From IMG/VR virus record IMGVR_UViG_3300011242_000004: 64,000 nucleotides of DNA, one strand, 5' to 3'. The stretch comes from an uncultured virus (IMG/VR IMGVR_UViG_3300011242_000004). Its lineage: Duplodnaviria; Heunggongvirae; Uroviricota; Caudoviricetes. Below, one piece after another: positions 1 through 64,000 of the stretch. Position numbers and translations under genes: made by a program. Each line of letters begins with the position of its first letter. Positions within the stretch are counted from its first letter, which is position 1. Below the pieces are notes generated by a model. It was not told where the DNA came from. It saw only the letters and a list, made by a program, of their open reading frames with translations, and made no database searches.

Positions 1-64
1 GCTTTTTGTATTTCTTTAAAATCGTTTCTTCATATTCTTGCTGGTCGATTTTTAATTCGGACAT
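1..64 (-). CDS. 5' end of a hypothetical protein running off the window (MSELKIDQQEYEETILKKYKK...)
   Basis: ATG at 64, open to position 1; weak RBS. Confidence 0.35.
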   Translation of the reverse strand, partial: MSELKIDQQEYEETILKKYKK

Positions 65-145
65 AATCGAATCATCATCTTCGTGCCACATTTTTTTCTC
101 TGGCATGGTTTCACCACTTTTCTATGTATTCTTGGAGGTATCATC

Positions 146-970
146 ATGTTCCCTGAACAATTTCGCAATAAAAACTTAATCGAATCGGTACATGAGCATC
201 TCTCACAACAGAACTATAACCGCTCCATTGAACGAAATAAAGGGAAAACAGAAATTAAGTTTTATCCTTCTTCTATCGGGCAATGTGAACGGAAGATTTT
301 GTATCAGATGTTGAAGTACCCCGGTTCTCCGAAGGATGGCAACGACCTCCTTGTGTTGGAGAACGGAACCTATTTCCATAATCGAATGGAACACATTTTC
401 AAAGACATGGGCATCCTCATCGCCGAAGAGCTTTCCTTGAAAGACAAAGAGCTTGCCATCAGTGGACGAAGCGACGCCATCATCTGGGACCTTGATATCC
501 CAGAAAACTATGAGTTCGATGATAGTCCTCACATCACGTTAAAAGACACACAAAACAAAGTGGTCTATAGAGGGCACCGGGATGCCATCAAAATCATTGA
601 GTTCAAGTCGATTAATACGACAAACTTTAACAAGCTAAAACGTGTCGGCAAGCCCTATCACGTCAAACAGCTTCAACTCTATTTTTACCTGACAGGGATT
701 CGTAAAGGGGCTCTCTATTACGAAGACAAGAATACGCAAGAACAAAAAATGTTTGAAGTCGTCTACGACCAGACGCTCGTTGATGAAGTCTTATCTGACA
801 TCAAACGCTATGTGGAAATGGCACGAGCCAATCAATTGCCGGAGCGTCCTTTCGCTTCCACGGATATTCCTTGTCGCTTCTGTGAGTACCGGCAGACCTG
901 CCACCCGAACTCCAATCCTTTCTCTTATGAAGATTTATTTAGAGAAGAAGAAGAAGATGTTCCATTCTAA
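146..970 (+). CDS. Cas4-like PD-(D/E)XK exonuclease with 4Fe-4S motif (no CRISPR context)
   Basis: PSSIGQC, GTYFH, SGRSD, IIEFKS, QLQLY and C-terminal CRFCEYRQTC; GGAGG RBS before ATG 146. Confidence 0.85.
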   Translation: MFPEQFRNKNLIESVHEHLSQQNYNRSIERNKGKTEIKFYPSSIGQCERKILYQMLKYPGSPKDGNDLLVLENGTYFHNRMEHIFKDMGILIAEELSLKDKELAISGRSDAIIWDLDIPENYEFDDSPHITLKDTQNKVVYRGHRDAIKIIEFKSINTTNFNKLKRVGKPYHVKQLQLYFYLTGIRKGALYYEDKNTQEQKMFEVVYDQTLVDEVLSDIKRYVEMARANQLPERPFASTDIPCRFCEYRQTCHPNSNPFSYEDLFREEEEDVPF

Positions 971-985
971 AACAAAGGGAGTGTT

Positions 986-1360
986 TTGATGAAACGTGTT
1001 CGTGTACAATACATGGTCCCTAAAAATAATCGTGAACTAGGTCCTAGAGAGTTTGACCATGAATTATCAACTCTTTATCCTTACCAAATTGTCGAGTATT
1101 CTGTTGAAGCTTATTCATTTAATGGAAAACATTTAATGGAACCTATTAACCATTCTTACAAAAGAGTTTTTGGATTTGAACCTTTTGAAATCATTTCTTC
1201 TGACCCGACCCGACACATTGAACATGACATTGACCATGCAAGTGTATGGGGCGTCCAGCTTGAAAATATCGAAAGAGACCCTACTTTAGATTACGATATT
1301 GATATGATAGTGTATTTGAATCGACCTTTTAATGCAAAGAAACCCCCTATGCAATTATAA
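986..1360 (+). CDS. Hypothetical protein
   Basis: ORF with GGGAG RBS, in operon. Confidence 0.7.
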   Translation: MMKRVRVQYMVPKNNRELGPREFDHELSTLYPYQIVEYSVEAYSFNGKHLMEPINHSYKRVFGFEPFEIISSDPTRHIEHDIDHASVWGVQLENIERDPTLDYDIDMIVYLNRPFNAKKPPMQL

Positions 1361-1378
1361 AATAAAGGAAGTGTATCC

Positions 1379-1762
1379 ATGTTTATTCGTGTGATAGAAA
1401 ACCCAGAGATGGACGACCGTCTCTGGTACAAAGAACGACAGGGTGATGTCTTTCATGCCATCACGTTCAATGGTTTGCAGTATANNNNNNNNNNNNNNNN
1501 NNNNNNNNNNNNNNNNNNNNNNNNNNNNNNNNNNNNNNNNNNNNNNNNNNNNNNNNNAAGAGTCGGAAGAAGTGGTTCAGGAATGGCAAGAAGGCCTCGC
1601 CCGAAACTCCCAGACTTAACCCTTATCTTCCTAGCAGACGAGCTCGTACACATGCAAGAGGCAAAGGAATACCAACATGCCTTAGACATCATCAACGCCT
1701 TACAGACCCATCTAGCGGTCTTAGAACAAGACATCATTCGTACACTGACTGAAGAGCCTTAA
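1379..1762 (+). CDS. Hypothetical; probably two small genes (1379-gap and 1583-1762) bridged by an N gap
   Basis: ORF interrupted by Ns; second ATG at 1583 (MARRPRPK...). Confidence 0.5.
   Translation: MFIRVIENPEMDDRLWYKERQGDVFHAITFNGLQYXXXXXXXXXXXXXXXXXXXXXXXXXRVGRSGSGMARRPRPKLPDLTLIFLADELVHMQEAKEYQHALDIINALQTHLAVLEQDIIRTLTEEP
1485..1557. other. Assembly gap (Ns); other gaps at 3731-3740 and 50476-50485
   Basis: Runs of n in the sequence. Confidence 1.
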
Positions 1763-1778
1763 CCGGCTCTTTTTCTTT
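1752..1778 (+). terminator. Intrinsic terminator
   Basis: AAGAGCC-ttaacc-GGCTCTT followed by a T-rich tract. Confidence 0.7.
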
Positions 1779-1793
1779 GAAAGGAGGTTACAC

Positions 1794-2780
1794 ATGCCTA
1801 CCCTTGCGAGAGCACATCTCAACATTATCTTAATCGTCACATTCATTACTGGTCTTTTTGCTGGCGCCGATTGGTTACAAACGGTCTTACTGACTCTTCT
1901 TATTCTAAGTGCTGGTTTTGGTCTCGTTCACCTGCTTGTTGTTCCTATTCTTACCGCCTTTGATTATTTCATTGAGAACAAAAACGATGGATATACACAC
2001 GGTCATTTCATGCTTTATTATAAATTAGCCAAACACTATGCTTTCGCCATCTGGTTCCCTTTTTCAAAATTTGCGTTCATTCTCTCTGAAGTCTTTTATG
2101 CGTCAAATTTCTATCGCCATTACCAAGACTTTGGCTCAGAATATGATTTTTCATACAACTACCATACCCAAAAGATTCCTGTCCGCCCTTTCCATCAGAT
2201 GTTGTATCACAAAAAATCATATCGTATCAGTTTACGTTATTATGTGCCTCCTTTACTTCGAAAGGCTAGACCGTTTCAAGGAATGGTCGTTGGCTTATAT
2301 GAACAAGAAATTAATTCCTATGAGGCAGAATCCCCGATGTATATTCTTCACTTGAAAGTTTCCGACCATCTTTACGGCGGGCTTCGTTTTCGGGAGACCA
2401 ATGCCGAAGATTTGCATATCATTCTAAGATTCGACCAAGTGATTTTCATCCGAAAACTTTTACAAAAAGCAGAAGACGCGCATTCGGATTTGCATTTGAC
2501 CATAGATATGAATATGGCTTTTCGCTTTCGCTTGAAGCGGTTCTTCAAAGTTATCTTGACCTATCAGAAAGGATTTTATTCCAAAGGAGAACTTTTTCAT
2601 GACTACAGACAGTCTGCTGTAAACTTTGCTCATAACTATTTAGCAAGAAGATGGGTTGAAGATTTTAGACTCCATTCGTTTATTCCAAGTCTATATTACG
2701 AACGTCTGAGTTATAATGCCAAAGTAAAAGACCTCAAGAAAAAAGGAGCTTTAGAAAAAGCCCCTTCTACTTCTTTATAG
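1794..2780 (+). CDS. Hypothetical membrane protein
   Basis: Hydrophobic N-terminal segments; AAGGAGG RBS. Confidence 0.7.
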   Translation: MPTLARAHLNIILIVTFITGLFAGADWLQTVLLTLLILSAGFGLVHLLVVPILTAFDYFIENKNDGYTHGHFMLYYKLAKHYAFAIWFPFSKFAFILSEVFYASNFYRHYQDFGSEYDFSYNYHTQKIPVRPFHQMLYHKKSYRISLRYYVPPLLRKARPFQGMVVGLYEQEINSYEAESPMYILHLKVSDHLYGGLRFRETNAEDLHIILRFDQVIFIRKLLQKAEDAHSDLHLTIDMNMAFRFRLKRFFKVILTYQKGFYSKGELFHDYRQSAVNFAHNYLARRWVEDFRLHSFIPSLYYERLSYNAKVKDLKKKGALEKAPSTSL

Positions 2781-2789
2781 AAAGGAGCT

Positions 2790-3269
2790 TTGCTTATGAT
2801 ATGGTTACTCTACATTGGCGGCGGAGTTATCGCTTTTCTTGCCATTGGCACAGCCATTGAACACTATTTCATAAAAACACATGTGTACATCATGCCTGTT
2901 TTCGATTCTGATGGGATAGTCACAAACCTATCAAAAGAAGGTTTAGCAACCCTTGTCCAAATGAAAGGAAACAAAGTGCATATTGTTTCACATAAAGAAT
3001 ATGTATACGTCAACTATACTAAGTTAGCAATGAATGACATGAGGAGAGCTTTAAGACAAGACTTAGTCAGCCATGGTATCCCTTTAAAGAACATTGTCTT
3101 TGTTTATAAAGTAAGAACCAGCTTTTTTTATTCACGCCCACGGATAAGAGCTTGTAAAGAGATTATCCCCTGTGAACGTTTTGTCCAGAAAGGACCTCCT
3201 ACAGAAGGCTCTACGAAGCTTCCTGAATTACAGAAGGTGACCCGGGCGCCAATGCACCGACTCCGGTAA
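2790..3269 (+). CDS. Hypothetical protein with N-terminal TM helix
   Basis: AAGGAG RBS, TTG start, hydrophobic N-terminus. Confidence 0.65.
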   Translation: MLMIWLLYIGGGVIAFLAIGTAIEHYFIKTHVYIMPVFDSDGIVTNLSKEGLATLVQMKGNKVHIVSHKEYVYVNYTKLAMNDMRRALRQDLVSHGIPLKNIVFVYKVRTSFFYSRPRIRACKEIIPCERFVQKGPPTEGSTKLPELQKVTRAPMHRLR

Positions 3270-3608
3270 AGCCGCTGGTGCCCACACCCAATACCCTTTA
3301 CGCTTGTGTCCATATTCGTAACTGTTACTGACATTACTGAACTGGTACAAGCCTTTTTCACATTCATATATCATACAAGGAAACATCATCATGACGGCGG
3401 CGACTTCTTCCGTCGTCCATACATCCCGGTGCAAGCGTGTCGCTTGTACCCATTCTCCTCTAACCAGTTGCGTCCCTCGTTCTTTTGTGACCAGCCATAT
3501 CATCTCATTTTGCATCAAGGATTTCCGCCAATGAAGCGCTTGTAAATAAGGAACTTCATCGGACACCAATTCTTTGCCGTTCTTAAATAAAATATGTAAC
3601 CGTTCCAT
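3228..3608 (-). CDS. Hypothetical protein
   Basis: AAAGGA RBS; 42-nt convergent overlap with the preceding gene. Confidence 0.55.
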   Translation of the reverse strand: MERLHILFKNGKELVSDEVPYLQALHWRKSLMQNEMIWLVTKERGTQLVRGEWVQATRLHRDVWTTEEVAAVMMMFPCMIYECEKGLYQFSNVSNSYEYGHKRKGYWVWAPAALPESVHWRPGHLL

Positions 3609-3660
3609 ACGTCACGTCCTTTCATGGAAACTGTAACCATTTCTTTCCCTGAAAGTAAAC

Positions 3661-3688
3661 AAGAAAAAGACATCCTTATAGGATGCCT
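3661..3688 (-). terminator. Intrinsic terminator
   Basis: GGCATCCT-ata-AGGATGTC then TTTTTCTT on the minus strand. Confidence 0.75.
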
Positions 3689-4102
3689 TCATCTTTCAGA
3701 CGTTTCGTCTCCGATACGATGTACCGGTACNNNNNNNNNNTTCTTTTTCTGAATGTCTCTCAAGATGGATTGGTCTGAGAGGATGTGATTGTATTTCACT
3801 TCAATTAACGTGATGCCACGTTCGCGGCAAATCCGTTTCTTGATTTTATCACACTCCTGATAATACTCGAACTCCTCATAGGAACCGTGTATCTCAGGGA
3901 AATAAGTATCGTGGGGCGTCCCTTGGAATTCAAAGGCTAAATCAAGTCCCGGATAGTATCTGTCGAGTTGCATCTTTCCTCCTCTTGGCGTAAGCAAGAA
4001 AGAATAATACCCGTGGTTGATATGTTCGAACGGAATGATGTTATCGAGGATGCGGAACAGAATCAATTCACCATTCGTGTTCTTCTTCTTCGGTTTTGTC
4101 AA
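3689..4102 (-). CDS. DUF559/Vsr-like PD-(D/E)XK endonuclease (3' end uncertain across N gap)
   Basis: QLDRYYPGLDLAFEFQGTPH...DKIKKRICRERGITLIEV motif pattern. Confidence 0.75.
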   Translation of the reverse strand: MTKPKKKNTNGELILFRILDNIIPFEHINHGYYSFLLTPRGGKMQLDRYYPGLDLAFEFQGTPHDTYFPEIHGSYEEFEYYQECDKIKKRICRERGITLIEVKYNHILSDQSILRDIQKKXXXXVPVHRIGDETSER

Positions 4103-4907
4103 AAGAATACATCGTCCTTTTTCAACGCTTCCAATGTTTCTTGGAGCCGTCGTTTTGCCTCATGGCGGTATTTGAGAATCGTGTTTCGATGGAAACCAAG
4201 ATGTTCCGCAATCTCAGTATCCGTTTTGTTGTCTTCATATGCTAATTTTAAGATTAAGAAAGAATCAGACGCTCTAGTTGCGTTAGGCTCTCGAACGCTT
4301 CATTACAGCGTCCTCCGTTGACCCAGTCAAGTCCTAGCTCTTCTCCTTCTTGGTCAAAGAAACGGTCTTCATAGAACCATTCATCTTTGATTTCAATCCC
4401 TTCTTCTCCGACTAACTCTTCATCCAATTGCTCTATGTAAGGATGGTTCAATACATCGTATTTAAAGACTGTCTTCTTCAAGTAGTTGAAGACAGCGAAC
4501 CGAAACGAGTTGTATAAATATCCTGAGAAGTTCACATGTTTCTTTTGTTTACGGTAGCGCATCGCTTGTTGCAAGAACAACATCTGTAAGTCTTGGATTA
4601 AATCCATCTCGTCGTATTGCGCTAACCCTTTGGCAAGCATACTAGCAGTTTTTGCCGCCGCCGCTTTGCCTTCTTTTGATTGATGCCGATTCACGAGTGC
4701 TTCTCGTCCCTCAACCATATACAGTTGCAGGAACCGTCGTGTATCTTTATCTGTGAGGTCGAAGACTTCCCGTTTCAATAGCTTCAGGTATTTCCCTAAG
4801 AATTGAGACGTTCCATCTTCGCCACCATACATTACAAGAAGCGTATATGCCGCTTCCTCGTCGCCACGCTGATACTGGGCAACTAATTGGTCTACTTGTT
4901 CATTCAT
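4099..4907 (-). CDS. Phage RNA polymerase sigma factor (sigma70 family); frame broken near 4255
   Basis: Region-2-like DLIQDLQMLFLQQAMRY...FSGYLYNSFRFAV; region-4 HTH (KTDTEIAEHLGFHRNTILKYRHEAKRRL) continues in another frame and stops at 4099. Confidence 0.8.
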
Positions 4908-4920
4908 TGTCTAGGACTCC

Positions 4921-5310
4921 TTATTTGAGTCGTCGAATGAACCTCTTTAGTTTTTCGTCTTCCGCTGTCCATTCTTCTGACTCGTTTGATTTGAGTCCGG
5001 TGTTGTCATTGGAGGAATTGCTTCCGAACAAGTATTCAAAAAATTCATCTTCTGTCATTTGCGTAATGTTCACATCGTCTTCAGTATCATATGTGCCATT
5101 TTCCGTCAATTGACTGAGGAGCATTTCTTGCTGTTCTGAAGTCAGCTCTATCTGGTCATTCGGGGAGAATACATCATTGGTCATGAACGTTGCTTCTTCT
5201 TCTAAGTCTGCCAAGAAATCAAAGAATTCGTCAAACCGGTCTTGCTCAATGATGGCATAGAGTTCTTCAACCGTTACTTCTACACCGGAATTTTTAAATG
5301 AGAAAATCAT
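4921..5310 (-). CDS. Highly acidic hypothetical protein
   Basis: About 33 D/E against 9 K/R in 129 aa; ATGA overlap with ruvC. Confidence 0.7.
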   Translation of the reverse strand: MIFSFKNSGVEVTVEELYAIIEQDRFDEFFDFLADLEEEATFMTNDVFSPNDQIELTSEQQEMLLSQLTENGTYDTEDDVNITQMTEDEFFEYLFGSNSSNDNTGLKSNESEEWTAEDEKLKRFIRRLK

Positions 5311-5798
5311 GCGTCTCCATCTCCCTTTTTCAATAAGTACATCGCATACGCGATTCCAATCGCATCGGCAATGTCGTTGTCTTTGTTAAAACTTGTGACA
5401 ACACCGAAGCGTTCTTTCACGACACGGAAAGTATCGCGCTTACTAGGATTCCCTTTTTCCACTTTGCCATACACATCATGGAAGATTTTACGCCAACTGT
5501 TTGGCATTCTGCATTCAGTTGGGATTTGATGTTTCCCTGCCACCGCAACGATGACACCCGTTGACCGTGCAATCTTGACGAGTGTGTCAATATTGTTTTT
5601 CCCAAATTGACCTTCATACATCAAGTAGTCAACGGCATGCGTTTGGATAAGGAGTTCGATTTGTTCAAAGAAATTATAGAATGAGGCGGGGTCATTGGCT
5701 TCTCCTGCAACTGTACTCGTATGCACCAGCTCTCCATCTTTGACGACGGCAAGCCCTGCTCGAATACTGCCCGGGTCGATTCCTAATGTAACCATCAC
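5307..5798 (-). CDS. ruvC: RuvC-like Holliday junction resolvase
   Basis: LGIDPG, YEGQF, PNSWRK, DIADAIGIA catalytic motifs. Confidence 0.9.
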   Translation of the reverse strand: MMVTLGIDPGSIRAGLAVVKDGELVHTSTVAGEANDPASFYNFFEQIELLIQTHAVDYLMYEGQFGKNNIDTLVKIARSTGVIVAVAGKHQIPTECRMPNSWRKIFHDVYGKVEKGNPSKRDTFRVVKERFGVVTSFNKDNDIADAIGIAYAMYLLKKGDGDA

Positions 5799-6094
5799 TT
5801 ACCCTCTTCTTGTTTTGTTTTACCGCGTCGTTGACGGTTCGATTTTACCTCTTTGCGTACTTTGATTTCCTTATCACTGGCGTATAGAATCACATCTGCT
5901 TTTCCTTCTACCCACGAAAGAATTTGCGGCAATGTCGCCTCTTTCTTCGTCGTGTAGACTTCCCCTTTCACGGAAACCGCATAGTGTTTATATTCATAAT
6001 AGCCTTCGCTTTCGCGCACGTCCTCTTTGAGAACGACTGGTTTTGCATCCACTATATCCACGAAGCCTTGCTTCTCGAAAAACTCTTGGTTCAT
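5795..6094 (-). CDS. Hypothetical protein
   Basis: AGGAGG RBS; coupled to ruvC. Confidence 0.7.
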   Translation of the reverse strand: MNQEFFEKQGFVDIVDAKPVVLKEDVRESEGYYEYKHYAVSVKGEVYTTKKEATLPQILSWVEGKADVILYASDKEIKVRKEVKSNRQRRGKTKQEEGK

Positions 6095-6168
6095 TTTGAA
6101 ACTCCTCCTGTGGCTAACTTAAAGCTAACCCTTAGTAACAACCTTGTAAATAAAGTATGACAAAAATA

Positions 6169-6807
6169 TTACAGGATATCTAGTAATTCTTCTGCTAGAT
6201 TTGATACGATTTCGTTCAGTTCCCCAATTATTTCTTTTGGTAACTCTTGTACTTCTTTTTTCAAGTTCCGTTGTTTTGCATCTACTTCAACTGCTTGCTT
6301 GACTTGAGCAATATTTCGAATTCGACGTAATGCTGTAATCTCTTCTCGTAAATCTTTTTCTATCTCATTGAGTTTAAATCTTCGTTTTTCCATCCAATGT
6401 GTCCCATATGCATGTTTGAAATCGTGTGTCTTTCTTTCTTCTTCCAAACGGACTTGCAACATTTTCTTAATCGCTTTGATGATAAGAACCGTATCGAAAT
6501 ATCCGAAGTCTTCTCCGTTTTCATCGGTGATAGTTACCATGGCTTTTCGCTTGAATCCTTCTTCTACTTCTCGTGTCACGATTGTGCTTTCCACTTCAAC
6601 CGCTTCTCCTGTTTCAGGATTGAACTGAACAATAGAATCATCTTCTTGTTCTTCCTGTGCAATCGAAGGTTCTAAGATTTGTGCTCCTTTGACGAGTCGT
6701 TCCATTTCCGCTTCTTCTTCTTGAACAACTGCCATGATTTCTTCCGGCGTCATCTTCGCTCGTACTTCCATCAATTCCCGTTCATCCATTTCATCAAATC
6801 GTTTCAT
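6169..6807 (-). CDS. Hypothetical coiled-coil protein
   Basis: GGGAGG RBS; E/K-rich helical sequence. Confidence 0.75.
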   Translation of the reverse strand: MKRFDEMDERELMEVRAKMTPEEIMAVVQEEEAEMERLVKGAQILEPSIAQEEQEDDSIVQFNPETGEAVEVESTIVTREVEEGFKRKAMVTITDENGEDFGYFDTVLIIKAIKKMLQVRLEEERKTHDFKHAYGTHWMEKRRFKLNEIEKDLREEITALRRIRNIAQVKQAVEVDAKQRNLKKEVQELPKEIIGELNEIVSNLAEELLDIL

Positions 6808-6828
6808 GTATATCCTCCCCAGAATATC

Positions 6829-7377
6829 TTACTTGATACGTTTTAAAAAGTTTGATTTTTGTTTCTTTGTCGCACTCTTAATCTTTTCTTCAAGTTTTTG
6901 TTTCGCTCGTTCCAAGAGTTCTGGTTGCGACATCACTTCATTCAAGGCTTCTTCTTGGCGTTTCATTTCTTTTGCACCCAAGTCTTTTTGAATGGCGCGA
7001 CGGATTTCTCGTGGTGTGTTCGGGTACATAACTGTCACATGAATCGAACCTTCTTCATCAATCCCACATTCATAGGTGATATCATGTTTACTTGCATCAA
7101 TCACATCTGTCATCGCTAAGTATTTGACGACCGTCTCTTGTGTCAACGCAACGATGATTTTCTCTCCGGCGTCATTAGCTTCCAATTCATCGTAGTTCGG
7201 TGTACGAGCGACGAGACGGCGTACCGCATCCTGTTGCTCTTCTTTCGTCAAACGACCATGAGGAAGCTTTAGAATGGATTCGACAGCGGCTTCGCTGACG
7301 ATGATTTCATGCACATCCATGCCATAGACTTCTCGCTTATGTTGAATAATTCCCGCATACACTTCTTGTTCATTCAT
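6829..7377 (-). CDS. Hypothetical protein
   Basis: Start moved to MNEQEV at 7377 (AGAGGA RBS, overlaps upstream stop). Confidence 0.7.
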   Translation of the reverse strand: MNEQEVYAGIIQHKREVYGMDVHEIIVSEAAVESILKLPHGRLTKEEQQDAVRRLVARTPNYDELEANDAGEKIIVALTQETVVKYLAMTDVIDASKHDITYECGIDEEGSIHVTVMYPNTPREIRRAIQKDLGAKEMKRQEEALNEVMSQPELLERAKQKLEEKIKSATKKQKSNFLKRIK

Positions 7378-7555
7378 CTTTTGATTCCTCTTCCTCTGTT
7401 TCATCTTCTTTTACTTCTTCTTCATCAGTCTTATCTTCAATCACTTCTTCAAACTCGACCAATTCTTTTTTCAATTTCTCAGAGAATACATTGACGTTGC
7501 CGTCATCTAAAATTTCCATCACTTTTTGACCCTTACTGTTTTTGATACGTAGCAT
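7370..7555 (-). CDS. Small acidic hypothetical protein
   Basis: AAGGAGG RBS; TATAAT-like element just upstream. Confidence 0.7.
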   Translation of the reverse strand: MLRIKNSKGQKVMEILDDGNVNVFSEKLKKELVEFEEVIEDKTDEEEVKEDETEEEESKDE

Positions 7556-7603
7556 TTCTACGTCCTCCTTTTATTATATTCCATATTTGTTAAACTTTCA
7601 CTA

Positions 7604-7630
7604 GAAAGAAAGGGGCTTACAAGAGCCCCT
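7604..7630 (-). terminator. Intrinsic terminator
   Basis: AGGGGCT...AGCCCCT hairpin followed by TTCTTTCT. Confidence 0.7.
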
Positions 7631-8069
7631 CGAATACTAATTCTTTGTAGCATTGCTGGCTGATGAATCCGCCGACTACTTCCTCATTCAATTCTTTAAA
7701 TAGGCGATGTGAAATCGTTGGCAGTTCATCAATCAAGAACTTCCGATTGCGTCCCCGATGTGTCATTCCATTTAATGTATGTACTTGAATGTCTGTCTCA
7801 AGACCCAGCTTATTTGTGATACGGCGAATGTTCTGTTCCGTGATTTGTTTCATATGTGCGACCGGTACGAAAATGTCATATCCTTCTTCAATCGCTAGCA
7901 AAAGAATCGCTGTGCTTTTAAAGCGTTGCCGGGACATTTCATTTACGACGATGAATCGGTCAGCCGAATCCGCTTTATTCTTTAATGTCGTATACGCACT
8001 ATCTAAGTAAATGGCATCTCGTGTATTCAATCCGAATGCTTCTTGATACCGGGATTTGATAGATGTCAT
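7617..8069 (-). CDS. Small degenerate P-loop-like protein
   Basis: SRQRFKST at the Walker A position and FLIDE Walker-B-like motif. Confidence 0.5.
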   Translation of the reverse strand: MTSIKSRYQEAFGLNTRDAIYLDSAYTTLKNKADSADRFIVVNEMSRQRFKSTAILLLAIEEGYDIFVPVAHMKQITEQNIRRITNKLGLETDIQVHTLNGMTHRGRNRKFLIDELPTISHRLFKELNEEVVGGFISQQCYKELVFEGLL

Positions 8070-8335
8070 TTGCGGTCTCCTAAGATTTCTTTCCAGCGAC
8101 TATCCAGTACACGCCCTAAGTATTCCCGTAAGCCTTCTGCTTCATGGATTTGCATGTCCTTCGTTCCTACATATTTATGAAAGAGTCGTCCATCTTCAGT
8201 TACCCCTAGAAGAATGCCTTTTTCAATACCGATTTCTTTTTCTTCAGCAGGAGCTTCTACTGGAGCTTCTTGTCCTACTTCTGCTTCTTTGAATTCGCCT
8301 TCTTGAACTTCAACTTTCTTTTTACGTGGTGCCAT
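8066..8335 (-). CDS. Hypothetical protein
   Basis: AAGGAGG RBS before MAPRKKK at 8335. Confidence 0.7.
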   Translation of the reverse strand: MAPRKKKVEVQEGEFKEAEVGQEAPVEAPAEEKEIGIEKGILLGVTEDGRLFHKYVGTKDMQIHEAEGLREYLGRVLDSRWKEILGDRK

Positions 8336-8348
8336 GATTGGTTCCTCC

Positions 8349-9152
8349 TTAGAATGTCCAGCGGTCACATACCGATTGGAATGGGCATTGCTTACAGTGA
8401 TAGCCATGACGTGGGAAAATGTCATCGCCGTCGATACCGTTCGCTACCCCTTTCAAGACCGATACGAGTCGCTTGTAATCATTTTCATTTCTTTCAAATA
8501 CGATTTCTTTTCCGGCGCCGACATAGTCCATGATGAACGCATCTGGCATCTTCTTAAAACTAGCGGTGAACGCATAATGCATGAACGTTGCATTCAAGTC
8601 GTGTCGTAAGAAAAAGCCTTCAGGTTTTGTCAGCCCGGTGCGGAAATCTACTACTTCAATAAAACGACTTTGTGTTTCTTTGTCAACCCGTTCTCGAATT
8701 AATTCAAACTTCCCGACAATGTTCAAGTTTCCGAATGAAATGCGGTACTCATGATTGACCGCAATCGGAATGTATTCTTCCTTCGCTGACTTCTCATAGA
8801 ACTGCTTAATCAGTTTGTACCCTTTATGCAGATACTTTTCTTTACGAATGCGGGCATCCCGTGTGGATTGCGCCAAATCGCTGACAAATACCCCTTCGAT
8901 TTCGATATCACTTTTCTCATGCCAGAGCTTCGCAAACTTCTCATACATTTGTTTCAACGAAGGGACATGCTTTGCTTGTAAACTGTTGAAATAATAATAG
9001 ATGGTTTGATGGAACGCTTCTTTGAAAGCAATGTCTTGCTTGCGGTCTTCTTTTAACACTTCTAGTTGCCGTTCATGTTTGATGTGATACTGAAGCGGAC
9101 ATCGTAAGTAATCAAAGACTTGCTCAATCGTTAAAGTTTTGACGTCGTTCAT
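8349..9152 (-). CDS. AddB/RecB-type PD-(D/E)XK-fold protein with Fe-S staple; catalytic residues altered
   Basis: YLRCPLQY...CKQCPFQSVC; GKFELIR / VVDFRTG where GxIDR / IDYKTG is expected. Confidence 0.8.
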   Translation of the reverse strand: MNDVKTLTIEQVFDYLRCPLQYHIKHERQLEVLKEDRKQDIAFKEAFHQTIYYYFNSLQAKHVPSLKQMYEKFAKLWHEKSDIEIEGVFVSDLAQSTRDARIRKEKYLHKGYKLIKQFYEKSAKEEYIPIAVNHEYRISFGNLNIVGKFELIRERVDKETQSRFIEVVDFRTGLTKPEGFFLRHDLNATFMHYAFTASFKKMPDAFIMDYVGAGKEIVFERNENDYKRLVSVLKGVANGIDGDDIFPRHGYHCKQCPFQSVCDRWTF

Positions 9153-9441
9153 CTTTATAATCCACATCCTTTTGCAAGCGATTCATTTTATAAATGGCTT
9201 CTTGATAACACTTTATATGGAATTCAATCGTTCGTTCATACTCTGATTGGCTTTCATTATTTAAATCTCCAGCTAAATGGATGATAGGTGCCCCGCATCC
9301 TTTACAATGAATCAGTCTTCGCTCATTGGGTGCATTGACACGAAGGAAAGAGGCATGCCGTTCTTCGACATCCTCTCCTTCAACCTCTTTGGCTAACCCA
9401 TGCTGAGAAAGAAACTGAAATAAATCTTGGTCTTTCTTCAT
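9124..9441 (-). CDS. Hypothetical protein, possible Zn binder
   Basis: CKGC and HIKC motifs. Confidence 0.6.
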   Translation of the reverse strand: MKKDQDLFQFLSQHGLAKEVEGEDVEERHASFLRVNAPNERRLIHCKGCGAPIIHLAGDLNNESQSEYERTIEFHIKCYQEAIYKMNRLQKDVDYKDERRQNFND

Positions 9442-9620
9442 GCTTTCTCCTCTTCTCCATAAAACACATGGTACAAATCATTACACGTCGCTTCGATGGA
9501 ATCTAAATGGTCTGTTAGCATTTTTCCTGTGCGTGTTTCGAGTGCTTCTTTGATGACCTTCCGTTGGTTAGGTGTCGCCCGCATCCATTCTTCAGGAAGG
9601 ACTGTGACTTTTAATATCAT
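9438..9620 (-). CDS. Hypothetical protein
   Basis: Short ORF coupled to the downstream gene (ATGA overlap). Confidence 0.6.
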   Translation of the reverse strand: MILKVTVLPEEWMRATPNQRKVIKEALETRTGKMLTDHLDSIEATCNDLYHVFYGEEEKA

Positions 9621-9625
9621 AACGT

Positions 9626-10204
9626 TCAGTCCTTTTTAATCAATTCGTCGGCGACGCCATATTTAATAGCTTCTTGTCCTAGCATATGCCAATCAAGCTT
9701 TTTCTCTAGCATCTTATCAATTTTCTTTTTTGTAATCTTTGTTTTTTCTAAGATGATGTTCTCAAGAATTTTCCATAGAACATCCGATTGTTCAATTTCT
9801 TCTTTAATTTCAGCATTCTTTCCGCCAATACCATAAGCCATATCATGCACCATTAAGGAAGCTCTTGGGTGAACGTAACGTCTATGTCCAGCAATGAATG
9901 TCCAGAATCCAGCAGACATCGCTTTCGTCCAGACGTATGTATGAATCGGTGTCTTCGAGTTTTCCATGACATTGATTAAACCGATGCATTCGTAAACGGA
10001 CCCACCCGGACTATTGATATACATCTCAATCGGTTGACGGACGAATCCAACGACTTCTCGTTCTCCTTTATCATCTTGCTCATTCATATCAAAGATAGTT
10101 TTAATGATGTTTTGAATTGAACTTTCATCAAACACACCTGTTAAGTAAATTCGTCTACTAGGTTTGACATCTTCTTTAATTGAAACTGATAATTCTTCCA
10201 TCAT
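9626..10204 (-). CDS. clpP: ClpP-family serine protease
   Basis: YINSPGGSV, catalytic Ser in AMSAG, His in MVHD, EAIKYGVADEL. Confidence 0.92.
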   Translation of the reverse strand: MMEELSVSIKEDVKPSRRIYLTGVFDESSIQNIIKTIFDMNEQDDKGEREVVGFVRQPIEMYINSPGGSVYECIGLINVMENSKTPIHTYVWTKAMSAGFWTFIAGHRRYVHPRASLMVHDMAYGIGGKNAEIKEEIEQSDVLWKILENIILEKTKITKKKIDKMLEKKLDWHMLGQEAIKYGVADELIKKD

Positions 10205-10232
10205 TAAACCTCCCACTATGTTATCTTATCTT

Positions 10233-10415
10233 TTAATAAAATTCTTCGAATCCATGTTCATTCTCTTCTTCGTACTCATAGGAACCACACACCGGACAAC
10301 GATTCTTGCGCGGGACTTCATCTTCAATAAAGTATTTGTGGTCACATTCGAGACAGAGAACCCAACGGACGAATTCCGTCGTCAGGCGCTCCACTCGTTT
10401 TTTCTTCTTTGTCAC
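10233..10415 (-). CDS. Small zinc-ribbon protein
   Basis: CLEC...CPVCGS. Confidence 0.7.
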   Translation of the reverse strand: MTKKKKRVERLTTEFVRWVLCLECDHKYFIEDEVPRKNRCPVCGSYEYEEENEHGFEEFY

Positions 10416-11758
10416 AATAATTCCACTCCTAGTTGTGCGAGCTCAGAGCGAACAACCGTCGAGAGTGTGACATGCCCTACGATATCTTGTCCTTTGAACT
10501 TATCGATGACGTAAGCAAGTCCATTGGAGTTTGGCGTCAAGCGCCAGTTATCGATTTGTTTCTCCGATAAGTCTCCAAGGAATACGACTTTTGTTCCCTT
10601 CCCTGCCCGCGTGATAATAGTTGCGGCTTGTTGACGTGTTAGGTTTTGGGCATCATCGACGATAAGGATTTGGTTTGAGAGTGACCGACCCCGGATGTAT
10701 GTCATCGCTTCGAGTTCGAGTACACCGCTATCAATCAAGAAATCAACTTTATCTTCTGTCGAGAATCCATTCGGCTGTAGGTCGCCGTCTTTCATATATA
10801 AGTAATCACTTTCGTTATCAAGCAGAACATCCATTGCATCATATGTGGAAGCCATCCATGAACGTAATTTTTCTTTTTTATCTCCCGGTAAGAATCCGAT
10901 GTCATCCCCGACTGCTGTCAGCGGACGCATGACCACAATCTTTTTATAGACATCTTTTTTCATGACTTGTTCAAGTGCTGTTGCTAATGTTAACAGTGTT
11001 TTTCCGCAACCACTTGGACCAATCGCTGAAACGAATTGAATATCTTGATTAAGAAGAAGATGGAGTAACATGTTTTGTTCATCGACTTCTTGGAGATTCG
11101 TTCGAGACTTAATCTTCCATGCTTTTTGCTCCGTGTTGACGGCAACAATCTTTTCACGTTTTGCATCATAGATACCTAACCCATTAGGGACGGTACCTCC
11201 ACCAGCTTCCACGACGACGAATTCATTATGGAAGTAACTACCTTGTTCCACTGAAATCCCGTCTGCCCATAGACGCATATATTCCGCATCCGTTGGCGCC
11301 GTGAATCGTGCATATCCTGTATACAACATGTTGACGTCGACATCTTCTGGAGCAAAGTTATCGCTCTCGACGCTGACGGCGTCGGCAACAACCCGTGCGT
11401 TGATGTCTTGGCTGATAAGGCGTGCCCCATGCTTGCGAGCTGTCTCAATGATAAGATAATCCGGTTTCCCTAAATCAAGTTCATTTGTATCAATATCAAT
11501 GAAGACGATATGCTCTTTGTAAGCATACGAACCTTCTTCGTTCTTTCCTTGCTTGCGTAACTTGTCTAGGAAACGTGTGGCTGTTCGAGCAAGCTCGTTT
11601 TTTGTCTCGAATCCTTTTTTAAAAGTATCGAGTTCTTTTAATACTACATGAGGTAGGATGACCATCGTCGGCTCTGTGAAACCGTCCATGATGTTTTCGA
11701 TGTTGCGGTCTAGTAATACGTTGGTGTCAAGAACTACCTTGTCAAATTCTTTTGCCAC
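10412..11758 (-). CDS. phoH: PIN-PhoH (PhoH2/YlaK-like) ATPase
   Basis: PIN VVLDTNVLL; Walker A GPSGCGKT; IGFLPGD, YIRGRSL, DDAQN. Confidence 0.93.
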   Translation of the reverse strand: MAKEFDKVVLDTNVLLDRNIENIMDGFTEPTMVILPHVVLKELDTFKKGFETKNELARTATRFLDKLRKQGKNEEGSYAYKEHIVFIDIDTNELDLGKPDYLIIETARKHGARLISQDINARVVADAVSVESDNFAPEDVDVNMLYTGYARFTAPTDAEYMRLWADGISVEQGSYFHNEFVVVEAGGGTVPNGLGIYDAKREKIVAVNTEQKAWKIKSRTNLQEVDEQNMLLHLLLNQDIQFVSAIGPSGCGKTLLTLATALEQVMKKDVYKKIVVMRPLTAVGDDIGFLPGDKKEKLRSWMASTYDAMDVLLDNESDYLYMKDGDLQPNGFSTEDKVDFLIDSGVLELEAMTYIRGRSLSNQILIVDDAQNLTRQQAATIITRAGKGTKVVFLGDLSEKQIDNWRLTPNSNGLAYVIDKFKGQDIVGHVTLSTVVRSELAQLGVELL

Positions 11759-11981
11759 TGCTATTCCCTCCCAAAACCTAATATGTCTCTTGCCACCTTG
11801 AGTACAAACTCTTCCTTCTCAATAGTCAACCTTTAATTTCTAAATTCAGAAAACTTTTCCCACTATCTTTTCTGTTTTATAAGGACTAAAATAAAACATA
11901 TAGCCGCCGTTCCACGGCTTCTTTTTGTGTTTAACTAATTTAATATTTAAAATGTGTTTAATTTTAAGGAGGATGTATTAC
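11759..11981. promoter_or_regulatory. Divergent AT-rich promoter region between phoH and sak
   Basis: Non-coding gap between divergent operons; TTGACT element on the minus strand; small hairpin plus T tract at about 11902-11926. Confidence 0.55.
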
Positions 11982-12863
11982 ATGTCTATTTTCGATGAAA
12001 TGAATTTACCGTACGACAAACAACATGCAAGTAAACTGCTGGATACGAAGCTCAATCCCTCTTGGATTGAACAACGCAAACAAGGCAGTGCCACTCTCAG
12101 CTATATCGGAGGACACATCGTTATTCGTCTTTTGAACAAAGCCTTCAATGGCGCATGGTCATTTGAGATTTTGGAAGAAGAACTCATTGAATCGCTTCCG
12201 AAACCACGTGTTGAATGGGTAAATAAAAAACGTGTTCATGTTCAAGATGACAAAGGCAATTACTTGTATGACCCTCAACCCCCTTATGTCCGTGTCAAAG
12301 GACGTATGACGGTTCCGGGTATGGGTGTCAAAGAACAGTACGGTACGAAAGTCTTGATTGGTGGTGCCACTGAACAAGAACATGCTTCGAAAGCGGCGGC
12401 AACAGATGCGCTCAAGAAGTGTGCAAGTCTTTACGGCGTCGGTCTAGAACTGTATGGAGAAGCAGAAGGATTGGTCGAAGGGTATCATAACCTTGAAGAC
12501 CACATGCAAGTCGAGCAACCTTCTTATAAAACAGAAGAAGCTCCCGCGTCCATTCCAGCTCCTGCACCAAAAGCAACAAAAGCAGAAGCGCCTCCAGAGC
12601 TCGTTCAAGACTCTGTAGAAGCTCCTGTCACTTCTTCTATTGAAGAACCAAAAGAGCCACAGAAAGCAGTCAAATGGAACGCTGAAGACGTCCAAGAGTT
12701 GAAACGTCTCAAGCAAGAACTAGGCATTGTCGAAAACGCAGAATTGAATCCGTTCATCATTGAATTCTTTGGTGACCCAGAGAAAACCTACCTTGATGTC
12801 AAACCTGATAACGTCAACAAGGTCAATGAATTCTTGCGTACCAAAGTCGTTCCTGCACAATAA
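11982..12863 (+). CDS. Rad52/Sak-family single-strand annealing protein
   Basis: LSYIGGHIVIRLLNKAFNGAWSFEI...KAAATDALKKCASLYGVGLELY; AAGGAGG RBS. Confidence 0.9.
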   Translation: MSIFDEMNLPYDKQHASKLLDTKLNPSWIEQRKQGSATLSYIGGHIVIRLLNKAFNGAWSFEILEEELIESLPKPRVEWVNKKRVHVQDDKGNYLYDPQPPYVRVKGRMTVPGMGVKEQYGTKVLIGGATEQEHASKAAATDALKKCASLYGVGLELYGEAEGLVEGYHNLEDHMQVEQPSYKTEEAPASIPAPAPKATKAEAPPELVQDSVEAPVTSSIEEPKEPQKAVKWNAEDVQELKRLKQELGIVENAELNPFIIEFFGDPEKTYLDVKPDNVNKVNEFLRTKVVPAQ

Positions 12864-12868
12864 AGATG

Positions 12869-12894
12869 GAGGGCCTTTGCGCCCTCTTCTTTTT
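12869..12894 (+). terminator. Intrinsic terminator/attenuator after sak
   Basis: GAGGGC-ctttgc-GCCCTC then TTCTTTTT. Confidence 0.65.
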
Positions 12895-12910
12895 ACCAAA
12901 GGAGGTCCTT

Positions 12911-13624
12911 ATGAAAGATTATACGAACATGGCGTTTAAGCTGACGATTGCGTTTCTAACTGACATCAAAGGATTAGAACCACACAACGGACAGTTTGCT
13001 ATTCCAAAAATATTTAAGTTAAAACGTGTCGATGAATTTGTTTCTCTCCTTAATGGTGGTCACACAGAACAAGAATTACTGGAATTGATGGAAAATTATC
13101 GCACGACACATACGGCACCGGAGATGACAGCTTCTGTCTATGAGATGTTCGATTACTTTGATATTCCTTACAAGTCGGTTGCGCTCAAACGAGACCCTAA
13201 CAATTTACTTGTAGTCGGAAAATCTTATGTGCATCCTCATTTACAGATTACGAGTCCCCCGCCAACAATGCGGGTCGTGGATGGTGTCATCATAGAAGAG
13301 AGTGTTCCTTTTTTCTTAGAATTCAAGACATCCTTTACGCTCCAAGATTTACATGAGTACTTTGCTCACAAGATGGAAGTCTCGACCGTCATGTCGCCAA
13401 AGAACAAAGGAGCCTATGAATATTTGCTCAAACACTATGACGTCGAATTGATTTTATTCATGATTGATGAATCATGGGCACATCATAATGCGATGAACGC
13501 CCCTTATCCTAAAAACCCACTCCGTCTTTCTGATTACGAAGAAGAAGCATCGGAGCTTTACTTCCTTCGTCGTGACGTGTGTGAAGAAGGAGGTTTCTTA
13601 AATGGAGTCCCACGACACTATTAA
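12911..13624 (+). CDS. Hypothetical replication protein (possible DnaD-like C-terminal domain)
   Basis: GGAGG RBS; YLLKHYDVELILFMIDE resembles a DnaD helix pattern; overlaps the primase start. Confidence 0.5.
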   Translation: MKDYTNMAFKLTIAFLTDIKGLEPHNGQFAIPKIFKLKRVDEFVSLLNGGHTEQELLELMENYRTTHTAPEMTASVYEMFDYFDIPYKSVALKRDPNNLLVVGKSYVHPHLQITSPPPTMRVVDGVIIEESVPFFLEFKTSFTLQDLHEYFAHKMEVSTVMSPKNKGAYEYLLKHYDVELILFMIDESWAHHNAMNAPYPKNPLRLSDYEEEASELYFLRRDVCEEGGFLNGVPRHY

Positions 13625-14642
13625 TCCCAGTCAGATGCAATTCATTGAAGGCGCTCATGCACTCCCTCATTTTGGACGCAATGACTTTCTGACCCCTGAC
13701 CAAATCGGTCAGTATCGTCAACACTTTGATAACACCGGCGTTTACCTTTCTGCTTATTTCTACAATGACATTGACAACATCCAAGACTCTTATTTATATG
13801 GAGACATGTATCTCGATTTTGATGATGAAGAAGACTTATCCAATTCTCAAAAAGATGCTATCATGGCAATATGGTACATGAAGCAAAAGTTTAAGTTTCA
13901 TATTCCTGATGATATGTTTCGCATTTACTTTTCTGGTTCCAAAGGATTCCATGTTTTCATCCCTGCTGGTGTCTTTGGCATCACGCCACATAAAAATTTG
14001 AATGAATACTTTAAACTGATTGCCAAAGATGTAGCAGAACAAGTTCCAAACAACACCTTAGATTTACAGATTTATGACCGCCGTCGTTTGCTTCGGATGG
14101 TCAATTCGATTCACCAGAAGACGGGTCTTTACAAGATTCCTCTCACATATGAACAACTTTGTACGCTTACTCCAGACGATATCAAAGCTTTAGCAGTAGA
14201 ACCTTATAAGTTAGCGTATGCGCCGCCAATGTTCATTCCAAAAGCGCACCAAGCCTATAAGGACTACCAAGAAAAGTTTAAAGAAAAGTATGAAGCGAAG
14301 TTTGATACCCATCGTCGTAACCAAAGCAAACCTCTTGATTTCACCCCTCATTGTGTCCAGCAGTTGCTTGACCAAGGACCGATGAAGGGGAATCGAAACC
14401 ATACTGTTGCCGTTCTCACCTCTTTCTTTGTTAAACGAGGCATGAGTGAACAAGAGATTTGGGATAACTTGATGCTTTGGTACAACAAAGGCAATCAAGA
14501 AGGTTTCAAAGAATCTGAAATCAAGACAACCATGCAATCCATCATCAAGAGAGGGGTCAATTATGGATGCTCTACCTTGTCTGAAATTTCAACATGCATT
14601 GGTTCTGATTGTCCCCTTTTCAAATCCAGTAACTTAACATAA
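13602..14642 (+). CDS. Archaeo-eukaryotic-type (AEP) primase with C-terminal Cys-rich domain
   Basis: YLDFDD, YFSGSKGFHV, DLQIYDRRRLLR; C-terminal PHC...GNRN...YGC...TC...DCP. Confidence 0.88.
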   Translation: MESHDTINPSQMQFIEGAHALPHFGRNDFLTPDQIGQYRQHFDNTGVYLSAYFYNDIDNIQDSYLYGDMYLDFDDEEDLSNSQKDAIMAIWYMKQKFKFHIPDDMFRIYFSGSKGFHVFIPAGVFGITPHKNLNEYFKLIAKDVAEQVPNNTLDLQIYDRRRLLRMVNSIHQKTGLYKIPLTYEQLCTLTPDDIKALAVEPYKLAYAPPMFIPKAHQAYKDYQEKFKEKYEAKFDTHRRNQSKPLDFTPHCVQQLLDQGPMKGNRNHTVAVLTSFFVKRGMSEQEIWDNLMLWYNKGNQEGFKESEIKTTMQSIIKRGVNYGCSTLSEISTCIGSDCPLFKSSNLT

Positions 14643-14655
14643 AGGGGCGCTTTTC

Positions 14656-15768
14656 ATGGACAACAACCAAATACCGAATATCGAAGATATGCTTAACTCT
14701 GGTATGGAGTCGGTCGAAGTACGACCTGCTCCCTCTGCCACTCAAAACGCTTTACCTGACTTTGTGAAACAAACTTTAAACCCTTTAGACAATCCGTTGA
14801 TTCAACGATTCCGTCAATCGATTCAAGACGTCAAAAAGTATTGTGCGGAACGTGGAGAAATGGGTGGTATGGATTGGGGCTTTGAAAGTATGAACAAAGC
14901 TTTTGAAGGACTCAATGCCGGTGTCCATTTAATCGGAGGGCAAAGTAACATCGGGAAGTCAGCTGTCTGTATGCAACTCGCATGGCAAATCGCTCAAGCG
15001 AACCGGGTACCGACACCGATGCGTCCACGGAAAGCCTTCGTGCTTTACTTCTCACTTGATGATGCCATCACGGAATTGCTTCCTCGTTTCGTTGCCATCG
15101 ACCAACGCATTCCCATCAATGCCGTTCGTTTCCCAGCAAAGCATAAAGATGACTTGCGCTTGATGGAAGCGGCAGAACAAGGTTGGAAGAACATTGATGA
15201 CAATGCTTTAAACATTGCCATGATGGATGTCAATGCGGGTTCATCTGTCGAGTTCATCGAAGAAACGATTGACCAGTATGTCAATGCCTTAGCAATGATT
15301 GACCCGGCTTACCAAATTGTCGTCGTCATCGATAACTTCCATGACGTTACCGTCGATGCCAAAGGTTATACGGAAGGGAACGTCAAGTACGACCATATTG
15401 CCGATAAGCTTTCTCGTATCTGTGCGAAGTACGATTGTCCAATGCTTTGTACAGCAGAGTTCCGTAAGTTAAACGGAAACCGCCGTCCGGTTCTTGATGA
15501 CATCAAAGAATCAGGGAAGATTGTTTATGAAGCAAAAGCTGTGCTTCTTTCTTACAATGAAGTGTCTTACCGTAACCAGCAAGCCAATGTCTTCTGGACC
15601 GACGGCGACACTCAACAAAAGATGCCAGTCTACGAAATGCAAGTCGCAAAGAGTAAATTCGGTTCCTTTAAAGGACGTTTGTTCTTCGAGTTCTTCCCAC
15701 AAATGTCGTACTTCCGGGAAGTCCCTGAAGCCCAAGTCCAACGTTACAATCAGATGGTGTCAGGATAA
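14656..15768 (+). CDS. DnaB-like (SF4) replicative helicase
   Basis: Walker A GGQSNIGKS, YFSLD, VVIDNFH, RPVLDDIKESGKI, VAKSKFG. Confidence 0.88.
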   Translation: MDNNQIPNIEDMLNSGMESVEVRPAPSATQNALPDFVKQTLNPLDNPLIQRFRQSIQDVKKYCAERGEMGGMDWGFESMNKAFEGLNAGVHLIGGQSNIGKSAVCMQLAWQIAQANRVPTPMRPRKAFVLYFSLDDAITELLPRFVAIDQRIPINAVRFPAKHKDDLRLMEAAEQGWKNIDDNALNIAMMDVNAGSSVEFIEETIDQYVNALAMIDPAYQIVVVIDNFHDVTVDAKGYTEGNVKYDHIADKLSRICAKYDCPMLCTAEFRKLNGNRRPVLDDIKESGKIVYEAKAVLLSYNEVSYRNQQANVFWTDGDTQQKMPVYEMQVAKSKFGSFKGRLFFEFFPQMSYFREVPEAQVQRYNQMVSG

Positions 15769-15771
15769 TCT

Positions 15772-16428
15772 ATGCGAAATACGACCGACAAAATGATACG
15801 CCCTGTCATCAGTGGTTTATTGCATAGTCTCTATCCTGATGCGATGTTCTTCCAAGAGGTGGGGGCGAGTCTTTATTTTCCAAGACAACGCCCTACCTAC
15901 CGTGACATCGTTTTAGATGTTCTTGGCATCCAACCATCGTTTCCGATTGGGATTGAAATCAAGTCAGACAAAGATTCACTTGTTCGGTTCGCCCGACAAG
16001 AGCCGTGTTATGCCAAGCTTTGTAAAGAAAATTATCTTGTTATCGGTGAAAAGTTTTTAACGAAATTAGAAACGATACCGTATTACTGGGGCATCATCGT
16101 TGTCTACGATGGAGGAGATGGCCTTCGAGCAGAAATCGTGCGAGAAGCACAAAGTTCTCCTCATTATGAACCCGATGCCTTACTCATGTTAATTTGGCAG
16201 GATGAAATGCGTATGCTTCTAAAGAAGAATGGGTTGTACAAAGGCATGTCACGGGTGCGCTTACGATACCAACGGCAACGTTTGAAGGAACATCTTGACC
16301 CTGAAGAGTTGATGCAGGAAATGCATTGGACTTTCTCAGTACGAGATAACTGGAAACTAGCTTATAAAGATATCTATCCGTACGATACCAATGTCAATCA
16401 CATTCATTTTTGGGAGGGGCTTTCATGA
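15772..16428 (+). CDS. PD-(D/E)XK nuclease-like protein (sce7726/MmcB-like)
   Basis: LDVLGI...GIEIKSDKDSLVRFARQ...IPYYWGII. Confidence 0.7.
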   Translation: MRNTTDKMIRPVISGLLHSLYPDAMFFQEVGASLYFPRQRPTYRDIVLDVLGIQPSFPIGIEIKSDKDSLVRFARQEPCYAKLCKENYLVIGEKFLTKLETIPYYWGIIVVYDGGDGLRAEIVREAQSSPHYEPDALLMLIWQDEMRMLLKKNGLYKGMSRVRLRYQRQRLKEHLDPEELMQEMHWTFSVRDNWKLAYKDIYPYDTNVNHIHFWEGLS

Positions 16429-16604
16429 ATCCATGGTTAGTGGCGGGACTTTTGTCAATTGCAGACGAAGTCGCCGCCCTTGCTGTTTATACTGTATTGA
16501 AAAAGAAACAACCGGCACCACCGTCGTATCCTCGTCATGTGAAAGATGGCGACGATATGACCAAGATTGTTCGTAACTACTTGCAAGAAAAATCGAAATC
16601 CTAA
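16425..16604 (+). CDS. Small hypothetical protein, hydrophobic N-terminus
   Basis: GGAGG RBS; ATGA overlap. Confidence 0.6.
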   Translation: MNPWLVAGLLSIADEVAALAVYTVLKKKQPAPPSYPRHVKDGDDMTKIVRNYLQEKSKS

Positions 16605-16616
16605 TCGGAGGTTCCT

Positions 16617-17375
16617 ATGGCATATACACGTAACCAACAACGAGGCGTATTCGTCAATTCCCCGCAAGGCGGAAAGAAAATTGGAGAACTCATCAACGGA
16701 GTCCTCCACATGAACCGGGATTATAAGATGCATCATTACAACAAATTCCCGGGTTGGGCAATGGACAAAGCAACACTGGATGCGAACATGGACCGTATTC
16801 ATGCGTTCATGATTCATTCGTCCAATCGTCCGACACCAGATGGTCCTGTCGACGAGCTTCTTTCTTTCGCTCCAGATAACTTATCACAGGTCTTACCAAC
16901 GCTTGATATCATCAACTTTGGTCATGGTCCTCAATATTTGTTCCCGGATGCTATCTGGCAACCTGTGACCTCTAGTGTGATTCCAACATCAGAAGTCACA
17001 GCTTACTTCCCACAATCGACACCTGTCGTTAAAACTTATCAGCCGGATACGCCATTGCCTGTTGAAGAACAAGACTTACCAATGTTTGAAGAACCTGCTC
17101 TTGAAATCGAAGACAATGACTTTGTCTATCCTTTCAAGCCGGAGGGAGAAAGAAAGAATTTTATTGGAACCACAGGCAAACTCTTCAATGCAAAAGCTGT
17201 CATCCCGTTGCTTGAAGCAGGATTCATCATCGGGTATCCGATGTTAGGGCCAGACTTCTACTTTGTCTTAGAAGATGATGTTTTAATGTTACGAAAAGAG
17301 GGTACTGACTTCTCAACACGGTATGATTTTTCACCGAAAGAAGAAGAGGAGCGTTTGTTCTCCATTCTTAAATAA
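16617..17375 (+). CDS. Hypothetical two-domain protein with Pro/Glu-rich linker
   Basis: GGAGG RBS. Confidence 0.75.
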   Translation: MAYTRNQQRGVFVNSPQGGKKIGELINGVLHMNRDYKMHHYNKFPGWAMDKATLDANMDRIHAFMIHSSNRPTPDGPVDELLSFAPDNLSQVLPTLDIINFGHGPQYLFPDAIWQPVTSSVIPTSEVTAYFPQSTPVVKTYQPDTPLPVEEQDLPMFEEPALEIEDNDFVYPFKPEGERKNFIGTTGKLFNAKAVIPLLEAGFIIGYPMLGPDFYFVLEDDVLMLRKEGTDFSTRYDFSPKEEEERLFSILK

Positions 17376-17387
17376 GGAGGGCTTCTA

Positions 17388-17738
17388 ATGATGGACCCAA
17401 AGATTGCTTCCCATCATGACATCCGTTATCTTCGAGATACTGAAATTGATTTGACGACGAAGATGGCAATCCGTAACAAGCGTCATTTTCAAGAAGATTA
17501 TATTAAGTATATCCGCAAACAATTGGCTGAAGACAATGACTTGGTTCAAGACTACGCCATGTTCGTAGATATGTTAAACCTATGGACAGAAGAGTATGTC
17601 GTCTTAAGTAATTACTACGATACAATAAAATATAAAGTGTTCCTATACGGGGAGAATGAATGCCTCGTTTCATTCTTTGACTTGAATGGTCGAGGTCTAT
17701 TCTCCATTAGTATTACGAACGAACTTCAGGAGGAATAA
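17388..17738 (+). CDS. Hypothetical protein
   Basis: AAGGAGG RBS. Confidence 0.7.
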   Translation: MMDPKIASHHDIRYLRDTEIDLTTKMAIRNKRHFQEDYIKYIRKQLAEDNDLVQDYAMFVDMLNLWTEEYVVLSNYYDTIKYKVFLYGENECLVSFFDLNGRGLFSISITNELQEE

Positions 17739-17742
17739 CACC

Positions 17743-18006
17743 ATGGAATCCATCGATGCTAATGCAGTCTCACAAGTCGTATACAATCCCGAATGTGATA
17801 CGTACGACGTTTATGTGTTTGGTCAAAAAGTAGAAAGCTTCATAGATGAAGTCGTCGCCGCCCAACTTTCTTTTCACTTGGTCAATATGTACCAACGAGG
17901 AAGATTGGATGTCGCCCAGAATATTCACTATGGCTTTGTGACACCCCAAGAGATTCTATTGACTGAATCGGGTATGACCGAAGAAGACTTTGCAGAAGAT
18001 TTCTAA
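17743..18006 (+). CDS. Acidic hypothetical protein
   Basis: AGGAGG RBS before MESID at 17743. Confidence 0.7.
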   Translation: MESIDANAVSQVVYNPECDTYDVYVFGQKVESFIDEVVAAQLSFHLVNMYQRGRLDVAQNIHYGFVTPQEILLTESGMTEEDFAEDF

Positions 18007-18007
18007 A

Positions 18008-18044
18008 AGCAAACCCCTCTGTCGTAGACAGAAGGGGATTGTTT
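18008..18044. terminator. Hairpin between convergent operons (likely bidirectional terminator)
   Basis: CCCCTCTGTC-gta-GACAGAAGGGG with flanking A/T tracts. Confidence 0.7.
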
Positions 18045-18054
18045 CATCGATGGA

Positions 18055-18477
18055 TTATTTTTTGAGTTGCTCTTGAAACTTTCGTTCTTTGACTTCCTTA
18101 TAGAAGACTTTCAGGGAAGGACGTACCCACGCCCGAACGATGTCTTCTGTGAGGACTTCTTTTTGTTCTGCTTTCAAGAACTTTGCCGCACGAATCAATA
18201 CCATCAATTTTGTCATGACGACCTCTTCTACTTCTTCGTAGGTGAGGTCGTTATCTTTTAGGATGTTTTCTACTTCTACATAGCCTTTCACAACCACCGG
18301 TTTAATCAGCTTCCAAAGTTTAATCTTTGAGATACCATTCAAGTGACCACCCATACTAGGTGTCGTCTTCATCATATCATAGATAAGCTTAGCCGCTGTG
18401 CCGATGACGATGGCGACGATGAACGCCGCAAGCGTGACATTCAAAGGTTCTAACACCCATCCGGTTGCTTCTTTCAT
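18055..18477 (-). CDS. Holin-like membrane-anchored protein
   Basis: One N-terminal TM plus charged helical tail; lysis-cassette position. Confidence 0.5.
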   Translation of the reverse strand: MKEATGWVLEPLNVTLAAFIVAIVIGTAAKLIYDMMKTTPSMGGHLNGISKIKLWKLIKPVVVKGYVEVENILKDNDLTYEEVEEVVMTKLMVLIRAAKFLKAEQKEVLTEDIVRAWVRPSLKVFYKEVKERKFQEQLKK

Positions 18478-18911
18478 TGGTCATTCTCCTTTGCTTCTTC
18501 TTTTCGTTTCTCATCAAATGGTTCATCTTCTGTTGGTGGGTCGACTTCATCCAGCTTTTTATTAAAAGCCTTCATATCCAGACCTAATAGCCCGACGGTT
18601 GCGACCAGATGACGGAAGCAATGATACGTACATCCGGCGAACCCGATGACTTGTAAGATGTTAAACATCTCTTTCATTTGAGCATTTAATGAAAAAATCA
18701 TACCGACGGCTTCGAGTCCGACAAGGAACACGATATACCGTCCGACGGTGACTAAAAATTCAGGGATGTCATTCCATGCTAAATCTTTGTTCTTGATTTC
18801 AAGCAACACTTTCGCCACAATCGTAACCACTAACAACATACCGTATCCGGCTAAGGCGACGGACTGTGTACTCCATCCTAAATCATGTGCTAATTTTTCT
18901 AATCCGAACAT
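18474..18911 (-). CDS. Holin-like protein with about 3 TM helices
   Basis: Hydrophobic segments and charged C-terminus; follows the endolysins. Confidence 0.55.
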   Translation of the reverse strand: MFGLEKLAHDLGWSTQSVALAGYGMLLVVTIVAKVLLEIKNKDLAWNDIPEFLVTVGRYIVFLVGLEAVGMIFSLNAQMKEMFNILQVIGFAGCTYHCFRHLVATVGLLGLDMKAFNKKLDEVDPPTEDEPFDEKRKEEAKENDQ

Positions 18912-18928
18912 TGCATCATCCCTTTCAT

Positions 18929-18956
18929 AAAAAAGAGGGAAGCCGAAGCTTCCCCC
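18929..18956 (-). terminator. Intrinsic terminator with UUCG loop
   Basis: GGGAAGC-TTCG-GCTTCCC then TCTTTTTT on the minus strand. Confidence 0.85.
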
Positions 18957-18962
18957 GGTGCA

Positions 18963-19595
18963 TTAAATTCCTTTAGCGGCAATGAATGCTCCTGCATACG
19001 TCAATGTTTCTTTGTCATCTGCAAGAACCCAGTCTCCACTTGCAACTGCATAGTAGAATTTCTGAGCCAGACCACGAGCACCAGCGGCATCGACTTTAAA
19101 GACGTTCATCGGATGAATCGTCGAGTCGGTTCCCGCTTTCCAAATGTTCGAGCTACCTTTAAGCGTAGGTGAATAGTTTGGATAGCTGATATCAGAATCG
19201 ATTTCAACATGAAGGTGTGGGCTTCCGCCGTACGTACCTGTTGAACCATAGAGGGCAATTGCCGCTCCTTCAGGCTCAACGATGTCGCCGACCTTGACAT
19301 TGATTTTCGCCAAGTGAGCCATGCGAATGACGAGACGCCGCTCCCCTACCTTTAGACCGTAGTGCACATCGACGTTGTTGACACTGACTCCGATGATGGT
19401 ATTGCCCATCAAGTTATCATAGCCCGCGTGCGTGACCTTGAACTTGAAAGGTGCATAGACATCGAGTTCAACCCGATTATCGTCTGCCATATCAATACCA
19501 AAGTGACCAAACCCCATTGATGCTTTGTAAGCGGGGTTCTTATATCCTGCTGTAATCCGTGCTTGGTTTAATGGTAAAATCGCTTTTTCTGCCAT
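18963..19595 (-). CDS. M23-family peptidoglycan endopeptidase
   Basis: HFGID (HxxxD), MAHL, GSTG...PHLHVE (HxH). Confidence 0.88.
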   Translation of the reverse strand: MAEKAILPLNQARITAGYKNPAYKASMGFGHFGIDMADDNRVELDVYAPFKFKVTHAGYDNLMGNTIIGVSVNNVDVHYGLKVGERRLVIRMAHLAKINVKVGDIVEPEGAAIALYGSTGTYGGSPHLHVEIDSDISYPNYSPTLKGSSNIWKAGTDSTIHPMNVFKVDAAGARGLAQKFYYAVASGDWVLADDKETLTYAGAFIAAKGI

Positions 19596-19610
19596 GTTTG
19601 CAAATTCCTC

Positions 19611-20438
19611 TCACTTCGTGAATGTTTTGACGTATTCTTTGCTTGCGGTGATATACAACCCAGAGACGAGTTTGTACATGTATACCCCTTGTTTCGACTT
19701 CACTTTTTTATCTACGGTGAAGACTTCATTGCGTTTTGCATGTGTCTTCGCCGGAGCATTGAAGTCGGCTTTTTCCCGAACCGCGAGTGCGCCCGGGTAT
19801 GTGACTTGTACATAAGTCTTTTTCTTTGTCGGTACAACTTTTTTGACAGCGTCTTTGACTTTCGTTGCTGTCGTTGGTTTCTTATTGAGATAAGAACTAA
19901 CGAGTGCTTTGAACTCTGCCCAAGCAGATGCCGCATCTTTGTATCCGAATTGTTTTGCTGTCGTATTATCGACAAAGTAACGAGGACAGTCTTTCCCAGT
20001 GACGTCATAGTGACGGTACAAATCTGTGATACCCAGTCCGTGGTCTTTCAGCAACTTCGCACACAATTGTGCGCTTTGGTCGATGGCTGTTTTAAAGCCA
20101 GCGCCCTTGACGTTCACGCATGTTTCGACGCCAATCGTGCAATCGTTTGGATAAGCTCCTAGACGATTTGTCCGATAGCGGACGGCACCGACATGATACG
20201 CCATCTCAGTTGGGGGAACGACTTCAAGAATTGAATCTTGGTCAACGAAGTAGTGTGCTGAAGCATAAGACTTCGCTGTAATCGCATTCCCATTGAAGTA
20301 ACGGAAGTGGGCTTCATCGTCCGCACCGACACTCATGTTGGCTGTCCAGTGACAAACAATGCCTTTAACCTTGTTGAGTTTTTTGCCGGGACGTGTATAC
20401 GGGTTCCCTTTTAAATGTTTTTTGGTAATTTTAAACAT
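19611..20438 (-). CDS. Endolysin: N-acetylmuramoyl-L-alanine amidase (Amidase_2) with SH3-like cell-wall-binding domain
   Basis: IVCHWTAN, SAHYFVD, AYHVG, TIGVE, RHYDVTGKDCP; C-terminal LAVR...YKLVSGLYITA. Confidence 0.93.
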   Translation of the reverse strand: MFKITKKHLKGNPYTRPGKKLNKVKGIVCHWTANMSVGADDEAHFRYFNGNAITAKSYASAHYFVDQDSILEVVPPTEMAYHVGAVRYRTNRLGAYPNDCTIGVETCVNVKGAGFKTAIDQSAQLCAKLLKDHGLGITDLYRHYDVTGKDCPRYFVDNTTAKQFGYKDAASAWAEFKALVSSYLNKKPTTATKVKDAVKKVVPTKKKTYVQVTYPGALAVREKADFNAPAKTHAKRNEVFTVDKKVKSKQGVYMYKLVSGLYITASKEYVKTFTK

Positions 20439-20451
20439 TTAATTTACCTCC

Positions 20452-20612
20452 TTATGTGAACTCTTTGATGTAGCGGTAGTTAGTAGGTCTAACCCATCAA
20501 AGGTAAAGCATCCATGGTCACGTGCTTTTGCACGCATCTTATTTTTTTATGTAGCCATGCCCACCAACGGGATGATGCTATCGGACTCCTCTCACCTTCC
20601 GTAGTCTCTGTT
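20452..20612 (-). promoter_or_regulatory. Candidate structured 5' leader / cis-RNA upstream of the endolysin
   Basis: Several complementary stems in a ~165-nt gap within an otherwise tightly packed operon. Confidence 0.45.
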
Positions 20613-20618
20613 ATGTAT

Positions 20619-21188
20619 TTATTTCGATTGTTTTTGTTTTTGTTTCCGACGGATACCATTCAGGATATGCACTTGCCGTAGTTTCTCGACTATCATGAAC
20701 ATGGCAATCAAGCAGAGCGCGGTCTCTAGTGCAAACCCGATGTATGTGACCGGGTCAATGAACCGATTCGTATGTGTACTTGTACTAATGATGGTTGTTG
20801 ATGCCGTCCATCGGACGAACTCTCCTCCGATAATCGCCCAGTAAACATTGTGCGGGGAGCCCGGGAAGATGCGTTTTGTCCATTGGTAGATATACCAACA
20901 ACTTGAAGCAAAGATGACTTTAATGATGATGACCGATGCTAAACTGTATTTCGTATCAATCGGAATTTGGAAATAGACAATGATGCCCCATGCGACTGCT
21001 ACTGGCAATGCAATGAACGGTCCGCCAATCATAAAGGCGAAGACAGCGGGAATCGCCACTAAGTCCAAGAATCGGTTATGTCCAATCTCGACATACACCA
21101 GTTCCAAGTTGGACAGGATAAGTATGCCGACACTGAAGATTAAGGCAATGACAATCTCTAATTGTTTTTGACTGAGTTTCTTTTTCAC
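20619..21188 (-). CDS. ECF S-component-like (or 5TM-LYT-like) membrane protein
   Basis: About 6 TM helices; DLVAIPAVFAFMIGGP signature; GTGA overlap with the holin. Confidence 0.65.
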   Translation of the reverse strand: MKKKLSQKQLEIVIALIFSVGILILSNLELVYVEIGHNRFLDLVAIPAVFAFMIGGPFIALPVAVAWGIIVYFQIPIDTKYSLASVIIIKVIFASSCWYIYQWTKRIFPGSPHNVYWAIIGGEFVRWTASTTIISTSTHTNRFIDPVTYIGFALETALCLIAMFMIVEKLRQVHILNGIRRKQKQKQSK

Positions 21189-21712
21189 GACAATCCACCT
21201 CTTTTGCCGCCCTCGTCCTCTTTTGTTTCTTCCGGCTTATCTTTCTTTTCTTCTTCTTTCTGACGTTCTGCATTGATTTCATCCATTGGGATGCCGGTAC
21301 CTTGCATGAATGTCAGGTAAAGATTTTCCATGATTTTTGCTAATCGACCATAGCCCATCTTCGCTGTGTTCTTACTTGCAGAGAATAGCTCCATTGCAAT
21401 TAAGACGAGGATGATGGCGTTACGTGCGGCACCGGGCAATCCTAGAATCTTATCGAGGATGTTAAACATCACTATCCAACACGCATAGACAATGAGTTTC
21501 TTTTGCATCTTGACGGCTAGTTCACGCCACGTGAATATCATGAGTTTCTTTGCGGCGTTAATCCCAAGTACCAAGTCGATGAAGATGAAAATAATGAGTC
21601 CTTTCATCTTGTCATCGAAGGGCCCAATCAAGAAGACAAGGGCCCCTTTAATAAATAAAGAAGTCTCGCCTCCTGCATAGAGCCATCCAAACAATTTGTC
21701 ATACCATTTCAT
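21185..21712 (-). CDS. Phage holin (Phage_holin_4 type)
   Basis: IFIDLVLGINAAKK...KKLIVY...ILDKILG...MELFSASKN pattern. Confidence 0.85.
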   Translation of the reverse strand: MKWYDKLFGWLYAGGETSLFIKGALVFLIGPFDDKMKGLIIFIFIDLVLGINAAKKLMIFTWRELAVKMQKKLIVYACWIVMFNILDKILGLPGAARNAIILVLIAMELFSASKNTAKMGYGRLAKIMENLYLTFMQGTGIPMDEINAERQKEEEKKDKPEETKEDEGGKRGGLS

Positions 21713-21744
21713 GAGGACACCCACCTTTTTTAAATGTCCTCCCC

Positions 21745-22986
21745 TTATACTTCGTTCGTATCTTTGAACCGGTAGTTGAGCTCTAAGCGTTTTAATACCG
21801 GCACACGTTCTCCCTCACGTTTGACCTTCGTCTTTACATAGACTTTTTGTAATGGCGCCAAGATGGTGCTTCCGAATTCAAACTGAGAAGCCATCCCTTT
21901 GTCATAATACAATTCGTGGGTGACCAGTCCATCGACGTCAAGCAACGTGCCATCTGCCGCATACACGACTGGTTTTTCAATTTGAGCAAAGCGTTTCGTG
22001 CCTGTGAGTTCATACGTTGTGACGAACTCGCACTCGTTTTCTGTGTATCCGCGATACTCCAAATCAATGTCTTGGAACCCATATGTAAACTCCCGCATGT
22101 TATCGGCTTCAAACCAATACGGCTGTTCGAACCGAATCTTGACTTCAGCAATCTCCCGACGTCCAAACGAGAACATCATTTTCTTTGCTTGTTCAATTGG
22201 AACCGGGGTCTCACCATCTTCCAAGACAGGGAAGTTTTCTAAACGACTCCATTGGTTTCCAAGGCTTTTCACATGAATATCCGTGATAGTCATTGAATTT
22301 TCAGGGAAGGGGCGAATCGTCAACGCATTCGCATAGAGATTCGTCAATAAGTCTGTTGCTAATTTGATATGTACTTCACCGAATACTTTTTGTACGCCAC
22401 TGCCGTTTGGATATCGGACAGAACGAAGCCAGTATGTGCTCTTTTGTTTATCGACCATTTCTTCAAATCCATTGCTGTCGACATCATAGTAGACATAGTC
22501 TTGCGCTTCTTCGTCGTAGGGTTGTGTGTTATTCGATTCTCGAACAAACATATCCATCTTCGAACTGACGACGACGTTCCCGCTATCGGTCACAAAGGAA
22601 ACCTTAGAACTGATATCAGAGACGTTCGGTGTGATGACGCCATAATCTAAATCCAAGAAGACTTGCTTCTTTTCATTGCCGTCTTTGACGACGTTCGGAT
22701 TATAGAATGTACGGACCATCTTTCCTTTTTGTTCTCCTGCAAGCAAACTGACTTGTGTTGCTTTGACTTCTTCGAGTTCCCGGCGTAATTCTTCCACCAA
22801 GTTCTGATTGAACTGATATTCCCGGAGCAAAACGTCCGTGCTCTTTTGAAGTTGTTCTTCGTTCTCATTGACATAGTCATAGATACGTGCCAAGTCCACA
22901 TGCAAGTCGTTCATGCGTTGGTTGAATTCGGTCGAGCTACTAGGGCCTCGATACAAGTTTCGATTTTTCATACTTTGTAATTCCAT
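21745..22986 (-). CDS. Virion structural protein, baseplate-associated paralog family
   Basis: Shares motifs with neighbours (see findings). Confidence 0.6.
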   Translation of the reverse strand: MELQSMKNRNLYRGPSSSTEFNQRMNDLHVDLARIYDYVNENEEQLQKSTDVLLREYQFNQNLVEELRRELEEVKATQVSLLAGEQKGKMVRTFYNPNVVKDGNEKKQVFLDLDYGVITPNVSDISSKVSFVTDSGNVVVSSKMDMFVRESNNTQPYDEEAQDYVYYDVDSNGFEEMVDKQKSTYWLRSVRYPNGSGVQKVFGEVHIKLATDLLTNLYANALTIRPFPENSMTITDIHVKSLGNQWSRLENFPVLEDGETPVPIEQAKKMMFSFGRREIAEVKIRFEQPYWFEADNMREFTYGFQDIDLEYRGYTENECEFVTTYELTGTKRFAQIEKPVVYAADGTLLDVDGLVTHELYYDKGMASQFEFGSTILAPLQKVYVKTKVKREGERVPVLKRLELNYRFKDTNEV

Positions 22987-22998
22987 GACAATCCCTCC

Positions 22999-23745
22999 TC
23001 ACTGTTTCAATGATTTTATCATTTGTGACATTTCTTCTAATTCGACCTTGGACTCCACTTCGAGTCCCTTCAAACTAATCTCTTCTTCATAGACTTTATA
23101 GATATGAAAATCAGAAATCTCCACTGCCGTCGCCGCCAACGCCGTCGGAAGGTCATGCAAGTACAAGGCGATTTCCATTTGCTCTCTATGTTGGCAATAT
23201 AACCTTTTGTCTAGATAAACTCCAGATGATTTACCTGTTAAATCAATCTTTTCGATATCTTTATTTCCTAGGTTGATACGACTCGCGCCCCATGACAGTT
23301 CATTGATTTTTCCACTGACAGGGCGTATCTTCATCGACAGCATGTAGATATCTCCCGGCTGGACATCGACGCTCAGACGAAGCCCTGCTGGGTCGAGTAA
23401 CCCTTGTTCACTGACAAGGAACGTCTCTCCATTCTTTGTCACCGTCGTGTTGTTGACTTTCGTCCACGTCGTTAAATCGGTATTGAATGTCGATTCTTCG
23501 ACCCGGCAAATCTTACCGGTCTGATAGAAACGAGAACTGAGTTCCCCTTCTTCTCCTGCTACGAGTAAATCCATCCGGTCGGTGATGGCTTTACGGTGTC
23601 CTTTTTCTCCTGAGATGTTAGCGATATCAAGGAGGTCGTGAATGACCTCCATCGTACCGTTCACAAAATCTTCTTTTCCGCTAACTCCTCGATAAGGAGC
23701 ATTCTTTTTTTCAATCGAATGGCGGTGCTTCTTTTCTAAACGCAT
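22999..23745 (-). CDS. Virion structural protein, N-terminus paralogous to its neighbour
   Basis: YRG...F...HDL N-terminal motif; beta-rich domain. Confidence 0.55.
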   Translation of the reverse strand: MRLEKKHRHSIEKKNAPYRGVSGKEDFVNGTMEVIHDLLDIANISGEKGHRKAITDRMDLLVAGEEGELSSRFYQTGKICRVEESTFNTDLTTWTKVNNTTVTKNGETFLVSEQGLLDPAGLRLSVDVQPGDIYMLSMKIRPVSGKINELSWGASRINLGNKDIEKIDLTGKSSGVYLDKRLYCQHREQMEIALYLHDLPTALAATAVEISDFHIYKVYEEEISLKGLEVESKVELEEMSQMIKSLKQ

Positions 23746-23757
23746 CTGGTTTCCTCC

Positions 23758-25812
23758 TTATGAGAATTGCAATCTGTATTTTTTAAGGACCGGTGACGGT
23801 ACCGTCTGGTCCCCTTCTCTGATGAAACGTGCCCGTAACAAAATCGTCTTACTACCTTCGCTACCATCAATCGCATAGTCATAATAGAAGTCAAACAACA
23901 AGCCCGTCTCTGCAAAGTTCATCAAGACCTCATAGCTCGTATCAGTCTTGCGAACGCTGTAACGGCTCCGGTCGCTTATTTTTGTATTGAAACGGAGGTC
24001 GAACAATTCCACTTTCGTCATCGGTGTCGGTGAAATATACATGTTCTCGAACTCTCGTAGTAAATCGAGTCCTAAGTCCACCGTCATTCCATTGACCGTT
24101 CCTTTGTTTTCTCCGTAGACGAGGACGACGATTTCATTCCATCCTTGCAAGAACTGAGCATTTGCTTTCCCGGCGCCAATGCCTTCATAAATCTTTTCAC
24201 CGTTGATGTAGACAGCAATCGGCTCTGTCGTCGACGGCGTCATCGTGATGATGCTCTGTGCGCCATTATAGAGCACTCCTGCACGACAGTAATAGTTAGC
24301 AGGACCTACACCTGTCTTGTTCTTAAACAGCATGCTACGGCGGCTCTCGTCGATTTTCTCGTACTCGAACTTCACTTCATTGAGTGGGTTCTTCCAGTCT
24401 TCTAAACTAGGGATATGTCCCTCTTCGATTGCTCCTTCAAAGTACTTGCATTCCCATGCATTGCGTCCGACGAATAAGCGCTCTGAGCCTTCAATAATTT
24501 GACGCCCGGTGACGTCACCAATCTTATAAAAACTAATCCCATTTGTTTTCAGTTCTGGGAGTTCGTATTGATTGACGGACAAGTCCGTTCCGATTTGCAT
24601 CGTCGTCGGTTTGCTTCGACTGATGTTTTGGAAATCTACGATTTGAGGGAAAGCTGGGTTCTCTCGTTTCAATGGACTGATGCCCCGCCAGTCTGGGTTC
24701 TCTGAAGCGAGTGCGACTTCATAGAAGATGTCGGTTCCTGTCGGTAACACTTCGATGACGTCCAGTGCCACTTTATTAATCGCATAGTTGGCTGGACCTT
24801 CTACTTTCAGCGGAGTACTTTGGAAGACTCCGTTCTCTGGGAAACGAAGGTGCCGCATTTCCACTTTTCGAATTCCAAAAATATACCGGTAATCATATTT
24901 CTCCACATCCGGGACTTGTTCATCGAACTCTTCTTTTTTAATCGTGACTTTGATTTTACGGACGGTTGCACTAGGGAAGGTGATGTCAAAGCCTGTCGCC
25001 GTGTCAAACGCTTGCTCATGATAAGAGAACGGGACCCAGTTGATGTTGTCAGGTGTATACAACACTTGGACATTCATCGGTTTGATGTTGATGAAATTGA
25101 CGACCAATTGGTTCAATTCGACTTGACCTTCAAAATCGAATACGAGTTCCCCTGTCAATTGTGCTTTCTCTTTCGTTTGAATCAACTGTTGCCAGTTCTT
25201 ATCAGCAAAGGGTTCATGAATGTCTTCGATTTTTCCATTCAACGTCGTTTGCTTCTTCTCGACGTTACTAATGATTTTGAATGTTGTCTTTGCTGGTGCC
25301 CCAATCCGTTCAGATAACGACAACTCTTCTGCCAATCTGACTTCATGGTTCTTTGTATCCACAAGCAAATTCTCTGTCGCCGCTTTATCGATTTTACTGA
25401 AGTCATCGAAGACATCGAAGACCGCTGTTAAGAATCCTCCTTGGGCATACATCAAAATCTTTTCTCGTAGATTGTTTTCAATCTGGAAGATTTCTTTTTC
25501 GATGATATCTTTTTCAATCTCGAACTTCGAGAAGTGTTTGCCTAAAGCCCCATGGACTTCTTGCATGTTCTTATACAAGATGCTGAGGTCATTGTAGATG
25601 CGTTGGAAGTCAGCATTGTACTTACTCGCATAAGCAAGCGTTCCATTCTTAACAGAACGGAAGACGAACTCTGGACGGCTCAGGTCTTGTTCATTCAGGT
25701 ATTCACTGAGACGCCATGCAAATTCTTTTGACGTCGGCAAGTTTCCTTTTTGTAATTCTTCTTTTAATATGCGTTCTGTTGCTTGTTCCAATCGACTATT
25801 TTGAATACTCAT
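23758..25812 (-). CDS. Virion structural protein, paralog family
   Basis: DLSILY, YIFGIR, SPVLKKYRL motifs. Confidence 0.6.
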   Translation of the reverse strand: MSIQNSRLEQATERILKEELQKGNLPTSKEFAWRLSEYLNEQDLSRPEFVFRSVKNGTLAYASKYNADFQRIYNDLSILYKNMQEVHGALGKHFSKFEIEKDIIEKEIFQIENNLREKILMYAQGGFLTAVFDVFDDFSKIDKAATENLLVDTKNHEVRLAEELSLSERIGAPAKTTFKIISNVEKKQTTLNGKIEDIHEPFADKNWQQLIQTKEKAQLTGELVFDFEGQVELNQLVVNFINIKPMNVQVLYTPDNINWVPFSYHEQAFDTATGFDITFPSATVRKIKVTIKKEEFDEQVPDVEKYDYRYIFGIRKVEMRHLRFPENGVFQSTPLKVEGPANYAINKVALDVIEVLPTGTDIFYEVALASENPDWRGISPLKRENPAFPQIVDFQNISRSKPTTMQIGTDLSVNQYELPELKTNGISFYKIGDVTGRQIIEGSERLFVGRNAWECKYFEGAIEEGHIPSLEDWKNPLNEVKFEYEKIDESRRSMLFKNKTGVGPANYYCRAGVLYNGAQSIITMTPSTTEPIAVYINGEKIYEGIGAGKANAQFLQGWNEIVVLVYGENKGTVNGMTVDLGLDLLREFENMYISPTPMTKVELFDLRFNTKISDRSRYSVRKTDTSYEVLMNFAETGLLFDFYYDYAIDGSEGSKTILLRARFIREGDQTVPSPVLKKYRLQFS

Positions 25813-27608
25813 TACAAGTCATCCTTTCTGACGATACGAAGTGCATAGTCTTCGAGAATCGGTGTCGTTGAATCGAACCCAGCTTCGAGTGGGCGCGACA
25901 TCGTCACTCGAATTCGCACGCCATTCGGTGGGGTATCAGTTTTGATATAGGCTTTGTGAATCTGGAATGCATTTCCTAAATCGATTTCGTTTCCGTTCAC
26001 TTCAATGATTTTAGGAGGGAACGCCGCTTTCGTCGGTTCATGATGCATCGGTGAAATCGGCATCCAGTTCATATCATCGAAACTGATTTCATATTGAATC
26101 CAGTCATTGGATGTCTCCACCCGGTCTAAATACGACTGAGGAATCTTCTCGTTCGCATATAGCATTAAACGACTGATTTCCCCATTGATTTCAAAACGTT
26201 TCGATACATACATGCTTTTCTTATCAAAGCGATAACTCATGATATTAATGTCACGAAGACCGATAGCATAACGCCAGCCTTTTGTTGCTTCAATAACTTT
26301 ATCAATCTTTGCATCCTGATAAGCAGAGAGAACATATCCGTTCTTTGCTGGACTCTCTTTTAGTTCTTTCGGTTCTTCGATTTGTGTTCGAATCGTTTGT
26401 CCGTTCAACAACGTCGTGTTCTTGTAATAGACGGCTTGTCCAATCAACTCTTGATAGCTTGCCAACTGGTCGAATACGATTTCTACGTACTTGGCTTTTC
26501 GTGTCGGGAAACTCCAGACCCCTTGCCCTGCAAATTTCGCTTTATCAAAATCATTTTTACCATCAAATAAATCATCGACCCGGTATGTTTGCGCCGTCTC
26601 ATTCAATTCATTGTTTAAAATGTATCCTTTGTCTTCATAGAGACCTTTGTAATCGAACCCGTCCTCACTGGTCTTAATCGAGAAGACCCGCACTTTCCCA
26701 GTCGAGTTCACTGGATAGTAGGGATTGATGTTAATCCAGTTGATGTCTTCTAGCTTAGCCAGTTCGATGACCAGTTGAAGCCGAAGTTTTTCCCCTGTTT
26801 CTTTTCCTTTGACCCATTCAAAATTGTACCCTTTGTATTTCTTGATGAATTCATTTGGCACGTTGACCATTTGATATTCAAAGATGGTATCTGGGCGATA
26901 GTCGAGAATTGCTTGAATGTCGTCATTGCGAAGGGATTCGTTTTCGTTGATGAAAACATTCGTATCGATGACTTGTTTCTTTTCATCAGTGACTTGAATC
27001 CGTCGTGCGACATGTCCTGTTCCTGCTGTTCCATTGCCTTCAACTTTTCGAACCATTGCAGTCAACGAGGCATTGACCGTATCAATCCGGCTTAAAGTCA
27101 AGACGCCTTCTGTTGTTGCTATCTGAGCTTTTGATACATTCGGAAGGACTTGCGTTTCCTCCGTATTGTCTTTTGAATCAAAGCTTTCTTTAAAATAGAG
27201 ATTGCCATCTTTATTCTCATGCGCAATCAAGTTTAAATCTCCGACCAGTGCATTGAGTCCACTGATACGAGAGAGCATCCGCTTGCGTTCGGTTTGCGCA
27301 AAGTTGAATGATTCTTGAAGGAACTCTGCCGCATTCTCACTATCCGTGTAAAGGATGTTTAAGTCCTCAATCGTTTCTTCCATCGATTGTTCAAAGTCTT
27401 CTTTAAACGGGACATGTCCTGACTCCGCTGGACGAAGCAACAGCAAAGGACCTCCTGCTGATTGGTAGAAGCTTTTAATATAGTCGTTCGCATACACACG
27501 AATCTCTGCATCCGTTGTCGCTTCTCCCAAAAGCTTTGTTGCTTTTTTGAAGAAGTAATCTTCTTGGAGTTCGTACATTTGCGTGCGCATGGATAATTTA
27601 TCTTCCAT
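25812..27608 (-). CDS. Virion structural protein, paralog family
   Basis: DLNILY, YAIGLR, TPILEDYAL motifs. Confidence 0.6.
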   Translation of the reverse strand: MEDKLSMRTQMYELQEDYFFKKATKLLGEATTDAEIRVYANDYIKSFYQSAGGPLLLLRPAESGHVPFKEDFEQSMEETIEDLNILYTDSENAAEFLQESFNFAQTERKRMLSRISGLNALVGDLNLIAHENKDGNLYFKESFDSKDNTEETQVLPNVSKAQIATTEGVLTLSRIDTVNASLTAMVRKVEGNGTAGTGHVARRIQVTDEKKQVIDTNVFINENESLRNDDIQAILDYRPDTIFEYQMVNVPNEFIKKYKGYNFEWVKGKETGEKLRLQLVIELAKLEDINWININPYYPVNSTGKVRVFSIKTSEDGFDYKGLYEDKGYILNNELNETAQTYRVDDLFDGKNDFDKAKFAGQGVWSFPTRKAKYVEIVFDQLASYQELIGQAVYYKNTTLLNGQTIRTQIEEPKELKESPAKNGYVLSAYQDAKIDKVIEATKGWRYAIGLRDINIMSYRFDKKSMYVSKRFEINGEISRLMLYANEKIPQSYLDRVETSNDWIQYEISFDDMNWMPISPMHHEPTKAAFPPKIIEVNGNEIDLGNAFQIHKAYIKTDTPPNGVRIRVTMSRPLEAGFDSTTPILEDYALRIVRKDDL

Positions 27609-27620
27609 AAGAACCCTCCT

Positions 27621-28928
27621 TTATTTTTGTGTCTTGAATTGTAATGTGTATTCATGGACGAGCGGCGACGCCATGGATTGACTCGCAAGATTACGTCGAA
27701 GAATAATCTTCAGACGGAACGCCGCGACCAAGTATTCATAATGGACTTCAATCTCTCCGTTACCATGTCCATTATCTTGGTTGTTGAAATCTGAATTAAA
27801 GATATTGGCTTTGTTGAATGTCTCACTAAACACTAAATTCTTTTTCCAGTTGTAGTATTCCATTCCTTTGTAGACCGGCTCAACGATACTATACGGCGTA
27901 AGCTCCGCCCACTTTTCTTCTTTGTATAACGTCTTATCTAACGTGAATACTTCTTCATTGAAATGCGCCGGACGCACTTCTTTATAGACTTTTCGATTTT
28001 CTCCAACAATCGAGGCGTTCTTGATGTAGACAGAAAATGGACGATAGTTGTCCGTGTTCGGGTTATAGTTTTCTGTTTGGTTGATATAGCTCATATCGAT
28101 GTACGGATATTTGCTTAACGTAATCGTTTTATTATGATTCGTTCCATTCGGGAACACATCAATCTGTTTTTGACGGCTTGTCGTCAAATGTGAGACGTCC
28201 ACTTTCCATGGGTCACGTCCTGAAGGATTCGGTTTGTAATCTATCGTATAGATGTGGAATAAGCTATCCTTGTCTTTGATTTGAATCTTATACCCATTCT
28301 CCATGACCACGTACTCCGCTTGTTTCATGCGGCTTCCATCCCGGTAGATGACAATGGAATCAATCTCCGCTTGGAAACGAAGGGTGCCGATGCCATTCTC
28401 AAGGAAGATACGTTCGCCAACGACAGTCTTTTGACGGCTAGGCAAAATGGGAATCCAATCGGATGCACCCGGCTTCTCTGCTGTCGTCAAATAATATTCA
28501 ACGGATGTCCGGCGGGTGACCGTCTTTCCACTTGTGTTGTCAAAGATAGGATGTTCTTCGATGGCATCAAACAATACTTCCATGACGTTTCCTTCTACGG
28601 GAATGGCTTGTGAGACATAGATACTTTTCTCGTTATAGACCTTTGAAGCCATGCTGATGTTTTTGATTCCGATAGCGTATTCATAGATACTTTTTTCTTC
28701 TAAATCAAATCCTAGCTTTGGTTCAGGGGCGACTACTTTTGGTTTCCCCGGTGTCGTATCAGGTTTTGCATTCACTGCCGCCGTCGTTTTCGCTCTAGCG
28801 ATAGCGTCTGCTATGCTCACATTCATAATCGCCCGCATCGCCCGTATCCGTGCTTTCTCAATATCCAACTTTAAGCGTTTTCGAATTTGAAGAATCTTTT
28901 TTGCTCTATTCTTTTTACTGTTTGGCAT
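27621..28928 (-). CDS. Virion structural protein, C-terminal part of a split paralog
   Basis: YAIGIK and SPLVHEYTL motifs only. Confidence 0.6.
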   Translation of the reverse strand: MPNSKKNRAKKILQIRKRLKLDIEKARIRAMRAIMNVSIADAIARAKTTAAVNAKPDTTPGKPKVVAPEPKLGFDLEEKSIYEYAIGIKNISMASKVYNEKSIYVSQAIPVEGNVMEVLFDAIEEHPIFDNTSGKTVTRRTSVEYYLTTAEKPGASDWIPILPSRQKTVVGERIFLENGIGTLRFQAEIDSIVIYRDGSRMKQAEYVVMENGYKIQIKDKDSLFHIYTIDYKPNPSGRDPWKVDVSHLTTSRQKQIDVFPNGTNHNKTITLSKYPYIDMSYINQTENYNPNTDNYRPFSVYIKNASIVGENRKVYKEVRPAHFNEEVFTLDKTLYKEEKWAELTPYSIVEPVYKGMEYYNWKKNLVFSETFNKANIFNSDFNNQDNGHGNGEIEVHYEYLVAAFRLKIILRRNLASQSMASPLVHEYTLQFKTQK

Positions 28929-28937
28929 CGTTCATCC

Positions 28938-29876
28938 TCATTTCTTCTGCTTTTTCAGCCATGCTTCATGTGCTTTTTTGTATTCTTTCATCAACTTCGC
29001 ATATCCTTTTAACCCTGAACGTACGAAGACATCCGCAAAACTATCTGATTTGTAATCGACATCGTATTGCAAAGACCCAGTATTTTCTGCCGTCATTCGT
29101 GCTTCTTCTTTTTGGATATACTTTAGAACTTTGGCTTGTGCTATAGCATCCTTTGGAAGCATGTACTTGTTCACCGTGTATTCCTTTTGTGTTAGGATGA
29201 GGACGATTCGTTTTGCATACACAGCCTTTGGAAAGTTCACCGTCAATGAACGATTTGATTGCAAGAGACTAATGTCTTCAATGACCATTTCTTTCATCGG
29301 AACATACTTAGTTACATCTTCTTGGTATAAGACTGCACTGAGTTCAACGGTTTTTGACGAGAACAATTCCAGTGCAAGGTGATTAATCGGACCTGCTTTT
29401 TCAAGGGTGATGTCCAGTCGGATGCCGATGCCATCCCCGCTGACATAATCCTCTCCGGTTAAGACACGCCATGCTTCTTTGCCCGGCGCTTCAATCGATA
29501 ACTTTTCTTTAATTAATGTGTCGGCGCCTTCTGTCACTTCGATGTACTGGGCTTCATTGTTGCTTTCTTTTGTCAAATCCGTATAGAAGTCATATCCGAA
29601 CGCATCCACCTTTTGGTTCTCAAGCGGCCAGTAGTAAGGATACTTTTCAATCCGAAGCAGTAAACGAGACAAAATATATTCCAGCTTCTCTCCTGCTTTG
29701 ATGACAGGACGGTTCTCATAGAATGTTCCATTCGGATACTTTTCATTTGCCAAGTAGTAGACAATCTTTTTTTGATTATCGAACGGGTGAGCGACTTCCA
29801 TACGCCACGGTTTCTCCCACTCACTGACAGATAGTGAAAGACATTTTTCGATGTAACTGACATTGGATTCTGCCAT
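28938..29876 (-). CDS. Virion structural protein, middle part of a split paralog
   Basis: LDITLEKAGPINHLALELF motif. Confidence 0.55.
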   Translation of the reverse strand: MAESNVSYIEKCLSLSVSEWEKPWRMEVAHPFDNQKKIVYYLANEKYPNGTFYENRPVIKAGEKLEYILSRLLLRIEKYPYYWPLENQKVDAFGYDFYTDLTKESNNEAQYIEVTEGADTLIKEKLSIEAPGKEAWRVLTGEDYVSGDGIGIRLDITLEKAGPINHLALELFSSKTVELSAVLYQEDVTKYVPMKEMVIEDISLLQSNRSLTVNFPKAVYAKRIVLILTQKEYTVNKYMLPKDAIAQAKVLKYIQKEEARMTAENTGSLQYDVDYKSDSFADVFVRSGLKGYAKLMKEYKKAHEAWLKKQKK

Positions 29877-29887
29877 AATTCTTTACC

Positions 29888-30664
29888 TCATTTCAATTTA
29901 TCTAAGTCAGGATGTTTCGGAATCTTGTGGATAGCGGGGGATGTCGTCAACACCACATGCATGTAGTATGTATCATCGGACCCATCAATCGCTTTATCAA
30001 TCTTATATTTTTCTTCTTTTAGATTCACCGCACCTTCGTTTTCATATGTCACTTTGATGCGTGCAGTCGTCTGATTCTTATCATTGACGAGTACATTCAG
30101 TTCATCTTCTTTTGCCAAACTGATGTAATGTTGATGGTAGCTTCGTTCATATGCGACCTCAGGAAGTACAGAACCATCCCGGTCTTCAAACAGATACTTC
30201 GTATCGGCATTGTACACTTCTGCATGTTTTGTTTTATTCTCAGACTCGAAGCTATACGTCCGCACGAACAAGCCATCTTCTCCTTTGTTCTCAAGGTAGA
30301 GTTCTTGTTCTCGTTGACGGAGCGCCGCAACTTCTTTTCGGATATCATCTAATACGCCACTGAAAATACGGTCGTAGTTCGCCGCCGCTCCTTCTAGTAA
30401 GTTTTGTTCCTCAAACAAGTGCATCAAATCGATGGCAACGTTTGAAAAGAATAGATTGAAGTCTTCTGCTTCCATCCTCTCTTGTAGCTCAATCGGTTTA
30501 CTGACAGGTTCTTGTTTCTCTGCTAAGAAGTTGACCAGTTCTTTGAACTCTCTTTCCGTCAAGTTCTGGACTTCATAGATGGCTTTGTTCGCCCGGAGTA
30601 ACGCTTCGACCCGTTCTTTTTCGACTTTTGGGACCACCCGTAAATAGTCTTGTAAGTAGTTCAT
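29888..30664 (-). CDS. Virion structural protein, N-terminal part of a split paralog
   Basis: FNLFFSNVAIDLMHLF plus coiled coil. Confidence 0.55.
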   Translation of the reverse strand: MNYLQDYLRVVPKVEKERVEALLRANKAIYEVQNLTEREFKELVNFLAEKQEPVSKPIELQERMEAEDFNLFFSNVAIDLMHLFEEQNLLEGAAANYDRIFSGVLDDIRKEVAALRQREQELYLENKGEDGLFVRTYSFESENKTKHAEVYNADTKYLFEDRDGSVLPEVAYERSYHQHYISLAKEDELNVLVNDKNQTTARIKVTYENEGAVNLKEEKYKIDKAIDGSDDTYYMHVVLTTSPAIHKIPKHPDLDKLK

Positions 30665-30665
30665 C

Positions 30666-30968
30666 TTATTCTCCTTTCATCGTATAACGGACACATTCGA
30701 CCCACTCGCCGCTGTTCGTGCGCATACGTATTTTATAAGTTTCTTTTGGAATCGTAGCAGAAGCACTGACAACCCACTCCCCATCGTTCGTCCGAAGACG
30801 AAAACGTTCCGGGTTCCCAGTGACTGCTTGTTTCATGTTTTGAATATATAAGGCGTTCTTAATGACTCGAAGGCGGACGGCGTCGCTTACCTTCAGTCCA
30901 TTCTTAGCATGTAATGTGTAGCGTCCATACTGGAAGCGTCCATATTGATGCCGCTGATACTCAGGCAT
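30666..30968 (-). CDS. Small structural protein with YG-repeat N-terminus
   Basis: GGAGG RBS before MPEYQRHQYGRFQYGRY; internal repeat RLRTNDGEWV / RMRTNSGEWV. Confidence 0.65.
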   Translation of the reverse strand: MPEYQRHQYGRFQYGRYTLHAKNGLKVSDAVRLRVIKNALYIQNMKQAVTGNPERFRLRTNDGEWVVSASATIPKETYKIRMRTNSGEWVECVRYTMKGE

Positions 30969-30985
30969 AGTCTTTCCTCCAATCA

Positions 30986-31013
30986 TAAGAAAAGGGATGC
31001 CGTAGGGCACCCC
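30986..31013 (-). terminator. Intrinsic terminator after the XkdX genes
   Basis: GGGTGCC-ctac-GGCATCCC then TTTTCTT. Confidence 0.75.
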
Positions 31014-31058
31014 TTGACTGAACGTAACCTGTCTCAGACAAGTTCGTCAATAGTGTTG

Positions 31059-31205
31059 TCACGCGACGGGTGCGACGTAGTCGTCCCCAGTGATTTCTTT
31101 GTATTGCGCCGGTGTGATTTTACCGTAGATGACAAACTTCTTGACGTCATCTTTCGTGTAAAATCCATAATCATAATACCGTTTTGCTGAAGCAAACCAA
31201 TTCAT
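31059..31205 (-). CDS. XkdX-family small protein (not in ORF track)
   Basis: Own translation: MNWFASAKRYYDYGFYTKDDVKKFVIYGKITPAQYKEITGDDYVAPVA; AAGGAGG RBS. Confidence 0.88.
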   Translation of the reverse strand: MNWFASAKRYYDYGFYTKDDVKKFVIYGKITPAQYKEITGDDYVAPVA

Positions 31206-31444
31206 TGTTTTTCCTCCTTGGCGATTTCCATTAACATAAATGCAATTGTTTCTTTTACTTCTTCATGGTCGATACCGTCCTCAACCATTTGGACCATTAG
31301 TCCTGCCATTTCTTTTTCTAGACGCTTCAGGACGATTCCATTCTGCGCTAATTCTAGAAGTAGTCCGGCAATCAATTGTTCATGTTCTGGTAGTCGTGTC
31401 CAAGGTGCAAACAATTTCATCTTCAACTCTTTCAACCACTGCAC
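31202..31444 (-). CDS. Short XkdW-like tail-fibre assembly protein
   Basis: Coiled coil ending IAFMLMEIA, directly before XkdX; GTG start at 31444. Confidence 0.55.
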   Translation of the reverse strand: MQWLKELKMKLFAPWTRLPEHEQLIAGLLLELAQNGIVLKRLEKEMAGLMVQMVEDGIDHEEVKETIAFMLMEIAKEEKQ

Positions 31445-31460
31445 GTACAACACCCTTTCC

Positions 31461-31604
31461 TTATGTTTGAGCGATGTAGACACTTCCTGTGATTTCCTTG
31501 TATTGCTCCTCAGTGATTTTCTTTTTCTCTACGAACTTCGCGACGTCTGCCTCTGAATAAATTCCAAGGTCGAAGTATCGTTTAGCTGAAGCGTACCAAT
31601 TCAT
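31461..31604 (-). CDS. XkdX-family small protein (not in ORF track)
   Basis: Own translation: MNWYASAKRYFDLGIYSEADVAKFVEKKKITEEQYKEITGSVYIAQT. Confidence 0.88.
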   Translation of the reverse strand: MNWYASAKRYFDLGIYSEADVAKFVEKKKITEEQYKEITGSVYIAQT

Positions 31605-32407
31605 TCTACAGTTCCCCTTTCATCGAGCATCATGAGCAACATCATCGCCACTTCACTTTGCGTCAACATCAAGTTTTCTTGTGCCGACACCAGCTCTTCT
31701 TTAGTTCTAACCATTTCTGCATTTGCTTGCAAGATGTTTTCTTTGATTTCTTTTGCTTCCGCATTCGCTTTTAGAATGTCGCCCTTCGTCACTTCGAGGG
31801 ATTCACTCAAGTTCATGAGTTCCATCGTCATCATGGCACTCTCTTCAATCGTTGCTTGTATCTCTTGTTTTTGTAAATCAAGTAATTTCTTTTGTTCTGT
31901 CATCAATGTCTTTTGACGAATCAGTTCCGCTTCCTGATTTTGAATGGCTTCTTCTTTGAACATCAATTCCATCGTCATGCGCGCTGTCTCTTGGAGCGTC
32001 TGGTCTGCTTTATTGTGAGCATCTCCTGCATATGTAATGCTTGTATCGACATTGTATCCAAGCTGTTCGATTTCTTGTTTCAGTAACGCATTCTCTTCTT
32101 GCTGTACTTTAATCGTTTTTTCGTGCGTCGCTTGCTTCTCTTGAAGAATACTCACCTGTTCGATGTATTGTTCCTCTATGCTTAAGTTTTCGACCACATA
32201 ACGGAACCAGAATCGATTATCAGCGAAACACGTGATGCCGCGATACCCTTTTCGTTTCTCCGATGTCGGGAGTTCCTTGAGATAATCCACAAGGAACCCT
32301 TCCGCGCGAAGTTCTTCTGCTGTCTTGCCGAGCCCATACGTTTCATGGAACGGGTCGGTGTGACAGAATACAACATCATTTACATCATTCGTTTTAATAA
32401 AAATCAT
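31601..32407 (-). CDS. Long coiled-coil XkdW-like tail-fibre assembly protein
   Basis: PFHETYGLGKTAEELRAEGFLV N-terminus, long heptad region; lies between fibre and XkdX. Confidence 0.6.
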   Translation of the reverse strand: MIFIKTNDVNDVVFCHTDPFHETYGLGKTAEELRAEGFLVDYLKELPTSEKRKGYRGITCFADNRFWFRYVVENLSIEEQYIEQVSILQEKQATHEKTIKVQQEENALLKQEIEQLGYNVDTSITYAGDAHNKADQTLQETARMTMELMFKEEAIQNQEAELIRQKTLMTEQKKLLDLQKQEIQATIEESAMMTMELMNLSESLEVTKGDILKANAEAKEIKENILQANAEMVRTKEELVSAQENLMLTQSEVAMMLLMMLDERGTVE

Positions 32408-35400
32408 GATTGACCTCCTAATAATTGTTCGAGACGAAGCAAACGTGCTTCCAAGTCTTCGACTTTTTTCTCTAGTGCATCATTACGTTCCATTTCTTCT
32501 TGAAGTGCAATATGAATCGCCGCCGCATATGATTGTGTTGAAACGCTAAGTCTATCTTCTTCTTTTTCTGGTACGTCGATGAACCAATCCGCTACTTTGT
32601 TCTTGTCGTATTTCACCAGTTGGTCAGCAATGAATCCAAATTGATTAGCGTGTTGTTCCATGTCGTCATATTTAAACTGATAGAGTGGCATCGACTTCAT
32701 GAACTCATAGATTTCAGCTGAACGATTTTCTGAAACCGCATCCTTTGCTAAGCGTTTTGTAAATCCTTCTTCTGACCACTCACTTCCGCGTACTCGTTGG
32801 ATGTCATGCTTCGACCGACTATCTGAATTGATTGTTGTCGTTTTTGCCCATACAGTAACGAAACGATAACTTGTCGAACCAAGATGGAGTTTTTCTGTTA
32901 CTGTAGGACGGAATGCCCCTCCAAGACCAATCATTCCTACAATAGTGTTGTCGAAATCCGCCTTACTTGTAGACCGCGTCAAGTTGTCTGTTGACCAGTA
33001 CATTTGAATCGAATCGTTAGCTTCTAGAATTAAGACTTCAGAATCATTACTCATGTTCAAGTGAGTTGCGGGGTTGACGTTGCTTTCACCTGCATAAATG
33101 ACTGTACGGGAGCCGCCCCCAATATCTATCCAAACACCATAGGATTCTTTCGTCCCATCAATTGTAATCGCAGACCGTAATGTGTTTCCTGCATCTCGTA
33201 CACGAAGGTCAAATATGTTTTTAACATCTGTTTTCAATGTATTGTTTGCAAAAAGTGAAACATCTTCTCCGAGTAATTCAGTCACCTTTTTAGAAGTTCC
33301 TTGTGTCGGTGTGAACTTCAAGAACGTGTAATTGTTTTTACTTCCCATAGAGTAGAGCCCCATGCCATTGACGCGACTAAATAACCGCATTCCTGTACTT
33401 TCAACAAGAGAATTTCCATCTGATGGTGATAAATCCATCTGAATTTCATTTTGACCTGAAACAGATGGGAGTGCTCTCTTTATGATATTTCCATACATGA
33501 AATTCTCACCGGTGATACCATTTAAAGCATTGATGTTAACATCTCTCCCCGTAGATGTAATATCAATATCGAAATTTGATTTTAACTCAAAAGCGTTTCC
33601 ATACGTTATCAACTTTGCTCTATTCAAGTAATCTCCAACATCCAGTACGATGCTTCCGTCAAAATCGTATCCTTGCTTTTGAAAACTGTTTTGAATTTTA
33701 ATATAGCTTTGAGCTATCGTCACGCTATTGCTTGTTGTCTGCCCATCATTGTAATAATAATCTGATGAATAAATGTTATTCTCATTGATTGTTGTTCCAA
33801 TGAAATGTCGAATGACTGGACTAGTGTTTTGCATTTTTTCTCTTCCGACGCTAATTTCTGTTGGCTGAACTTTCACATACTTTGAATATCCGTTCGCATC
33901 AGCGGCTGAAATAGACTGTAACCCTGAGCCTTCTATTGTTCCTCCATTAACCTTGATATTCTTAGCTGTCAGACTCCCATCACTATTGACTGTGAATACG
34001 GTGTCTGCTCCTTTTTTGATTTCAAAACCAGTGGAAGAGTTCATTTTAACAGAAACACCTGTCGTTTCATTGCTTGCCGTGAGCCCACCACTGTTAATTG
34101 TAACACCTGATGCACCTGAGCTAATTGAAACCAAGTCAGCATTCAATGTTCCAGCCTTGATAATGTTCGCATTCAATGTTCCGGTCGTGATTAAATCTGC
34201 ATTCATTGAACCCGTGACAATGTTCGTTGCCGTCAATGTTCCTGCATCTACTTCTGTCACTTGAAGACTTGCAATGTACAAATCGTTTGTTGATGTTCCA
34301 TCCCCGAATGAGGTTGATTGGTTGTAGTTCAACAAACGCAACCGAATCATATTCATCTTGCTTCCCATGAACCATACCTTTTTGTTAGCTCCAAAATCTG
34401 GGAATAAAGGATTTTTCAACTTAGATACATCTCCATAGTAATCTGTCGGGTACAAATATGTTTCGACCGTTGTCCATGCGGTTGTCCCACTTTGTCCTTT
34501 TCCTGCTACATAGAAATATGGATTTGTTGCTGATGTATTGAACACGTTATTTGTGTTGCCGACATATTCAAATGACCCTCTGTTTCCTACCTCTGTCGTT
34601 GGAGAAGTGACCGAATGATACGAGTTAAATCCGAAGTACATACTTCCTGTCGCGGCACTTGTTCCATCTGATAACGTATATCTGAATCGAAGTGTGACTT
34701 TATATGCTTTTGTAGGGTCAACATAGAATGTATTCGTCGTAATCGTTGAGTTTGCTCCGCCGACGTTCGAGAATTTCATGATACGTCCATATGTAGAATC
34801 ATCAACGAATGTAGGAATTGAAGAACCTTTACCCCATCCATTATTTCCAAGTACAGTTGTCGCATCAAAAGGAACTGTTCCAATCGCTTCAAGTGTCGGG
34901 TCATTGACAAGGTTTGCCGCCCCAACCGAAAGCTTACTTGCTACAATCGTATTGACCGCCAAACGGTCTCCTGTGATTGTTCCAGCTGTGATACGTGCCG
35001 CATTCATCGACCCCGTCGTAATCAAGCTTGCATTCATCGCACCGGTCGTAATGTTTGAAGCGTTCAAGTTCGTAATAGTTACGTTGGATGCATTAATCGT
35101 ACCACCAGTAATACTATTTGCACTTAAGTTTGTTACTCCAATAACAGACGCATTGATTGTCCCTGATGTAATATTTGAGGCATTTAGTTTTGTGACGTTG
35201 ACCTTTGTTGCATCAAGAGTTCCCGTCTGAATTTTGTTTGCATCAATGACTGTGACGCCGCCGACACTTGTCGTCAGTGTGTACAAATCTGAGATTTTCA
35301 AACTGCTGTCTTCAGGAGCTGGCGACCATTCTGTCATCTTGTTCCCTTTTTCCAACTGAACGTTCTTCATGTACATAATTGAGTTTGTCGAGAATCCGTA

Positions 35401-38400
35401 TCCGTAGATATAGAAATTAACTGGTTGACTCAAGTCGACATCATCTTTTAATGTAATCGCTTGAGAAAAACGTTTCCAACCATTGACAGAATCAATTGGA
35501 ATGTTGAATTGACCAGAATGGAATCCATACGCTGTTTCACCTTTTTTCCGGTAATGGAATCCACCGAATGTAAAGGTTCCTAGACCTGTCGCATTAAAGT
35601 CTCCAGAGAATACAAAATCTCCTGAAGTTATTGTTCCTAACGTAATTGAAATTCCTTTCCATTGACGTGTACCATCACTCTCATTGTATTCATAGACATT
35701 GTATCCAAATGTTGTCGCATCCACATGTGCATGGAAAGAAGTCGTTGGGTTTGGAACACCCGCATTATATCCACCCCAAAGCTTCGCATACAAATCAGGG
35801 TTTTTCGATGTCACATTCCCAGTTGAATACGTATCTTTAAACTGGCTGTTCCAGAGAAGGTTTGTTCCCCCGACTTGAATTGCATTGATTTTTGAAATTG
35901 TATCTTCAGGAGCAGGTGACCAGTCTGTTGCATTCTGACCTACTTCAATCTGTACTTTTCGAATGAAGTAACTACCAGCATTTGCGGCTCCCCCTGAAAC
36001 CGCTGTGTTCCCACGAAGAGCAATCCCTACATCTGGGAATGTTGTGATGTTGCTTGGAACTGTGAACGCATAACTAAACCGTCTATAGATACCATCTAAT
36101 GTAAAGCTTGGCGACTGGCTTCCCGAAATCAATGCCGCATTGACCATGTCTCGTAAGTACACATCAATGACATGAACATTGTCGGCATCAGCTTTGGCGT
36201 CAAATGAAATAATCATTTGCTTTCCTTCACGACCCGCCAAACGATTCCCATTGAAATTGTAATACACTAATGTACTGCTTGTTTGTTCTCGTTCCGAATC
36301 AAGCAGAAGGTTTGTCCCCCCAATTTCGAGGTTACTTAAACTTGTATTGATATCTTCCGGTGCCGGTGACCAATCTGTCGCTTTATTCCCTTTTTCTATT
36401 TTTAATTCATCTACATCAAATGTCGCATCTGCAACAACTGCACTCGCAATTCGAATTGTTGTATATAATTCTACTGCGTCATTTGGAGCAACAAAGCTTT
36501 CTTCATAACGTGTCCATGTGTTTGCAACTGTTGCGATATTTTTAGAAACAATAGGATTACTACTGACATTCGCCGCGTTTTTAAATTTTAAAAGATGCGT
36601 AACAGTCATATTCACTGATGTTCGAACCCAGAAAGAAACAACATAAGTTTCTCCTCCAATGATTGCCCCATTATAAGTAGAAGGAGATGCAATCCCTTGG
36701 CCGCCACCACTAGACCCATTCATTAGAACTCGAACTGCTTTTCCATTTACTCGACCTGAAATACTTTGTAAGTTCTTTGAACCATTAAAGGTTGCCCAGT
36801 TTAATGGCAAATTGTTGCTGTCTAAAAACTCACCAGAAGAATTCGGAATTAAATTAGTTCCACCAATTTTGATATTGTTAATCGCCGCCGTCGTATCTTC
36901 TGGCGCTGGTGTCCAATCTGTTGCTTTGTTTCCTTCTTCAAGCTTAATCCATTCAATTGTACTCGTTGCTGTTGTTGAACTATCCATGTGATAGATAGTT
37001 ATATTTAAATTAGAAGAACTTCCAATTACCCATGGAAACGTATAACGATATACACCGTCACTTCCTAGTTGCTCTGGACCTAATGTGCAAAGCTGAACGT
37101 TTCCTCCAGAATTATAAATCCCAAAATACCGTTTTCCGCTACCAAGAGTTGCTTTCATTGAAATGGTCATTGATGTTCCTGCGGTTAATGTTTTTGTAAT
37201 TGGATAGCTTGTCATGTTGTAAGCAGAAGAACTAACACTTCTTGCTGATTCTAATAACAGATTTCGTCCACCAATTTTAATGTTTCCAACAGCAGAACTT
37301 ACATCGTCTGGTGTCGCGGCACCGACTTGAGCGGCTGTCGGTTTATTGACGTTCGCCCATGTGATGCTACCACCCATCATATTGATGTTACCCGTAATCG
37401 TTAAATCACCTGTTGCGGAATCCAACTTGAATACAGGGTTAGCAGGGTCAGTCTTTTTATAGACTTTAATCCCATCTGTTGCATTAAACTCTGCAACATT
37501 TCGAGTGCTGGTCACGACCATCCCTTTAGCGGCAGACAGACTAATCCCGTTGTAGTCTTTGTTTGCTTCAATCGTTTCAAGGGCAAAGCTGACATCAGCA
37601 ACATAAATCGTGTTTGTTGTTGTACTATTGTTTGTATTGAAATACACTTTGACTTGTGTCGTTCCAGCTGGGAAGTCCGTATCCGTCACACTTCCTGTTC
37701 CGATATTCAATCCAGAAATTACTGCTTCATAGTGAACAAAGGAAGTTGTTGATGGGATAACTGTAGAGTTCGAGCTTGTTCGAATTAAGTGTCGTTTACC
37801 TAAAGACGTCCCAGCCGCATTGTAACATTCAAGACCAATATTATGTGTGCCCGTTGTCGTCGAGTTAATGACACTGACCATCAGACGATATGTACGGTCT
37901 GGTTCAACGGCAATAAATTCATCTGTACGGGTTTCTCCTGTTGCTGTCCGTGAGAACGAACCCGGTCCTGTCACTTTCTGTGCTGTCGTATATGTAAACC
38001 CTGAGAAGTTTCGGTTACTCGCAACGCCCGCATATCCATTTCCAACGAGTTGTTCCCGGTACGATTTCGTATATGCTTCTGCTTCGGCTTTTGCATCGCT
38101 GACTCGTTTTGATGTTCGTGTCTGAAGTACCAATTGTGCTTGATAAAACGCTTTCCAGTTATCCCGGAATGTTTGTCCAACAATGGTGTGTACCGTTTCT
38201 ACTTTTGCATTGCTGACATCCCAACAATAAATTCCATCAGCAAGAATGGTATTTAAATAGTTAGCAAGTGTTGTATACGCATTCGCATACGCTGTGTATG
38301 CAGTATCACTTGTTCCTACACCCGCATCCGTTGCACTCTTACGAGTTTGGTAGTATTCACCAGCTGTATATGTATTGACAGTTGCGACCGCTGGTAATGG

Positions 38401-38742
38401 TATTGTTCCTGAAGGAGAAGCACCTAACATGTCTGTTAATTTATCTAAAATGACTTGGCGCTCTGTCGCTGTGATTTTATCATCACTTGACAGGTTTCCA
38501 AGCTTAGCAGTCGCTTGGTCTACCCCTTTACTGATGTATTCCGTAAAGTCTGGGTCAAGCTCTGTTAAGTCCATTGCTTGGGTAACCCATGCGCCCATCG
38601 ACCATTTCTTTAAAACGGGTGGCGTTAAACTGCTATCTATCCAGAGTGTTCCTTCTGTAGGATTTGTTGGTGCTGTTCCTGCAATGATGGCATCATTTAA
38701 ATCCATCAAGGTGACCATACTAACTCCGACTTTGTTTCCCAT
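32404..38742 (-). CDS. Large tail fibre / receptor-binding protein (2112 aa) with CBM-like cassettes and C-terminal S74-type intramolecular chaperone
   Basis: Four GGxNL...G(N/Q)xxTxWxPAPED units; LNASNITxG repeats; SDSRSKHDI followed by a coiled coil. Confidence 0.88.
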   Translation of the reverse strand: MGNKVGVSMVTLMDLNDAIIAGTAPTNPTEGTLWIDSSLTPPVLKKWSMGAWVTQAMDLTELDPDFTEYISKGVDQATAKLGNLSSDDKITATERQVILDKLTDMLGASPSGTIPLPAVATVNTYTAGEYYQTRKSATDAGVGTSDTAYTAYANAYTTLANYLNTILADGIYCWDVSNAKVETVHTIVGQTFRDNWKAFYQAQLVLQTRTSKRVSDAKAEAEAYTKSYREQLVGNGYAGVASNRNFSGFTYTTAQKVTGPGSFSRTATGETRTDEFIAVEPDRTYRLMVSVINSTTTGTHNIGLECYNAAGTSLGKRHLIRTSSNSTVIPSTTSFVHYEAVISGLNIGTGSVTDTDFPAGTTQVKVYFNTNNSTTTNTIYVADVSFALETIEANKDYNGISLSAAKGMVVTSTRNVAEFNATDGIKVYKKTDPANPVFKLDSATGDLTITGNINMMGGSITWANVNKPTAAQVGAATPDDVSSAVGNIKIGGRNLLLESARSVSSSAYNMTSYPITKTLTAGTSMTISMKATLGSGKRYFGIYNSGGNVQLCTLGPEQLGSDGVYRYTFPWVIGSSSNLNITIYHMDSSTTATSTIEWIKLEEGNKATDWTPAPEDTTAAINNIKIGGTNLIPNSSGEFLDSNNLPLNWATFNGSKNLQSISGRVNGKAVRVLMNGSSGGGQGIASPSTYNGAIIGGETYVVSFWVRTSVNMTVTHLLKFKNAANVSSNPIVSKNIATVANTWTRYEESFVAPNDAVELYTTIRIASAVVADATFDVDELKIEKGNKATDWSPAPEDINTSLSNLEIGGTNLLLDSEREQTSSTLVYYNFNGNRLAGREGKQMIISFDAKADADNVHVIDVYLRDMVNAALISGSQSPSFTLDGIYRRFSYAFTVPSNITTFPDVGIALRGNTAVSGGAANAGSYFIRKVQIEVGQNATDWSPAPEDTISKINAIQVGGTNLLWNSQFKDTYSTGNVTSKNPDLYAKLWGGYNAGVPNPTTSFHAHVDATTFGYNVYEYNESDGTRQWKGISITLGTITSGDFVFSGDFNATGLGTFTFGGFHYRKKGETAYGFHSGQFNIPIDSVNGWKRFSQAITLKDDVDLSQPVNFYIYGYGFSTNSIMYMKNVQLEKGNKMTEWSPAPEDSSLKISDLYTLTTSVGGVTVIDANKIQTGTLDATKVNVTKLNASNITSGTINASVIGVTNLSANSITGGTINASNVTITNLNASNITTGAMNASLITTGSMNAARITAGTITGDRLAVNTIVASKLSVGAANLVNDPTLEAIGTVPFDATTVLGNNGWGKGSSIPTFVDDSTYGRIMKFSNVGGANSTITTNTFYVDPTKAYKVTLRFRYTLSDGTSAATGSMYFGFNSYHSVTSPTTEVGNRGSFEYVGNTNNVFNTSATNPYFYVAGKGQSGTTAWTTVETYLYPTDYYGDVSKLKNPLFPDFGANKKVWFMGSKMNMIRLRLLNYNQSTSFGDGTSTNDLYIASLQVTEVDAGTLTATNIVTGSMNADLITTGTLNANIIKAGTLNADLVSISSGASGVTINSGGLTASNETTGVSVKMNSSTGFEIKKGADTVFTVNSDGSLTAKNIKVNGGTIEGSGLQSISAADANGYSKYVKVQPTEISVGREKMQNTSPVIRHFIGTTINENNIYSSDYYYNDGQTTSNSVTIAQSYIKIQNSFQKQGYDFDGSIVLDVGDYLNRAKLITYGNAFELKSNFDIDITSTGRDVNINALNGITGENFMYGNIIKRALPSVSGQNEIQMDLSPSDGNSLVESTGMRLFSRVNGMGLYSMGSKNNYTFLKFTPTQGTSKKVTELLGEDVSLFANNTLKTDVKNIFDLRVRDAGNTLRSAITIDGTKESYGVWIDIGGGSRTVIYAGESNVNPATHLNMSNDSEVLILEANDSIQMYWSTDNLTRSTSKADFDNTIVGMIGLGGAFRPTVTEKLHLGSTSYRFVTVWAKTTTINSDSRSKHDIQRVRGSEWSEEGFTKRLAKDAVSENRSAEIYEFMKSMPLYQFKYDDMEQHANQFGFIADQLVKYDKNKVADWFIDVPEKEEDRLSVSTQSYAAAIHIALQEEMERNDALEKKVEDLEARLLRLEQLLGGQS
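35308..37283 (-). repeat. Four tandem carbohydrate-binding-like cassettes with conserved linkers
   Basis: Linkers at about 36895-36933, 36352-36390, 35902-35940 and 35308-35346. Confidence 0.85.
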
Positions 38743-38766
38743 TCTATCACTTCCTTAATATTAAAT

Positions 38767-38813
38767 AAGCATGAGGATTTCGAGTTTATTTAAACCCGTT
38801 CCTCATGCTTTTG
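38767..38813 (-). terminator. Long hairpin between the 668-aa and 2112-aa fibre genes (terminator or stabiliser)
   Basis: AAGCATGAGGA...TCCTCATGCTT inverted repeat with inner stem. Confidence 0.7.
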
Positions 38814-38823
38814 CAAGACTCTT

Positions 38824-40830
38824 TTACTTCTCTTCGACTTCAACGTAAATATTTCCTCGTACGTCAACGTCTGTCGCCGCCACTTGAATTGAACGACCAT
38901 ACTTGAATCCACTTGTCCCAAATGTCATATTTTGCTGATTGCTTGCATTGTACAGTGACCATTTGTACGTATAGAGTGTTTCATCGGTGTCATTGATTGG
39001 GACACCGTTCTTGCTGACAACCGCATCCAACTGAACCGTTCCTTGACCATTTTTAAACACTGTCACACCAAAGATTTGCACTTGAACCGGGTCAGAGTAA
39101 TCTGTGATGGTAACGACGTCAGAGTATGTGTTTCCATCGTACGTGACAATACATTTAAATGTCTCAAGACCAAGAACCGCTGAACCCGGTACCGTCAACA
39201 CCTTATCATTAATCGTTGAAGCCCCTGTGACCCCTGTATACGCTGTTGGAGGAGTCACTGTGTTTTCAAAGATAGGCTTTGTAATCGTCAAGTTTCCACC
39301 AGACGTACTTACCTTGCCTTGTAATTTGTTCGCTCCTGCTGTTTTACCAACATAAATATTTGCACCGTAGACTCCGGTAGGGAACGCTGGAGGTGTAATA
39401 ATCAATGTTTGACCTGCTGTGACTGCCTGTGTTTTCTCTGGTCCAGTTACCGTCTCACCTGTTGCTGTCAACCATGTGTATTTGATGTAGTATGTACCAG
39501 CCGCAACTGTACCACCAGAAGCTCCGACTGAAGAACCAGATGCCGCTGTTGGTGCTGTACCGTTATTGTTCAGGATACGCCAGCCAACGCCCGCTCCTTG
39601 GTCTGTCGTTTGTAATGGTTCTTGGACGTACCAGACATATGTACCAGTGACGATGTTAATCCCTTTATACAAATCACATTGAATCGTCGTCGACTTCGTA
39701 TCACTGACCGTGTTTCCACCCGGTGCTGAAACGAATGTGAAGATTGGGTCGTTCCCGTCATCGACAACCGGAATCGATTGTTCATCAAGAACCGTCGTTG
39801 TTCCACCTGCCGCATACAAAGTAACCTTAATCGCTTTGATAGTAGCTGTTGAAGGTGTGTACGCTTTTGTCGCTTCATTCGCACTCGATGTGTATTTGTT
39901 TGACCAGTTACCTGCCGCATCTTGTTCCGCAATGATGAAACGACCAGCATAATCAGCAGGAGCATTTTGTCCTACTTGCTGGCGAGCTTTCACTGTGACT
40001 GCCGTCGGGTTATAAACACCGGTCGTACTTCGTTTAATAACGCCTTCAGCGAAGATGTCATACGTTGTTGCATCAGCCCCACCCTTGGTTTTACTAATAC
40101 CAAACGTTTTTGTGACCGTGGAATATCCTGAGCGAGTGGCTGTGAATAAGACCGAACCGGTATCTGCTGTCATTGCTGTGATAGTTGCTGTCGCTGATGT
40201 CGTTGCTTCTGTAACCGTTACGTTCGTTCGTGTTTGAGCAATCGTCCATGAAGCGGTCACATCCGTTGAGCCTTCAAAGATTTTAAGTGTTGTCGTTGCC
40301 CCAGAAAACGAAAGTACTGTCCCTGAAGCATTAGCTGGAACCGCTTGCGTTTCATTGCTAAGGTAAGCAGTGATGGCGTTTGCCCCTTTAGCTCCACCTG
40401 TAATCTTAAAGAGTTCAATGTCTGCTTTCATCGTTGAATCCAGTGTCGTATCTGGGTCTGTGTATGTTACCTGTACTTCAAATCGTTTTGAGTTCACAGA
40501 CGCTAATACGTTCGTATTGATTGTCAGTGTTTTAACGCCCGATGCCGCCATCGTATAATCAGCGGTGTTTGCTGTCAATTCTGTTCCATCCACAAACCAT
40601 TTAATACTTTTAACGTCCCCTGTGCCAATGACGTTTGTACTTGTACCCGCTACATATAATTCTGGTGAGAGAACCGGTTTTGTTGTCGGATAATGTGGAT
40701 TATAAACCCCAGTGTTCGGGTCGTACGTTTGTTGACGACCCGGCACTCCTGATAATGTGATGTACAACTGCATTTGTTTGGAATCATTTAAATCCGTTAA
40801 GGTAATCATTCCGGTTGCTACTACTGCCAT
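38824..40830 (-). CDS. Tail-fibre protein of tandem Ig-like domains (668 aa)
   Basis: T/G/A-rich beta sequence with repeated KW/TW and F-strand motifs; FN3-like insertion (GTYYIKYTW...ANIYVG). Confidence 0.75.
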   Translation of the reverse strand: MAVVATGMITLTDLNDSKQMQLYITLSGVPGRQQTYDPNTGVYNPHYPTTKPVLSPELYVAGTSTNVIGTGDVKSIKWFVDGTELTANTADYTMAASGVKTLTINTNVLASVNSKRFEVQVTYTDPDTTLDSTMKADIELFKITGGAKGANAITAYLSNETQAVPANASGTVLSFSGATTTLKIFEGSTDVTASWTIAQTRTNVTVTEATTSATATITAMTADTGSVLFTATRSGYSTVTKTFGISKTKGGADATTYDIFAEGVIKRSTTGVYNPTAVTVKARQQVGQNAPADYAGRFIIAEQDAAGNWSNKYTSSANEATKAYTPSTATIKAIKVTLYAAGGTTTVLDEQSIPVVDDGNDPIFTFVSAPGGNTVSDTKSTTIQCDLYKGINIVTGTYVWYVQEPLQTTDQGAGVGWRILNNNGTAPTAASGSSVGASGGTVAAGTYYIKYTWLTATGETVTGPEKTQAVTAGQTLIITPPAFPTGVYGANIYVGKTAGANKLQGKVSTSGGNLTITKPIFENTVTPPTAYTGVTGASTINDKVLTVPGSAVLGLETFKCIVTYDGNTYSDVVTITDYSDPVQVQIFGVTVFKNGQGTVQLDAVVSKNGVPINDTDETLYTYKWSLYNASNQQNMTFGTSGFKYGRSIQVAATDVDVRGNIYVEVEEK

Positions 40831-40844
40831 GATGCTATCCCCTT

Positions 40845-43800
40845 TTATAATGTTTGGTTGTCTGGGATATCTAAATCACAAGTGAACTGGGCTTTCTGAT
40901 AAACATCAACGTGTGTGATGTTTATTGATTTGACACCAATACCGTGACTTTGGTTCCAGACGGTATCTCCGGCGGCATCATCCGATATCCGTTTCCATGT
41001 AAAGTACGAGGCATCTAATTCATCGGTAATGTTGATACTTCCTCGATAGACAATGGCACGCAACACCGTTTGTATGTTTCCGTTCTTAAAAAGTATGCCT
41101 TTTGAACTAGCAATGTCAACCCTGTAAGTGGGACTTATGTCTAAATCTTCCAAGTCTTTTTTCGTTTCATCGATTTCACTTTTCACGGCACGGGCAATGC
41201 GGTCTTGTGCATTCACACTTGCATCGTATACTCGTTTAGCGATGATGGCATAATCCGCCCCATTGATTTCAGAATTGGTCGTTTTGTTATCACTTGCAAG
41301 GATGGCTTTGTCATTATTCAAATCTTTTGTCACGTAGATGTAAAGACGGAATTGTTCGACGGCGTCACTATATTCTGTGATATCCAAATCACCTGTCAGA
41401 TTATAAGTTAACGCTTGCGAGAATATATTATCGTACGTCGATTTAATCCGTTCCCATTCTTTTTCTAGTCCAAATTTCTCATATGGCGTGATGACATTGT
41501 TGTCAATCAAATCGGCAATCGATTCTGAAGCACTGTCCCATCGAGACGTTAGCGCCGGATTCAAGTCATCAGCACTTAATCCACCTTCAATGGTAATGGC
41601 GCCTCCTTTGATGACGAGTCCATCATCACTGAGGGTAACGCTTCCGCCTCCTAGTTTTTGAAGGTGAATCCCATCTGCATCAATGGTGACCGCACCTGCC
41701 GCAAAGGTAATCCCTTTAGAGGCATTAATCGTACCCGTTGAAATCATATCTCCGGTAATCGTTGTAATGCTTGCCGATTGCCACATACTTGGTTCCGTGA
41801 CGCCTTCTTTCTTTTCTTCAAGCATGACACAATCAAAGTACACAAGACTGTTTGCTTTCTTTGTATAGAGGGCAACGGTCCCACTGATGGTTCCAGCTGG
41901 AATCGTAATCTCTGCTACAATGCGTTTGAATCCATCCATTTGCGTAATCGTCGTCGAAGCACCCCAGAGTGTTCCATTCGCATGCGTTAATCCTAGTTTG
42001 ACTTCCACACCCGTTGTGTCCGTCGTATACGCATACGCTGTCACAAAGTAGGTGTACCCATCAATCAATCCGTTCATGAAGTTGCCGTCACGTTGTTGTA
42101 AATACACAATGTGTTCTTGGTTATTCCCGGTGACTTTTAAAGACTTATCCCCCACCCGTCGAATATCTTTACTGACAATAGCGGTCGTTTGTGGGGTGAA
42201 GACATCGACTGGCGATTCCCCGGTTTCAAAGATTTCAAAATTATCGTATCCATATTTGACTTGGTTGGCTTCAAAACCAATTGCTAAGTTATTCGCTGTA
42301 ATACTATTCGCTTTGATTTGTTCACCGGTAATTGTCCCGGCAACAATTTTTGCTCCATGCAGTTCTGAAATCATGGCGTTACCGATAGCGGCTTCGGCGA
42401 TAATCGCACTTCCTGCTGTAATCGTCCCTGCTTGAATATGTATTGCATTGATTTCATGCGCTTTGATTTTATCTGCCGTAATCGCTTCAGCGGTAATATG
42501 TTCCGCAATAATACTGTTTGCAATGATGACACGACCATCAACGGAATCATCTTGAAGCTTCGTATTGCTGATGGCATTGTTATGGATACCGGCATTGTAA
42601 ACACCGGTGTTGTCATAGAGACGTGTCGTCCCATCTGCTCCTAACACCACAAGCCCGTACGTACCGGGTACGATTTCACTCGTATTTCCTAAGATGACTC
42701 GTAGACGACGGTCGCCGTTTCCATCGACAGCATCATAAATCTTGATGTTTTCATCCTTGATTTTAAGATGACCATCTGGTGAGTCGATGGTAACTTTACC
42801 AGTACTGATACTACCGGCATTAATCTTGACTGCATCCAAGCTGATGATTTGAGCACTAGTGATACTGGCTTCCTTAATCATCGCTCCTGTAATCGTCGCA
42901 TTCATCGTCACGGAGTTCATTGCAGTGATAAGTCCTGCTTTAACGACTTCAGCGGTGATGCTTCCCGCAATCAAGTTGTCGATTTCAGCGGTTCCAATAT
43001 GCGCTAAGACGGCATCGAGCGTCTGGGCTTTAATCTTATTCGAGATTAAATCGTCAACGAGTAAGTCATTGACTTTTAAGATATCAGCATCCAGTTGAAT
43101 CGTCTTGATATACTGAGCATGAATATCCTTCGCATTGATTCTATCCGTGGAGGTAATCCGTTCCGTTCCTAAGTCAACGATATTACCCTCTGTGATGATA
43201 GCACTTTGAGCATTAATCGTAGACGTTGTAATATCAAAACTACCTAGCGTATCAATCTGAGCATTAGCGACATCAATCGTATCCGTTGCTTGGTTAATCG
43301 CTTTGATGACATTTTTCACCATTGGATTGATGTTAATATCTCCAGTAATTTTAGCTCCGCTAATACTTTCAATTGCTCCATCGACAATGAACACAGAATT
43401 TGTTGAATCGTGTTTTTCATTGATGGCAAGGACAACATTCTGACGCATGTTCGCTGACGGAATATTCCCCGGCAACATGTTTCCGTCCATGTCTTCAATT
43501 GAAGACCATTTGATTTTCTTTGCCGTTTGACCATTGATGGCATCAATGACTTTTCCACCATCATAGTCTTTAATCTTTTCTTTGCCGATGCTGTTATCCT
43601 TTAAGATGTTGGCATCAAGAGAATTGGTCACGAACGTAATCATGTCCGAAGTGATTCCAATTCCGATGATATGAGAAGTCAGCTGAACTCCGTCGGCGAT
43701 GACGGCCCCACCTTTGACACTTCGCTTCAGTCCTCCGTCAATGAATTCAATGACCGGGTCATTCGTCTTCCATGCCGAATAGTACGGGACCCAACCATAG

Positions 43801-44663
43801 GCTGGTAAGAAGTTCGTATGTCCTATCCGTGTTCCAAAGGAAATCCCATCTAAGGCAAAGATAAGACCTAATGCTTGAGCATAGCTGTATTCTCGTTCTG
43901 CTGTTCCTTCATAGGAGCCAATCAGTTGCACACCCATCGTCCGCCGTAAGCTCAAGTATTGTTGCATCTCCACTAGGACTTGGCTAGGAATGACGCCGAC
44001 CCCTTCACTTTTTCCGAATCCTTCTTTCCATACTTTCACTCGATTGTCGAGTTCGAGGGCTTTAGCGACCGGGTTGCGTGTTGCGTCATATGCATTATCC
44101 AAGATTTCAATAGGAGTTAATGTGATGATGACATCCAGATTATTCTCTAACGCGGAATCAATGATTTGTTGTTGTCGGTCACGTGGCACTTGCGTGTAGC
44201 TGAAGTCTTCAAGGAAGACCCCTTTGCTTTTATTCAATTGAATATTTCCGATTTCAATCTGGACTTGGGCAAGCGTCTTCGTTCCGACGCTAATCCGTTC
44301 ATATAGATTCGTCTGGTTCCCTTTGAGTCGAAGGGCTAGCACATCGTTCTCGTTGTCTTGCGGAGCAATGATATTGCCATACATACTCAGGTTTCCAATG
44401 GCGCTATCCATTCCATCAATGCTTGCTGGAGGAATACTAAACTTCATGTAGTCATCCACACGAAGAGGAGAGAGGTTGTCGATGACACGAATCCGTTCTT
44501 CTAAGCTTTGGTCACTTTGTGATAATCCTAGATGCCGTTCAATCGTCTCAATCGCTTCTTGTAATTCATTGACGTCTTCTGCCATGACGTAATCGCCAGC
44601 AGGGTCGCCTTCGTAGGTCGCATTCCGTTTACGTAGGAATACGGAATAATCTTCCGGGTACAT
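40845..44663 (-). CDS. Tail-fibre protein (1272 aa): N-terminal anchor, beta-helix-like repeats, CBM-like domain, C-terminal Ig-like domain
   Basis: DYVMAEDVNELQEAI anchor; ITADKI-type repeats; LFKNG...FTWKR...FTCDL terminus. Confidence 0.75.
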   Translation of the reverse strand: MYPEDYSVFLRKRNATYEGDPAGDYVMAEDVNELQEAIETIERHLGLSQSDQSLEERIRVIDNLSPLRVDDYMKFSIPPASIDGMDSAIGNLSMYGNIIAPQDNENDVLALRLKGNQTNLYERISVGTKTLAQVQIEIGNIQLNKSKGVFLEDFSYTQVPRDRQQQIIDSALENNLDVIITLTPIEILDNAYDATRNPVAKALELDNRVKVWKEGFGKSEGVGVIPSQVLVEMQQYLSLRRTMGVQLIGSYEGTAEREYSYAQALGLIFALDGISFGTRIGHTNFLPAYGWVPYYSAWKTNDPVIEFIDGGLKRSVKGGAVIADGVQLTSHIIGIGITSDMITFVTNSLDANILKDNSIGKEKIKDYDGGKVIDAINGQTAKKIKWSSIEDMDGNMLPGNIPSANMRQNVVLAINEKHDSTNSVFIVDGAIESISGAKITGDININPMVKNVIKAINQATDTIDVANAQIDTLGSFDITTSTINAQSAIITEGNIVDLGTERITSTDRINAKDIHAQYIKTIQLDADILKVNDLLVDDLISNKIKAQTLDAVLAHIGTAEIDNLIAGSITAEVVKAGLITAMNSVTMNATITGAMIKEASITSAQIISLDAVKINAGSISTGKVTIDSPDGHLKIKDENIKIYDAVDGNGDRRLRVILGNTSEIVPGTYGLVVLGADGTTRLYDNTGVYNAGIHNNAISNTKLQDDSVDGRVIIANSIIAEHITAEAITADKIKAHEINAIHIQAGTITAGSAIIAEAAIGNAMISELHGAKIVAGTITGEQIKANSITANNLAIGFEANQVKYGYDNFEIFETGESPVDVFTPQTTAIVSKDIRRVGDKSLKVTGNNQEHIVYLQQRDGNFMNGLIDGYTYFVTAYAYTTDTTGVEVKLGLTHANGTLWGASTTITQMDGFKRIVAEITIPAGTISGTVALYTKKANSLVYFDCVMLEEKKEGVTEPSMWQSASITTITGDMISTGTINASKGITFAAGAVTIDADGIHLQKLGGGSVTLSDDGLVIKGGAITIEGGLSADDLNPALTSRWDSASESIADLIDNNVITPYEKFGLEKEWERIKSTYDNIFSQALTYNLTGDLDITEYSDAVEQFRLYIYVTKDLNNDKAILASDNKTTNSEINGADYAIIAKRVYDASVNAQDRIARAVKSEIDETKKDLEDLDISPTYRVDIASSKGILFKNGNIQTVLRAIVYRGSINITDELDASYFTWKRISDDAAGDTVWNQSHGIGVKSINITHVDVYQKAQFTCDLDIPDNQTL

Positions 44664-44678
44664 AATCTCTCTCCTTCC

Positions 44679-44864
44679 TTATGGTTTTTTAATGAGTCCG
44701 TTTCGTCCATCAAACGCTACCCATTCTCGTTTGTTTTCATCAAAATAATTTAATTCAAAATACTCGATATCGGCTGATGCCAAGTACGACCAAGAGACGG
44801 TGGTTGTATCCGTCTCCTTGTCATACACTTGCACTAAGCCTAAAGGAATGTTTGTGGGAAGCAT
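44679..44864 (-). CDS. Small FN3-like structural protein
   Basis: PLGLVQ...VSWS...IEYFELNY; AAGGAGG RBS. Confidence 0.55.
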   Translation of the reverse strand: MLPTNIPLGLVQVYDKETDTTTVSWSYLASADIEYFELNYFDENKREWVAFDGRNGLIKKP

Positions 44865-44875
44865 GTTCTTCCTCC

Positions 44876-47800
44876 TTATACGTATTCAATGATAGGGTAA
44901 ATCCCTAACGCTAAATACTTTTTAATGCGTGCTTGGATGTCTTCTTCTTCAAATTGTCCACCTTCACTTCGAAGGATTTCTTTTGGCAATCGAATGACGA
45001 CGACCCCTTTTTCATAATACGCTTTCCCATCGAACGTTCCGATGTCCCAGAAGCTTTCAACGGCCCCTGCTCGTTGTTCGATTTCTTTTCTCGTGAAGCT
45101 TTCTTTAAGTCCGCCCCCTCGTTTACGCGCATCCATGACAATCGTATTATCAATCAACGTATGTTCCCGTACTTGGATACGTGCTAACAACATCGCTTCA
45201 GGACGGGCTTGTTTAATCCGTTTCCATTCTTCTTCAGAAAGCACATGACGAAGTGGATTCGCTTCCGTTCGTACAATCGGTCCTAAGACTGTTCGTTTAG
45301 GAAGCAAGTACAAGAAGACTTCTTTGTTCAACAATTTTTCTGTTGGTGCTTCTTCGTAGACGACTTCTCCTTCTTCTGCTTTTCGAAGGGTGAACGTATG
45401 CCCGACCGCTGGATTCAAATCCAGATGCATGAATCGTTTCAGTTCTTCATCCCAATACCCTTTGTAGTTGTAGTATTGTTCTTCGTGCATATACGTCACA
45501 TAGATTTCATCTTTGAATGTGATTTCCTTTTTCAAACGAATCAAACCGCTTAAGACATCGACGTCTTCGACTTCCAGTTCTTCTTCAATGAAGTAATTGT
45601 AGTCGGCATAAATCCGTTCTTTCTGAGTCGTTGTAAAGATGATATCCCCGCTTGCATAATCAATCTTATATTGGTCGTTTGGAATTACAACGCCATTGCG
45701 GTAGATGATAGGTGTTGGTGACGTCAACCAGTTCTCTTGGCTACTGACCCAACGTTTCCGGTCGGTCGTTTTCAAGAGTTCATTGTTGATGCGTTCGTTC
45801 AAGTATTTCCGTTTGACGACTTTGAAATTGTCTTGCGTATAACTTGCCCGCACCGTCCCTGCTTTTGCTGTCGTGAACGTAACTGTCCCTGCCTCATAAT
45901 CAATCGTAAATCCACTGTTTAAGATGATGTCAGTCCCACTATTCGTTTCATCCCAGTAGATAATCGGAATCACTTTTCGGTTCCATTTTCCTAAACTAGC
46001 TTGGAACTTCTTCCGGTCACTAGAAATCGCTTCAAGTTCTTCTTTGACGACTTTTTGTTCGCGTACGACCATCGGACGACGGTCCACTCGTACCGTCTTC
46101 GTATCCATGTATTCTGCAATCTCTTCTCTGTCATTCATCCCGTAGGTCGGATAAAAGACTTGATTGCCATACTCGATGATTTCGTATTCTTGTTTCCCTG
46201 TCATCCGTTCTTCGTAGGTGCTTAAGCGTCCTGCTTCTTGAATCGCTTCCCAGTCTTCCCCGTTCCATCCAGTCTTCACAAAGTCGCCTTTATGGACACG
46301 GAGATACCAGCGTTCCCGGCTATCATCGGTGCCCGGGTATTCGACTTTGATTTGTCCTGCATCCATTAACTGCAAGGCAAATTGTTTCTTTGTCGCTTGA
46401 ACCGTGTAGTAGTTCGTCCATGCTTGCAAAATGACTTCTGGTTTTAAGACTTTTCCATAGATGTCATAGTGACTGATGACGGTCTGTCCTTTTTTGAGGA
46501 AGAAACTTTTTCCCGTTTGTGGGTTGTAGATGTTCAAGTTAACGTAGTTTGTTCCCAATGTTTCTTCATAGACATCTCCGACTTCGAATTCATAATAGAC
46601 CCGTGTGGCATCCGCCCACATTGCTCCTGCTTTTAATGGAGGCAAGTATTGCGTGATGTTCCCTAAGCTAATCAGTCCGTCATCTTTCTTAATCTGGAAA
46701 CGATGGACGGTGCTGTCGCCATATACTTTCTGATACATCGACACAGTCGGGTTCCAGCTATAGACATAAGCTTTTGTCGTGAAGGAAGCTTCGAGCACAG
46801 GATGATGAATGACCACATCACTCGTATCAAATCCTGCATTTTGGAAATCAATCCCTTGCCCTTTTGTTGCCGTCGCATACGCAATCAAACGTTCATTTCC
46901 TAGGTTCGGACGGTTCATCCGCACGACACCAATCGATTCCATTTGAATCCCATCGAGTAAACTTGTTCCGCTTCCATTTCCATCAACGTGTCCAACTCGA
47001 AGTCGAAGGTCTTTTGCTTCCGCTAACGTAAAGCTTAAGCTAATCTTTTTCCATGTCGAAGTCCCAGAGATAGCAGATGATTTTACGACTTCTTGTCCTG
47101 ACGGCAAGTAGATACCAATCTTCGTGCCCACTCCTGTGACGTTCGTCGTGTTGACCCATCCTTCAACGATATAGCTCCCAGCAGGAACGACTCCTAAACT
47201 ATTCTCGACAAAGGCTTGTCCATTGGTCGCAACAATTTTCATCCCATAGACGTTATTGCGTGCCGCATCTTTTGTTTGTGAGAACGTAGCACTTCCACTG
47301 AATAGAATCGTGTTCCAGTTTGGAATCGCATTCAATGTCGTTGTTGTCCATGATGTCGTCCCACTTCCATTGACCAGCTCAAACTCTTGGTTCAAGACAG
47401 GGTAACTTGTATTCGTATTAACGACTACTTGATATGTACCCGTCGCATCTTGGAATCCTTTTGGCAAATGTGGGCGAAGTGCTTCCGCTACCGATGGCGC
47501 CAATAGCTTTTTAGCTACGATTTGTGTTTCATCTTCAATCGCCCGGTCATCAATATAAACAAGATTTCCTTTTGCATCTTTATACTCTTGGTCAAATAGA
47601 TTATTGCGGTGGTAGACGAACTCTTTCACGACAGGTCCAGCGACAAACCGTTCTTCTCCTGCCCATAGCATGAGGTTTGCAAACAACCGATTGCTTTCTT
47701 CTTTTGAAAGCAGTAAGTCGGTTAATAGTCCCATGTTCGAGACAATCAAATACCCATTGCCATGTTTACGATACATCATCGCATTGTTCTGGTCTGTGTG

Positions 47801-49246
47801 TTTGACGATAGCTTTCCAGTCGTTTGCTCCTTCTCCGCTCCCGAATTCAATGCTAGGAGAAACACTTCCTAGAGCCACTGCATTCTTTAATGGGAAGTAT
47901 CGTTCAATGACTTTCTTTTCACTGTCCGCATATGCTCGTGGAGCAGATACGGTCGCTGAACTTGAGAAGCCTACGTTACGGATGAACGTCTGTTGTCCAT
48001 TTACTTTAAAATTCAAGACACTGGCGCCGGTTCCGTTGTTATCAACGAGTAATTTCCCACCGTTCTCAAGGAACGCTTGTAAGCCTAGTTGGAAACGACT
48101 TAAGTTTTTTGTTCCGTATCCACCAATAATAAGAATGTCATAATCCAAGTAATGGTCCTCTGGCATGTCTAAATTTACTAACCAATAATCAATTGATTCT
48201 TTTCCGGCGTTCTCGTTTCCAGTATGTGGGTTTTCGAATGTTAAATAACTTGGTAGGTAATTATTAGAGCCAGCGAACATCTTTTTACCGACAGATGTTA
48301 GATTTCGAATCGACACTCCAAACTCTGTATCATTGATGTAAGCATATCCTACATTCAGAGTGGCTTTACGTTGTTCACTGAGTCGAGCATTTAAGTTTGC
48401 TTTCACTTGATATGTAAAACGATGACTAGGACGACTGACTTCGTCCGCAATCAATTGAGGCGCTTTGGCATACACCTTGTATTGATTCTCTCCCTCAGAA
48501 ACAAGCGCAAATTTCTTTTGCATCTTATCGGCTTCGGATGTCAATGCATCTACTTCTTCTTTACTGACTTGTTCAAAGAAGGGTTCGACGTTCAAGGATT
48601 CGAGGACTTCCCGGCTTTTACCGTTTTCCCATTTCTTATATTTCAATTGATACGAGACTTCATCATTCGAATAAAAATTCGTATAGACTTCGATACTGTA
48701 CACGAACCCTTCGGTTCCGTTCTTCACCAATTTGATTTTATAGGCTTCGTTTTCTAAACTTTTCCCATCACGGGTCACGACTTCAATTTGAGTACCTAAG
48801 TAAATCAAATCATCTCGTTCTTCGAGTGTTAATTCTTCAAAACGAATCGTATCCGCATGCGGGTCAAATCCTTTTTTGTAGATACTCACGAGACTATTGC
48901 GCGCATCAAACCGTCCTTGTGACCGATACTTCCAGTAAAGTGCTTTTGGATTTGTTCCTGTCGAGTATTCATCGGTAATCAAAATGTCTTTACTAGGAAA
49001 CTCTGAAACACCTTCCAATGAATGAAGCATTGATTCTTCATTGGGATACACAAGAAACTCTTCTTTGTATTCTCGCATTAACCGATTCTCTGGAATCGAT
49101 GTACTTAAATCTTCAATGGATAAATTGCGTTGTGGGGTACTTGCTTCATTATAGACATAAGCAAGATTCGCGGCCCCGTTTGGGACGTTCTTACTCACAC
49201 GAAGTGAATACCCGTCCCGTCCATTTCCATGAGGGCGTGTTGGCAT
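44876..49246 (-). CDS. Large baseplate-associated structural protein (1456 aa)
   Basis: Repeated YxIDY..G.I.F units, CBM-like insert, YDILII...FLENGGKLLVD alpha/beta domain. Confidence 0.7.
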   Translation of the reverse strand: MPTRPHGNGRDGYSLRVSKNVPNGAANLAYVYNEASTPQRNLSIEDLSTSIPENRLMREYKEEFLVYPNEESMLHSLEGVSEFPSKDILITDEYSTGTNPKALYWKYRSQGRFDARNSLVSIYKKGFDPHADTIRFEELTLEERDDLIYLGTQIEVVTRDGKSLENEAYKIKLVKNGTEGFVYSIEVYTNFYSNDEVSYQLKYKKWENGKSREVLESLNVEPFFEQVSKEEVDALTSEADKMQKKFALVSEGENQYKVYAKAPQLIADEVSRPSHRFTYQVKANLNARLSEQRKATLNVGYAYINDTEFGVSIRNLTSVGKKMFAGSNNYLPSYLTFENPHTGNENAGKESIDYWLVNLDMPEDHYLDYDILIIGGYGTKNLSRFQLGLQAFLENGGKLLVDNNGTGASVLNFKVNGQQTFIRNVGFSSSATVSAPRAYADSEKKVIERYFPLKNAVALGSVSPSIEFGSGEGANDWKAIVKHTDQNNAMMYRKHGNGYLIVSNMGLLTDLLLSKEESNRLFANLMLWAGEERFVAGPVVKEFVYHRNNLFDQEYKDAKGNLVYIDDRAIEDETQIVAKKLLAPSVAEALRPHLPKGFQDATGTYQVVVNTNTSYPVLNQEFELVNGSGTTSWTTTTLNAIPNWNTILFSGSATFSQTKDAARNNVYGMKIVATNGQAFVENSLGVVPAGSYIVEGWVNTTNVTGVGTKIGIYLPSGQEVVKSSAISGTSTWKKISLSFTLAEAKDLRLRVGHVDGNGSGTSLLDGIQMESIGVVRMNRPNLGNERLIAYATATKGQGIDFQNAGFDTSDVVIHHPVLEASFTTKAYVYSWNPTVSMYQKVYGDSTVHRFQIKKDDGLISLGNITQYLPPLKAGAMWADATRVYYEFEVGDVYEETLGTNYVNLNIYNPQTGKSFFLKKGQTVISHYDIYGKVLKPEVILQAWTNYYTVQATKKQFALQLMDAGQIKVEYPGTDDSRERWYLRVHKGDFVKTGWNGEDWEAIQEAGRLSTYEERMTGKQEYEIIEYGNQVFYPTYGMNDREEIAEYMDTKTVRVDRRPMVVREQKVVKEELEAISSDRKKFQASLGKWNRKVIPIIYWDETNSGTDIILNSGFTIDYEAGTVTFTTAKAGTVRASYTQDNFKVVKRKYLNERINNELLKTTDRKRWVSSQENWLTSPTPIIYRNGVVIPNDQYKIDYASGDIIFTTTQKERIYADYNYFIEEELEVEDVDVLSGLIRLKKEITFKDEIYVTYMHEEQYYNYKGYWDEELKRFMHLDLNPAVGHTFTLRKAEEGEVVYEEAPTEKLLNKEVFLYLLPKRTVLGPIVRTEANPLRHVLSEEEWKRIKQARPEAMLLARIQVREHTLIDNTIVMDARKRGGGLKESFTRKEIEQRAGAVESFWDIGTFDGKAYYEKGVVVIRLPKEILRSEGGQFEEEDIQARIKKYLALGIYPIIEYV

Positions 49247-49247
49247 A

Positions 49248-51739
49248 TTACCCCTCCATTCCTTTTAGTTGTTGAGCAATCCGTTTAATGGCAGGGTTGT
49301 TGATGTTATCTTGCAACCATTTGATTTCAAATTCATCGACCCGTCCATCTTGATTCTGGTCTAGAAGTGCGACCCATGCATCGGGTGCGTCCTGCCGTTT
49401 AAAACATTTTGCTAAGTATTCAAATACAATCTGACTTTCAAAACTAAAGACTTTAGCGGGTGCTTTTGCAAGCGACGTCACCGGTCGAAGATACACTGGG
49501 ACTTCCGTTCCGATTCCTGTCCGACGGTCTTTAATGTTAATGCTGACGTTCTGAACTTGACGTTCTACTTTCGTCTGCATATACGGCGCATGGTACGTAT
49601 AATAATAACGCCCGCCCGCTGAACGAATCTTTGCATACTTACGAGAAATCATCGGTTCGATGGCCCCACTACTTGCAGTCACATCCAAGCTTGCGCCAAT
49701 CACTTCATTTCCTTCTAAGTCAATGGGTTCAATGACAAGCATGCTCGTTTCGATTCCATCTGCTTGTAACTTATCCGGTGTCAAGAAGACCCGGAATCCG
49801 CCAATCTCTTGCGCTTTATCACTGATGTACAGGAAACCTTCAGAGTGTGCATTCTCTAATGGGTTGAGTTCGACTTCCGTTGACAAGCGCATCTGGTTCA
49901 TACGGTTCCCTTCTTGGATGACCGTCAATTCTTTCCCTTGGGCTTTTGCTAACTGAACCCGGTAACTATCGAGTGCCGCATGTTTATAGTCAACGACATA
50001 ACTTCGGTTCAATTGATAACGCACTTTAAGCTCTTCTCCAAAGTATTCTTTTTTCTGTTCATCCGTCAATGTCAAATAGACTTTGCGGTCTTCGATTTTG
50101 TCGGCGAATCCGACGAATACGTCCTCATAGTAAATCGCCGCTTTGAAGTTTTCATTGTCGATGTTCCCATAACTGATTAATAAGTAATCCGACTTTCCAT
50201 CATAGCGAATGAATTCTTCATTCCATGTTCGATAGTCAGCAGTCTCCATATCAAAGAACGTCACTTTTTCCAATGCGCCTTCTTCATCTTCGACCAGAAT
50301 CGGACTACCATCAACAGGTGCGAGTGTTGCTTCCACAAACGTCTTCTCTTTTGAGCTGATGACATCATTGAAGTCACTTGTGAAGCTTCGTCCCATTGGA
50401 TTGTAGGAAGGACTCAATAACTTGAGTTCATTGGTCGGTGTCGTCTTTTTCCAGGTGACTAAATCATCAATGGCTNNNNNNNNNNATTGTGGTTGAAGAA
50501 AAAATAAATTATTTTGGTTTTTTTGTTGGGGTTCTTCTTTTTCAAGATAACTAAATCATCAATGGCTCCATCGTAGAAATAAGTGCTATCTGTTAACATC
50601 ATGCTATTCCCAATACTAACGACGACAGCGCCATTGTATTCAGCGGTCTTTAAATCTGTCGTTTCAAGTCCAATGCTCAGGTTACTTTGCGACCAGCTTG
50701 CCCGAATGATGAAATCTTTGACCGTGGTCGCCGCCACCGTCTGAGCAATAACTCCTCCGACATTGATGTAGGCTTGTTTATTGACCATACCAATCTCAAG
50801 GTTGCCACTTTTCAAGAAAATCTTTTTGACCGTGGACGCATTGCTTCGAAAACTCCCTTTGTAATACAAGCTTCCTTCTGCATACAAATTGCGTTTCGTC
50901 GGGAACGAGACTTCACTCTTTGGACGGACCCCGACCGTTGTTTCCGTCGGTACATATCCTAAATAAGTACTTCCCTTTTCAACTTGAATGTTTTTGATGC
51001 GAAGCAATCCATTTGCTTTAACAACGAGCGTACGGCTTGCGCCTGTAATTGTATGACGGCTACAGACATAACGACTGAAACCCGAAGCATTCAATGTATC
51101 CGTGACTCCATCGAGTGTCGCTGTTCCGACACCATCGTAATCAAAACTGACCGTAAAGGACGTACCGACATACGGTGAGACATCGAACGCCAACGTACTT
51201 TGTGTCCCATTCAACTCGATATAATTTTCTTCATTCTCTAAGTTATCGGTTTTAATGTATTCATTATTTGTTAACGTCGTCGTGTATCCGACAGGAAACA
51301 GTTGGTCGATGGTCATGTTCGTGACCGTACTTCCGACTTTTTCAATCAATGCCAAGTACGCATTGGTAATGTTCTGATACTCCATTGTCAATTGAACTGT
51401 TCCATTTAACGTCACCACATGCTTTGACCCTTCAACCGTTACTTTCATAACGTATGGACTTGTCAATGTTTGTGTGATGCGTTTTTCTAGAAGAATTCGT
51501 GAGACCCCGTCCCGGTACTCTTCTGCTGTCAAGAACCAGCCGGTCCCGCGCTGTTCGAGTCGGAATCCAAAGTAATAAATTTCAGTTAAAAAACGAGTGG
51601 CAATGAAATGCGAACCCGTTGTACTATATGTAATTTCAGTTTCATAATCTTCTAACCGTAAATCTTCGTGGACGAGATAGTAGCCTTCGCTTTCGAACAC
51701 TATCTGATTCGTCTCTTTTCGTATTAGAGCTAAGTCCAT
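49248..51739 (-). CDS. One structural protein split into two ORFs by an assembly artefact
   Basis: CTAAATCATCAATGGCT is duplicated at 50459-50475 and 50551-50567 around the N gap; joining gives GAIDDLVTWKKTTPTNELKLLSPSYNP in frame. Confidence 0.8.
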
Positions 51740-51796
51740 TGAACTCCCCTACCTTTCCTTTTTTATTTGTAACCTCTTTCTTCTTGACTTTCAATA

Positions 51797-51825
51797 GAAA
51801 GAAAAAAGAAGGGTTTCCCCTTCTT
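51797..51825 (-). terminator. Intrinsic terminator
   Basis: AAGAAGGG-gaaa-CCCTTCTT then TTTTCTTTC. Confidence 0.8.
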
Positions 51826-53347
51826 AGAATGTTTGTGTCCACTCTGACATCGTCAGGACGTTGACTTCTCCAGACACTTGTTTCGTTTTCACATAGTTGA
51901 GCAACGTTTGGAACTTCGTGATGTCCCAGAACATGTTTGACGCATCTTCTGTTCCCAGTCGGTGATTGAGGAAGATGACTGTCCCACCCATGTTGATGGC
52001 ATCATCGACGAGTGCTTGTGCCGCCGCCGCTGTTACCGCCGGAAGTAAATTCTTGATTTTCAATCGGTTGTTGTACACAGGAGGAGCGGTCTCGATGTGT
52101 TCCCGAATCGTCCGACAAAACGTGATGTTCTCTTCTCCTAGAATCTGAAGCGTCGTATCATTCCAACTTCCATATGGAAGGAAGAGAATATTTGAAGCTC
52201 GTGTGTACCCACGAGAACTTAAGGCATTGCGTCCATCAACGATATCTTTCTTTTGCACCGCATAACTTTGTTGCCCCAGATTATAGTGTTCGTTCGTATG
52301 ATTGACGAGGTCCCAGCCATATCCATAGACTTCTTCCAGTTGTGCCCAAGTCATGTAGTTAGCGACGCCGACATTGATGCCATTGACACCGATTGTTCCT
52401 TTAAGACCCCGCATCCGCATCTCAGCGAAAGCTACAGAATATTGCGTATCCCATTGGTCATCGAATGTGAAAATGACGTTGGCTTGTTGTTTCGTATCTA
52501 CCAAAACACTATCAATGGTTACATCGACCAGTTGTCCTGCAAGTGGAATGGCACGGATTTGCATTCGAATGATATCGGTAGCAACTGCACCTGTCCCTGT
52601 CACCGTCATCCGGTTGATAGGAATGACCAATCGATTCCATCCTTTGACTAAACTGATGGCAGGAAATTTATAATCAAGCATGTTCGTGAAACCAGAGTTG
52701 TTTGATAGGAAAATAGAAATCCCATCCATCGTATCTGGTTCAGAGGCGACGTATGCATTTAAGACAATGTTTGTTGTCCCTTGCAATTTCCATGTACGAG
52801 AAGAACGAATGAATGGTTGCTCTCCTGCTGTTGACGATTGAAGGCGTAACGAGCTTGTGCCGTTCATGACATTGGTCGTATCGACAGTCACGGTCCCAAG
52901 CATTGTTGCCCAGTCTGCTTGTCGGAACGTATCAATGATATTTCCTTTTTTGAATTTCCGTGCTAACTCTTTTAAGAGCCCAGAGTTATCAATTCCTTTT
53001 TCTCCTTGAATCCCTTGCGGCCCTTGGATACCTTGTGCACCTGTGTCTCCCTTAGGTCCCTGTACTCCTTGAATTCCTTGAGGACCAGTTGCTCCGGTAT
53101 CCCCTTTGGGACCCTGAATCCCTTGCAAACCTTGTGCTCCTGTATCGCCTTTAGGACCAGTGGCGCCGACAGGACCTTGAATCCCTTGTAGTCCACGCGG
53201 ACCTTCAGGACCCGGCGTCAAGGCGATATTCTTAATTCCATCATCAATGATATCATCAAGAGCTGTAACCAGTTGTGTGTAACTTGCCCGTGTGAACTTA
53301 TCTGTTCCATCAGGATACGGAATGTTTCGTTTTAATGTGTACTTCAT
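51824..53347 (-). CDS. Collagen-like fibre ending in a NodB/CE4 polysaccharide deacetylase domain
   Basis: 25 GXY triplets; VIFTFDD, NHTNEH, FLPYG, IFLNH motifs. Confidence 0.88.
52988..53212 (-). repeat. Collagen GXY repeat
   Basis: 25 contiguous triplets ([16 protein letters not shown]). Confidence 0.95.
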
Positions 53348-53373
53348 TCTATAGACTCCTTAAAAGGAAGAGC

Positions 53374-56300
53374 TTATAGCTCTCCCCATGTTTTTCCTTC
53401 TGCATCAATTTGGTCCCACGTTTTATTCTGGGCATCAATCTGGTCCCATGTCAGAGATGCCTCACCCGTAAAAGAATAGATACGTTTCTTCTCTTTTTGG
53501 GTCATCGTACTATTCGTGAAATAATTGGTCGTATCTTTCTGCAAGTATAATTTCCCGTCAGCGGTGACAGCATTCTTCGCAAGAGGGACATCTTCTTTAG
53601 CGAATCGGTTTTCAATCGGTTCCGCATACATGTAGTACTCTTGGTCTTGCAAGTAATAGTACCCAGACTTGATTTGTGGATACCAGTTCTTACTTGGGTC
53701 TTCGCCGTCCAGTGTTCCGACTAAGTAGAAACCGTCTGGTTCTTCGACGACATATGTTTTCACCCATAGGTCTGTGTCTTCGACGACATACCCGGCGTCA
53801 GCGATACTATCATTGAACCCTTCAAACTCTGTTGGATTCGCAATCTTCATCTTGAAGTCATTGAGTGGGGAAGCGACCCCCTCATATTCTTTGACTTCCG
53901 GTGAGCGCCATAACACATCATATCCTGCTTTCTCTTTATAACGAGAATCAAGGGTGATGATGACGTCTTTGATATCATCGTATGTGTATGTGACCGTGTA
54001 TTCGACGGATGCCGCTGGTTCTTTTGAGGACTGTTGTTGTCCTTTCCACCAGATGTAGTTCCCATCAAGAACGAAGTCTCCTGTCTTAATTCCACCAATC
54101 TCTGTGTACGGAGCATAGCTAATGTTGTTACTGTCTTTTATCGAGATGACCCGGCGGACGTTCTTGTGTTGCAAAAGGTCTCGTCCGTTGGCAACGTTTC
54201 CTCTCGTGATTTTAACAGCGACTGGGGCAGATTCGACCATTGTATAATCCAGTGGGAGTCGTCCCCCACCCGGAGGAATGATAATCGATTCATCCAGAAT
54301 CGTTCCATCTTTCTTTTTCACAGAGTTTTCGATGATGGCAATTTCATAAGGTTTCACATTCGTCATACCGTCTGCATCTTGGAACAACACGTTCGGTGCT
54401 AAGAACGGTAATGTCAACGGAGAAGGAACTCGAATCATTTGTCCGACTACCAAGTCTTTATCTTGGTTATATTTCCGTAAGTCCGTTGGGTGAACTTTTT
54501 TGATTTTCGCAATCTTCTCATACGTGTCCCCGGTAGCGACCCTGTACTCCGATTCAGAGACTGTTAAGGCCCCGTTCGGTTGTTGTCGTACATACATTTC
54601 CCGGATGTCATTCAAGTTTAAGTATCCTGTGTAAATCTTTTCTTCTGATACCCACTCCGTGAATCCATAGTTCCCATCAACTAGTTCTCCAACAACTGTT
54701 GAAGTTCCATTGTCGTTATGGGCACTGACGTCGGTCACGCTTCCTTTTCCTTTGAAGCTGACAACCACCCGACTATTCAAGCTTTCATTCGGTTCAATGA
54801 TTTCTTGTCCGACGACGAGCTTACCTTCATAAACCAGTTTGTTTGGATTCAAGGCTTTGAGTTTCGTTTCATCGACATTCAATTGTTCTGCTAACTCTGT
54901 CCATGAGACAGGTTCTCCAATCCGAATGCGGTTCTCCGGCCATCCGTTTTGAATCACATACCGGTATTTCTTACTTGTTAACAAACTAGGTGTGTAGTCC
55001 GACCCCATCTCATGTTCATCTTTAATAAGATATTGGACGGTGCTTCCATTGTAATGGTAGTGGAAGTAAAGTTTTTTCGGGTCGACGCTGACAGAAGAAG
55101 CGGGGGCATCCGTTGCAATCGCACGTCCCACAATCGTGTCTGTCAAACTTGTTGAGACATTTCGTTGTTGCGTTGCTCCTGCTTTACTCTTAAAGTAAAG
55201 ACTTACTCCCACTTGTCCTGTTTCATCAATGACTTGCAATCCCTTACTAGCAGAAGAAAGTAACGTTTGGTTAGCGGCGTTCCCGTTCGTGTTCGAAGGC
55301 CAGCTGAATTCGTTTCCGTTCAACTTCCACAACTCTTTTGTGCCGTTTCCGTTATCAACTGCTGACAAGTTATCCGTTGTCCGCGAGACGATTTGACGGA
55401 ACTCCATTGCACTGGATAAGCGGACCCAGTCGACGACTGGTGTTGCTTTCGTACTTAATCGTTTTAATCGAATGACGAGATAAAACAACTTATTTGTTTT
55501 TCCATTGAATAAGCTCATCACCCGACTGACATCTTCACTGTATGGGTTCACAGTAGCGACAGGTACAATTCCTGCATTCGCTTCATCTGGGTACACATCA
55601 TAGAATTCAAACTCAATCTCTTGCCCTACTTCATCTGGTGGCATCGACAAGATGCTCTCGACCCCTAACCACTCCTTGATGACGTTGAACTGATTACCTA
55701 AGAATTCCCGTGGGTCAATCGGTTTTTTCGTGACCACATAAGCTTCTGTGCGGTCGTCTGGTAAACGAAGACGGGTATATCCTTTGCGGTAAAGCGCTGT
55801 CTCTGGACCTAAGTTTGTAGAACCCGCTGTTGCCGCTCCCCGGGACCGAAGTCCAATCTCTGTACCTGCTGGTTTTGTTTCTGTCCAATCAAAGGATGTT
55901 ACTTTCGAGAAGGTGACTCCTGCCGCTTGTGCCACATTCTCCATGTTAATGGATGCTAACCAATACCCATCACTTGCACGGGATGTCGTATCCAACGAAC
56001 TCATTTTGACATAGTCGATAATCGGCGTAACCCCATCATCGGATGATGCCATATGTACTTTAAATTGAACGTAACGCTTGTTTGTGACTGTCGTGTTTTG
56101 TCCACGATACAGGTTACTTGTTTGTGTTAATGTCACCGGTTGAAATGCAATGTTCGTTTTCGTGCTTCCGAATCCAATTTCAAATGTGAAGTCGGTGACG
56201 ATATTATTAAACCACCGCACGATGAAAGGAGTCGTCCCTGTCGTTGAAATCGTCTTAATACGCACCGTGACTTCTTGATAAGGGAAACTTGTCCCAAAGC

Positions 56301-56688
56301 TTGCATCGACCCCAGAGCCTAGTGTATTGACGTTTTGTTGGAACAAGACACTGCCATCGGCTTTCAAGACTTTCATCTCGATGAACTGGTCTCCTGCTGT
56401 TTGTGTTTTATAGACCATACGCACATCAGAAGCAGATAATCGCATAACGAGTTCTGCTCCGATATCTGTCGTACGGTAATCGGTTATGCCGGTCCAATTT
56501 CCATTGGGTTGAACTTCTTTGTCTGCCCGTCCATATTTACGGATAGGTTTTTGCCCACTCAACTCGATAGAAATTGGCCCAGTAAACGGTTCCTCTGCAT
56601 CAAAGATTTTTGATGTGTAGGTTGAAGAGAAAGCAGTCGTTGCTCCGTAGTAACTGCTACCATAAAAGTTCTTCCCATACTGAGCCAT
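53374..56688 (-). CDS. Baseplate-associated protein with two LysM-like domains
   Basis: YRVATGDTYEKIA...LRKYN...LVVGQMIRVP; second LAEQLNV...LKALNP...LVVGQEI. Confidence 0.8.
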   Translation of the reverse strand: MAQYGKNFYGSSYYGATTAFSSTYTSKIFDAEEPFTGPISIELSGQKPIRKYGRADKEVQPNGNWTGITDYRTTDIGAELVMRLSASDVRMVYKTQTAGDQFIEMKVLKADGSVLFQQNVNTLGSGVDASFGTSFPYQEVTVRIKTISTTGTTPFIVRWFNNIVTDFTFEIGFGSTKTNIAFQPVTLTQTSNLYRGQNTTVTNKRYVQFKVHMASSDDGVTPIIDYVKMSSLDTTSRASDGYWLASINMENVAQAAGVTFSKVTSFDWTETKPAGTEIGLRSRGAATAGSTNLGPETALYRKGYTRLRLPDDRTEAYVVTKKPIDPREFLGNQFNVIKEWLGVESILSMPPDEVGQEIEFEFYDVYPDEANAGIVPVATVNPYSEDVSRVMSLFNGKTNKLFYLVIRLKRLSTKATPVVDWVRLSSAMEFRQIVSRTTDNLSAVDNGNGTKELWKLNGNEFSWPSNTNGNAANQTLLSSASKGLQVIDETGQVGVSLYFKSKAGATQQRNVSTSLTDTIVGRAIATDAPASSVSVDPKKLYFHYHYNGSTVQYLIKDEHEMGSDYTPSLLTSKKYRYVIQNGWPENRIRIGEPVSWTELAEQLNVDETKLKALNPNKLVYEGKLVVGQEIIEPNESLNSRVVVSFKGKGSVTDVSAHNDNGTSTVVGELVDGNYGFTEWVSEEKIYTGYLNLNDIREMYVRQQPNGALTVSESEYRVATGDTYEKIAKIKKVHPTDLRKYNQDKDLVVGQMIRVPSPLTLPFLAPNVLFQDADGMTNVKPYEIAIIENSVKKKDGTILDESIIIPPGGGRLPLDYTMVESAPVAVKITRGNVANGRDLLQHKNVRRVISIKDSNNISYAPYTEIGGIKTGDFVLDGNYIWWKGQQQSSKEPAASVEYTVTYTYDDIKDVIITLDSRYKEKAGYDVLWRSPEVKEYEGVASPLNDFKMKIANPTEFEGFNDSIADAGYVVEDTDLWVKTYVVEEPDGFYLVGTLDGEDPSKNWYPQIKSGYYYLQDQEYYMYAEPIENRFAKEDVPLAKNAVTADGKLYLQKDTTNYFTNSTMTQKEKKRIYSFTGEASLTWDQIDAQNKTWDQIDAEGKTWGEL

Positions 56689-56700
56689 TTTCTCACCTCT

Positions 56701-58896
56701 TTAATAGTTATAATATGTGACTTTTACTTGAATCTTTGTATCAAAGCGTTGGTAACTCAAGTCATTTTTGACGCCGACCGTTTTTTTATGAAGCGCAAAT
56801 CCTCGTGCTGTTCCATTGACAATCTTTTCAATGAACGCATTCGGTATCGTAATCCATTTGCCTTCTCCCCTGTCAAACTTGACTTTACTGTTGTATTCAT
56901 TGAACAACGTCGGAGAGCCAGATGGTGGTGAAGCATAGTTATGCAACCAAAGATAAAGCGGTGTCGCATCTTTTGCATATCCATGTTGCGAACTTTCTCG
57001 TCGGATGAAGACTTGCACACTCTTGATTTTCTTTCCTGCCAAATCTTTTCGAATGCCAGCGTAATCCAAGAACCACAATCCTCTGTGGTTTCCGTTATGC
57101 ATTCCCGCATACACGAGTTCATCTCGTCCATCCATGTTCCAGTCATCGTACGTATTCGTCGCATATTCCCAGCGTCCTTGAATGACATCTGTTGTTTCTT
57201 TTCGCCATCCTGAAGAGTTTGGGACAATCCCATTATAGCTTCGATAATCCGTCCGCCAACTCTGACCATTGCGACTGACGCCGTACGTCTTGACAGCCGT
57301 CGGAGGAAGCTTCGTTTTAACTTTAATAGATACATATGCACTCTTTCCAACAGCGTTCACAGAACGGACGTAGAACGTATAATAGGTATTCGCTTTTTTA
57401 TCAACCGATTTGTAACTTAAATCTTTTTCTGTTTTGACCCCACTGCTATCTACTTTTAATTCGTAGGAAGTAGCATAGAGTCCGGCTTGCCACGTGACCG
57501 TGAAATCTTTATACGTTGACGTATATTTCAGGTTCTTTGGTGGTCCCGGCGGAATTAATCCTTTGAAATCAATCCAACTGCTAAGAACCCATTTCCCTAG
57601 GAGACCTGTCTTATCGACGGTCCGAATCCGATACCGTACTTTGAACTTGTTTTGTCCTAGGTTGTGTTTATATGTATTCTTCGTGAACAAGCTAATACCA
57701 TTGACTGAATACCATTTCGTCGACGGGTCCGTATCCTTTTGATATTCCATGTTGTATCCTGAGAGACCAAGAGGAATCTTAAAGGCATTCCCATAGGTCT
57801 TAAAGGTTTCATATGGAAGCGACATGTTCCCACGCTTGTCTACTGCATTGACCGTAACCTTATGTTTCGCACTATTCAAGTTGCTGGCAGTAAAAATTCG
57901 TTCCCAGTTCGTCGAGAACGTGAATCCATTATCCATGTTCGCTAAATCTTCAGGTCGATAGTAGATGACATGTTTAATGCCACTGCCATTGACTCCATAA
58001 TTGAAATCTACTTTGTAGTAGGCAATGTCTTCTGATTTCGATAACGCCGTGAAGTTAACTTTTCCTTCTGTTAACGGATATTCTTCGACGTCCCACTGGA
58101 CTTCGATGGTTGTATCTCCAACACCAGTCGTGCTCCCGCCAATATCACTGACGTCATACATCGTCGGTAAATCAAGCGCAAGTGACACATTACGAGGGGC
58201 TTGTGGGGGTTGCATCTGGATACTGTATAAGAACCCTTTGATGATGTCAATGTCCCGTGCCCCTAACCCATCTTTGAATGGACCGATGACATCAAACGGA
58301 GACATGATTTCTTTTTTGACTGCAATGAAGTTGATGATGTCTCGAAGACTATTGAAGTCTCTTCGTGACGGAACGATATCGCCTGTGAACAAATCCATCG
58401 TCTTATCGAGATACGGTCCTTCATCTTCGATTCCTTGCCCGACATAATCATCAATGATTTCGGCTAAGTTACTCTTAATCTCTTCAAAGATGTCGCCCCG
58501 ACGGACAGCAGAACCCGGGGTTACTGTCGTCTCCCAACTCATTAAATCTTTTGTTTCCACATCATTGTAAGTAAAATAAGCCATTTCAGACAGTTCGCTC
58601 ACTTGGTTGAGTTGGTTTGTTGTTTTGACACGCCATGCATACGTCCCACCGTTTGTGAGATTGAGTCCTGCTAAGTTATAGTGCACCCGGTCCAAGCTGT
58701 CATTGAGCGTATAGCTTTTCAGTAAGACAGGATTTTCTTCATCCTCCATGTCATACCAATAAGCTTGTGCTTTGGTTTGGTAGTCGCCGCTACCTTCTTT
58801 ACGAAACTCCCATTCAAAGTCAAGGGAGCCCGGGATATACGGACTCACTAAACTATTGAATGCCGGAGATAGTCCTTCTGGACGTATTGCCGCCAT
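56701..58896 (-). CDS. FN3-repeat virion protein
   Basis: PPGPPKNL...VTWQ...YTFYVRSVNAVGKS and YAWRVKT motifs. Confidence 0.8.
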   Translation of the reverse strand: MAAIRPEGLSPAFNSLVSPYIPGSLDFEWEFRKEGSGDYQTKAQAYWYDMEDEENPVLLKSYTLNDSLDRVHYNLAGLNLTNGGTYAWRVKTTNQLNQVSELSEMAYFTYNDVETKDLMSWETTVTPGSAVRRGDIFEEIKSNLAEIIDDYVGQGIEDEGPYLDKTMDLFTGDIVPSRRDFNSLRDIINFIAVKKEIMSPFDVIGPFKDGLGARDIDIIKGFLYSIQMQPPQAPRNVSLALDLPTMYDVSDIGGSTTGVGDTTIEVQWDVEEYPLTEGKVNFTALSKSEDIAYYKVDFNYGVNGSGIKHVIYYRPEDLANMDNGFTFSTNWERIFTASNLNSAKHKVTVNAVDKRGNMSLPYETFKTYGNAFKIPLGLSGYNMEYQKDTDPSTKWYSVNGISLFTKNTYKHNLGQNKFKVRYRIRTVDKTGLLGKWVLSSWIDFKGLIPPGPPKNLKYTSTYKDFTVTWQAGLYATSYELKVDSSGVKTEKDLSYKSVDKKANTYYTFYVRSVNAVGKSAYVSIKVKTKLPPTAVKTYGVSRNGQSWRTDYRSYNGIVPNSSGWRKETTDVIQGRWEYATNTYDDWNMDGRDELVYAGMHNGNHRGLWFLDYAGIRKDLAGKKIKSVQVFIRRESSQHGYAKDATPLYLWLHNYASPPSGSPTLFNEYNSKVKFDRGEGKWITIPNAFIEKIVNGTARGFALHKKTVGVKNDLSYQRFDTKIQVKVTYYNY

Positions 58897-58911
58897 TTGT
58901 ACTCCTCCTTC

Positions 58912-60000
58912 TTATCGGTCAAATACAGCAGGGTGAGCAGGAACAATATATGCATGGTCGATGGCGATGACATTGCTGACGGTCGTTGCCATTTTCTCGA
59001 TGACGACTTGTCCTGTTTTTGCTGTTGTTGCCGGTTCATGGTCAAAGACCAGATAAAACATTTGCCACTTTCCAACTCCATCGAAGTCCGCGCCGATAAT
59101 CTCTGTCGTATCCAGCGCATCATTCGTTTGAGCATTGACGCTTAGCTTCATCAGAATCGTTGCGTCGGTGTTTCCACTGACAAGTTTTGCTCGTACCCCT
59201 AGGATGTACTTTCCATACTGAAGATTTGAAAGCGTCGAAGACAACATCGTTGTTTTTGCTGTCCCGTTTGATTCTTTCCGTGTCCCACTGAATGTTTGTG
59301 GGTCGACGACAGAGTTCCCAGAGAAATCAGAGTTACGGAATTCTCGTGTTAACATTGTATCGACGGCATCCCGGAAGATGACTTTGCTTGAAACCGTTCC
59401 TCCGTTTGTCTTCGATAGCATATCACCTAACGCATCTGAAATCTTTGTTGTGTTTCCTTTGCTTAAGTAAATATCAGCACCGGTCACACCCGTTGAACTA
59501 TTCAAATTCAAGTTGACAGCTTCAAGTTTTCCTTGGACTTCCGCTGAACCAGACAGTTGAATCTTTGAAGGACGTCCAACTTCTCCTGTGTGGTAATGAG
59601 AAGCGAGAGTACGGTCAGCAGTCGGCGTCCAACCCGGTCCACCATAACGGTCATCAAAGTTCCGACGTTCTAAATCATCCATCCTTGTCTTGACTGTTTT
59701 CGTTTGTTTGATGGCACTGATTTGTTCGGCTGTCATCCCTGTGACATCATACGGCACCATCGGTTCGATTCCGACTGCTCGTTGGAGAGCCCGTACGCTA
59801 TCAATCAAAGCATTGACGTGTTCTGCCATGACATAATCCGGGATACCATCCCCGACATTAATCCAGCCTTTCATGTTTGGATTCAACTTGTCTTTTGTTG
59901 TTTCATTGGTTGCCCCTGCATCTTTATAAGCAGGGTAGGAAGTCATTGGCAAATCCGAATAAATCGGGTTGCCGACTTTGTTTGCTTCACTACGTGCCAT
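58912..60000 (-). CDS. Short tail-fibre-like protein
   Basis: DYVMAEHVNAL anchor, LSKTNGGTV motif, C-terminal beta-sandwich. Confidence 0.65.
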   Translation of the reverse strand: MARSEANKVGNPIYSDLPMTSYPAYKDAGATNETTKDKLNPNMKGWINVGDGIPDYVMAEHVNALIDSVRALQRAVGIEPMVPYDVTGMTAEQISAIKQTKTVKTRMDDLERRNFDDRYGGPGWTPTADRTLASHYHTGEVGRPSKIQLSGSAEVQGKLEAVNLNLNSSTGVTGADIYLSKGNTTKISDALGDMLSKTNGGTVSSKVIFRDAVDTMLTREFRNSDFSGNSVVDPQTFSGTRKESNGTAKTTMLSSTLSNLQYGKYILGVRAKLVSGNTDATILMKLSVNAQTNDALDTTEIIGADFDGVGKWQMFYLVFDHEPATTAKTGQVVIEKMATTVSNVIAIDHAYIVPAHPAVFDR

Positions 60001-60013
60001 TTATTGTTCCTCC

Positions 60014-61600
60014 TCAGTCTGCTTTTGGAAGTCGTAACGTCAAACTTCCTTCTTCTAAAATCTCAACGCCATTGGAAATGACCCCTTCGTAATACGCTTC
60101 TTCCCATGCACCCCGGCTATCGGTCATGCTATAGAAGTCTCCAAAGCCTAGCTCGACGGCACCATCATTGGTAACGAACGCATCCACTAGCTCTGTTGTC
60201 ACCCGTGTGTTGTTCTGTGTGAAATCCTCTAGACTATCGAAAACGAATGTGCGTTCCGTGTCCGTCGTGTCTTTCCATTTCACAGTCAGCGTTTCCAAAC
60301 GAGGAGATGCCGACTTGTTCGTCGTTTCCAAGTACGCTTTAATTTGAACTTGTTTATTTGTTGGTATATGTAACACATCTGTTGATAGGACACTTGTTGG
60401 AATTCCTTTGAACTCATATCGGCTTTGTTGACTGAAATTTAAATCCGTCCAGTAATTGTATCGTTGGAGTCCTTCAATCTTATATTTCAGGTCTACGATT
60501 TCACTCGCTTTAATCGTATAGCGATACGTCTCCACCGGATACGCTTCATTCAATACTTTCCCTTTAGCATAAATTTTGTATTTGAATTCAATCTCTGGGA
60601 AGACATTCTCTTCGGCTTCCACATATCCTTTCAGCCCTACATAGGCTTTAAAGGGACGCGTCGTCGCCTCAAGGATGGGTTTGTAAACTTTTAAATCATC
60701 GAGGTCGCCGATACCACTTTGGTAATCTTCTTTACTGAACATTTCTAAATGGGCATCCCATAAGTGCGGTAAGAATTTGAGTCCGATGTTTCCGTTTTCA
60801 ATTGATTTCCATTTGACGTTTCCGTAGTTCATGCTATCCCATGTGAACGCCATTTCTTCGTTAATCCGTTTAGCATAAGATACAAGCAAGGATGTCGGCT
60901 CACCATTGGCTGTGAACAACGTCTCCCGGAAGGCATACTCTTGGAAGTCATTGAGTTCAATCGATTCTTTACTGACTCCGAATTCACGTGCGAGTCCATT
61001 GAGCAACCCTTGTTTCGTCGAGTTCGCTGGATTACGGAACACATCTAGGATACGTTCTTTCAATGAAGCATTGCGTTCTTTGTATAGGCGTTCGACACCT
61101 AGTAAGTATCCGAATTCATCGAATGGATTCCAGATATGATGAATCAAGTATTCAAAATGTTTCGTGCCGTTGATGGTCGCACTCGTGAATGCATAATCCA
61201 AGTCTTCAATCGTATCTAAGTTTAATCGTAAGTAGACGAATCCTTCTTCTGCATCGACCAAGAACATCGGCTCAGAGAACCGGTCATAGAAGTGACGCAA
61301 GTTCACAGCGTTCAAGACTGGAATCATTCGGCCATCTTGTTCAATCTGCACTTCTGTGAATCCATCTAAGTTGAATAAGTTTTCGTTGGCAACAGGAATC
61401 TTAAAGACAATGTCAATCAAGTCGACATTCGCTGTCCCGATGAAGAAGTTGTTTTGGAAATCCGTTAGCATTTGCTGGACGTCTTCGTATTCGACCCCAA
61501 AGCAATCAAGGAACTGGGCACCGACCGATTCTTCATCCCGTGCCATCTTCATCCATTGTGGCAATAACGCCATCATGTTCTTCGTATGTTGAGTAACCAT
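60014..61600 (-). CDS. Baseplate wedge-like protein
   Basis: FDEFGYLLGVERLYKERNASLKERI motif; follows baseplate J. Confidence 0.7.
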   Translation of the reverse strand: MVTQHTKNMMALLPQWMKMARDEESVGAQFLDCFGVEYEDVQQMLTDFQNNFFIGTANVDLIDIVFKIPVANENLFNLDGFTEVQIEQDGRMIPVLNAVNLRHFYDRFSEPMFLVDAEEGFVYLRLNLDTIEDLDYAFTSATINGTKHFEYLIHHIWNPFDEFGYLLGVERLYKERNASLKERILDVFRNPANSTKQGLLNGLAREFGVSKESIELNDFQEYAFRETLFTANGEPTSLLVSYAKRINEEMAFTWDSMNYGNVKWKSIENGNIGLKFLPHLWDAHLEMFSKEDYQSGIGDLDDLKVYKPILEATTRPFKAYVGLKGYVEAEENVFPEIEFKYKIYAKGKVLNEAYPVETYRYTIKASEIVDLKYKIEGLQRYNYWTDLNFSQQSRYEFKGIPTSVLSTDVLHIPTNKQVQIKAYLETTNKSASPRLETLTVKWKDTTDTERTFVFDSLEDFTQNNTRVTTELVDAFVTNDGAVELGFGDFYSMTDSRGAWEEAYYEGVISNGVEILEEGSLTLRLPKAD

Positions 61601-62403
61601 CAGCCCACCTCCACGGTAGCGACGACGAAGCGTTCGTTTTCTCCCGGAATGACATTGCTAATCAATCGTTCTTGGTCATTGACGTCGAGTCGAATCAGTT
61701 CGCAATCTAAGATTTTATCATTCGTTCCCATCACCACTTGAATGACTTCATTGATGATAAGCGTTTCATTCATTTCCAGTCCATTGATATAAGTCGCAAC
61801 ATTACGCCCGACTGCATCTCGAATGTATGCTCGTTCGCTGGCTCCTGCCGCATCCTTGAATACGACGTTGATACCTAACGCTACTGTCGTTTCTTTTGGT
61901 GCTCGTACATCAATCTCAATCCCGTAAGACTTGATATTGGCAATCGCTTGACGTACGGCTTCTACTAACTGAGCACTAGGCTGTCCGACCATTCCGAAGA
62001 CATGGCATGTGAACGACCCCGGTCCGTTCGTAAATTCTTCAATCGTAATATCAGACACACCCGGCACTGCCAATGCTTTTAAACGGATAGCGGCAAGGTT
62101 GCCTCCTGCTACCGTATAGACTTGGTTCCGAATCCGTTGCTTATACGTTCCGTCTGCTTCTCCTGCTTGTCGTGGACAATTCAGTAAGTCTCCTAGTAAG
62201 TCGACGTAAACCCCTTCAGACGTCGATAGGAACGCCATCGCATTCACAAGGTTCAATTCTTCATAGAAATCATAGAAGTCTTCGACGAGTACTTCCGTGA
62301 ATGTCTGGACGATGGTACCGGCTCCACTCGCATTGACCCCAATCCGCTTCTCGACTTCACTGAGAATGCGGTCAATCATCTCTTTTTGTGTTTTAATTAT
62401 CAT
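61600..62403 (-). CDS. Baseplate J/gp47-like protein
   Basis: LSTSEGVYVDLLG...GEADGTYKQRI...ALAVPGVSD...GPGSF. Confidence 0.88.
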   Translation of the reverse strand: MIIKTQKEMIDRILSEVEKRIGVNASGAGTIVQTFTEVLVEDFYDFYEELNLVNAMAFLSTSEGVYVDLLGDLLNCPRQAGEADGTYKQRIRNQVYTVAGGNLAAIRLKALAVPGVSDITIEEFTNGPGSFTCHVFGMVGQPSAQLVEAVRQAIANIKSYGIEIDVRAPKETTVALGINVVFKDAAGASERAYIRDAVGRNVATYINGLEMNETLIINEVIQVVMGTNDKILDCELIRLDVNDQERLISNVIPGENERFVVATVEVG

Positions 62404-62909
62404 TCGTCTTCCACCTCATAGACATCCACCAATCCTAATTCCATATGGAACAAGAGCGGGATGCGAATATCTTGCCTTCCTTCTTCTTTGATAGTAATCA
62501 TGTACATAATACTTTCTGCTGTATACGGGAAACCACGTACTTCAAAATTGTTTTCATTTAATGCATCATCGTACGTCAATGCTTTGATGATGCTTGCCCG
62601 TCCAACTTCCATCGTCTCCCGTGTGTTCAGCTCTCCGATTAAATCACTAAGGTCTGCACCGACTCCATCATGAAGACTCCAGTCTGGGTTTTCTGTTCGA
62701 AGACGGTTCCAAATCATTTGTTGAATCGTCTCGACGCCGAACGCTACCCCGATGTCTCGAATCGGAACCGTTGTCTCTGACACTTCTGTCGTATACCCAC
62801 CCGGTCGTGCTGGGTCTCGATACAACAGTTCACCTTCACTGTTCGTTTTTTGTTCTCCTAAGATTAAGTCGCCGTCTTTTGAGAATCCAAAATCAATTCG
62901 CATTATCAA
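62400..62909 (-). CDS. gp25/W-like baseplate wedge (sheath initiator)
   Basis: IQQMIWNRLRTENPDWSLHDGVGADLSDLIG. Confidence 0.75.
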   Translation of the reverse strand: MIMRIDFGFSKDGDLILGEQKTNSEGELLYRDPARPGGYTTEVSETTVPIRDIGVAFGVETIQQMIWNRLRTENPDWSLHDGVGADLSDLIGELNTRETMEVGRASIIKALTYDDALNENNFEVRGFPYTAESIMYMITIKEEGRQDIRIPLLFHMELGLVDVYEVEDE

Positions 62910-63345
62910 GACCTCTTCCTTTTAATCCTTGTTTTTTCATTTCTTCAAGGGTCGTTTTGCGATACCCTTTCTTGCGGTCGTAGTCATATCCGCTTTCCGA
63001 CTTATTGTTTTTGACGACACCATTTTCTTTTAAGTATAAGTTCAAATGGTTCCCTGACATCGTCAGGTTCTTTCCGAATAAATCGACCCCTTTGCTACTT
63101 AACCGAATTCCGCTTCCTTCACCGGTCACGATTTCAATGTCGCCATTGTCTTTCAGACGAATGGCCGCTCCTGTTTCAGGATGTTTGATGCTCACCTCAT
63201 CTTCATTGACGAAGAACTGGTCTTCCATTCGTTTTTTGAAACTAATGTGTTCTTTCTTTTGTAGTTGTTTTTCTACAAGCTTGCGCCATTTCGGAGCTTC
63301 GAAGGAACTATCTCCATCCCGAAACTCTTCTTTTTCAAATGCCAT
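62893..63345 (-). CDS. Baseplate spike beta-strand-repeat-like protein
   Basis: GAAIRLKDNGDIEIVTGEGSGIRLS; position next to gp25. Confidence 0.55.
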   Translation of the reverse strand: MAFEKEEFRDGDSSFEAPKWRKLVEKQLQKKEHISFKKRMEDQFFVNEDEVSIKHPETGAAIRLKDNGDIEIVTGEGSGIRLSSKGVDLFGKNLTMSGNHLNLYLKENGVVKNNKSESGYDYDRKKGYRKTTLEEMKKQGLKGRGLDNAN

Positions 63346-63358
63346 ATGTCCTCACCTC

Positions 63359-63718
63359 TCAAAACAAGTCGGTGTGAAACGGAAGATTCCGTCCCTTTTT
63401 CACTTGCAGATGGTCTTCTTTAAATTCTTTGTACACTTTACTGATGTAAGGTTTTTGATACGAGTTATCCCGAAACGACAACTCGACTTGATTCCCTGTC
63501 TTAATCGTTTGTCCGATGATGCCATCTGACTCCTTTGGGAATGGGACGTTCTTTCGGAAACGACGTACTTGTGCACCGGGTTCGAAGTACACAATATCTA
63601 ACAATTGGTCTTTGTAATTCACATACGATACGACCCCTTGTACTGTGCGAGCTTGCTTATCCAGCATTGGGCGGACCGCTTTGTCGATAATCGTTTGTAC
63701 GATAGGGTTTTGGTTCAT
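63359..63718 (-). CDS. gpV/gp5 N-terminal OB-fold-like baseplate protein
   Basis: QGVVSYVN...KNVPFP...IKTGNQVELSFRDNSYQKPYI. Confidence 0.6.
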   Translation of the reverse strand: MNQNPIVQTIIDKAVRPMLDKQARTVQGVVSYVNYKDQLLDIVYFEPGAQVRRFRKNVPFPKESDGIIGQTIKTGNQVELSFRDNSYQKPYISKVYKEFKEDHLQVKKGRNLPFHTDLF

Positions 63719-63776
63719 GTTCTCACCTCTTTATCGGTTACGAATGTAACCTTTTTCTTCCTAAAAGTATAGATGC

Positions 63777-64000
63777 TTACAGCCCCGGTCCTTGATAGAC
63801 TTTCCCATCATACGCCCATGTTGCCGCCGGTCCGATATCCACGTGAACGAATCCTTCTTCGCCTTCATTGAATTCTCCTTGAATGGCGATGGCACGAATC
63901 CCCATTGTATAAGCGGCGTCTGCAATCTCTCGTGCTTCTTCGTAGCTTTCGACCATGAAATCCATGGCAAGCCCTGCTGTATGCGCATTTGTCAGATTCT
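63777..64000 (-). CDS. C-terminus of a protein with an M15-family (D-Ala-D-Ala type) peptidase domain; 5' part outside window
   Basis: NAHTAGLAMDF (Hx6D) and FVHVD. Confidence 0.8.
   Translation of the reverse strand, partial: NLTNAHTAGLAMDFMVESYEEAREIADAAYTMGIRAIAIQGEFNEGEEGFVHVDIGPAATWAYDGKVYQGPGL

Follow-up and report, generated by a model that had tools for sequence, protein, structure and literature searches.

In chaperone-usher pili (Fim, Pap, Caf1), an Ig-like subunit without its last strand receives that strand from the N-terminal extension of the next subunit, and head-to-tail chains are formed. TasA biofilm fibres of Bacillus subtilis are described as assembling by donor-strand exchange (PMC9674648), and the sheath subunits of contractile tails and injection systems are reported to be linked by strand exchange (PMC13266070). 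For the Lactococcus phage Tuc2009, the crystal structure of a baseplate joint between BppU and BppA, formed by fold complementation, is described (PMC4742702). In the literature we found no description of such a split Ig-domain joint for phage fibres, the BppU-BppA pair being the nearest published case.

The locus analysed here lies in a stretch of 64,000 nucleotides of DNA from an uncultured virus, referred to as the window. Sequence comparison and structure modelling suggest that its three genes probably specify a single tail fibre, whose parts are translated separately and connected by two split Ig-like domain joints.

The three genes and their terminal strands

A first-pass annotation had pointed to three minus-strand reading frames of 1272, 668 and 2112 aa, the first being a strand acceptor only, the second both donor and acceptor, and the third a donor only. 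The reading frames exist, and we assign them the same roles. We call socket a terminal Ig-like domain without strand G, and plug the N-terminal strand that would complete it. The features are, in window coordinates:

40845-44663, minus strand: P0001, 1272-aa proximal fibre protein, socket only (ORF)
40848-41126, minus strand: socket A1, last Ig-like domain of P0001 (residues ~1180-1272), ending ...AQFTCDLDIPDNQTL, no strand G (domain profile, PHROG)
38824-40830, minus strand: P0002, 668-aa adaptor built of serial Ig-like domains, with plug and socket, assigned to phrog_3267 (ORF, PHROG match)
40783-40830, minus strand: plug D1, N-terminal strand of P0002 (MAVVATGMITLTDLND) (sequence motif, AlphaFold2)
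39091-39168, minus strand: final strands F and G of P0002's penultimate, complete domain (residues 555-580, FKCIVTY...VVTITDYSD) (sequence, AlphaFold2)
38827-39090, minus strand: socket A2, C-terminal Ig-like domain of P0002 (residues 581-668), whose sequence stops after strand F with ...GNIYVEVEEK (profile, AlphaFold2)
38767-38810, minus strand: RNA hairpin in the 81-nt gap between P0002 and P0003, then UUAUUUAAU (RNA folding)
32404-38742, minus strand: P0003, 2112-aa distal fibre, plug only (ORF)
38692-38742, minus strand: plug D2, N-terminal strand of P0003 (MGNKVGVSMVTLMDLND) (sequence; conserved in 8 aligned homologues)
32608-32715, minus strand: Peptidase_S74 intramolecular chaperone of P0003 (residues ~2010-2045) (Pfam)

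P0001, P0002 and P0003 are separate genes without read-through. The reading frame shifts across the 14-nt gap between the first two. P0003 starts 81 nt after the stop of P0002 without a change of frame, and this gap contains three in-frame stops. A separate ribosome-binding site precedes each of P0002 and P0003. The locus is a module of phage tail genes, and a scan of 26 window ORFs with Pfam and PHROG gave no match to a family of PapD-like chaperones or outer-membrane ushers. No PDB chain matched P0001, P0002 or P0003 at E up to 0.1-1, and homology to BppU or BppA was not found among these chains for any of the three.

P0002 matches phrog_3267 with E 2.8e-82 and shares the features of this adaptor family: homology over the full length, an N-terminal GQxTLxDLND strand and a C-terminal domain of the ...CEVSK type. 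It has 111 homologues, its identity to members of the Bacillus-phage module described below is 35-46%, and residues D13 and D16 of its plug are invariant in 71 aligned homologues. Its complete penultimate domain served as the reference for what both last domains lack. As claimed in the first-pass annotation, this domain ends in two strands, FKCIVTY-DGNTYS-DVVTITDYSD (558-580), located by AlphaFold2 at 555-564 and 567-577. In the last domain of P0002, according to AlphaFold2 and the sequence, a strand at 658-667 is followed by the stop codon. The profile of this domain (581-668) matches P0001 1180-1266 with E 6.2e-07, in agreement with the proposed homology of the two C-terminal domains; compared with the complete internal domain, both have an Ig-like fold that ends one strand early, lacking the C-terminal strand G. 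The missing strand was said to open the next gene in each case. Indeed, the plug motif occurs only three times in the six frames of the 64-kb window, at the N-termini of P0002 and P0003 and in the internal strand G. The two plugs are alike (GMITLTDLND in P0002, SMVTLMDLND in P0003).

AlphaFold2 was run on the P0002 monomer, without sister chains, and pairing was judged from a deletion comparison. In the full-length model residues 3-13 form a strand, with a pLDDT of 84 for residues 1-10. In the model without residues 581-668, residues 1-13 are coil and the pLDDT for residues 1-10 is 57, almost all other elements being the same. Since the plug strand is ordered only when the last domain is present, it lies outside the N-terminal domain of P0002 and is placed on the last one, where we infer that it pairs with strand F. 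What AlphaFold2 docks is P0002's own plug on P0002's own socket, and thus the model gives no proof of specific pairing. The sequences, the gene order and the deletion comparison fit a strand supplied by the next protein, and plug and socket may bind in trans, perhaps in cognate pairs.

The N-terminal 805 residues of P0001 resemble the single-chain fibres of phages WH1, Edson and KLEB27-3, and there is a weak match to CBM_4_9 at 823-928. Its C-terminal part (973-1270) resembles the C-terminus of siphovirus Tal proteins, with PHROG tail-fibre matches covering 1005-1268. P0003 is built of repeated modules, each ending ...EKGNKATDWSPAPED, of beta-helix-like repeats and of a C-terminal head and chaperone. 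The S74 chaperone domain is a property of trimeric fibres and spikes. When the last 232 residues of P0003 were scanned alone, Peptidase_S74 scored 25.1 bits against a cut-off of 22; in the scan of the whole protein the match had E 0.0022, under the cut-off. Close relatives of P0003 are 92-95% identical in the first 220 residues and have lengths of 1390 and 1425, against 2112 here. One plug type precedes two unrelated folds, which are Ig-like in P0002 and a PxNPxEGxLW domain in P0003.

Residues 5-867 of WH1 gp079 match P0001 2-805, and residues 938-1160 match P0003 81-478. WH1 gp079 and KLEB27-3 gp050 are single-chain fibres, in which neither socket nor plug was found. Consequently, P0001 and P0003 must stay physically connected for a working fibre.

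Sockets and plugs in related loci

We compared the window with 73 related loci (74 sources), many of them near-duplicates, with 58 distinct sets of four junction sequences among 71. Among 724 ORFs the socket profile gave 150 matches, 140 of which end 12 residues or fewer from the C-terminus, and no socket extends more than a few residues past strand F. A gene starting with a plug lies downstream, within 330 nt, of 133 of the 139 socket-ended ORFs (99 distinct junction sequences), about 1.1 being expected by chance. The plug follows the socket in 68/69 cases at the first joint, a count biased by the fetch pattern, which included the first plug, and in 65/70 at the second joint, which was outside the selection by this pattern. 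The order socket, plug and socket, plug is found in 56/74 sources overall, including the window; most of the others are explained by contig ends or missed detection. No source has more than one adaptor gene, which always lies between the socket-only and the plug-only protein.

In a library of 1.84 billion proteins the domain is C-terminal in 71/80 matching representatives, and an xxDxxD[PG] strand comes next in 19/22 internal copies. Among these are Tal-like proteins in which the socket is joined within a single chain to a TGQFTIVDLYDG strand and a collagen-like fibre. One of the related loci (L073) has a fused form as well. In another locus (L027) and in protein P0123, the plug comes after a poly-gamma-glutamate hydrolase domain of 200 residues, which shows that it need not lie at a free N-terminus. 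The second pair of socket and plug has changed in concert in Bastille-type loci and in L067-L071 (..ANLLANADK beside TIYNMND; ..FVCVVVI beside TITVISD), with the first pair still canonical, and this points to two distinct joints.

The same module of spike or Tal, adaptor and fibre is present in Bastille-type myoviruses and large siphoviruses, and L001 and L002 are annotated examples of the order. Bastillevirinae such as 0524phi7-1 and the siphoviruses vB_BanS-Thrax5 and Kirov share with the window the socket, adaptor, plug and their order. However, their first socket is on the baseplate spike or Tal, whereas in the window it is on a long fibre protein. The window phage is a jumbo myovirus of the 0305phi8-36 type and, unlike it, its nearest relatives have an unsplit fibre. 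Homologues were seen annotated as hypothetical protein, tail protein or putative peripheral baseplate component, with the joint unmentioned.

A proposed three-part fibre and its alternatives

We hypothesize that P0001 ends in an Ig-like domain with strands A to F and no G, the first socket. P0002 would be an adaptor of Ig-like beads on a string that begins with a free strand G (GMITLTDLND) and ends with the second socket, and P0003 would be a distal carbohydrate-binding fibre starting with the second plug. Each plug would insert beside strand F in the terminal socket of the protein before it, completing the fold with a nick in the F-G loop. Chaining by completion of a strand-deficient Ig-like domain, as the first-pass annotation proposed, is supported by the homology to the internal domain, the gene order, the fused forms, the AlphaFold2 deletion and the single-chain relatives. 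Given the trimer-type C-terminal chaperone of P0003 and the homology of P0001 to single-chain fibres, the stoichiometry is likely to be 3:3:3, by inference, and three adaptor chains would tether the distal trimer to the proximal one. Socket, adaptor and plug would form a portable connector, common to the spike/Tal, adaptor and fibre modules of many Bacillus phages, which was probably inserted here into a once-continuous fibre.

The first-pass annotation read the locus as a pilus-like fibre, in which P0001 is the anchor, P0002 a head-to-tail shaft of variable length and P0003 the tip adhesin, with the hairpin keeping tip expression below that of the shaft. We regard this as unlikely. P0002 alone has both plug and socket, which AlphaFold2 sets on each other, and the two plugs of the window are similar. 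The adaptor plug might then fit its own socket as well as that of P0001, either staying self-capped in cis until it exchanges strands with P0003, or allowing head-to-tail addition in variable number and thus a cytoplasmic, chaperone-free, pilus-like fibre of variable length; we give this version a low probability. However, a self-polymerising shaft is not supported. Against it stand the single adaptor gene and constant three-part order across the sources, the frequency of the module among Bastille-type myoviruses and large siphoviruses, with annotation as baseplate or tail parts, and the second joint, which in some lineages has diverged from a canonical first one. No capping chaperone to control polymerisation was found among the neighbouring ORFs scanned. 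The hairpin itself is real (MFE -24.1 kcal/mol, z -5.3; 0/200 shuffles fold equally well), and its position between the adaptor and tip genes, with a U-rich run after it, speaks for the pilus-like reading. In relatives, all 25 distinct adaptor-fibre gaps of at least 50 nt have a hairpin, but 14 of these 25 have a consensus promoter upstream of it, so in these cases attenuation between shaft and tip is too simple an account of it. Prophage-type loci have a gap of 8 nt and no hairpin. The suggested link to curly fibres is not supported either: the adaptor profile found 0/3 in 0305phi8-36, WH1 and KLEB27-3, against 3/3 for the control, the adaptor thus being absent from the curly-fibre phage 0305phi8-36 itself. 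The candidate curly-fibre genes of this phage are given as ORF119/129/131, adjoining the head module (PMC2147016, PMC4870245). The most likely arrangement is a defined three-part fibre built through socket, plug-and-socket adaptor and plug, rather than a self-growing pilus.

The three parts could also associate without Ig completion, the strand forming a trimeric beta-structure with sister chains or docking elsewhere on the preceding protein, and the terminal domain being stable with six strands. Trimeric attachment structures are frequent at fibre N-termini, the strand is not N-terminal in L027 and P0123, and in the Tuc2009/TP901-1 receptor-binding protein N-terminal stretches are described as a cup around a BppU loop (PMC4742702). 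Nevertheless, this seems improbable to us, as the strand is homologous to strand G of a complete domain and stands in cis in most internal copies, AlphaFold2 orders it in the monomer only with the last domain, and sockets invariably end a few residues past strand F. That there is no functional joint at all, the boundaries being due to chance or recent decay, or the proteins forming one polypeptide by read-through or frameshifting, is very improbable. The shared frame of P0002 and P0003 would allow it, but the in-frame stops, the frame change and the ribosome-binding sites stand against it, as does the split kept in 99 distinct junction sequences from both sipho- and myoviruses.

If the joint works as proposed, a standard split-Ig plug-and-socket connects spike or fibre base, adaptor and receptor-binding fibre in many Bacillus phages. 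This would explain the swapping of distal fibres between sipho- and myoviruses, and account for the constant order of these large 'hypothetical' tail proteins. It would also give a rule for annotation, namely a C-terminus right after ...C-E-V-S-K and an N-terminus with GQxTLxDLND. The joint would be a small protein-protein connector open to testing, for which the window is a natural experiment, as a fibre that is a single chain in the nearest phages is here cut into parts needing reassembly.

Comparison with known systems

The predicted fibre shares with chaperone-usher pili a strand-deficient Ig-like domain and a strand at the N-terminus of the next protein. It differs in that no periplasmic chaperone or usher was found among the ORFs scanned, and assembly would be cytoplasmic. 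Three different proteins in a fixed order probably take the place of a homopolymer, and its parts are large multi-domain proteins. Unlike in these pili, the joint would correspond to a usual array of tandem Ig domains with one F-G loop nicked. TasA is similar in being a chaperone-free fibre of a Gram-positive bacterium with strand donation between subunits, but it is described as a homopolymer of one bacterial matrix protein (PMC9674648). In sheaths, too, virion proteins donate terminal strands to the sheet of a neighbour; the account given is, however, of a mesh of identical subunits whose strands extend an existing sheet, rather than of a linear fibre in which Ig domains short of a strand are completed (PMC13266070).

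The Tuc2009 joint is the nearest likeness, since it is described as linking separately encoded proteins of an adhesion device, the terminal extension of one completing the sheet of a small beta-sandwich of its partner to give a titin Ig-like composite (PMC4742702). A beta-sandwich completed by the terminal strand of another protein is predicted here, the solved structure being only that described for Tuc2009 (PMC4742702). Unlike in Tuc2009, the completing element would here be a single N-terminal strand, received by the C-terminal domain of the protein before it, and such head-to-tail joints would occur twice in series.

Fibre genes of the window and their terminal domains

The window is part of a large Bacillus-type myovirus. 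It encodes many families of the 'virion structural protein' class, and the closest relatives of one of its proteins come from vB_BauM_KLEB27-3, vB_BceM_WH1 and Edson, which are jumbo Bacillus phages, with 0305phi8-36 more distant. Megablast of positions 38000-45000 against phages gave no match, nor did PDB sequence searches with any of the three fibre proteins. The three open reading frames described in the first-pass annotation are all present on the minus strand.

Features of the window
18963-20438, endolysins
32404-38742, minus strand, P0003, distal fibre, 2112 aa
38824-40830, minus strand, P0002, adaptor, 668 aa
40845-44663, minus strand, P0001, proximal fibre, 1272 aa
61600-62403, baseplate wedge protein

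P0001, P0002 and P0003 are separate genes. A gap of 14 nt with a change of frame lies between the first two, and P0002 has its own ribosome-binding site, AAGGGGA. The gap between P0002 and P0003 measures 81 nt and includes the ribosome-binding site AAGGAAGTGA; because it also contains three in-frame stops, we rejected read-through of the P0002 stop codon. The public call of the distal fibre gene (P0115, 2104 aa) begins 8 codons later, and this start would drop the residues (38718-38742) ahead of the P0003 plug. The upstream ATG has a better ribosome-binding site and agrees with the N-termini of homologues. Upstream of P0001, a gap of 212 nt (44664-44875) and a 1456-aa protein of phrog_28704 (44876-49246) are syntenic with the small gp080 and gp081 (about 1495 aa) of WH1.

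The C-terminus of P0002 consists of two tandem domains of one family. The penultimate one (approximately residues 360-580, with an inserted domain) finishes with strands F (FKCIVTY) and G (VVTITDYSD), which AlphaFold2 places at 555-564 and 567-577. The last domain (581-668) shares its pattern (FKNG...YKWSL...DV...NIYVEVE) and stops two residues past strand F, the strand at 658-667 being followed by the stop codon. A profile of this domain built on 71 homologues matches residues 1180-1266 of P0001 (E 6.2e-07), a protein that ends eight residues past its FTCDL strand. A scan of the 64-kb window in all six frames finds the motif of the missing strand at three places only: at the N-terminus of P0002 (GMITLTDLND), at the N-terminus of P0003 (SMVTLMDLND) and as the internal strand G of P0002. 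Therefore, P0001 carries only a socket (an Ig-like domain lacking strand G), P0002 a plug (the N-terminal strand G) and a socket, and P0003 only a plug. The domain profile and the six-frame scan thus confirm the strand-deficient terminal domains and N-terminal donor strands proposed in the first reading. One may speculate that the conserved (K/R)-N-G in the first strands of the socket touches the D-x-N-D that is invariant in the plug. An isopeptide lock from the conserved Lys of FKNG to the Asn/Asp of DLND is unlikely, since Tal-type sockets bear Arg (FRNG) in its place.

Conservation of the proposed joint and its origin

The joint module is widespread. P0002 is a member of phrog_3267 (E 2.8e-82); the protein collection contains 111 of its homologues, and by tblastn it matched 221 phage records, 138 of them from Bacillus phages. 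In 0524phi7-1 (Bastillevirinae) and in the large siphovirus vB_BanS-Thrax5, a baseplate spike or Tal endopeptidase is followed by a P0002 homologue and then by a large fibre. The spike and Tal proteins have this strand-deficient domain at their C-terminus too (..ATFECDVEVPES, ..AIFKLDVDKPQ); the adaptors start with GQITISDLND or GQLTLVDLND and end in ..NLLANADK or ..NIICEVSTR, and the fibres begin with GQATIYNMND or GQMTLTDMND.

In 73 related loci (71 of them fetched from viral contigs) and in the window, we searched every stop-to-stop ORF of 100 aa or longer on the oriented strand. The socket profile gave 150 matches, 140 of which stop no more than 12 residues short of the C-terminus. Socket-ended ORFs with their stop codon number 139; in 133 of these cases (99 distinct junction sequences) the following ORF opens with a plug-like strand within 330 nt, against about 1.1 matches expected by chance from the background rate. 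These counts use a relaxed pattern together with the chance estimate, a strict pattern having missed 22 junctions, mostly sequence variants or contig ends. Among the remaining six ORFs, one lies where the DNA runs out and the other five lack a following plug; the exceptions comprise L027, with an enzymatic domain ahead of the plug, L038, with a gene inserted ahead of the fibre gene, and L069 and L073, with variant strands, and in L029 the relaxed pattern found no plug after the first socket-ended ORF. The figure for the first joint (68/69) is biased because the fetch pattern included the first plug; at the second joint, which lay outside that selection, 65 of 70 are followed by a plug. The full order of socket, plug plus socket, and plug was recovered in 56 of the 74 sources, and we attribute most of the others to contig ends or missed detection. 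None of the 74 has two adaptor genes or a socket directly followed by the distal fibre.

Two of these exceptions deserve description. In L027 (9864-10523), and likewise in protein P0123 (residues 1-217), the distal-fibre plug is preceded by a domain of the poly-gamma-glutamate hydrolase type (PF05908, E 4.5e-50), so that the plug is internal and a capsule-degrading enzyme sits at the fibre joint. In L038, from a Bastille-type phage, a free-standing homing endonuclease gene with GIY-YIG and NUMOD3 domains (10193-10867; Pfam 30.1 and 38.7 bits) lies between the adaptor and fibre genes. At its start it repeats the opening 13 codons of the fibre gene, and with them the plug; the fibre gene proper restarts at 10877.

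The split domain is also found unsplit. Residues 581-668 of P0002, searched against 1.84 billion representatives (E up to 0.001), matched 80 proteins, with the domain at the C-terminus in 71 and a plug start in 34 by the relaxed pattern, which undercounts variants. Where internal copies reach strand F, 19 of 22 then have a strand ending in xxDxxD[PG] within about 30 residues. In the Tal-like proteins P0188 and P0192 the socket and loop run on into a strand such as TGQFTIVDLYDG and then a collagen-like fibre, all on a single chain, and L073 reads ..ALICEIYQGLNLIARGQISIVELYDGED.. within one ORF. Thus, the same loop is either continuous or interrupted by a gene boundary.

In the nearest phages the fibre is one protein, gp079 of WH1 (1894 aa) and gp050 of KLEB27-3 (2078 aa), and P0119 is a further single-chain form. 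Residues 5-867 of WH1 gp079 match P0001 2-805 and residues 938-1160 match P0003 81-478; socket domain and plug are absent from both gp079 and gp050. The adaptor profile hit none of WH1, KLEB27-3 and 0305phi8-36, and hit all three control records. Over its last 300 residues P0001 is similar to the C-terminal ends of siphovirus Tal proteins. Given these single-chain fibres, we infer that in the phage of the window and in L003, which is 90% identical to it, a cassette of socket, adaptor and plug was inserted into a formerly continuous fibre. Judging from the sequences, the two halves could only work if the cassette rejoins them.

Proposed assembly of the fibre, polymerisation and the intergenic hairpin

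AlphaFold2 models of P0002, built on one alignment of 71 sequences, bear on the joint indirectly. In the full-length model (mean pLDDT 85.2) residues 3-13 form a strand, with pLDDT 84 over the first ten; once the last domain is removed (residues 1-580), the N-terminal 13 residues turn to coil and the value for the first ten drops to 57, with almost all other elements unchanged. The N-terminal strand therefore lies outside its own N-terminal domain. The strand is predicted to be ordered only with the socket present, probably through pairing with strand F. Foldseek with the full model returned generic multi-Ig chains only (contactin, titin, complement, GhpA), which are uninformative on the joint.

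The proposed chaining of the three proteins through a split Ig-like domain, as first claimed, is well supported by the sequences and the comparison across loci and, indirectly, by the predicted fold. Most probably, each plug enters the last domain of the protein before it alongside strand F, which would restore the fold but leave the F-G loop nicked. P0003 is built of repeated modules, each ending EKGNKATDWSPAPED, its homologues carry CBM_4_9 and Gp58 domains, and it has an S74 intramolecular chaperone scoring above the Pfam cut-off. Such a chaperone is a mark of trimeric fibres, and we therefore infer a 3:3:3 assembly. Three Ig-string adaptors would tie the distal trimer to the proximal one. 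Two close relatives of P0003, P0114 and P0116, are 92-95% identical to it over the first 220 residues and measure 1390 and 1425 aa, compared with 2112; the distal part of the fibre has been swapped behind a conserved plug module.

The first-pass annotation went further and proposed a pilus-like, self-polymerising shaft of P0002. The protein does have both plug and socket, a hairpin separates its gene from P0003, and AlphaFold2 docks the plug in cis on its own socket, a fit that makes the models uninformative on pairing specificity. Against polymerisation stand the single adaptor gene in a fixed three-part order, the wide use of the module in ordinary baseplate and tail-tip contexts, and lineages whose first socket and plug are canonical but whose second pair has altered in concert. 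In the Bastille type and L065 the second joint pairs ..ANLLANADK or ..ANLVVDASK with TIYNMND or TLFNVND, and in L067-L071 it pairs ..FVCVVVI with TITVISD. When mutual information was compared between cognate and non-cognate pairs of socket and plug columns, the variability of the columns themselves dominated the result. We consider a polymerising shaft quite improbable. The suggested link to curly fibres is not supported either, as 0305phi8-36 lacks the adaptor and its curly-fibre candidates (ORF119, ORF129 and ORF131) adjoin the head module in the accessible text of PMC2147016 and PMC4870245.

The hairpin itself, at 38767-38810, is strong (-24.1 kcal/mol, z -5.3), and the sequence UUAUUUAAU comes after it. 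The 36 distinct adaptor-fibre gaps fall into two classes, 11 of no more than 21 nt and 25 of 50 nt or more; all 25 long gaps fold (-9.3 to -31.5 kcal/mol). In 14 of them (L002, L006, L009, L012, L014, L015, L017, L019, L022, L023, L026, L028, L059 and L062) TTGAC[AT]-17-TATAAT lies upstream of the hairpin, giving a consensus sigma-A-type promoter (TTGACA, 17 nt, TG-extended TATAAT), a strong hairpin and the fibre-gene ribosome-binding site in that order. The fibre gene there appears, from these motifs, to have its own promoter and then a hairpin leader. The gap of the window has the hairpin without that promoter.

Relation to known systems

We found no published account of such a joint in phage fibres in a search of openly accessible articles. 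For streptococcal phage receptor-binding proteins, predictions give no trimer over the first four beta-sandwiches, and the accessible text makes no mention of a split domain (PMC9437275). The nearest solved case is phage Tuc2009, where, according to the accessible text, the C-terminal hairpin of BppU completes the beta-sheet of the last domain of BppA in a composite, titin-like arrangement (PMC4742702). The joint of the window would act like donor-strand complementation in pili. It falls outside that system: no chaperone or usher family was matched among the 26 window ORFs scanned, and the single adaptor gene speaks against a homopolymer.
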